DNA of 41,280 bases from positions 1 through 41,280 of the forward strand of contig JAMWBK010000015.1 in the NCBI GenBank assembly GCA_029953675.1, in the 5' to 3' direction. A program made the position numbers and the translations under genes. Positions 1 through 41,280 of this stretch are shown one piece after another. Origin of the DNA: Rhodosorus marinus CCMP1338. Lineage: Eukaryota > Plantae > Rhodophyta. Position 1 is the stretch's first letter; each line of letters opens with the position of its first letter. The notes beneath the pieces were generated by a model, which saw nothing but the letters and a program-made list of their open reading frames with translations, was not told the origin of the DNA and made no database searches.

Positions 1-62
1 TTCTTAGTTACTTTTCACGGTTTACAGTAGCGCGTTAGGCTATGCTAGTAAAGTCTAAGTAA
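1..62 (+). mobile_element. Group C CRE-like element, 3' tail remnant
   Basis: ttttcacggtttacagtagcgcgttaggctatgctagtaaag matches the tail after the 17546-18346 ORF (ttttcacgccttgcgtagcgcttcaggctatgctaataaag). Confidence 0.7.
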
Positions 63-260
63 AGCTCAGATCAACGTACGTCGTACGGTACGTTGGCTAT
101 CGATCAGAGTGACAACGAGGTCAACTTCCGACATTCATCATTTTAGTAGTTTGCGACAGGCAAGGGCTTCCCACGTTCAAGATCCGCGGATGCCGGCCGA
201 TCCCTAAACAGGGCATCAGGCGATGACCGAAGCTCGAATTCAGAGGCGCATAAACTCAGC
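63..260 (-). mobile_element. Group B RLE-domain remnant
   Basis: Minus strand encodes DLERGKPLPVANY and RTTYVD, matching EIEREKPLPVADF and RRTTYVDL of ORF 13595-14125; contains stops and frameshifts. Confidence 0.65.
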
Positions 261-1199
261 GACAGATTTGGGTTCTTGAGGGTGCAAAATGGTGTTTGGT
301 TCGGACTTTTTTTGGCAGTGATCATAGTGTTTTCTTCTAAGTGGCAGGCGTGTCTTCCGTGTCGGTTTTCCCCTGGGTTTCTAATGAGTTTGTGGTTTTT
401 AGGTCGTGAGGTTGGTCTGCAGGGCTTTCTCTCCTTCCCTTGGGTTGCGGCTGGTGCTTTTCCCGGGGCTTCCCCATTTGGGTTAGGTGACTTACCTTTT
501 AGAGGGTTTGCAGTGCGAATTTTCCTCGCCAAACTCTTTTTGTGATGGCTAGAGTTTCACGGCAGTATTTTCTGAGGTGGATGGCGTTGCCACCTCTCCG
601 CTCGTGGAACGCTGGATGCGCGTGGGTGCATTCAGCAACGTGCCACTATCGCCAACTGCAACGAAGCGTCATAACATGCATCGTCTCGAAAACTGACCAG
701 GCTTCTTATTGTTGCTTGGGAGGGAGAAGCGCCTGTCCATGCTGAAGCCGCGTACCTGGCGAATTCCCTTCGAACGTGCGCGTGCCCTCCGTCAGACCTC
801 GGCGACAACCGTTCGGGTTGAGGGGGAGAAGTGTTTTGGGCTGCTCTGCACCTCTCACTGCCCTCATATTCTGTTGTCTTTCCCTCTCTCCCCGTCGTCG
901 TACCTAACTTCGCCGGCTGGGCCCGAAGTTGAAGCCTGGAATACCGCTCCAGATCCGGCCGGGGCGGTTACGTAACCCCAAGAACACTTCCTGCGAAGCC
1001 AACGGATGCTAAAGAATAACCGTACATTGACCATTGAGTTTGTTAACAGAAATCTTTCTTTCTCAATCTGACCTGTCCTCGGTCTGTCCAAGAGCACCTA
1101 ATGATGAACTGCGCCATCAACGTCCGTGTTGTATGTTTGGAGGCCGCCGTGGTCTTTCTTCCACTGTTTGCAAACCTGAGCAAAACAGGTAGAGGGGTG

Positions 1200-1510
1200 T
1201 TGTCAAGGCGTGCACAGTGCGCTTCGGCGCGATGATAAATCTTGTCAACGCTTGCCTCAACAAGTCGCCTCAGCTACTCTGGTCATTGAATGCTTTGGGT
1301 TTCTGGGTTCCGATTCGGGTTTCTCGTTGGCTTCGGGAAGTGTTCGGTGAACGCTATGACCGTCTTCCGTCGTTGTTTACCCGTTTAAGTTTCTCGTTGT
1401 GGCGTATGAACACTGCTTTGATGTTGCAGGCGCGCGATCTTCGCCGCGCTTAGTCTTGTTTTTCCCCGGGGTTTTTCTTCAGTCTCCGAATAAATAAATT
1501 TATTCAATAA
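1200..1510 (+). mobile_element. Group B 3' fragment (RLE C-terminus plus 3' UTR)
   Basis: Encodes LFTRLSFSLWRMNTALMLQARDLRRA*, followed by T-rich/ccccgggg UTR as at 13540-13600. Confidence 0.85.
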
Positions 1511-1581
1511 CCGGCCGAGTTCCCAATAGAACAGGTCCAAGATCCTCATGTGTCTGCGGGTCCGGGCTCCTTTAGTGAGGC

Positions 1582-1617
1582 GGTGGTGGTGGTGGTGGTG
1601 GTGGTGGTGGTGGTGGT
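1582..1617. repeat. (GGT)12 microsatellite abutting a minus-strand group C tail (1618-1660)
   Basis: Perfect GGT run; adjacent minus strand reads gcgcatcaggctatgtaagtaaaa-(ACC)n. Confidence 0.9.
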
Positions 1618-1857
1618 TTTACTTACATAGCCTGATGCGCAACGCAAGACGTAAAAGGAAACAAGTAAATCTATCCTTAAGCCAAGAGCAGTTTGACCCA
1701 AAACCAGAAGCTTTGCAATTAGTAATGAACTCTCAGAACGAAGCGCATCTCATCAGATACCTCTTGTACGGCATTGATACATTTAAAGCTACTCACACAG
1801 TGAACCATGGCGCCCTCGAGGAGTCGAGTCCCCAGTGCGAAACAGTCAATACTACCA

Positions 1858-1955
1858 GTAAAATTTACTGGGCAGCTAACCCCAGACTTTACTAGCCCCA
1901 GACTAGCTGCATCCTTTATTAGGCAGCTGCACTGATGCAGCGCAACACTAGCCCC
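1858..1955 (-). mobile_element. Degenerate group A 3' tails with partial telomere-like repeats
   Basis: tttactgggcagct and ctttattaggcagctgc..gcagcgcaacacta match tails at 33771 and 33913; taaccccagact and ccccagacta lie between them. Confidence 0.65.
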
Positions 1956-2399
1956 AGGCCTCGACCGTGCGGCCAGCTCCTATTCAGTGTTCACACAGGT
2001 CGTACCTCGGACAGATGTGACGTAAGGAAATCCGTTGTAAGTACCAAAAAAAGGTTTATGGATTCAGTTGGTTCCGGCTGGCTACGGAAACAATTCGGCG
2101 AACGCGACGAACTGCCTATGCTCACTGTCTTCCCATCTGAGCTTCCTGCTGTGCCGGTACGAACGTTTCTATCATGTTTGCAAACCACTTCATCGATATT
2201 GAAAGGGAGCACGATCTTCTCAGTCTTGTGCCTCTTTCAACATGACGGCCGGCATATCGCCATGTCCGCGACAAAAAGACACAAGAGGAAATCGTGAACA
2301 CAACCACCACTTTCGGCTCCGATTCAACCAATTCATCCAGAAGAAATCGTACGCAAAAGCTGACACAATCAGAAAATGGTTTTTGTTAAAATCTATTCT

Positions 2400-2515
2400 A
2401 GCAGCATACTCGCCGAGGCGTGCCACTGTCGCCTGGGCTTACATGCGCTTCTCCCTAGCCCCACCTAGTTTCCCTTTCCGTTTTGCGTAGCGCATCAGGC
2501 TATGCCAGTAAAACC
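2400..2515 (+). mobile_element. Group C 3' fragment (degenerate)
   Basis: gcagcatactcgccgaggcgtgccac..gcctggg..gcgtagcgcatcaggctatgccagtaaaacc matches the group C end. Confidence 0.7.
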
Positions 2516-3029
2516 AGCATACTACACCTTAAAATAGAAGTGACAATTCCAAACTGAATAGGGGACGAATCTAATCATCGACCCTCTTTCCAATCGGCAT
2601 GCGGACGCTGCGTTTTATTTGGAAGCGACGTTGCAAGGGCGGCAAATCCCTTCAGGAATATATGCTGGTTCGACAGGGAGTCCTTTGGTTTTGCTGTACA
2701 TATGGATACCTTCGGGAAATAACCGCTGGTGAGCATCTCGACGTTGTACGCTGCGCTGCTGTCAGGATGGTAGGTGCTGGAAGGGTTATCTGGGTCACCT
2801 AATCAATCTCTGCACGATACAAGTTTGGACGAACATCCAGATTTTTGAGTATATTTAGCTGAACCAGAAAATATTTCATTAATCATGAAACAGTTCCTGT
2901 GTTTTGTTTAAATAATAATAGACATGACGTCAAGCATGTCGATCGCCATATTGACTGCCATATCCACACAAAAGAAGCGAAAATGAAGTCGTGAACACAG
3001 AACTTCTATATTGTTTCGAGTCATACATT

Positions 3030-3125
3030 AACTCGCTTACCCGTTTAAGTTTCTTGCTGTGCAGTCTCCGGCTAAACAAACTCGAATTCATTCAACTTAG
3101 TAAAACCACCACCACCACCACCACC
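3030..3125 (+). mobile_element. Group B tail remnant followed by (ACC)7
   Basis: ttacccgtttaagtttcttgctgt, cagtctccg and aattcattca match group B; ACC x7 at 3105-3125. Confidence 0.6.
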
Positions 3126-3240
3126 ATTTGTAGTGCGATAAAAAATCATCGAAGACCGGGAGGGAGAGGATTTACTAGGACAAGTACTACACATCACACA
3201 AGCGCCACTACTTGTGACAAGAAAGGTTGTACACAATTGA

Positions 3241-3690
3241 ATGGTGGTGGTTTTTATTGGGCTTTATTACTGGGCTTTATTACTGGACTTTACTAGCATA
3301 GCCTGAAGCGCTACGCAAGGCGTGAAGATGCTTTATTACTAGCATAGCCTGAAGCGCTACGCAGGGCGTGAAAGCGAGCTAGGAGCAAGGGAGAAAGCGT
3401 GCAAACCCGGACGCCGATTGCGCGCCGATTGCGCGCCTCGGCCAGCACGCTGTTTAAATATCGAAAGAGAGTGGCACTTGTACGGTGTAGGAGTCCCAGA
3501 TATTCAACTAGTCTGTAAAACATTTCTGTATCCACTCCAAGCTCGACTTTTCCCTGCTCGAGCTCTCCCAAATGAAGGCTGGAACCTGTGAGAACGGCCC
3601 TCCGCCCAGGGAGACCGGCCCTCCGCCCAGGGAGACCGGCCCTCCGCCCAGGGAGACCGGCCATGCTCGCAACACAGTCGTTCATTCAGT
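3241..3690 (-). mobile_element. Group C 3' fragment with reiterated tail
   Basis: Minus strand encodes degenerate RLE end (RLVEYLGLLHRTSATLFRY..LAEARNRR); tail block duplicated; ends (CCCAGTAATAAAG)-like repeats then ACCACCACC. Confidence 0.8.
3595..3662. repeat. 21-bp tandem repeat x3.2 inside the group C copy
   Basis: cggccctccgcccagggagac repeated; encodes AGLPGRR x3 where the 17546 copy has a single ASLPCAE. Confidence 0.9.
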
Positions 3691-3736
3691 TGGCGAAGTA
3701 CCGAAGAATGGTGGTTTTCCTAACATCGCTACCGAA

Positions 3737-3870
3737 CAATTGAATGAAATTGTGCAATCGGGGATTTAAAAAAAATAAAAACCAAGTGGAAAACAAAACT
3801 ACGAGCTGCGAAGATCGCGCTCGTACAACATTAAATCACACGTTCATACCCCATAGCAGGACACTTCTGG
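3737..3870 (-). mobile_element. Degenerate group B 3' end
   Basis: tgaatgaaattg..A-run..actacgagctgcgaagatcgcgc..aacattaaa aligns to the group B tail at 13545-13650. Confidence 0.55.
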
Positions 3871-4320
3871 AGAAGTCCACAGAGTTGTTCAACACCGGAG
3901 CAAGCGGACTACCCCATCAGTAAGGTAGCAAGCTGACGGTAGCAAGCTGAAAGTGAACATCTCCAGGAACACCTGGGCGACCATGCTTTCCGTGGAAATC
4001 GCTAGTCTTGGGTGTCCTATTAAGCTATCAGGACATCGTTGTGTGAAGCCCTGGTGGGCGGTTTTTTTTAGCAAATGAAGATCAAGGAAATGTCCTAGTG
4101 CCAGGGTGGCCGCCGCTGAGAGTTCCAAGGAACGGTTATAAAGGCCCCGTGACCTTGTTCTATCAGCAGTTGTTGCGGGATGAAGGATGCGCAAGATAAG
4201 CAAACTCTTGAGAGAATTTGAAAGGGAGCAGCCCAATTATCTGTGGACAACTTAAGTTTGAACAGGCAAAGAACGGAGGCAGAATATTCTTCGGGCGGGT
4301 CAGAAAATCAGAGCGGCAGA

Positions 4321-5316
4321 ATGAGGGTGTTGTTTGGATGTATCATGCTGAGCCTGCTTGGCTCGGTGCTCTGTGACAGCGTCGTGACAATAACATCGAG
4401 CGGGACGCTTGCCGTCTTCGACTCTAGCGACATGTCGTCTTCGACGACACCAATTCAGACGATCTCCGATCCAGACGGAGAGTATTTTACGGACGTGCAT
4501 AGATATAAAAACTATGTCTACACGAACACCAACTATGCAAACGTTCAACGATGGGGGATTAGTTCAAGCGGAAAACTGTACCGAACAAGTGACAAGCTCT
4601 GGTTTCAGTACTGCCCATCTGGACTCTCCATAAGGGGTTCCTCGGATCCGGAACACGCTGACTACGTGCTCTTGATCTGCCCGTATTACTCATACGGTAA
4701 TTCAAGGGTCATTCTCGCAAACCCAAAGACGCTGGAGTTTGAGCACACCATTCCCTCCATCCAATCGGGCATGTACGCGGCCACTATAACCGACGCCGTT
4801 CTCACTGACAAATACTTGTACACTTCGCAGTTTGTACCTCACTCTGGTGGAGTGTCACTAATCATGCAGTACGACGTGTCTAACAACTTCAAGAAAGGCG
4901 TGAGGGTGAACCTGCCTACCGCTCCGCGACTTTCGATCATGAAAAATTCCGATCTGTTCGCAACTTACCAGAACCAAATCGGTCGATTCGATGCGGATAC
5001 GATGGAAACGTTGAAGTCTGTGAGCACATCTTGCGCCCACACGGTGAAACTCTCCGCGGATTCAAAGACTCTGTTTACTGGCTGTGGCGGAAGTAACTCG
5101 CTTCAGGTCTACGACGTGAGCGGGTCGGACATTGATCCGGTGTGTGAGTCGGATATTGGAGGTGGCGCGGGGGGCGGTATGGTGGAGTTCGAGGGTTCCC
5201 TTTACGCCAGCGGTAATGCGCTGACAAGGTACACGCTGGCAGACAATGGCTGCCCAGTATCTTCGGACGCCGTTGAAATCGACAGCTACGACATCGCCTA
5301 CCTCCCAACGAAATAG
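4321..5316 (+). CDS. Secreted protein, 331 aa, probable beta-propeller-like fold
   Basis: Intact ORF; second ATG gives signal peptide MRVLFGCIMLSLLGSVLC; short beta-strand repeats such as LFTGCGGSNSLQVYDV and LYTSQF..IMQYDV. Fold is inferred. Confidence 0.8.
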   Translation: MRVLFGCIMLSLLGSVLCDSVVTITSSGTLAVFDSSDMSSSTTPIQTISDPDGEYFTDVHRYKNYVYTNTNYANVQRWGISSSGKLYRTSDKLWFQYCPSGLSIRGSSDPEHADYVLLICPYYSYGNSRVILANPKTLEFEHTIPSIQSGMYAATITDAVLTDKYLYTSQFVPHSGGVSLIMQYDVSNNFKKGVRVNLPTAPRLSIMKNSDLFATYQNQIGRFDADTMETLKSVSTSCAHTVKLSADSKTLFTGCGGSNSLQVYDVSGSDIDPVCESDIGGGAGGGMVEFEGSLYASGNALTRYTLADNGCPVSSDAVEIDSYDIAYLPTK

Positions 5317-5499
5317 ATATATTGTTGTTGGCGCAGTCAAATTTGCAAACAAACCTTTAGGAAACACCTAAGGGAGGACTTGTATTTAGAATGGATCCCC
5401 TCAGTGTTTCTCCTCGGGGGGGGAAATACTGCCTCTAGAACTGCCGATGCACTAATCACACCCGTAGCATCATTCCCAATAAAAACAACTAATTCCAGA

Positions 5500-5826
5500 G
5501 GATGTGATTGCGTGAATTCGTTTAATTGGAGACTGAAAGAAAAAAAGCTGAACGTGCGGCGAAGACCGTGCCCCTCCAACATCATTGCAGCGTTAACACG
5601 CCACTGCGGGAACCTGAAAACGGGCCAAAAAGGGGAGAAACGGTCAGGGCCTTCGCGCCCATCTCCCGAAGCCAACGAGAACCAACGAAATTCATAAAGC
5701 CGAAGAACTCAAAATGACCAGAACTACCAGGCGATGAGCTTGAGCTGAAGCACGGAAGCAAAGCCCCCGCATGTTTTGCCTATTTGCGACGTCTCATACG
5801 GGCAGCGGCAAATCCACGGCATTCCA
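5500..5826 (-). mobile_element. Degenerate group B 3' fragment
   Basis: Aligns to 13545-13875 (cggtcagggccttcgcg..ctcccgaagccaacgagaaccaac). Confidence 0.75.
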
Positions 5827-6520
5827 GCGGACTGAGGAAAAAACTTTTTACATCACTCTTTACGCCCTGCGTGGCGCTGAATGCTGTGAAAGTTAACCAA
5901 CCAATCATCAGCACGGCTAAATAGTCTTCGACGGAAAGCAATCAGACGTAGACGACCTGTTCCTCAGATGTTTTCGGATATTCCATATCGACAAGGTTCA
6001 CGTCTTCTGAACGGTGATCAGGAACGATCTAACCCTTTACAAAACTTTCCATCCTGCTTAAAGTTGGCTATATTTACCTGACTATAGGACCCGCCATCAA
6101 AGTTGAAAGCGGCATTAGGAGTTCAACTCTGGAATCAAATCTCCCTGCTTCATACTCATTGGGTTAATCTCTCGAGAATAAGACTCCAGAGTTGAACTGC
6201 TAAGGCCGCTTTCAACTTCAATTGCACAACGCGAAACAGCGGGGGGAAGGGCAACCAAAGGAAGCGCCTCCCACGGAAGAACACAATCGTGACCGAAAGC
6301 GACTCAAAACCCGAACCTGGAGAACTCAAAAACCGAAAACCTCGACGCCTCCGTATAAGCAGTGCCTTGTCGATATGGAATTTTCGAAAACATCTGAGGA
6401 ATAGGTCGTCTACGTCTGCTTGCTTTTCGTCGCAGACTGTTTAGCCGTGCTGGTGATTGGTTGGTTAACTAAAACAGCCTTCAGCGCTACGCGGCGTAAA
6501 AAATTCTATCCTCAGTCTGC
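5827..6520. mobile_element. Foldback/MITE-like element with ~160-bp imperfect terminal inverted repeats
   Basis: 5827-5996 is the reverse complement of 6364-6520 (e.g. agttaaccaaccaatca.cagcacggctaaa.agtc); no ORF; no clear target-site duplication. Confidence 0.75.
6100..6218. repeat. Nested 37-bp inverted repeat (hairpin or small MITE)
   Basis: aagttgaaagcggcattaggagttcaactctggaatc (6100-6136) pairs with 6182-6218 with few mismatches; CA on both flanks. Confidence 0.8.
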
Positions 6521-6544
6521 AATCAATCCCTACTCTCCCAATTG

Positions 6545-8010
6545 ACCTATCTTCCCCCCTCCCTCCTTGTGGTTAACCATTCAGCCCTCGTCAAAGGGCC
6601 AACGTCTGGACGCCTTCGAGTTCCGGACTGCGGCAAGGACCTACCTCGGTTTGCCGCAGGCCCTTCGCGCTCTAGTCGCCATTGCTTCTGCCAAGGCTGT
6701 GAAAGTCATATTGACGGTTGTGGTTACCACTTTCAGTGCTCGTATGGTCTTGAGGTCGCCCGCGGCAGGTTACCCGGGTATGAGCAGAATTTGCAGCGCA
6801 CGCACTGATGTGATTCAGCCTAGCCTCACCTCGGGTCAACACTGTACAGCTCACGCAATCTCGCTCAACTCTCCGCTCATGAATGAATGGTTTAATCGGA
6901 GGCTGAAAAAAAACCCCGAGGGGAAAAAAAAGACTAAGCGCGGCAAAGTACTCGCGCCTCCAACATCAAAGCGGCATTCATGCGCCACAGCAGGAAACTT
7001 AAGCGGGTAAACAACGATTGGAGACGGTCAGGGCGTTCGCGGAACAACTCATACCGCCCACAACTGTGGCTTGTCTTCGCCGCTTGAGAGTTCGTCTATC
7101 TCACCTGTGGTTAAACACTCTCACCCCGTCACCGGCGCAACGTCTGGACACCTTCCAGCCCCGGTCTGCCGCAAGAATCTATCTGGGTTTGCCACAGGAC
7201 CCTTGGCACTCTAATCGCCTTTCCTTCTGCCAAGGCTGTGAGACTCGTATTGACGGTTGTGGCTACCAAGCTGTGGCCTCTTGTGGAATGCTGAACGGTC
7301 ATTGAACGAAACGCGACACCCGTCTGAAGTACATCCTGAGCGAACATTTGACCAGGGCTGGCCACATGGTTACACGCTTGAGTTTGAATCGGAACTGCCT
7401 CGATCAGCCTCTGCCACCCCCCCCGCATCGCAAATCTCCTGGTTCGTAAAACCACCTGGTATCGGATCCCGTCGGCAGACGCTCAGCATATGTGGACCTC
7501 GCTGTCACAGACCCTGTGTCAAAAAGTACTTATCCCGCCTCTGCCGCTCTCCGCTCGGTGGGCAGCAGCTTCCGTACTTCGCCGGCTGCAGGAATGGCGG
7601 TATGCTGAGAGCATGGCCAGTCTCCCCCGGGCCGAGAACCGTTCTCAAAGGTTCTAGCCTTTCATTGTGGAAAGTTTTGGGCATCTGGAAAGGTTCAGCT
7701 TGGAGTGGCTGCTGAAATGTTTACTGACTAGTTGAATATCTGGGACTCCCACGCCGTTTGGGTGTCGCTCTCAGGCGATAATCTCGCAGCATGTTCGCCG
7801 TGGCGCACAATCGCCGCCTACGTTGCACGCTTTTCCCCCTAGTCCCTTCTCCCTTTCACGCCTTGCGCAGCGCTTCAGGTTTGGAAAGCCAGTAAAACCA
7901 CTTAGGCGCGCCATCGGCGCCTGGGTTTGCACGCTTCCCTCCCTAGTTCTTAGTTCCATTTCACGCCTTGCGTATCGCTTCAGGCTATGCTAATAAGCCC
8001 AGTAGAACCA
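6545..8010 (+). mobile_element. Two degenerate group C 3' fragments; the second is interrupted by a group B insertion
   Basis: WLT..P....RLD.F.FR.AAR.YLGLPQ at 6567-6665 and 7100-7200; tail gcgtatcgcttcaggctatgctaataagcccagtagaaccacc at 7970-8012. Confidence 0.75.
6881..7050 (-). mobile_element. Young 5'-truncated group B insertion with ctcat duplication
   Basis: Near-identical to 13545-13712; ctcat at 6876-6880 and 7048-7052; removal rejoins the group C sequence seen at 17536-17575. Confidence 0.85.
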
Positions 8011-8254
8011 CCAACCAATTCAGGATTCCGCCCGCTTCGGTATACTTAACAAAGATATATATTCAAATTTTACGCAAACAGAAGAGATTTCGTGCTCAGG
8101 TCAATCGTTCATAATCCGTTAAGATAGCAGAATACTTATTACTGGTGGATATTTATAGAATCCAAGTATAAAAATAGAAAGTTTGCTTACTCCATTTGAT
8201 CTCCTTTTGTTTATCCAATAAATAAAATAAAATCATCGTTTAATTGTTTGTCAG

Positions 8255-8684
8255 ACGGGTGGTGGTCCTACCGTATCTGAATGAATTTGTTTCTGGTACC
8301 TGAACGAACGAACGAACGAATGGTTTAATCGGAGGCTGAAAAAAAAAACCCCGAGGGGAAAAAAAGACTAAGCGCGGCGAAGTACTCGCGCCTCCAACAT
8401 CAAAGCGGCATTCATGCGCCACAGCAGGAAACTTAAGCGGGTAAACAACGATTGAAGACGGTCAGGGCGTTCGCGGAACAACTCCCGAAGCCAGCGAGAA
8501 CCAACAGAGTCCATGAACCCAAAGCACTCAATGATCAGGGGTACCAAGCGATGTGCTAGTGCCGAAGCACCTGAACAAGGTGTCAGTGGACGGCTGGTTT
8601 CGAACGGGTGGTGGTCCTACCGTATCTGAATGAATTTGTTTCTGGTACCTGAACAAGGTGTCAGTGGACGGCTGGTTTCGAACG
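8255..8684. repeat. 78-bp tandem duplication whose first unit is split by a group B insertion
   Basis: acgggtggtggtcc..ggtacctgaac at 8255 and 8604; cctgaacaagg..tttcgaacg at 8570 and 8648. Confidence 0.85.
8306..8570 (-). mobile_element. Young 5'-truncated group B insertion, (TTCG)n tail, cctgaac duplication
   Basis: Near-identical to 13545-13798; cctgaac at 8299-8305 and 8570-8576. Confidence 0.9.
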
Positions 8685-8782
8685 TACCCAGTTTGCTGTT
8701 TGTTAGGGAAAGAAGGAATTTGTGCAATCCGGGATTGAAAAAAAAACACGGAGGGGAAAAAAAGACTACACGCTGTCAATAG

Positions 8783-8935
8783 GGTTGTAGGTGCCAGTTG
8801 GTCTGGTTTTTCACTGTTTACGCGACCCGGAAGTGGTTAAACGTGCGAAAACAAGGGGGTTTAAGGGGTTGGGTGGGTTGTAAACAGCGAAGAACCCAAC
8901 CCACCTGGCAAAAACCCCACCCACTTGGCACAACC
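8783..8935. mobile_element. MITE-like element, degenerate copy of 16567-16686
   Basis: Shares core gaagtggttaaac..gcgaaaaca..taaacagcgaagaaccc and terminus cccacttggcacaacc with the reverse complement of 16567-16686. Confidence 0.65.
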
Positions 8936-9182
8936 TTACTGCCAAGACCGCCCACCTCCAAAATCACAACCCGGATTATGCCAGAAAGCGGACTATCGAA
9001 TCAATGAGGTAGACAAACTTGACGGTGACCTCGGCGAGCATGAATTCCCTGGTAATCGTCAGTCTTGGGTGTCCAATTAAACTATCCGATCATCGATCCA
9101 TTGGTTCGAACATATCCTGTTTACAGTTTTTTTGCGGCAAAACCCGTCTATTGGTTTTCTTGGGTGACGGCGACGGAATTGG

Positions 9183-9324
9183 TGAAGGCAGACATGTGTC
9201 ATAACAGGGCCGCACTTCCCAAAAAACTCGTTGACTTCCCAAGGCCGAGGATAATGAAGGCAGACATGTGTCAGAACAGGGCCGCACTTCCCAAAAAACT
9301 CGTTGACTTCCCAAGGCCGAGGAT
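9183..9324. repeat. 72-bp-period tandem duplication upstream of the 9483 gene
   Basis: tgaaggcagacatgtgtc..cccaaggccgaggat at 9183-9252 and 9255-9324; single shorter version upstream of the paralog (13143-13197). Confidence 0.9.
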
Positions 9325-9482
9325 CTTTAAATCTTCTGGAGGTGTTTTGTGCGATTCGGTATTTACTTAAGCCGGATAAACGCAGCCGCATAATCGGGAG
9401 GTGACGGGGAGAATTCGGCACAAGCAGATAAGGGGATCTAGAATTAGTAGGTCTGGAAAGGGAAAACCACTAGCTAGCAAGG

Positions 9483-10610
9483 ATGAAGACCTGGCACACA
9501 ACGACGATGCTTCTCGCTGCTGGTTTCTTGGCTGCAATTGCAGCTGCCGAGTCCGGGGATTGCGACCCGAAGGGTGAATATCCTTACTTTCAAAGGAGGA
9601 CTAATTTTTTGACCACTGGTGGTCCGCCGGGTAGGGTCAATTACATTGCAACGATGAACACCAGAACAGGTTTGATTACAAACGGGATACCAAGTTTCGA
9701 GGTGGAGGTGGAAAACCACGCCCAACTTGTGAATATGACGAGAGTGAGACTTGGAGTCTGGCCCGACTGCAAGGAAGGAAGCGTTCCGAGTGGAAAAAGC
9801 AAGTTTCAGATCGCCTTGGACGGGGATGATATCGATCAGGATAACCTAGTCTTCGAGATTCCGGTTACAGCTATGCCGATTCCCAACTGCCTTTCTCAAG
9901 ACTCCATCTGCATGGTTGGGGCGTTCAGGGGATTCGTTGGAGATACGGAGACGAACCTCAGGATCTCCACGAAGCAACCTAGCGGTAGTCAATGCCCAGC
10001 ATCGACGCCTAAGGGACCCGACGGGATAACTCAGTGCCCAATTGGCGTTATATGGGTCGACGGCACCCCGTCGCCGTCGCCGACTCCTTCTCCCTTCTAC
10101 AACTGCGAGAAGGACATTGAGGCGACCGGGCTTGAGCCAACGTTCACTTGCGGAAAGAAAACAAACTGCATCTCTACCTTCAGTTTGCTTAATAGATTTA
10201 CAGGCACCAATGTTGCAACCGCGACTTACAGCACTTCATCTGTGAACGGCGAGCGCTGCTTCCACCTCGTAATCAAATTCAACTCGGGCGAACAGGGGCA
10301 GAGCATAACCGGCATGTACTTGGGCCTATGGGGAGCGGACCAGGATCTGAAGACAATCTGGGAAAACAACCAAGAGTTCCAAATCGCAACTTCAGTAGCC
10401 CCGGACAGCCCCTTGGAGTGGGATATCTGCCCCTCCATGTTGACCGATATGCCAAACTGTACCTCCATCGAGGACATGCTGTTCCTGAGCACGATTGAGG
10501 CCTCGGATGAGAGCGGTAATGGGTATTTCTTGGATCCTGATGTGGGGCAATGTCCCGATCTGGAGGTGATACCATTCAACGGATGCCCAGTCAACACGAA
10601 GTGGAGGTAA
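9483..10610 (+). CDS. Secreted Cys-rich protein, 375 aa, two related domains joined by a TPSPSPTPSP linker
   Basis: Intact ORF; signal peptide MKTWHTTTMLLAAGFLAAIAAA; RLGVW and YLGLW motifs in the two halves. Confidence 0.85.
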   Translation: MKTWHTTTMLLAAGFLAAIAAAESGDCDPKGEYPYFQRRTNFLTTGGPPGRVNYIATMNTRTGLITNGIPSFEVEVENHAQLVNMTRVRLGVWPDCKEGSVPSGKSKFQIALDGDDIDQDNLVFEIPVTAMPIPNCLSQDSICMVGAFRGFVGDTETNLRISTKQPSGSQCPASTPKGPDGITQCPIGVIWVDGTPSPSPTPSPFYNCEKDIEATGLEPTFTCGKKTNCISTFSLLNRFTGTNVATATYSTSSVNGERCFHLVIKFNSGEQGQSITGMYLGLWGADQDLKTIWENNQEFQIATSVAPDSPLEWDICPSMLTDMPNCTSIEDMLFLSTIEASDESGNGYFLDPDVGQCPDLEVIPFNGCPVNTKWR

Positions 10611-11284
10611 CTGATTCGGAAAGAGCGCCTGGATTGGAGATGGGTTCGTCGTATTTTCCTCGGGCAACCCCACTACGCCCGGGAATCCATCGCACAGCTG
10701 ATCTGCTACGTGAACCGTGATTCTATGTTCATGGGTCACCTATAACCGCAAGCAGCAAACAAAACTTTGCGAAACTAGCAGACTGCCATGACCGCTTCGG
10801 CGGTTTGTACGCGGGTTTAACATCGGACCCAGGTTCAGGGGTCGTAAACTTTACCGTAATACGGCAGTATAATGTGTGTCATGCATATGTGAATAAAATT
10901 CAGAACTTAAATGGTTAGATACCCAACAGGAATCAAACCAACCCCATGTGTAACGCCATGCACCATCGTTTAGTCAGAGATAGCAACCCTGGAGTAGCAC
11001 AACGTCCTCCGGGTGCCGCACGTGAGAGCTGCTCAGAAAACGGAAAAGGGGTTGAACGCCGTGCGGGATCATAGGTCTGAATCAATACTTGAACGTGTGC
11101 GTAATAGTTGGCGTGGACGAGGGCTTGAGAGGTATCTCCATCCCAACAAAGAAATTGCACGGTGCGAGGCGCATATCTCGTTCTCCATCAAGGGAAAACA
11201 ACTTATCTTTTTCGCGGTTCAACCACACGCGAGAACTTTCTAAACACTAAGCCCAGGCAGAAAAATTGGTGAAACTAGAAATGC

Positions 11285-11515
11285 AGTGGACTTCTAATAT
11301 AGCCTGAACTAGCGAAAAAAGCGTGCTACGGTGGTGCGTCTCCGCGAGCATGTTGCTAGAATCTCGGCAAACAGCGACGCTCAATCGGCGTAGGAGTACC
11401 AAATACTCAGCAGGATGATCTGTAACTCATTTCCGCAGCCACTCCACGCTTGAGTTTTCAAGATGATAAGAAATTTCCTTAATGAAAGGCTGGAACCACT
11501 CTGCCCTCGTCACCC
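11285..11515 (-). mobile_element. Degenerate group C 3' fragment
   Basis: Minus strand has ggttccagcctttcatt (RFQPFI), gtggagtggctgcggaaatg and ttcaggctatattag. Confidence 0.65.
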
Positions 11516-11711
11516 GGCCAACGTCGTCATGGATGGCTACTATGGTTAGACCGGGGTTTTTACACCAGAAAACGCGCCATGGATAGGGCACCTAACACCA
11601 GTGTCCACGCAGATCAGTTTGTTCTACAGCCGATGTGACATGCAATTGGTATCGGTGTGACATGGTTTGTGAGTAGCACGACAGCCAAAGAACGTAGGGG
11701 AGTCTTAAATG

Positions 11712-12125
11712 TCATTTACGTAGCCCAAACAGGCGCACCGCTTCCAGCATCTCGGAGATGGTGGCCAGTGGTTGCGGCGGTTGAGAGCATTCTCCGGGTC
11801 GAGCCGTAAGACAACTGCTGCAGGTGGCACGAGAGATGGGCCTATATCGCATGGAGTGAGCGTTCGCATCCACCGCTGACTCTATGCCTTGTTGTAAGGG
11901 TACGACCAGTTCGCGGATTCGGTCTGTATATCCACTGTGTGTCCCCACCTTCCTTAGGGCTCCGGGACGACGATAGGGCGAACGCCTCACCTCGTTCAGG
12001 ATCCGTGTTGGTCGTAGGTTTCTGTACGGCAGTAATCTGCTGCTGCGCAGTGCCCAGGTTAGAGGAGGTGGAAACTCCTCCAGTTCGGTACCTAGTAGCC
12101 GGAGAATTGCGGATCAGAGCCAATT
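11712..12125 (-). mobile_element. Degenerate RT-domain remnant of a CRE-like element
   Basis: Encodes VSGGCERSLHAI, as at 38479-38802 and like VSGGCEHAIH in the 25095 ORF. Confidence 0.55.
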
Positions 12126-12409
12126 AGACCTGCTGAGTGTCCCCCTGCATGTGCTCTGCGCGGAGCTCGCTGTAAAAACTTGGGATTTTACTGAAGGTGA
12201 TTTTTTCAGATACAGACAAGGCAACACAAGACAAAGGGAGGGAGGGAGGTGGAGGAGGAGGTTTCTATTGGCAGATCGTGAGGACATTTCTTCCCCCACT
12301 CCACAGCCCCCACTCTGGGGGCCTCGGTATCCTCGGCGTTTTAAATCGCTTCCTCATCCTATCGATTTCTATTTGAAACTGCCTCTGTGATTTTTATCCC
12401 GTCGCGCTC

Positions 12410-12986
12410 CCCTGAACCAAAATTGGGCGCTGAGTTATCCCGTTGGATCCCTTAGGCGTTCACTCTGGGCATTGGTCACCGGTATACTGCGCTTCATGGA
12501 AATCCTGAGGTTCCTCTCCGTACCATGGCGAATCCTCTGAATGCTCCGACCATGCAGATGAAGTCCTGAGACAAGTAGTTAAGAATCGGCATCTCGTTAA
12601 CCGGAATATCGAAGACTGGGTTATCCTGATCGATATCCTCCGCGTCTAAGATGATCGGAAACTTGGTTTTTCCATTGGGAACGTTTCCTTCGTTGCAGTC
12701 GGCCCAGACTTTAAGTATCACACTCGTCAACCTCACAAGTGGGGCGTAGTTTTTTGCCTCTACACGTGGAAGCTTGGTACACATTCGTATTCACACCTGT
12801 TCCAGTGTACATCTCTGCAACATATTGGATATTACCCGGCGGTTGGTTTCCCCCACCAGTGGTCAAAACTCTAATCCTGCTTTTGAAACTGAGGATGTTC
12901 GCGGCGCAATCCCCGGACTCGACCGTTACAATTGCAAGCCAGAAACCAACCGCGAGGAACCCCGTCGTTGTGTACAAGGTCTTCAT
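12410..12986 (-). pseudogene. Frameshifted, truncated paralog of the 9483 secreted protein
   Basis: MKTLYTTTGFLAVGF..ESGDC, VWADCNEGNVPNGKTKF..DIDQDNPVFDIPV, ICMVGAFRGF; homology extends to the GITQCPI region; at least two frameshifts; upstream 12987-13270 matches 9110-9482. Confidence 0.85.
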
Positions 12987-13270
12987 CCTTCCTAGCTAGT
13001 TGTATTCCCTTTCCAGCGTTCCAATTCTAGATCTCCATGTCTGCTTGTTCCCGCAATCTCGCGACAGTTCCCTTTGTGCAGCTGCGTTTATCCAGGTTGA
13101 GTAAATACCCAATCGCAGAAAATACCTCCCAGAAGAGGATTTAAATATCCTTGGCCTTGGGAAGTATGGCCCAGTTCTCACACCGGTAGGCCTTCACCCA
13201 TTCCGTCGTTATACCGAAGCAAAACCAATAAACTGGCTTCGTTCTTTTAAAAAACAGTGAACAGGATATA

Positions 13271-13420
13271 TTGAATGAATTTGTCTCTTCGGATACTGAA
13301 AGGAAAAATCCCGAGGGGAAAACCAAGACTAAGCGCAGGGAAGATCGCGCGCTTCCAACATCAAAGCAGCGATCATACGCCATAGCAAGAAACGAGTCAA
13401 ACACGAGGACAGACGGTCAG
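13271..13420 (-). mobile_element. Divergent group B 3' end
   Basis: Minus strand ...CFDVGSARSSLRL.. frame equivalent, T-rich UTR and attcattca tail; abuts the paralog's upstream region. Confidence 0.7.
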
Positions 13421-13594
13421 GCTTCCTTTCTTTCCCCGCGGGTTTATTTTTCTTTCACTCTCGGATTAACCAGAATTCACTAATCCAAACCACTCGAAAG
13501 GCCAGTTCAGAATAGATAAGATATTCAGCGGTTCTCAAAGAAACGAATGGTTTAATCGGAGGCTGAAAAAAAAAACCCCGAGGGTAAAAAAAGA

Positions 13595-14168
13595 CTAAGC
13601 GCGGCGAAGTACTCGCGCCTCCAACATCAAAGCGGCATTCATGCGCCACAGCAGGAAACTTAAGCGGGTAAACAACGATTGAAGACGGTCAGGGCGTTCG
13701 CGGAACAACTCCCGAAGCCAGCGAGAACCAACAGAGTCCATGAACCCGAAGCACTCAATGATCAGGGGTACCAAGCGATGTGCTAGTGCCGAAGCACGAA
13801 CACCAGGGGAAGACAAAGCCCCCGCGTATTTGATCTCTTTGCGGCGTCTCATGCTGTCGGCGGCAGATCCACGGCGCTCCCCCACAGCCGGGAGATAACG
13901 ACTAGCTTGAGGGTTAGGAACAGCAAGATCAACGTATGTGGTACGGCGGCTGTCGTCACAGGTGATCACCAGGTCGGCTACACGGCGTTCATCATTTTGA
14001 AAGTCCGCGACGGGTAAAGGTTTCTCACGTTCGATTTCCAGACCGGCTTGCCGGACTATAGGCCGAAGTTCCCGGTATAACAGGTTCAAGATCCGTGTAT
14101 GGCGGCGGGTTCGAGCACCTTTCACTGCTGGGCAACTAGCGAGCAGGTGGGCGCCAAAATCTGCGTTG
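13595..14168 (-). CDS. Group B ORF2 C-terminal part: end of CCHC knuckle plus RLE nuclease (detached fragment)
   Basis: NADFGAHLLASC..RTRRH, VADLVI..TYVDLAV (PD-D/ExK-like), KEIKY, VPLIIECFG. Confidence 0.85.
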
Positions 14169-14534
14169 ACACATCAAGGTAGTTGCCGGATCACATTACC
14201 CAAAAGTGCTAGTCTAGTCCAATCCACTTTTTGAGTTCTTGCCGAACTAACAGCGAACGCTGGTGCTGGCCAACCCACTGACCTAAATTTCAGATGCGAC
14301 GCGGTACAAGTTTTTATCCAGACCTACTCAAAACACCAGCGGCAACCAATCGCCTCTATTGCTGATACGCAATTGGAAAGCAATCAAGGCAGCATTTCAT
14401 AATCTTTCGATAAGATGGGACCGGCTTTCCCTCCCCGCTGCTGCCCACCTACTTTAAGGGCGGGGGACAGCAGGGGTTGGTTGGGGGCAGCTACACAACA
14501 CCTGTCCTTGGACGATCCCTAAGAATTGGAGAAT

Positions 14535-15959
14535 CTAAGCAGGCAAGACGAGCATTTTTGTAAAAGTCTCGATTAGCAAGGGAAGCGCTTGATATAAGAA
14601 CGAGCGAAACTTTCGCCTTACCCCTTCTTCTCCAGGTAGACCACACACCGATCCGAAACTCCCTATTTGGCCGTCAAAGATACAACGGCCGGGTTGGCGT
14701 GCCAATTCAGCTTCGAATTGGCCTTCGTTGAGACCCCCGGGTTGGTCGGGTTGCAAGATTTCCCATTCCCCTCTCGGTGGCGGATTTCTACTCGAGCAAT
14801 ACCCGCAAATAACGCTGCCAATGCGCCCTACGAGTGGGTAGTCCAGAAGCGGCCCAAATAGGGAATTCGTTGCAATCTGTCCTACTGGCACTGGGCCAGA
14901 AGGAGAATTCGCAAAAACCGGGGTGCTGGCGAAAGAGATAAATTGTAGTAGCCGTCGTTTGTCCTCGACGTCCTCGACCCTCACTGAATACCTCGAGGGA
15001 AATTCAGAATCTGTCAACTCGACAGCAAAAGCGAGTACAGGTGTATTCAAGGTATACAACTCTGGCACGTTAAATACCGCAACGCTGAAAGAGTCGAAGT
15101 TTCTTATAAAAACTACAGGGCGGCGGATCACCGTACTCGATTGCGCAGGGACGGCCTCTGACAGGTGGCTCACCGTAGGCGCTTCCGGAGCGATGCCCTC
15201 TGACGGCAATGGCTCGGGTTGCTTCTCGTAGAGGGTAAGCTCGAGCGCAAAATCTGGCGGGTTAGATTCGCTGAAGCCGGGTGAAAGCACAAATTCAACT
15301 ACTCCTCCCGTACGGTTGATACGGTTGATGCCGCCAAATTCCGGTTGCTCGCCGATCGAACTGCACGAAGCTTGGAGCGTGCATGCAACGAATCCATCCC
15401 CATTCGCATCGGCAATAGAAGTGCATGAACTGGAACCTTGAGCGGTGGAACAGGTTGTGTCCCCCGCTATTGGAAAGCTCAGTCCAGCAATACGCACTTT
15501 GCCGTCCTCCATTCGAACCTTCGCTTCAACCACGAGCGCCGGTATGAGACGTTCTTCACTGCAGCAGTCACCGTCTGTCTTGATATCGTCCAGGCATGCG
15601 TCTACTCTCACCGTGGTCGGCTCACTATCTAGAAACTTTCTCTTACGAGTGAACCGAGCATTACTGCGAGGAATCCCTCCCAACCATAGCCCGAGTTTGG
15701 CTCGTCTAATCCCAAGTCCCTCGCGCACGACAAAAGTGAACCTGGTACACGTCTCTCCCTTGTTCGGTCCCTGCGTCTTCACGACATCCTTATTGCTTAC
15801 GCTTCCCACCGTTTCACCTTCAACTTGCAGTGGAAAGCACGAGGAAGAAATTGTGTACGATGAAAAGAGAGGATTAACAAAGTTTGCGCATGTGCCAACG
15901 TCGGCAACCGTCAAGCCAAAGATCCCGGCAAGCAGGATTACTACCAACCCGTACTTCAT
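14535..15959 (-). CDS. Secreted Cys-containing protein, 474 aa
   Basis: Intact ORF; internal ATG at 15959 gives signal peptide MKYGLVVILLAGIFGLTVA; N-terminal domain with AKLGLW resembles the 9483 domains. Confidence 0.8.
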   Translation of the reverse strand: MKYGLVVILLAGIFGLTVADVGTCANFVNPLFSSYTISSSCFPLQVEGETVGSVSNKDVVKTQGPNKGETCTRFTFVVREGLGIRRAKLGLWLGGIPRSNARFTRKRKFLDSEPTTVRVDACLDDIKTDGDCCSEERLIPALVVEAKVRMEDGKVRIAGLSFPIAGDTTCSTAQGSSSCTSIADANGDGFVACTLQASCSSIGEQPEFGGINRINRTGGVVEFVLSPGFSESNPPDFALELTLYEKQPEPLPSEGIAPEAPTVSHLSEAVPAQSSTVIRRPVVFIRNFDSFSVAVFNVPELYTLNTPVLAFAVELTDSEFPSRYSVRVEDVEDKRRLLQFISFASTPVFANSPSGPVPVGQIATNSLFGPLLDYPLVGRIGSVICGYCSSRNPPPRGEWEILQPDQPGGLNEGQFEAELARQPGRCIFDGQIGSFGSVCGLPGEEGVRRKFRSFLYQALPLLIETFTKMLVLPA

Positions 15960-16566
15960 GAATAATCTCTCAATTTCACTCCCAAAATCTAAAGATTGTC
16001 CACCCGCAGCTGCTCTCCCACGCGTCTGCCCTCCCCTCAAACAGCATCTCAAGTGGTATGTATATACCCTTCCGCGTATCTTCGTACTGAAGCCTGTACA
16101 CAGCATTAAGTCAATTGTAAAACCACCATTGTGACAACCGGGTTTGTGTCTTGTCCAATGACATTACAATCTGAGTAGTGCCAAGCTCTGGATTGGCAAA
16201 ACCACTGCTACGAACGATAGCAAGCAAACCCAAGCGCCGATGGCGCGCCTCAGCAAGACAAACGTGACGCACCATTCATGGGGGTTTTACTACCATTCAT
16301 GTAATCAGTGTGCGGATTCCCCACGCCCCCTCGCCATCCCCCTCCGACTCAGTACGAGAATATTGATGTACTTTTTGCCTTTTTTTTCAAGTTTCGCATT
16401 GTTTCCCGTTGCATCCATATAGCCTGTTCCCAGAACGGCTTCCCCCACCCACCCCCGCGCCCTCCGCGAGGACCATCAATCTTCTGCACGAAAAGTCTCC
16501 CCTCCCAACGCCTTTTTCCTCTTTTTGTTTGGAGCGGCTGAAGAGAAAACAAACGAAAAAACTAAG

Positions 16567-16686
16567 AGTTGTGTCAAGTGGGGGTCGGGTTCTTCGCTGT
16601 TTACCCCTCTAAACCTCCATGTTTTCGCGGGTTTAACCACTTCTGGCTCGTCCACGGCGAAAAAAAACGACCCACTTGGCACAACC
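16567..16686. mobile_element. 120-bp MITE-like element with 16-bp terminal inverted repeats
   Basis: agttgtgtcaagtggg (16567-16582) versus cccacttggcacaacc (16671-16686), 14/16 complementary; second copy at 8783-8935. Confidence 0.75.
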
Positions 16687-16725
16687 AGAAAAAAAACCGT
16701 TGGCAGATTGAAATGCGCTTAAAAA

Positions 16726-17165
16726 ATGGGAATTGTTTTGCTGAAGCCGCCACTGCAAGATTTTCTTATCGCTATTTTTCCAATTCTGTCCTTTAATCGG
16801 AACTGAATGAATGCGTTTGAGACTGAGAAAAATGAAGACAAGACGAGGCGAGGGGCAAAAAAAAGGAAATTAAGGACGAGGGAAGCACTGGTTCCCCAAG
16901 AAATTTAGACGGGTGAACACAACGAGGGGAGACGTTCAGGTCAAACAGTTGGACAACACTCCCGAAAGCCAGGAAACGGAATCCATAAACCCAAAACATT
17001 CGATGACCAGATGGGAATTTTTTTGGTGAAGCCTCAAACTCCAAGATTTTCTTATCGACTATTTTTCCGATTCTCTCCTTCAACCGGAACTGAATGAATG
17101 CGTTTGAGACTGAGAAAAACGAAAACAAAACAAGGCGAGTGGAAAAAAAAGGGAACTAGGACAAC
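16726..17165. repeat. ~150-bp direct duplication (16726-16880, 17011-17165) containing a degenerate minus-strand group B tail
   Basis: Both copies carry caagattttcttatcg..ggaactgaatgaatgcgtttgagactgagaaaaa. Confidence 0.75.
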
Positions 17166-17521
17166 GTACGGGTGTACTACACGGGGCACTATGTGCTAGT
17201 AAAACATTTTAATATTCTGTTGATTTCCTCGTTATCGGAACCGATCATGTGCGCTTCTACTGTGGGGAAGGCAATGGCCACTCTGACACTGACGACTTCT
17301 CCACCAGACGCCAACAGATCGGCAGGAGCAGCAACGGGTCACAAATGTAAGTCGTACTCTGTTTCGGTAGAGCTCGTGAAAGGGGTACTTTTCGCAGGAC
17401 GGATCATACACCAAGGCGTGCAGGATCAGTTTTGAGCACCCAGTAGAAGCTTCAGGCTATGCTAATAAAGCCAGTGGGGCGATGAGACCATGCTAGTAAA
17501 GTCCAATAAAGCCAGTGGGGC

Positions 17522-18391
17522 CAACACAGTGCGGCTCACGCAATCTTGCTCAACTCTCCCCTCACACCGCCTACCACCGCTGCTCGCGTCCGCGGCATGG
17601 GAGGCCATCTATCGCACTTGTGGTTAACCACGCTGCCATCGTCACTGGGTCACCGTCCCGATGCCTTCCAGTTCCGCTCTGCCGCACGGATCTACCTGGG
17701 TTTGCCACAAGCTCCGTGGAACTCTAATCGGCCGTCTTTCTGTCAGGGATGTGAGAGTCGGATAGATGCTTGTGGTTACCACTTCTTAGGCTCATGCGGA
17801 TTGTTGAGAGGTCTTCGTACGAGGCGTCACACTCGCTTCAAATACATTCTTAGCGAAAGCTTGACTCGGGTAGGGCACACGGTGGAGGTGGAATCGGAGC
17901 TGCCCAGATCGGTCTCGGAAACAGCGCCGCCCCGCTGTATCGCAGATCTTCTTGTCTCCGACGCTGCCGCCCGACGCTCAACATATGTGGACCTCGCGAT
18001 TACATGCCCTGTTGCCAGCGCCCATCTCACTGCTGCCGCCGGCCGCCGGGGGGCAGCCGCTTCTGCCCTTCGCCGAGTGAAGGAACGACGGTACGCTGAG
18101 AGTATGGCCAGCCTGCCTTGTGCAGAGGGTCGCTCACACCGGTTCCAGCCTTTCATTGTGGAAAGCTTTGGCCACGTGGAAAAGTCGGGTTTGGAGTGGC
18201 TGCGGAAATGTTTTGCTGAGCATCCTGTTGAATATTTGGAACTTTTGCGTCGTTTAAGCGTCTCTCTGTGGCGCTACTCGAGCAGCATGCTTGCTCAGGC
18301 GCGCCATAGGCGCCTGGGTTTGCACGCTTCCCTACCTAGTTCTTAGTCCCTTTTCACGCCTTGCGTAGCGCTTCAGGCTATGCTAATAAAG
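17522..18391 (+). mobile_element. Group C 5'-truncated retrotransposon, best-preserved copy
   Basis: ORF 17546-18346 plus 3' UTR ending gcgcttcaggctatgctaataaag. Confidence 0.9.
17546..18346 (+). CDS. Group C ORF2 C-terminus: CCHC knuckle plus RLE nuclease (5'-truncated)
   Basis: CQGC..GYHFLGSC..RTRRH, IADLLV..TYVDLAI, KERRY, FQPFIVESFG; ends HASLPSS*. Confidence 0.85.
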   Translation: MLNSPLTPPTTAARVRGMGGHLSHLWLTTLPSSLGHRPDAFQFRSAARIYLGLPQAPWNSNRPSFCQGCESRIDACGYHFLGSCGLLRGLRTRRHTRFKYILSESLTRVGHTVEVESELPRSVSETAPPRCIADLLVSDAAARRSTYVDLAITCPVASAHLTAAAGRRGAAASALRRVKERRYAESMASLPCAEGRSHRFQPFIVESFGHVEKSGLEWLRKCFAEHPVEYLELLRRLSVSLWRYSSSMLAQARHRRLGLHASLPSS

Positions 18392-18746
18392 CATGAGGGT
18401 ATGGGCTGGGGGGCGAAGAAGTGGGGTTTTGAATCTTTTTCGGTCGCGAGCGTGTTTGTTTGTGGGAAGCGCTTCCTCTGGTAGTCCTTCCCCCCGCTTT
18501 TCCGGGGTGTGCCGTTGCGACTGCAACTGTCTCTCTCTCTCGTGGGGGTGCGTTGAGTCCTGGCTTCACAACCTCCCTCTTGTTCGATATCATAATCACC
18601 CCCCCCATACATCCAACCCGACTCGCCACATCAACCTCCACGACATCACGCTCAGGTCCCTGCTCGGAAGCAGGAAGCACACGCAGTTCATTCTCTCCAC
18701 AGGCTAAAACAGCCAGTAAAGCCCACAAGAACACCCAGCGATACAT
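18392..18746 (-). pseudogene. Probable secreted-protein gene fragment cut by the group C tail
   Basis: ATG at 18746 gives signal-like MYRWVFLWALLAVLACG; the ORF has no own stop before the antisense group C tail. Confidence 0.45.
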
Positions 18747-18924
18747 ATCGACACTTGATATCGCTAACAGACTCCACCCAACCTCGCAAGGAACCAGTCC
18801 TTCTGCAACACACCTCCACCACACCCTCCCCCAATCCGTCTTCCCCCAACAACGTCCAGACGAACATATATAGAGAGAAACCAAAACCTCTCTGACAAGC
18901 TCGAACCGAACAAACGACAGGCCG

Positions 18925-21509
18925 GCCAAAATCTGCGTTGTCTTCAGTCTGAGAGCAGAGAGGGCACGACGGACCCATCTCGTACGGCCAAGGGGGCTGA
19001 TGTAAGCCGAGGTATAAGCGCAGTGAAGTACGCACTTCGAAATCCGACAGTGTGAGTGGCGGAAAGGCTGGTACGGTCATGAGCCACTGAGAGCTAATAA
19101 CCCCTCCAAGACTACGTAGGCGGGCGCGAGCGCGGGAAGATGAGACCATCTGCGCGAGGAGTCGGCCATATGCAGCACGGTGCAAGTCCCAAGAAAGGAT
19201 ATTTTGCAGCGCATCCGTGCGTGCTTGAGCTCGGCTCCCAGCGCGCTGGGAATCATCAGGAGGATCAACTGGGACTTCTTCTTCTGCGGCAACCACTGGG
19301 TCAATCTCCACTAGAACAGGTTCAGGCGCAGGACGAATCCCCGGGGCGGAGCCTCGAGAGCGGTCAAATACAGCTCGCCAGTCAGGAAGACGGGGTTGAA
19401 CGGTTTCGGGGAGACTAGTACAGGAATTCAGGGCGGTTTGGAGCTCCAGAAACAAGTCTTGGGCGCTTTCCGGTACGCTGGGAAGCAAGACACCCCGCGA
19501 GAGGCTCGCCATCAAATTGCGGAACTTCGAGATACCCAAGCTGCTCAAAGTGGGAAGTGCGGTTCCCCAGGCCCCTACTGCGGCTGCAGGTTGGACCACA
19601 ACACGATTGCAGAGGCCCAGTCCCCCCAATCGCAATGGGAGGCCTACCTGGGCGCGCACAACATCAGAGGTGGGTCGCGGCAGAGCGCTCAGCTCTTCAT
19701 CGAGAAAATACCCCAGGTCACGGAAACTTTCAGCATCCGCACGAGTGGCCAAACACCGGTCCCAATGAGTTGGAAGTGAGCGAAGCCATTAGGTTAACCG
19801 CTGACTGCAACAATACCGAAACAGCAGCAACGAGCACTGGAGAAAGCCCGGAGGTAGCCGTCGAAGCTCTGCAACCAGCTGTCTGTGCTTACCGAGGAGC
19901 TGCAGCAACTCGCCTTCAACGAAGGACGGCGACCCGTAGGGGATGCCTAAGTGGACAAAACTATCCGGTCTCCAAATATCCTGGAACGACGCAGGTACCT
20001 GCTGCTCTTGTGCAGCTACACCTCCCCAGCAGAACGATTTGTGATGATTAACCTCCAGGTCAACCCGCGAAGCCAAGGAGCGGAGACGATCATAAGCGAG
20101 CGCTAGAGTATCAGGGGGCCCCAGGAGGCGCACGTCGTCGTGGTATGCAACCGTACGAACCTGCGGGAATTCGGAGCGAAGACAAAGCAAGACGAGTTGT
20201 AGTCCACAGGCATGTAGGAAAGGGGACAAGGGATCACCCTGTTGTACCCCTGTGCGCGCCGCAAACGTGTGTGAGGAAGCGCCAAGGGTGTCATAGGTAG
20301 CCCCACGACCAAGCGGAGAATAAAGTCTACTAACAAAGGGAAAGCCTACAGGGAAGACTTCGCGCACCACGTGCATGAGAGCCGGACGAGAGACGCGGTT
20401 GAACGCATTGGTAAAATCTACAGAGAGGAGCCCAGAATCTGGGAAGTACGCCATTTCCGAACGGAGTAAAACAGACAACAACTCACAGCCACCACCATAG
20501 CCCACGCCTAACTGCACGTGCCCAAAGAAACGGCGGGATTCGGGAACCAGGATTTTCACTAACCATCGCGCCGCCAATTTGCGGACCACCTCAACCAGGC
20601 CAATAGGGCGAACAGCAGGGCTCGAGGCGTGTGGCCGGGCTTCGAAAGCAGACACAACTGCGAACGACCGACCAAGAACCACGCACACTCACACAGGGGA
20701 TCACCATTCACAAGCGCTTCGACCACCCACGCCAACGCCTTCAAACCTTCATCACTTAAGAAACGGAGATATTCCACCCGCAGCCCCGAGGGCCCTGGGG
20801 AACGGCCCTTCGGAGCATCATGAACCAACTGACGCACCGCCTCCAGATTGACCACTAACCGCGCACTGGGATGTGGCGCGGCGCGGTACTCTTCCAACAC
20901 TGATTCAAACGAGGAGTCCCAAGGGGAGCCTTCCGAGGGAAAGAGCAAACGGAGCGGTGAAGAAAGATCATCGGAGTATGGAACCACAGGTTGCCGCTGC
21001 TGGAGGATCCCGGCTGCCCGCCGCAGATCACCGCCTGCCACCGCGTGACGCGCCCGATTCTGTCGAGAAGACCTAAAAGCTGAGGAAGCGCTAGGAGAAA
21101 AGGAAGAGAGAGAAGCGAAATAAAGACGTTCGAGGTCCTCAAAGTCGCCGGAAAGGAACATTTGCAGTTTTCGGCGAGGGTGGACCCGGCGAGGATGTGG
21201 GTTGAGGGGGACGGTAGAGGAGGTGAGCACGAGGCGGGGAAAAAAGAACAAGAGTTCCCAGCGAAGAGAGCAGTGAGGGGTCGCGGCGACCTGCTGCCAG
21301 AGAAAATCCAACACCAATCCTAGGGGCTTATGAAGTCGACGAAGGAGCCGTACGGCCGTGCTCTGACGACAAAGGGGAAGGGAACCGTCCGGGTAGGAGG
21401 CGACAAGGTGCGAAAACCACGAGAGAACACGCTCATGCCAGGCTGAGCGGTCACTGGTAAACAGGGGTAACCGGGACGACACGCACGCGGAGGAGGAAGA
21501 CTCAGGCAT
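18925..21509 (-). pseudogene. Group B ORF2 (pre-RT, RT, thumb, start of CCHC), two frameshifts
   Basis: Starts MPESSSSACVSSRLPLF; SPGPSGLRVEYL, RPIGLVEVVRK, QLGVG..GGCE, DFTNAFNRV, GVQQGDPLSP, YHDDV, LPLRLGGLGL; frameshifts near 20620 and 19780. Confidence 0.9.
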
Positions 21510-22801
21510 CGGGCCTCCCCTCAGTCGGGAAGGCAGATCGAATATCCGGAGGAGGTGCCTCGGAGGGAGGCTCAGGAGCCGCACGACGCTTACGTGGGGG
21601 GCGCACGAAGGAACTAAAAGACCTGAAGAAAGTAGACACAGGGTTTTCAGCAGCGGAGTCTTGACTGAGGGTGTCTAGAGCCAGCGGATTCGGAGAGGCC
21701 GATGGTGCTTCTGCCATGTCGGTGTCACGAGCCTCGGAGACAGGGCGAGGGGAGGAAGGGGTGCTCAAGAGTCAGCGGCAGAAGGTCAAACGCAGGGTGG
21801 GCTTCCAGCAGGGTGGCCTCAGTGGAGAGGAAGGCCTCTAACGCGGTGCGGAGGACCCCGCGAGGAGGAAAACGCGCGAAGAGGCTCGCCTGTATGCGCG
21901 AGAGCCGCGCCGCATGAGTGTGTAGCGCAACAACCGAAGCCTGCGAGGCATCCAGGTTTTGCAAGGCCGACGGAGGAACCCAGCCGGCGTCAAAACGATC
22001 GAACTCGACAAACAAAGAGACATGAGGACGAGTCAGTATCATGTTGGCCAGAGCAGAGCGCTGGGGCGCGGGGGTGGTTACAAGCGATTGAAGGAACTGG
22101 TAAGCCGAGTCAGTAACAAGAAAACAGGCATGAGGGCCCGTGAAGTCCACATATAGGAATTCAGATGGGGCGACCCCAAGGGAGGAAGCCATGGTGTCGC
22201 GAAAATCGCGGTAGTGGACGGGCGCGCGGCCCCGACCACGAGAGGGGGTCTGGGGACGCACGTTCGTCATCCAAACAAAGTGGAACGGAGATAGTTGGCG
22301 AGAAGAGTCAATAGGGATGTGTTGTGGCATCATACGCACCATTGCCGTCGTGCGTTGTTCAGAAGAGCCCCTGCGCAGGACCTGCGAATAGGTCGCACGT
22401 GGGGCACTGGAGGGAGCAGGATTCGGGCCCGACGCGGGCCCAGGAGGCGTCTGTCCTTGAATAGGGGTAGGCCAGTCGGAATCAGGAATGACCGGAGCGG
22501 AGCGCTCGGGTCGGGTGGAGAGCAGGCCCCGCTGTACCGTGCGGATCCGCGGGGACGGGCACCGGGGGTATGGGGCAGGCGCGGAGGCGGAGAAGCGCTC
22601 CAAATAGGCGATCAGCAGGGGCAGGCGGTGTTCCTGGGAAGCAGTCACAAGAAGACTCGTCAGTTTCGAGCAGATCCCATGGGCTAACTCGTCAGCGCAG
22701 TCCGTGAGGGTGGCCGCGGTACTAAACCTGCCCACGCTGAGCTCCACGCGCGCTGAGAGAACGGCTCCGTCCGCCGGAATGGGTGGGAAAACCCCAACCA
22801 T
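21502..22801 (-). pseudogene. Group B ORF1 (gag-like), one frameshift near 21750
   Basis: Likely ATG at 22801 (MVGVFPP); TYSQVLRRG, FLYVDFTGPHACFLV core, helical region, Pro/Ser-rich tail in the 21502-21768 frame. Confidence 0.7.
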
Positions 22802-22954
22802 AACGATAGGAAGGTGTGAAAAACCGATTCCCCCACGAAACCCCCAAAAAGAGAACTTGTTCCCAACGTTTGCAACCAAAGAAAAACCACCACGACCTCC
22901 AAGGGGCGCTAGCAACCCCCAGCACACACCACACCACTAGAAGATGCGGGGGAA

Positions 22955-22980
22955 AGTCTGGGGTTACGTTAGTCTGGGGT
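22955..22980 (+). repeat. Telomere-like repeat tract (G strand on +)
   Basis: agtctggggttacgttagtctggggt, unit TTACGTTAGTCTGGGG. Confidence 0.85.
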
Positions 22981-23056
22981 TTGGGGTTGGACTTTGGAGT
23001 TTATCGTGGTGATAAAGTTACACTTTCATTCTTTCTACGAACGCTTATCGAGTGAT

Positions 23057-24577
23057 ATGACTACTCTCGAGCCCGTGCCTCCGGATGGGGGGGGCTTTTG
23101 CACAGACGCAACGATGGAAGACCTCCCGGCCGTTAGCCTGAGGGCAGACGGACCCGAGCCTCTGCCCGTACCTGTTTCTGAGCCTACAACTGCATCTGCA
23201 CTTGACAACGACGTACCTACTCCCTTGGCTATTGACCTGAGCTGCGGAGCGCTGAAGCTGCATCTCGACGCGCCCAAGCATAAGACCCCGCTCTACAATG
23301 GGCTTATGCTGCGGTTTATGGGTCTCTTAGCCCAGGCACACGCCAATGGCACCGAGGCTCAACTCCTTCACAATCTGACTACGACGCCACAAAAAGCTGC
23401 CCCGAGGGCACAACGCCCCCTCCCTGTCTACGAACCAGCAAACTACGCCACTGCAACAGCCCGCCCGCGATCTCCCGAGACACGTGATCTCGATTCCAAT
23501 GCATTCCCAGATCTCGCAACGGCCAATGAGCAAGCACGGACAAGGACTCGAGCTCAACCTCAACCAATGAGCTGGACGACACGTGTCCGCGACAACCAGA
23601 CCCCAGCAGCTGCCAATCGCTCGTTTTTCGCGAGCATTCATGGGCTGCAGTACCAGAGCCAGAAGGACGTTGATGCATTTGTGCTACTCAATGCTCGACC
23701 TCGGGACTCCACCAGAAGCAAGGCCCATCATGCTTGGGATATCGAGCGCCTAGCCGGCCTTCAGAAAAATTCGCTGCTCCAGCTGGACTACTTTGATCAT
23801 CATGTACACGTCATCGCTCATCATACCGCCTTCCAACTACTCCGCGACGCTACCAACGCAGGGGCCTTCGAACCCACCAGAGGAGCACACCTGCCTCCTG
23901 ATCAACGTATCCAAGCTGTCAAGCTCTCTCCAACGTCACACGAATACCTGAGCATGAGGGAAAAGCTCCGTCACCAACCGGCAGACTATCCCCGCGCTGC
24001 ACTGATCCACAACCTGCTCCGCTACCGACGGATCCAGCGGATTGTTACAAATCGCAGGAGTCTCCCACCCAACAACCGAGAGGCACTCCTGGGCCACGTC
24101 AGGGCCGAGCTCGATCGCACCCTGGCCAGCCTCCACGCTCACGCTCAACGAGCACCCGACAGTTGCCTGCGCGTGCCATTCTCCGACCCTGAGCTTCCAG
24201 AGCACTCGACAACAACCGAGCGCAGAGAGCCACGCTCTCTGGACCGAACCCGGGTAGCTGACCCTCAACCGGCGGCACTGGAGAGGGAGAGTGCGGAACC
24301 CCTCGCAGCGACTACGCATAGCGCTGATTCTGCCCAAGTCCCAGCCGCTCGGGAGGACAACACGCCTGAGACGCCTGCCGCGACAGCCCGTGATCCACTA
24401 GACTCGGAGCCTGACCCCTCCACCACTAGCGATCAACCAGTGACCCCTGCAGAGCCGATGCAAGGACTTTCGACGGCCCAAGACAAGAGACAAGTGGCTC
24501 CACCCACTAAGCGCCCTAAGCCTGCCAACGCCGTCGACGACCTCACGCCCGACTCCCTCTCGTCGACTCAATCATGA
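23057..24577 (+). CDS. Group A ORF1, 506 aa, gag-like/nucleic-acid-binding (inferred)
   Basis: Uninterrupted ORF; ATG 77 nt inside the element; core LLQLDYFDHHVHVIAH; conserved in two further copies. Confidence 0.85.
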   Translation: MTTLEPVPPDGGGFCTDATMEDLPAVSLRADGPEPLPVPVSEPTTASALDNDVPTPLAIDLSCGALKLHLDAPKHKTPLYNGLMLRFMGLLAQAHANGTEAQLLHNLTTTPQKAAPRAQRPLPVYEPANYATATARPRSPETRDLDSNAFPDLATANEQARTRTRAQPQPMSWTTRVRDNQTPAAANRSFFASIHGLQYQSQKDVDAFVLLNARPRDSTRSKAHHAWDIERLAGLQKNSLLQLDYFDHHVHVIAHHTAFQLLRDATNAGAFEPTRGAHLPPDQRIQAVKLSPTSHEYLSMREKLRHQPADYPRAALIHNLLRYRRIQRIVTNRRSLPPNNREALLGHVRAELDRTLASLHAHAQRAPDSCLRVPFSDPELPEHSTTTERREPRSLDRTRVADPQPAALERESAEPLAATTHSADSAQVPAAREDNTPETPAATARDPLDSEPDPSTTSDQPVTPAEPMQGLSTAQDKRQVAPPTKRPKPANAVDDLTPDSLSSTQS

Positions 24578-27500
24578 GCAGCTCCTCAGACGAATATACT
24601 CCGAACCGCTCTCGCTCATCCCGCCGTGCTCGTGCTCGTCGCCAACGACCTCCCACTTCGACGCAGTCACTCTTCGAGACCGACTCGAACGCCTGGCTCT
24701 CGTCTCTGCACGACTTCACTCTCAACGTAACCGATAATGGCAACCGCTGGTGGCAGCTGACTCAGGCTCCGACGCCTACTCGCCAATTCGTCCCCGATAA
24801 CCTGAAAACACGCTGGAACCATCTCATGTCGAAAGCCCTGGAACTTGCCCTTGATACGTCAGCGCCGAACCTGTCACGCCTGTTCATCTTCGCTCTCCCC
24901 AGTCTCGCACTCGGCTACACAGGCGACCTGGCCCCTTCTGCGCAGATGCTCGCCGTTATGGACGGAAGGTTCTCCACGGTGTGGGAACACCTTACTGCTC
25001 ACAGCAAAACCCTTGACACCAACTGTATCGTACCTCCGCCGCCTCAGACCCGCCACCGACAGAACGAGCCCTACAACTCGCCAAAGCTCAACGTATGTCC
25101 CAGTCTAGCCAACTCCTACTGGCCACCGATCTTGCCTCGAAGACTCCTGCCACCTGGCGCGTTCTGACTACGCTCTTCCCTGAGTACGAGGCCGCAACGC
25201 TCTCCTCGGAGCTTGAAGACGCCCTACAGGCAAAGCTCAACGGACTGCAACGCAATATATGGGACCCGACTTTGGCCTCTGACGAGAGCCTCCTGTCAAC
25301 GCTGGAACACCTACCGTACGCCACAGCCCCCGGGCCGAGTGGACTCAAAGCCGAACATCTGCGAAGTCTCACCATGACAACGCAACCGGTACTTGTACGC
25401 TTCCTTCGCAAGCTTGCCACCACTCCGGAGAGCTTCCCTGACGTGTTTCTCGAAGCCATGCGCAGCAACCGACTCCTCGCGAAAGACAAGCGAACGTCTG
25501 CCGAAGCTAGACAAGGGTACCCTCTTCGCCTACGCCCGCTAGGGATTCCTGAGGTACTGCGGAAGGCCGTCACCCAATGGACACTTCGCGCTGTCGCCAC
25601 GCCCCTTCGCGACTTTCTGCTCCCGGAACAACTCGGCATCTCGGTCAGCGGCGGCTGCGAACACGCCATCCACCTCGCGGAAGCCCACCTCGCAGCGCGC
25701 CCGAATGACGTGCTCCTCAAACTTGATCTCGCAAACGCGTTCAACAGAATCGACCGACGCCTCGCAAACCGTATCATCGAGCTAGCTTTCCCCGAATTGA
25801 AGTCGCTTATGACAATGAGCTACGGACCACGAGGCGAGAGCGCCCCACGCCAATTCGGATGGCGAGACAGCGATGTCGATGACTGGCTCCAGCTCCGAGC
25901 CTGGACTGGAGTCCAACAAGGCGATCCGTTGGGACCTGCTTTACACGCGCTCGCCCTTTCCCCACTCCTACGAGCACTACGAGACCGGTTTCCGAGGATC
26001 ACCCTTAGCGCAATCCACGACGACCTCACCTTACTTGGCCCTCTGAAGGACGTGAAAGAAGCGCTACACTGGAGCGAGCACCACCTCCCCGAAATAGGCG
26101 CACAACTTCAAAGGACGAAATGCGAGCTTTTTGGACTCCAACTGCCGACGACCAGACTCGTCAACAGGGAAATTCCCGACGTACATGTCACCCGGGACGG
26201 AATCCAACTTTATTCCATCCCTATTGGCACACGGACCTACGTCCAAGACGCGAACAGGAAGCTACAACGAGAACATGAAAAACTCGTCCAAGAGGTCATC
26301 CGTCTACCGACCACTGAGCTACCAATTAAACTGTGCCTATTCCGCTACTGCGCAGGACCGCGTCTAGACTTTGCTCTACGCACGCTCGCCCTACAATACG
26401 GAGCCAATCTCGCACGCGAAGCCGATCGCATCTCGCTCCTGGAACTCGACAAACTGTGCGGCTCGCTCCTCGAAGGCCAGGACCTCACAGGACCCGCAAA
26501 GACGTGGTCGAAGCGCAGATCCAGCTCCCTTGCCGATGGGGTGGCGCAGGCCTAGCGATGAGAACACGAATACAACCCCTCGCCTTCTTCAGCAGTTGGC
26601 GACAGACTCTGAAGCTCAATTGGACTGGATCTAGCCACCTAGGAGCGCTACTCGATGCCTGCACATCGACGAACCTGACCGAGCACCATCACATTCGACC
26701 CCTGCTCCACTCGACGGATCAACTTGGAGCACAACTAATCGAAGCGAGCCTCCACTCAAAACGCTGCCTGGCACGAGGAACACCGGCCCCCATACTCCGC
26801 CTAACAGAATGGCAATCGTTGGAGAGCCAAGAACAAGCAGAGAACCCGCACACACCACCCGACAGGCCCTTGATCGGTTCAACCCAAAAACTCCTCTCCA
26901 ACTGGAGTCACCGACGGGCATTCGAGGAAATGGTGGAGAACGCGGAGATCAGCGAGACGGCACGTGCGCGAATACGCTCCTGCAAGGGATCAGGAGGGGT
27001 ACTTGGCTGCGAGACTTGCCAAGGAAACACGGACGCGGCCTAAGTAGCGGAGAACTGAACCTGAGCCTTCGACAACTGTTGGGATTACCCCTGCCGGGTG
27101 TACGAATACTTGGTACGTGTACGATATGTTCCCAACCACACGACGCTGCAGGCATTCAACGCCTTCACCACTGCACCAGCTCTACCGGCAGTTGGACAAT
27201 TCGGCATAACATGGTCAGGGACGCCCTGGCGACAGTGCTGAGACAATGGCGACTAGAAGTGACAATAGAACCGACCGGACACTACCAAGGCAGTCGGCTT
27301 CGGCCTGACATTCTAGCCCGACACCCACGAACAGGCAAGCTCTACGTGATCGATGTGAAGGTGACCTCGCCTTTGCAAAGAACACACCTCCACAAAGCGT
27401 CTTGGGAGACCGGGTATGCGGCACGGAAAGCGGAAAAGTTTAAAGAGTCCAAATACCGTGACAGTATCGGAGAACATAACGACGACATCTTCGTCCCCTT

Positions 27501-27723
27501 CTGCCTGGAAACATTTGGGCAGATGGGACAACAAGCGAGTGAGTTCCTCAAGGAAGCGACTATACACCTGGATCAGCGGGCAACGCAAGTAAGTGAGGCT
27601 CGGGCGATCTTGAACCGCACTTTGTGGAAAGGAAACGCTATCCTTGCCACCCAGGCACGTCGTGTCGACGAAGCAGACTATGACATCGTCCCTATCTTAG
27701 AACGTAGCCACACAACCCATTAG
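24574..27723 (+). pseudogene. Group A ORF2 (RT plus CCHC plus RLE), three frameshifts
   Basis: APGPSGLKAEHL, RPLGIPEVLRK, QLGISVSGGCE, DLANAFNRI, GVQQGDPLGP, IHDDL, LPCRWGGAGL, CTIC..HHC..RH, RPDI..IDVK, ESKY, PFCLETFG; shifts near 25090, 26495 and 27000. Confidence 0.92.
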
Positions 27724-27801
27724 GGGTTTCTTTGCTGACCAATAGGATCCTTATTGCTTCTTAATGGGCTCCAATAGGGAGTTCTTCAGTAAAGTGTACG
27801 C

Positions 27802-27846
27802 GGTTACGTTAGTCTGGGGTTACGTTAGTCTGGGGTTAGTCTGGGG
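27802..27846 (+). repeat. Telomere-like repeat tract between two tandem group A copies
   Basis: ggttacgttagtctggggttacgttagtctggggttagtctgggg: 16-nt units plus one 11-nt variant. Confidence 0.9.
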
Positions 27847-27848
27847 CA

Positions 27849-29670
27849 TTTGGGGTTGGACTTTGGAGTTTATCGTGGTGATAAAGTTACACTTTCATTC
27901 TTTCTACGAACGCTTATCGAGTGATATGACTACTCTCGAGCCCGTGCCTCCGGATGGGGGGGGCTTTTGCACAGACGCAACGATGGAAGACCTCCCGGCC
28001 GTTAGCCTGAGGGCAGACGGACCCGAGCCTCTGCCAGTACCCGTTTCTGAGCCTACAACTGCATCTGCACTTGACAACGACGTACCTACTCCCTTGGCAA
28101 TTGACCTGAGCTGCGGAGCGCTGAAGCTGTATCTCGACGCGCCCAAGCATAAGACCCCGCTCTACAATGGGCTTATGCTGTGGTTTATGGGTCTCTTAGC
28201 CCAGGCACACGCCAATGGCACCGAGGCTCAACTCCTTCACAATCTGACTACGACGCCACAACAAGCTGCCCCGAGGGCACAACGCCCCCTCCCTGTCTAC
28301 GAACCAGCAAACTACGCCACTGCAGCAGCCCGCCCGCGATCTCCCGAGACACGTGATCTCGATTCCAATGCATTCCCAGATCTCGCAACGGCCAATGAGC
28401 AAGCACGGACAATGACTCGAGCTCAACCTCAACCAATGAGCTGGACGACACGTGTCCGCGCCAACCAGACCTTCAGCAGCTGCCAATCGCTCGTTTTTCG
28501 CGAGCATTCATGGGCTGCAGTACTAGAGCCAGAAGGACGTTGATGCATTTGTGCTACTCAATGCTCGACCTCGGGACTCCACCAGAAGCAAGGCCCATCA
28601 TGCTTGGGATATCGAGCGCCTAGCCGGCCTTCAGAAAAATTCGCTGCTCCAGCTGGACTACTTTGATCATCATGTACACGTCATCGCTCACCATACCGCC
28701 TTCCAACTACTCCGCGACGCTACCAACGCAGGGGCCTTCGAACCCACCAGAGGAGCACACCTGCCTCCTGATCAACGTATCCAAGCTGTCAAGCTCTCTC
28801 CAACGTCACACGAATACCTGAGCATGAGGGAAAAGCTCCGTCACCAACCGGCAGACTATCTCCGCGCTGCACTGATCCACAACCTGCTCCGCTACCGACG
28901 GATCCAGCGGATTGTTACAAATCGCAGGAGTCTCCCACCCAACAACCGAGAGGCACTCCTGGGCCACGTCAGGGCCGAGGAGTGCGATCGAGCGAGCTCG
29001 ATCGCACCCTGGCCAGCCTCCACGCTCAAGCTCAACGAGCACCCGACAGTTGCCTGCGCGTGCCATTCTTCGACCCTGAGCTTCCAGAGCACTCGACAAC
29101 AACCGAGCGCAGAGAGCCACGCTCTCTGGACCGAACCCGGGTAGCTGACCCTCAACCGGCGGCACTGGAGAGGGAGAGTGCGGAACCCCTCGCAGCGACT
29201 ACGCATAGCGCTGATTCTGCCCAAGTCCCAGCCGCTCGGGAGGACAACACGCCTGAGACGCCTGCCGCGACAGCCCGTGATCCACTAGACTCGGAGCCTG
29301 ACCCCTCCACCACTAGCGATCAACCAGTGACCCCTGCAGAGCCGATGCAAGGACTTTCGACGGCCCAAGACAAGAGACAAGTGGCTCCACCCACTAAGCG
29401 CCCTAAGCCTGCCAACGCCGTCGACGACCTCACGCCCGACTCCCTCTCGTCGACTCAATCATGAGCAGCTCCTCAGACGAATATACTCCAAACCGCTCTC
29501 GCTCATCCCGCCGTGCTCGTGCTCGTCGCCAACGACCTCCCACTTCGACGCAGTCACTCTTCGAGACCGACTCGAACGCCTGGCTCTCGTCTCTGCACGA
29601 CTTCATTCTCAACGTAACCGATAATGGCAACCGCTGGTGGCAGCTGACTCAGGCTCCGACGCCTACTCGC
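27849..29670 (+). mobile_element. Second group A copy, 3'-truncated, near-identical to 22980-24783
   Basis: Same 5' end; ORF1 ATG at 27926 with frameshifts (near 28470 and 28980); ORF2 start at 29461; stops at cctactcgc. Confidence 0.92.
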
Positions 29671-29710
29671 CCCCAGACTAACGCAACCCCAGACTAACGT
29701 AACCCCAGAC
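29671..29710 (-). repeat. Telomere-like repeat tract (G strand on -)
   Basis: ccccagactaacgcaaccccagactaacgtaaccccagac. Confidence 0.9.
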
Positions 29711-31382
29711 ATCACTGTTGGGAGGCGGGGGGGCAGGCTTGTAGGTCCATGGCATTGGAGCTTGAAGAGTAGCCAGTGAGTCCGGCAGCAGTGGTTGTAG
29801 CCGCCTCGTGGTTGGCTGGGGTCATCTCCAAGTCGGGGCTGGTGCCAGCTGCAGTCGTTCGCGTGCGTTTCTGTTGGGGCGGCTCCGGGAGGTTAGAGAG
29901 GAGCTCCGCGTGCGGGTTGTCCTCTGCAGCGTCCTCCGGTGGTAGTGGAGGTGTCGCGCTGGAATCACCCGAAGCGGCGACTGCCTCACGGTCTGCCTGT
30001 ACGGCCCCATTAGGGGTCGAGGCTTGGTGGTCTGCTTGTGATGCGGCTGCAGACGCGGGGGGTTCCGCGCTCTCCCCGGCTACCACTGGTGGTTTGTGTG
30101 CAGTGCTTACACGCGCCGGAGCCCGTGCTACCTGTCGGTTGGTGGTGGTCTCTCGACCCCTAGAGCTGGGGTAGTTCAGGGTCCTCGAAAGGTACCCTGG
30201 TGCCGGTGTCAGGTGTCTTCTGGGCGTGGGCATGGATACTGGCCAGAGTTCGGTTGAGTTCTGCCCGAACGTGGCCGAGCAGGGCCTCCCGAGCGTTGGG
30301 GGAGAGGCCCCTACGGCGCTCAACGATCCGCTGGATACGGCGATAGCGCCGCAGGTTGTGGATTAGGGCCACTCGCGGGTAGTCCTCGGGCCGATGGCGG
30401 AGTTTCTCGCGCATACTCAGGTAGTCCATGGAGCTCGCAGAGAGCTTGACTGCCTGAATGCGTTCGGCTGGGTGGAGGTTGCCGGTAGTGGGGTAGAAGG
30501 CGCCTGCGTTCACTGCGTCGCGGACCCGTGGTAGGGCAGTCCGGTGTGCAATGATGTGCACGTGGTGATCGAAATAATCGAGTTGCAGCAGCGTGTTCTT
30601 CTGCAGGCCGGCAAGGCGCTCGATATCCCAGGCGTGGTGGGCCTTGCTCTTGGTTCCGTCGCGAGGTCGTGCATTGAGTAGCACAAATGCGTCAATATCT
30701 TCCTTGCTCTCGAACTCCAGACCTTGAATGCTCGCGAAAAATGATCGATTCGCGGCTGCCGGGGTCTGGTTACCTCGGACACGTGTCGACCAACTCATTG
30801 GCCGGCTACTAGGTCGAGGTGTCGGGCGTGTGCGGTCATTGGCTGCTGCGAGATCGGGATATGCATCAGCATCGAGATCGCGCGCGTCAGGGAGATCTGG
30901 GGCGGGCTGCTGTGCTGGCGTAGGATGCCGGTTCGTAGACATGTAGGGGGCGCGGTGTCTGGGTAGGTCGTTGGGGCGTTGTAGTCAGAGTGTGAAGGAG
31001 CTGAGCCTCGTTGCCACTGGCATGGGCTTGTGCAGCAAGTTCCATGAATTTCAGCATCAGGGCGTTGTACTTCGTGGCTTTGGCTTGGGGAACGTCGAGG
31101 TGTAGTTGCAGCGGTCCACAGCTCATTGAGATCTTCAGATGGTGAGTGCTGGTGTCCGGCGCCGCAGTAGCAGGTGCAGTTGGGAGAGTAGCAGCAGGAT
31201 CAGGTTCTCGCCCGGTAAAATTTTGGGTAGAAGCATCGTGCATAGGTTCGTCCGATTGTAGGGGTTTATGCCACTTCCGTCCGGAGGCAGGGCCTCGGGA
31301 AGGGTCATTTCCAAATCAACTCCTTGTAAAACACTCCAAGCTCGCGTCAATGAACTTAAATTTCAAAGTCCGAAAGCCCTCA
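29711..31382 (-). mobile_element. Divergent group A element: 5' UTR plus ORF1 only, cut at the ORF1/ORF2 boundary
   Basis: ATG at 31308 (MTLPEALPPDG); ORF1 in four frames shares RSFFASI..DAFVLLNARPRD..KAHHAWDIERLAGLQKN with 23057-24577; stop at 29712-29714. Confidence 0.88.
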
Positions 31383-31413
31383 CCCCAGACTAACCCCAGA
31401 CTAACGTAACCCC
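31383..31413 (-). repeat. Telomere-like repeat tract (11-nt plus 16-nt units)
   Basis: ccccagactaaccccagactaacgtaacccc. Confidence 0.9.
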
Positions 31414-31585
31414 TACTGAATATTTGGCGCTCTTGAGGCGTTTAAGTGTCTCCCTTTGGCGATATTCCAGCGAGATGCTTTCCGAGGCGCGCCATCGGCG
31501 CCTGGGGTTGCATACTTCCCTCCCTAGTTATTAGTTCATCTTCACGCCTTGCGTAGCGCTTCAGGCTATGCTAGTAAAGGCCAGT
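31414..31585 (+). mobile_element. Short 5'-truncated group C copy
   Basis: Encodes EYLALLRRLSVSLWRYSSEMLSEARHRRLGLHTSLPSY* plus tail ending gctagtaaaggccagt. Confidence 0.9.
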
Positions 31586-31589
31586 CCAG

Positions 31590-32000
31590 TTCAGTCAGGT
31601 ATGGCCATTCATTTTCATTGCTCCGGAAGGTGTTTCTCCATGACGAGTAAAACGCGATGGGTTGGACGCGCTTTCGAGTAGCGAAACCCAAACCTCCCCA
31701 GCGGCAGGGCAGAGCGATTTGGTCCGAGATCAGCTCTGCGTACTCATCGTCCTCTACAGCTGTCGTAGCGAGGCCTCCGAATAGAATTTCCAGGTGATAT
31801 CTGGTCATCACGTCGGCCTCGCGTGCCAGATTTCTTCCAAACTCGTATGCGAGGCATCGTAGCACATAGTATAGTCGCGTTTCTGCACAAAACCTGAAGA
31901 GGGCAATTTGCGTCGTAAGCTCCGGTTGTGGGAGCTTGGCGATTTCCGCAAAGAGTTTCTCATGCTTATTTTGCAACCCCCGGCACTCCTGTTCGATATA
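31590..32000 (-). mobile_element. Group A ORF2 internal fragment (thumb region)
   Basis: QIALFRFCAETRLYY..QIALPCRWGGLGFATRKRVQPIAFYSSW matches the 26300-26600 region. Confidence 0.85.
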
Positions 32001-32039
32001 TAACCCCAGACTAACGTAACCCCAGACTAACGTAACCCC
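32001..32039 (-). repeat. Telomere-like repeat tract
   Basis: taaccccagactaacgtaaccccagactaacgtaacccc. Confidence 0.9.
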
Positions 32040-33756
32040 GGAAGACGTGCCACAATCGACAGGAGGCCCTCATCAGCGGCTTTCCTGGGATCCCATCGGC
32101 GCTTAAGAGTGGTGTTGTTAGTGTTGTGCAGTGATTCCAGGGCCTCCACCAACTCGTCTGGTAAGTCACCTGCCGCAGGTTCTCGGAAGATTCCTTGGAG
32201 TTGGCGCCAGGTAGTCTCGGTGAAAGGAGCCATTTCCGTTGCCTGTAGTCGACGAGCAGCGTCCGAGAGGCGACCGAGATGTGCCAGTTTCAGGGCTTGT
32301 TTCTTGCGTCCTAAAGCTTGGCGGCGAGTCGCTTCGGTTCCCGGTGGGGCAGTATTCTGCTGCAGTAGGGACGCCCTGTCTTCAAGCGCGGTCCAGACAG
32401 TATGGAATTCTCCTTCAAGCACATGTGTGACCTGAATACCGATGTCAAGTGCAGAACGTCCTAGCACCAGGTCTGGAGGTCCGACAAGAAGCAGACTGGC
32501 GTTGGCGGGTGCAGCTGTGTCCATGGAAATCTCAAGAGCTGCGCGAAGATGGTGGCTCCAGGTATTGACGTGGGCACGGGGCACAAAGCGCCGGGTGGGT
32601 ACCGGGCAGTGTGTTAGGCGCGTCCAGTGCCTTCCTCCTGTCGTAACCTCGTCAACGAAGTCGGTCCAACGTTTGATCCAGGCTTGTCGCTCCGAGAAGA
32701 ACAGAGGCTCGTCGCGTCTTCGTTTGATTCCCCATTGTCGTCTGGGCATTATTGCGTAGGTGCTTCCTGGCTGTCCTATGTGTCCATCGCGTGAGGGGTG
32801 GCAGTGTGGTCGGTCTGTGGTGCAGTGTTGCCCTGTGGAACCTCTACGGCTGCCGGAGTCATCTCGGTATCCTGGCCTGTGCCATCAGTGGATACTCGCG
32901 ACCGCTTGTGTTGAGGAGGCTCGGGCAGGTTGTAGGGGAGCTCTGTGTGAGGGTTATCCTCGGGTGCATCTTCTTCAGGTACTTAGGCTAGGGGACTACC
33001 CGGAGCGTGACTGTCCCACGGGCTGCCTGTGCGTCCCCTGTAAGGGACGAGGCTTCAGAGTCTACGTTCGTGGCGGCTGCAGACGCTGGGGGTTCCGCAC
33101 TCTCCCCGGGTACCGTTGGAGTACGTTGTCTGGCTTGTAGGGCTCCTAGTCTGCTCTCCAGGTACTCGTGTATCGCTGCGAGAGTGTTGAATGAGAGTTG
33201 CCTTCTGCGAAGCCTCGCGCGAATCCGGATAGTCTGTTCAATTGCCCGTTTCAGGGTCTGGGGCCCGATGTTCGCTGGGGCAATAAGCTGACGTTCGTTA
33301 TAGCCCAACAGGTTGTCTGTATCCAGTGCCTGGCCGGCAGTGTAGAGAGTCACTTGCCGATCGGGGTGTCTCTGGGTCAACGATCCGAAAATCCCTGTCC
33401 TGAAAACGCCCCTAGAGATGGCGCTCTGCAGAATCGGAATCGCGTCCGGATGGCATAGTAAGCACGCGTGGGAAGCGATGAAGTCCACGTGCGCCACATT
33501 AGAGCTCGGAATCCCCAAGACTCTGCAAAGAACCGTCGTGAAGTGCGATGGGGCTACCTCGTCCATCCGTGGCGGTCTTACATTCCTCAGGGTCGCCAGT
33601 ACCGGTTTGGTCTCAGGTCCCCAGGAGGACCCTCCCACTGTGGCCTGCAGCTGTCGCAGCGCGACCTGCTGGGACTGTGCGCCCGGGCATCGTCCTGCTG
33701 GTCGGATTGAGCCTCTGATTCTCGAGCGGGAGCATGTTGGACAGTGCGCTGAGCGT
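32040..33756 (-). mobile_element. Group A-related element, truncated at both ends (ORF1 3' half plus ORF2 N-terminus)
   Basis: ORF1 core NVAHVDFIASHACLLCH; tail with one frameshift and two stops; ORF2 from 32749 has PTRRFVP..W..LRAALEISMDTAAP, like PTRQFVP..W..KALELALDTSAP. Confidence 0.82.
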
Positions 33757-33761
33757 ACGTA

Positions 33762-33899
33762 ACCGTAAGCTTTACTGGGCAGCTGCCTACTGCAGCGCAA
33801 CACTACGTCTAATCCTATCTAGGGGGAAACTTACTGGAACCCCGCTACCGGGGTCTCATGCTACGTTCAAAAGAAAAAACAGGCACCAGCGGATTCTCC
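33762..33899 (-). mobile_element. ~140-bp group A 3'-tail-only insertion
   Basis: Matches 34612-34730; joined to a partial repeat (acgtaacc, 33757-33763). Confidence 0.75.
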
Positions 33900-33904
33900 G
33901 TAAC

Positions 33905-34594
33905 CCCGTAGCCTTTATTCGGCAGCTACCTACCGCAGCGCAACACCACTACTCTATGTTCGCTCTAAACTCACTTAGACCCCCTCGCCAGGGGTCTCAT
34001 CTAGTTCTACTCAAGGGAAACATTGTTCTATCTGCGCGATCTTTCTCGATCGCATGCTCAACTAGCCTAGCATTATGCTGCCACAGGATCCGGTTTAATT
34101 GACCCCTCACCGACGACAGATGGGAGTCACGATCACGCAGATTCGCCGTCCCTATGCGAAGAAATTCAAGGCTTGCCTGGCCCATTCGACCAAAAGTTTC
34201 AAAAATGAACGGCACAAAAACCACGTCTCGGTTTTCCACCGTCATCACTTCCTTATAATGCAACGCCTTCGCTTGTCCTGCTTGCTTCGCGGCATGCCCG
34301 CAACTCCAGCTCGTATGTCTCAACTGATGCCTTTGAAGTGGCGATGTTACCATCACGTCCACCACGTACACGCAAACCGCTCGTCGGGTACCGTGCTAGA
34401 TACATATCGGGTCGAATTCCGCACCCAGCAAAAGAACCCCTGAGGCTCTACTACTATCTCTGTGAAACTGCATAAGTGTAGCCATCGACTCAGTTCGACT
34501 TTCAGCTCATCGTGCCTCTTTGTTCGCATCCCCGATGACGTCCTGCAGTGGTGCAGCCGCTGGATCCCACGCACATCGTGTGGTTGCTCGCAGA
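33905..34594 (-). mobile_element. 5'-truncated group A element (CCHC plus RLE plus tail)
   Basis: RLHHCRTSSGMRTKRH, YVVDVMVTSP, VPFIFETFGRMG; tail joins ggggttacg at 33899-33907. Confidence 0.85.
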
Positions 34595-34612
34595 CCCCAG
34601 ACTGACATAACC
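34595..34612 (-). repeat. Degenerate telomere-like unit
   Basis: ccccagactgacataacc, two mismatches to ccccagactaacgtaacc. Confidence 0.7.
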
Positions 34613-34678
34613 GTAAAATTTACTGGGCAGCTGCCTGCTGCAGCGTATCACTAGTGCTAGTACTATCTAGGGAAAAAC

Positions 34679-35179
34679 CTACGCTAACCCCGCTACCGGG
34701 GGTCTCATGCTAATTTCGAAAAATAAAAAAGGGTCAGAAGGGGCGCTGTTATTAGGAAAGTAGATGGTTATCGTAGTGCTGAGAGCAGCTCCCGGCTCCG
34801 CATTCTGAACGACCGTTGCCGGCTCCGCACCCTGAACGACCGTTGCCGGCTCCGCACCCTGAACGACCGTTGCCGGCTCCGCACCCTGAACGACCGTTGC
34901 CGGCTCCGCACCCTGAACGACCGTTGCCGGCTCCGCACCCTGAACGACCGTTGCTGGCTCCGCACCCTGAACGACCGTTGCCGGCTCCGTACCCTGAACG
35001 ACCGTTGCCGGCTCCGCACCCTGAACGACCGTTGCCGGGCCAGCACTCGGAACGAATTTGTGACTGGCAACCTGAACGCCCGCCTGATTTTTCTCCGCAA
35101 GATGAACTTTCTCGATCAGCGGAACCGCCATCGTGAACCCTAGCACGGCGACAAGAATTAATGCGCTCAACTTCATCAT
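34679..35179 (-). CDS. Small secreted repeat protein, 166 aa, 9 x PATVVQGAE; C-terminus read from a group A tail
   Basis: Signal peptide MMKLSALILVAVLGFTMA; in-frame 27-bp repeats; last ~17 codons lie in sequence matching 33762-33880. Confidence 0.75.
   Translation of the reverse strand: MMKLSALILVAVLGFTMAVPLIEKVHLAEKNQAGVQVASHKFVPSAGPATVVQGAEPATVVQGTEPATVVQGAEPATVVQGAEPATVVQGAEPATVVQGAEPATVVQGAEPATVVQGAEPATVVQNAEPGAALSTTITIYFPNNSAPSDPFLFFEISMRPPVAGLA
34796..35038. repeat. 27-bp coding tandem repeat x9
   Basis: gaacgaccgttgccggctccgcaccct repeated with three point variants. Confidence 0.95.
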
Positions 35180-35474
35180 GTTCAATCCGCTCTCTCTGCA
35201 AGGATTAGACAACTTCGGCCGACCTTCTACAAGCTCGTTTACTCCCGTCGAAATTCAACCTGAGCTCTTATCACAATCCCCGCTTCTGGCAATGTACGAC
35301 TTGTCACATATCCCTCGACCAACACATCCCAATCCTCAGCAAGCATCGCTTTACTTATAACAAAAACAAAAAACCCCAGATCACATATCCTCGCAAAGAC
35401 CGTGGACGTTGTGAGCGGGCATTCCTGCAAGATGGCGAGAGCACTATGTGTACCTCGTTCCGTCAATAACAATG

Positions 35475-36350
35475 ACCTGAGTGACTACAACCTCCACGCG
35501 GTCAAAATCTATTGACTATAACCATCAGTGCTCACCGGGTGGAGAGTTTGGTCTCGCATTTGGAGTTTCTGATTTGTTCAGAAATGCGAGTAATTCTCGA
35601 ATCATGAGGCTGAGTGGTTATTTACCGTCTGCGGGAGAGCGCAGTGGAACTACCGCGGCAACGATGAGACGTCGCAAAGAAGTGAAATATGCGGGGGCCT
35701 GATCTTCCGCTGGAATACGAGCTTCGGCTTTCATCATACCTTGATACCTGTTTTGGTCATTGAGTGTTTTGGGTTTATTAACTCCGTTGGTTCTCGTTGG
35801 ATTCGGGATTTGTTCCACGAGTGCCGTGACCGTGTCTCCTCGTTGTTTACCCGTCCAAGTTTCCTGCAATAACCTGAGTGACTGCAACCTCCGCGCTGCC
35901 AAAAACTCCTGACTGTAACCATCAGTGCTCACCGGGTGGAGAGTTTGGTTCTCCCACTTGGAGTTTCTGATTTGCTCTAATTCTCGAATCGTCAGGCTAG
36001 TCGTTATTTACCGGCTGCGGGAGAGCGCAGTGGAACCACCGCGACAACGATGAGACGTCGCAAAGAAGTGAAATATGCTGCGGCCTGATCTTCCGCTGGA
36101 ATACGAGCTTCGGCTTTTCCTCATGCCCTGATACCTGTTTTGGTCATTGAATGTTTTGGGTTTATTGATTCCGCTGGTTCTCGTTGGATTCGGGAGTTGT
36201 TCCGGGAACGCCGTGACCGTTTCCCCTCGTTTTGTTCACCCGTCGAAGTTTCCTGCTGTGTCGCTGTTTCGCTGTTAGATCCTGGCAATCTTCACGGGAT
36301 CTAGTCTTTTTACCGCGGGGCTTTTTTTCTGTCCCAGATTATACAAATTA
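35475..36350 (+). mobile_element. Tandem pair (397-bp period) of degenerate group B RLE fragments
   Basis: YLPSAGERSGTTAATMRRRKEVKYAGA matches YLPAVGERRGSAADSMRRRKEIKYAGA; units start at 35475 and 35872; tail at 36300-36350. Confidence 0.75.
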
Positions 36351-36759
36351 CTCAATTTCCTGGCGCGATGTATTGTTTTTAATGAACTTATCCATAGCCT
36401 TGCGTCACTATGCCTTCTGCCATCGTATGCTGAGTGCTCCTTGGGGCATAGGGTTTACTGAAGTTTTGTAAAAACTGCAACACAAAGTGCAAAAATAAAG
36501 CTGAGATCAGCTGATGTGATTATGAGAAAACGCTGAGGCATTTAGGCTCGCGTTAAGAACGAATGGTTTTAATCGTTTAAGAAACGCATAATCAGTCATC
36601 ACATACAGGAACTATAAGGAGTTCGCTAGGAAAAAGGAAAAGTACCTCATACTAAAGCAAATCTGTTCATCCCTCCCGCCCCAAACAAAAAAACTGGTGG
36701 TTTTACTTCCATCCACTAAATTTCTGTTTCTAAGCGTGGCCACGGACAAATAAGTCTAT

Positions 36760-37500
36760 TAATAGACTTCGAGTCACGATAGAAAATTAGCGCGTTTGGA
36801 CGCCGTAGAATCTCTTTATTATTAACTAGTATGAAAGTCTCCGAAGCGTGGAGCCTACAGTCCCTCAGGTCATTTGCTATTGGCGGAACGAGGTACATTT
36901 CTGAAAGACGCACCTACTTAATTTCAATAGAAAATAAAATGAGTGGCAAAAAACTACGCTTTTACGTGCGTTAAGATCGCTCACCTCCAGCACCCAGTGT
37001 TCATACGTCTTACTCAGAAACCAGTCGGTGCTTCCTTGACGGAGAAATATACCCCGTTCCGCCAATAGCAATGACCAAAGTAACTACAACCTGCACGCTG
37101 CCTAAACGCACTTTCTGATGGTAAATAGACTCATTTGTGTAGGGAATAGCGATAAAAAAAAAGATGCTCAGCAATCTTGCTTTTCAATACTCGCTCAAAA
37201 GGTCGCCGATCTTTGCGAGGATACGTGGTATGGGGTTAAAGTAAAGCGATGCTTTCCGAAGACTGGGATGCGTTGGACGAGGGATATCTGACAAGTCGGA
37301 CATTTGGAATCACGCTAGAAAATTTGGGCGTTTGAACGCCGCAGAATCTTCTTATTATTAACCAGTATATCACTCAGGTCATTTGCTATTGGCGGAACGA
37401 GGTACATCTCTGGAAGAAGGCGCGTCTGCTTAATGTCAATAGAAAACAAAAGGAGGAGCAAAAACCGCCCTTTCTGATTGTAAATAGACTCATTCGGGTA
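36760..37500. repeat. Unclassified ~200-bp repeat in direct and inverted copies
   Basis: caggtcatttgctattggcggaacgaggtacat at 36867 and 37376; inverted partial copies near 37053 and 35452. Confidence 0.7.
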
Positions 37501-37504
37501 CGGC

Positions 37505-37827
37505 GTAGCGAGAAAAACATTTTCATTGGTGCTGGTGATGAGAACAGAATTAGCGCTTGGAAGCTCAAAGGTTCTTCAATGGAGGTTATCTCAGCTTCTT
37601 ACCTGGGCAGGTTCCAGAGTGGGTCTTCAGGGAGCAACTTTGGAGCTGTCATATTTAGTAAGGGTCTAGTGTGCGTGAGTGCCACTCTTGCTGAACGTGT
37701 CCAGGTTGTATTCTATCCTGGAGATATTTTTGGAATTGAAAATGTTTTTGTATGCCGGAGACCCCTGGACAGGGGTCCTGCAAGTGAGTTTAGCGCGACA
37801 CAGAGTAGTGGTATTGCCCTGCAGTAG
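37505..37827 (+). pseudogene. Host-like gene fragment fused to a group A 3' tail
   Basis: Open frame NIFIGAGDENRISAWKLKGSSMEVISASYLG..LVCVSATLAERVQVVFYPG runs into tail 37757-37855 (hairpin, gcagtaggtagctgcctaataaag). Confidence 0.5.
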
Positions 37828-38299
37828 GTAGCTGCCTAATAAAGTCCTATGGTGACAAGATGGGGAAGCAGTTCTGTGGAGATGGTGAAGCATCCTATAG
37901 AAGCGTCTAGAAAGCTTTAGCCCCTATCCCTCCGCTTATCCGTTAAACCTGAGAGTTCCAGCAGTATTTCGAACAGGACAAAGGGATAGAAGAGCTAGTT
38001 AAGCTCTCGACCCTTGCGGACCTCTTCTTCATGCCTGTTGCCCTACAGCTCCGTACTTTTACACGTCTTTCGACTGAGGTCTCGAGATGCTTCGAATCTG
38101 CGCGTACCACGATGACACGTAACATTGCTGGGCACCCCTGACACCCTGGCTCGGGAGAAGCTGACCGCGATCAAGCGGATTGCACGTCCGCGTCGGTTTG
38201 ACTGTAGGAAACAGAAAAATGCTCGCTTTCTCCCCCGAGGGACGTGTCGCTGGCCTCTCTGCCACCCACTCTGCGACTAATCAGCGAACAGTGAAGGGG

Positions 38300-38992
38300 G
38301 TTCGAACACCACGGCGTCGGATTGGGGACTGACTTAACTTTGTCCAAGCTTCACTGCGAGCGAGTTTTGGCACGGCACAAAGCAACTTACCGACGCCATT
38401 GCGAAGCACCTACCCGAGCAGCATACTGGAATCGGCCTGCCTTTGCTTTCCCACTTTTCGTGCCGGTCCCAGACTCAACTACTGAGTGGCGCAGCCTGCC
38501 TCCGAGCTTGGGGCTCGTGGATCACGGGCTCGCCAGCCACAGAGCGTCGGTGAGTCCGCGTTGTCGCTTCCATATCCAAGTCTATACACACTGGTGCGAG
38601 CTCCGGCAAGTGTTCCGTCCACCAGTTGCTTGGCAAGGCGTCGGTCATTTCGATGCACGATTAAAGGCATTCTCAAGGTCTGGGCGAAGGACCACCGAAT
38701 CGGAAGGTTCGCCGCTGACAAATGGGCCTGGATCGCGTGAAGGGAGCGTTCGCACCCGCCACTTACTCCAATACCCAGTTGTATGGGCACCCAGGAGCTC
38801 ACGCACCCTGTCCAATGTAACCGCGTGAAGAGTCCATTGCGTTGCTACCGCCTTGCCGCAAAACTTCTGGTACTCCGATAGGGCGGAACTCCGGGATGCT
38901 CCTGCGGCGGCACCTGAACCCTTGTTGCCGAGGCTTCGTGAAGACGGCAGGGAGTCGACTACTCCGCACGAAGGGCGCCGGGTCAGAGCCGG
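38300..38992 (-). mobile_element. Degenerate group A RT remnant
   Basis: VPIQLGIGVSGGCERSLHAIQAHLSA in ORF 38479-38802; heavily frameshifted. Confidence 0.7.
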
Positions 38993-39015
38993 TAACCCCC
39001 AGACTAACGTAACCC
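38993..39015 (-). repeat. Telomere-like repeat tract
   Basis: taacccccagactaacgtaaccc. Confidence 0.85.
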
Positions 39016-40765
39016 GGCGTAGCCTTTATTGGGCAGCTACCTAATGCTTGAGCGCATCCTGCACGATCACTACGTACGCACTAACCAAACCTGGGACTCC
39101 TGTCCCAGGAGTCTCATCTAAATTCTACTTAGGGGAAATACTATCGGTCTATCTGCGCGATCTTTCTCTCAGATCAGCGTGTTCAACAAGCGCAGCATTG
39201 TGCTGCCACAAAAATGCGGTTTTAGTTGACCCCTCACCGACGATAGATGGGAGTCCACGATCATGCAGGTGCGCGCTCGCCGTTCGAAGAAATTCAAGGC
39301 TTGCCTGGCCCATTCGACCAAATGTCTCAAAAATGAACGGCACGAAGAACCACATCTCGGTTTTGCCCCCTCAACGCACTTCACTTATAATGCAACGCCT
39401 TCGCTTGTTCGGCCTGTTTCGCAGCATACCCGCAGTTCCAGCTCGTATGTCTCAACTGATGCCTTTGAAGTGGCGATGTCACCATCATCATCCACCACGT
39501 ACACGCATCCGCTCGTCGGAGTGTCGTGCAACGATGTCTGGGCGAATTCCAGACCCCTTGGCAAAGAACCCCTCAGGCTCTACTTGTATCTCCGTGAAAC
39601 TCCATACAGGTGTAACCATCGACTCAGTTCTACCTTTAGCTCGTCGTGCCTCTTGGTTTCGCATCCCTGATGAGGTCCTGCACAGTGGTGCAGCCGCTGG
39701 ATCCCACGCACATCGTGTGGTTGCTCGCAGACCGTGCATGTGTGTGACCGCCCTAGATCCTTGCAGTGGTAGCCCTAGAAGCATCCGCATGCTCCACAAC
39801 ATCTCATTTCGCGTCAACTGCCGCGGCCCTGTACTAGGACAGTCGCGTAGCCAGACCCCGCACCCCGTTCCAGATGCCGATCGGATCCTCGCCCGGTCTA
39901 GGTCGTCCAGTGTTGAATCTCCAGTAAGCTCCTCAAAGGCTTGTCGGTGACACTCTCGAGAGAGCGTTTTTGGATCGGACCGTCAAACCCTTTGGGTACA
40001 CTCCTGTGTCTTCCGCTGTGCCTTCCGCCGAGGTCCTCCAGCGGTTGCCCGAAATCGGCCAGCCTCTGGATCCGCCTGCACTGGTCGTCGCTGGCAAACG
40101 TCCTCGTCTAATTGCGCGACTTGCCTCCACCGAGTTGCCAAGCAAGTCCATCAGTTCCATCAGTTGTCCATCCAAGTCGCACCCGTCGCAGCGATTCTCC
40201 TTGTGCTGCCGCAATACACTCCTGGGAAAGCCGTTCGAGGGTAGCGTGATTCAAGTGGTGTTCTCTTACAGGCTTTGTTTCCACACCTTACCTGCATGGA
40301 AGGCAACTGGTTGAATTCTCGTGCGCGTGGCCAAAGCCAAGTCCTCCCCCATCGACATGGGAGTCGAATCTGTTTCTCAACCGCTGCAGCCTTACGTGCG
40401 GTGATATCCTGGTGTTGACATAGGCCTCCACACAAGCCTTCAAGCTCCGAGAGGTGATCGCGTCCGCCTCGCGGAGCAACGGTACGTCCAAAGGGGGTAC
40501 GCCAGCCCACGTGTATGATAATCGAGCCTTGTGCCTGCGCAGTACCGAAGAGAGGGCCAGCTTGACTTGGAGTTCAGCATCGAGGAGTCGCTGAATCGAT
40601 TTTGACCAGGTTCGCATGTCGCGTTTGAATAGCTCGACATTCTTCTTCCGCATAAACACCGAGTTCCAATTGGTATGGAGTACAACGCGTAGTCCCGGCG
40701 CGAGTCACTTGAATCTCAGGGATATCCAGGTTAATCACCCTCGGCGTGTCCAGTCGTGGTGCGTA
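39016..40765 (-). mobile_element. 5'-truncated degenerate group A element (thumb, CCHC, RLE, tail)
   Basis: YSIPIGTR, QIRLPCRWG, MLLGLPL, RPDIVARH, VPFIFETFGRMG; close to 33905-34594; tail aataaaggctacgcc joins gggttacg. Confidence 0.85.
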
Positions 40766-40799
40766 TAGTCTGGGAATTAACCCCAGACTAACGTAACCC
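40766..40799. repeat. Telomere-like tract with an inverted partial unit
   Basis: tagtctggg-aattaa-ccccagactaacgtaaccc. Confidence 0.8.
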
Positions 40800-41280
40800 T
40801 GGAGCTTCAAAATGTATGGACCGAACATTATGAACATGGGAAACACACGAGCAGGAAAGATCGCAAGCAAAGGATGTGACTGCCACCAACAACAAGATCC
40901 TGTGGGAGAAGACCCAGGAACTTGTGGGTGTATAGGCCTCTGTGAATTTTCCGTTGTCTTGTGGGGTTCTTTGTTAATATTCCGTGCAAATTAAATACAG
41001 TATCGACAAGTAAACGGTTTTGCCGAAAGCAGCAACTTCACCGAGGGGTGAACCTGTTATTCCGATCTCCACGCCGGCAGTGCTATGTGCTACGATGCTT
41101 CTAGTCACAGAGAACCTCGGCCCCACTTCCGAGGAAATGATCGCCAGGTGTAGAATATAACTATCCTATGCACGTATCTTAGATTTAACCCTGGAGATCC
41201 ATCACCGTCAACCTTGAAGACCTTCCGCTCTTGGAGAGGATGATTTGCCCTATCGAAAAGGTACTGGGGATCGTGAAGCG

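Follow-up and report, generated by a model that had tools for sequence, protein, structure and literature searches.

An interrupted group B retrotransposon

A gene-carrying block of 4,756 bp interrupts a retrotransposon of the group B family in Rhodosorus marinus CCMP1338. The block (14169–18924, delimited by 16-mer search, joined-frame translation and comparison of B copies) lies in a contig of 41,280 bp, here called the window, and is a true filled site within one B subfamily, because four other B copies read through the site with a single 16-mer. Its proposed mode of arrival is based on this one instance. We favour, with a probability of about 0.4, a two-step nested insertion at a LINE-type staggered break with an unspliced RNA as the template.

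The exact 16-mer GCCAAAATCTGCGTTG stands as a direct repeat at both ends of the block (left target-site duplication 14153–14168, right target-site duplication 18925–18940, exact-match search), and these are its sole occurrences in the window. With up to two mismatches allowed, no further occurrence was found there (shuffle expectation 0.02), which bears out the first-pass annotation in reporting an exact 16-bp duplication around the block. When 14169–18940 is removed, one copy of the 16-mer remains and a single open minus-strand frame runs through ...CPLCSQTEDNADFGAHLLASCPAVKGARTRRH... into a PD-(D/E)xK-like C-terminus, restoring the zinc knuckle across the join as had been claimed. In groups A and C of the window, the knuckle is continuous at the position where that of group B is split.

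Uninterrupted B copies with a single 16-mer each were found in the paralogue loci L004 (8373–9152) and L007 (20062–21001) and, at full length, in L005 (1275 to about 6018) and L006 (14273 to about 19016). All four carry the joined sequence, confirming both that the element was once continuous and that the uninterrupted reading exists elsewhere. Substitutions between either window half and L005 or L006 amount to only 1.1–1.8%. An origin of the halves from different subfamilies does not hold, since both are 98–99% identical to the full-length copies and belong to the same subfamily. A chance meeting of two partial B copies was rejected on the equal divergence of the halves and the exact join in four copies. 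Homologous recombination through a similarity longer than 16 bp was discarded as well, the flanks past the 16-mer scoring no better than shuffles on either side.

An assembly artefact (a Nanopore misjoin or a chimeric read) is very improbable. In favour of an artefact, the window contig is small, redundant and in places unpolished (11544–13301), and its sequence at 22955–22960 differs from that of contig 11, another contig of this assembly. However, contig 11 contains the whole block and both junctions, collinear with the window at 99.1%, and a misjoin would not leave 16 bp of the interrupted element exactly duplicated.

Group B is an R2-like non-LTR retrotransposon with a putative restriction-like endonuclease and a full length of about 4.74 kb. 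The restored element had been put at ~4.6 kb, which falls short of the full length; the window copy lacks its first ~100–150 nt, where the window contig joins B to group A. Translation and copy comparison place the 5' part (ORF1-like region, reverse transcriptase, N-terminal knuckle half) at 18941–22960 and the 3' part (C-terminal knuckle half, putative restriction-like endonuclease region) at 13542–14168, both on the minus strand. The 5' part has one in-frame stop in the window copy, which also carries a frameshift at 20627 that is not present in contig 11, and the 3' part ends in a 3' UTR of ~55 nt and a short (CGTT)-type tail. The reverse transcriptase domain matches PF00078 at 19789–20688 (minus strand, E 4e-11), and the best PDB relatives of group B are R2 proteins (E 2e-9). 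The CCHC knuckle, CPLC...H....C, lies upstream of the putative nuclease and exists only once the flanks are joined; it then aligns with the R2 knuckle (query residues 553–595 to 944–983 of 9nl2_A, E 8e-7) and with groups A and C. The putative nuclease has the spacing ADLVI...YVDLAV...K, conserved in groups A and C, and the sole Pfam match of the C-terminus is a weak one, below the cut-off, to the restriction-endonuclease family Uma2 (E 0.067).

The family lacks LTRs and includes 5'-truncated copies with the common 3' end ...GATTAAACCATTCGTT, the copies ending there measuring 170, 263, 293, 339, 780, 940 and about 4,740 bp. Its target duplications in this genome are of about 4, 10, 12 and 51 bp, and the flanks differ at every copy, thus B is not site-specific; Rfam and tRNA scans of the window for an RNA-gene target gave nothing. 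Elements of groups A, B and C have no poly(A), and their copies in the LINE nests are concatenated head-to-tail. As a protein query for annotated B copies, the B C-terminus gave only one remote match because the TE ORFs are unannotated in this genome; the copies were located by retrieving paralogue loci instead. The whole composite of B and block is flanked by a 10-bp duplication, TTTGAGAACC in the minus-strand reading, with one copy at 13530–13539 and the other in contig 11, ahead of the B 5' end (L001, 319–328).

A paralogous gene unit within the block

The block carries the gene NDN08_005925 (NDN08_007006 on contig 11; 14454–15959, minus strand, from family comparison), which consists of an exon at 15959–14622, an 87-nt GT..AG intron at 14621–14535 and an exon at 14534–14454. 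A secreted-protein gene had been annotated at 14535–15959 as a single ORF; the gene is present, but in two exons spanning 15959–14454. Its product is a Cys-rich protein of 472 aa with a hydrophobic N-terminus, and its family comprises ~10 members with a hypervariable centre, whose gene units are always located in LINE nests. The intron is conserved across the family, with its GT..AG intact in the block. The predicted protein structure is beta-rich and of low confidence (mean pLDDT 54.5), without a fold match at E ≤ 0.001; no Pfam domains were detected in the ORFs of the block, and a metagenome scan for the conserved 3' end of the gene unit returned no matches. The plural "host genes" of the first-pass annotation finds support for one gene only. 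The supposed second signal-peptide ORF (18378–18929, minus strand) has no homologue in 5.8 billion proteins and overlaps a TE-derived module, and it was rejected both as a further gene and as a lead to the donor.

The block is a paralogous copy of the gene-family unit, consisting of ordinary repeat-rich genomic DNA. It is collinear with the P0002 unit over 14170–17162, with non-coding parts 84–95% identical. The 3' UTR and downstream region of the gene (14169–14453, minus strand) is 84–90% identical to the P0002 locus, the homology stopping at 14167–14169, and the promoter/5' region (15960–16224, minus strand) is 85–92% identical to it. At 16726–17155, two 145-bp direct repeats, 88% identical (16726–16868 and 17011–17155), enclose an old B-like 3' fragment (16897–17009). 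The same arrangement is found in the paralogue locus L002 (8648–9339), and what had been taken for a MITE is actually this repeat pair. The nested B and C pieces reported before are indeed there, the B-like fragment being joined on the plus strand (17447–18394) by two short group C tail fragments (17447–17515) and the standard 876-bp "C-short" unit (17516–18391) with its tail. A plus-strand LINE 5'-UTR-like module follows (18395–18555), seen also after C tails in L002, L004 and L005, and then unique sequence (18556–18924) that matches no sampled locus and contains the start of the minus-strand "signal-peptide" ORF. The block thus carries TE debris in both orientations and about 3 kb upstream of the gene, including the promoter.

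At the point of L002, the closest paralogue locus, that matches the gene-proximal end of the block, a 5'-truncated B-like 3' fragment begins within 3 nt. This fragment is of another subfamily than the window B, has the same orientation, and is joined about 290 nt from the B 3' end, compared with 627 nt in the window. That two independent junctions share one nucleotide points to a defined terminus, e.g., a transcript 3' end; in such dense nests, the coincidence could arise by chance in roughly 1–2% of cases. No target duplication of at least 10 nt was found around the L002 B-like fragment or unit.

Possible routes of arrival

No inverted repeats pair the two ends of the block, and poly(A), LTRs and transposase are all absent, in agreement with the first-pass annotation. 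There is no A-run at either block junction. The hallmarks of a processed retrocopy are missing (the intron is kept, poly(A) is not present), as are those of TIR transposons and Pack-MULEs (inverted repeats, transposase), and the 16-bp duplication and the termini ACAC...GCCG (plus) or CGGC...GTGT (minus) do not agree with a Helitron. A degenerate (CGTT)n at the upstream end was considered as a mark of orphan 3' transduction and dropped, being equally common in shuffled sequence. A non-autonomous DNA transposon of unrecognised type, making 16-bp duplications and carrying host genes as cargo, would account for the clean duplication, the precise empty site and the defined gene-proximal terminus. 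We consider it highly improbable, as the block has neither terminal inverted nor subterminal repeats and its ORFs encode no transposase or any Pfam domain. No eukaryotic DNA transposon superfamily is known to make 16-bp duplications. In addition, no second copy of the block, and no shared termini (including the right one) with other flanks, were found in about 190 kb of LINE nests (the window, contig 11 and six 21-kb paralogue loci), so that the sampled loci lend no support to the "unrecognised non-autonomous element" suggested earlier.

In the favoured nested insertion, group B (about 4.74 kb) first inserted at the locus, leaving its own 10-bp duplication, and 4,756 bp of LINE-nest DNA then entered it within the codons of the CCHC knuckle, two steps that we regard as shown. 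The B strands had been opened 16 bp apart, and fill-in of the overhangs gave the exact duplication. We infer that opening and joining were performed by LINE machinery, through target-primed reverse transcription by a B-, C- or A-type protein acting in trans. The template would have been a long unspliced read-through RNA of the paralogous gene unit, with its 3' end about 285 nt past the stop codon, at position 14169. The block would be cargo that encodes no mobility functions, and its entry would have inactivated this B copy.

Counted in favour of this nested insertion are the empty sites, the equal divergence of the halves, the filled site in contig 11, the 10-bp duplication of the composite, the P0002 paralogy ending at the block end, and the location of the gene and B on the same strand. 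A duplication of 16 bp is in range, since those of the B family vary from about 4 to 51 bp, and an insert without poly(A) is expected because groups A, B and C lack it. R2-type reverse transcriptases reportedly jump between RNA templates and copy non-self RNAs, and an RNA 3' end accounts no less well than a DNA break for the gene-proximal end shared with the paralogue locus. On the other hand, the 3' end of the block has no A, B or C 3' tail, and the insertion site lacks the ...GAA in which B priming sites end. Considering the retained intron, about 3 kb of upstream DNA and TE debris, an RNA template would have to be a 4.8-kb unspliced read-through. Besides the two contigs with the same structure, the annotated proteins include no donor copy at 90% identity or above, and this counts against copying, which ought to leave a donor behind.

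The unspliced RNA template is slightly preferred over DNA capture, which we regard as somewhat less likely. In that case, double-stranded DNA in linear or circular form, excised either from a LINE nest with a paralogue or from an unassembled donor, would have been ligated into a staggered break in B, with the 16-nt stagger coming, e.g., from two nicks of an abortive LINE endonuclease attack and fill-in producing the duplication. Such a route corresponds to the "capture at an RLE-made break" proposed in the first-pass annotation. The block, in which a promoter and an intron occur together with TE fragments of either strand, resembles plain genomic DNA, the missing annotated donor gene is what relocation rather than copying predicts, and the LINE endonucleases active here give target staggers of 4–51 bp. 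However, random ends are unlikely to match the independent TE junction of L002 within 3 nt, these elements have no known means of excision, and fragments captured at breaks usually leave deletions or microhomology, not a clean duplication. It is also improbable that R2-like LINE endonucleases relocate multi-kilobase host DNA by a DNA-level cut-and-paste leaving no copy behind, in which they would cut at recurrent sites beside hypervariable secreted-protein genes and the fragment would be pasted into a second staggered cut.

The arrangement around the junctions might alternatively reflect a one-step chimeric cDNA made as B itself retrotransposed, with the reverse transcriptase switching after 627 nt of B RNA to the gene-unit RNA, copying this from its 3' end, and going back to B RNA 16 nt behind the point of departure to complete the element, so that the 16-mer would be a re-copied stretch and not a target duplication. 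The shared orientation of block and B, the B 3' part (B-like in L002) directly downstream of the unit at different switch points in the window and L002, the single 10-bp duplication around the whole composite in contig 11, and the head-to-tail A, B and C concatenates, which suggest frequent template jumps, are in line with this. It is nonetheless improbable: microhomology is at most 2 nt at both junctions, re-entry inside the RNA just left, overlapping by exactly 16 nt, has not been described before, a staggered cut is the simpler source of the duplication, and the missing annotated donor weighs against it as it does against the nested insertion. Templated insertion during replication or repair (fork stalling and template switching, or microhomology-mediated break-induced replication), where a nascent strand would have left B, copied 4.76 kb of a paralogous locus and re-entered 16 bp behind, is consistent with the block being paralogous genomic DNA; such events give short flanking duplications and need no transposon features. 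The junctions without microhomology, the lack of a donor among annotated proteins and the unexplained coincidence with the L002 junction make it quite implausible.

Relation to known systems

L1 elements reportedly produce 3' and 5' transductions, orphan transductions and class 1 "templated sequence insertion polymorphisms". The block resembles such LINE-mediated retroposition of non-LINE RNA in being a several-kb non-TE genomic insert with a target duplication of 10–20 bp and no encoded mobility functions, in a genome with active LINEs. In contrast to the L1 cases, it has no poly(A) and no source LINE attached, keeps its intron and promoter, has no donor found, and its likely driver is a restriction-like (R2) endonuclease, not an APE-type L1. 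L1-U6 and L1-mRNA chimeras, and template jumping of R2 in vitro, have reportedly been observed. As in template-switch chimeric retrocopies, cellular sequence is joined head-to-tail to a LINE 3' part in the same orientation, and the window and L002, as independent events, break the LINE at different points; here, however, the insert is also preceded by a LINE 5' part, with 16 nt of overlap, an arrangement not described for template switching. Group B shares with R2, R4, NeSL, CRE and HERO the reverse transcriptase, the CCHC knuckle, the absence of poly(A), frequent 5' truncation, short repeat tails and head-to-tail arrays, and has a putative C-terminal PD-(D/E)xK-like nuclease, but differs from them in lacking site specificity.

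Mitochondrial DNA, retroelement cDNA and extrachromosomal circular DNA are captured at double-strand breaks by end joining. The block is likewise an insert without transposon features at a single break, whereas its clean 16-bp duplication with no target bases lost would be unusual for end joining. Pack-MULEs, Helitrons and CACTA transduplicates also place a host gene within a mobile-looking insertion. The block, however, lacks terminal inverted repeats and a 9-bp duplication. It also lacks the 5'-TC/CTRR-3' ends of Helitrons, which insert without any duplication, and its gene is whole, with promoter and intron, not a fragment as in gene-capturing DNA transposons.

Red-algal nuclear transposons are almost undescribed, and this locus reveals R2-like LINEs that are not site-specific and form a young, active-looking family. 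It also offers a clean case of a complete gene inside a LINE with a textbook target duplication, and a single-locus test of RNA- versus DNA-mediated gene movement by restriction-like-type endonucleases. If LINE machinery is responsible, it would provide a route to move or duplicate a fast-evolving secreted-protein family confined to LINE nests. The analysis also indicates that the public R. marinus assembly contains contigs that are redundant and in part unpolished, as well as two faulty gene models.

The interrupted group B element and its uninterrupted relatives

Exact copies of the 16-mer that bounds the 4,756-bp block (14169-18924) stand at 14153-14168 and 18925-18940, with no further occurrence in the window, and the flank comparison showed no similarity beyond 16 bp at the two copies. 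When the flanks were joined, a minus-strand frame ran through CPLCSQTEDNADFGAHLLASCPAVKGARTRRH and on to a PD-(D/E)xK-like C-terminus, with an RT domain upstream of the restored knuckle. The joined stretch aligns with the zinc knuckles of R2 proteins of solved structure, and also with the uninterrupted knuckles of groups A and C, the other LINE groups in the window.

Because TE ORFs are unannotated in the R. marinus genome, further B copies were sought in six loci of 21 kb that each hold a paralogue of the cargo gene (L002-L007), all of which, like the window, are dense LINE nests. Four B copies there span the insertion site, two of them full length (L005 1275-~6018 and L006 14273-~19016) and two 5'-truncated (L004 8373-9152 and L007 20062-21001), and all four read ...GGGCGCCAAAATCTGCGTTGTCTTCAGTC... 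with a single 16-mer. Together with the restored knuckle frame, these copies bear out the proposal of the first-pass annotation that group B was continuous before its interruption. The 5' half of the window B differs from the L005 and L006 copies by 1.1-1.2% substitutions and the 3' half by 1.6-1.8%, and between L005 and L006 themselves, too, the 3' part is the more divergent. The similarly low divergence of both halves and this shared trend place them in one young subfamily; an origin from different subfamilies, which had been named as one possible refutation, was not found.

The block is present in two contigs of the same assembly. The cargo ORF matched Rhodosorus marinus proteins in the protein search, and the 90% cluster of the cargo protein has two entries, NDN08_007006 on the 1.44-Mb contig JAMWBK010000011.1 (contig 11) and NDN08_005925 on the window contig. 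The CCMP1338 assembly was produced from Nanopore reads with NextDenovo and Pilon polishing and comprises 13 large and 4 small contigs (PMC10250338). Window 4552-22960 corresponds to the initial 18.5 kb of contig 11 in an alignment of 99.1% identity that takes in the block and both 16-mers; the differences are mainly homopolymer indels, plus one unpolished stretch (11544-13301), and the two B copies differ by 0.3% substitutions. The window thus represents redundancy in the assembly or, alternatively, a very recent segmental duplication of the contig 11 region. The two contigs belong to one assembly and are not independent of each other; misassembly is among the less likely explanations. In contig 11 the whole composite of B and block lies between copies of its own 10-bp repeat, TTTGAGAACC.

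The stretch 11544-13301 carries dense 1-3-bp deletions relative to contig 11 and resembles unpolished Nanopore consensus, and what looks like an RT frameshift at 20627 comes from a C absent here but present in contig 11, so that frameshifts in the window contig should not be taken as decay. The contigs also disagree at the B 5' end (window 22955-22960; contig 11 locus L001 283-429). In the window, B is without its first ~100-150 nt and adjoins a tail and 5' end of group A, whereas in contig 11 the B 5' UTR continues and is followed by a flank with the 10-bp duplication; one contig has either a misjoin or a structural variant here.

Content and history of the block

The block is without transposon hallmarks, as had been claimed from the sequence, with neither terminal inverted repeats nor poly(A), and searches of it found no Pfam domain and no RNA genes. 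A DNA transposon of unknown type is accordingly a less likely source. Its segment 14170-17162 is collinear with the locus of paralogue P0002 (L002 11689-8648), with 84-95% identity in promoter, intron and 3' UTR vs 42-75% in the central coding region. The cargo gene (14454-15959, minus strand) retains the single intron of its family (87 nt, 14621-14535), with the same splice sites as P0002, P0003, P0004 and P0010, and its product has 472 aa; both deposited models, NDN08_007006 and NDN08_005925, are faulty, with the intron and C-terminus mis-called. Structure prediction for the protein gave a beta-rich model of low confidence, for which no fold match was obtained. The block further contains, as does L002, an old 3' fragment of B-like sequence flanked by 145-bp direct repeats, and in addition two C tails, a LINE 5'-UTR-like module, 369 bp of unique sequence and a standard 876-bp C-short unit (17516-18391), whose 5' end is constant across many loci. 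For the putative second signal-peptide ORF reported by the first-pass annotation, a search for homologues returned none.

Identity to relatives is 70-90% for the TE pieces within the block, and the block unit is ~10% diverged from its nearest paralogue, whereas B copies differ among themselves by only ~1%. This difference in age indicates that the block pre-existed elsewhere as a unit before it entered a young B copy; judged from sequence divergence, it would not have been assembled within B by serial insertions.

The cargo-gene family has ~10 members, is confined to Rhodosorus-like algae, and shows conserved ends and a hypervariable centre. A 2,748-bp contig from a related alga (L008, Logan SRR32518360) holds an orthologue-like P0007 unit at 78% identity, and B-like and C-like fragments again adjoin the gene. 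The 876-bp C-short unit (17516-18391; L002 4450-7832; elsewhere) comprises no more than the knuckle and nuclease part. More than 10 copies, frequently arrayed in tandem, share an identical 5' end, and the unit resembles a non-autonomous group C derivative that has been amplified.

Insertion of a pre-existing unit at a staggered opening

These data show that a once-intact B copy was opened with a 16-bp stagger and that a pre-existing paralogous genomic unit was inserted there. Group B has the features of an R2-like LINE with a restriction-like endonuclease, its nuclease motif being recognised by eye only. Its 3' end is ...GATTAAACCATTCGTT followed by (CGTT/CATT)n, and its priming sites all end in ...GAA; the flanks differ at every copy, so that B is not site-specific. 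The target duplications of B measure ~4, 10, 12 and 51 bp, and 16 bp therefore falls in the stagger range of the local LINE machinery. The staggered nicks would most likely stem from LINE proteins. Template switching in one step, with re-copying of 16 nt, is less likely, as is replication-based template switching. Copies of A, B and C are frequently head to tail, and the block ends are unlike the 3' ends of B, C or A.

Window and L002 remain homologous up to the final base of the block (...CCTTGATGTGT/CA vs ...CCTTGAGGTGA/CA), with 90% conservation over the terminal 113 nt of the unit. In L002 a sense, 5'-truncated B-like fragment (~290 nt, 75% identical to B) starts at most 3 nt from the homology end, while in the window the same point adjoins B at 627 nt from the B 3' end. 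That two independent junctions fall at one nucleotide, each with a same-orientation B-type 3' part, suggests that the unit has a defined 3' terminus; by a rough estimate, such a coincidence is expected by chance in ~1-2% of cases in such nests.

The unit could have entered as an unspliced read-through transcript, terminating with the 3' end of the gene, that was copied in trans by target-primed reverse transcription. An RNA template is slightly favoured, given that the terminus seems defined and that B 3' parts are repeatedly found beside the unit. Capture or relocation of a genomic DNA segment is almost as strongly favoured, in agreement with the retained intron, the 3 kb of retained upstream DNA and the lack of an annotated donor at least 90% identical. 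The block did not classify as a processed retrocopy, TIR transposon or Helitron. The event is similar to LINE-mediated transduction or templated insertion and to chimeric retrocopies, but differs from both in that the block has no poly(A), keeps intron and promoter, and lies inside a LINE with a duplication. We regard the insertion event as real, based on one instance.

Other LINE copies and repeats

A 5'-truncated B copy of 263 bp (8255-8684) has an exact 51-bp target duplication and, at its 5' junction, an extra 38-bp duplicate of the downstream target (8569-8606 / 8647-8684), and L003 11811-13127 is an internally deleted B derivative, 89.5% identical to B, with the 5' region fused directly to the terminal 57 nt of the 3' UTR. 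At 22955-29671, a full group A copy and then a 1.86-kb 5' part lie in head-to-tail order, with (GGTTACGTTAGTCTGG)n tails between; this tail also occurs at at least five further A-like 3' ends on the minus strand (29671, 31382, 32001, 38997 and 40778).

A 750-bp inverted repeat, 78% identical (9306-10043 / 12421-13165), surrounds an annotated 375-aa ORF (9483-10610) in which no Pfam domain was found. The window also contains a 72-bp repeat in two copies (9183-9324), a (GGT)12 run adjoining a C tail (1582-1617) and a 27-bp tandem repeat of nine copies in a minus-strand ORF (34792-35038). An isolated, exact 35-bp direct repeat (36864-36898 / 37373-37407, 509 bp apart) may mark a further small insertion, as its target duplication.
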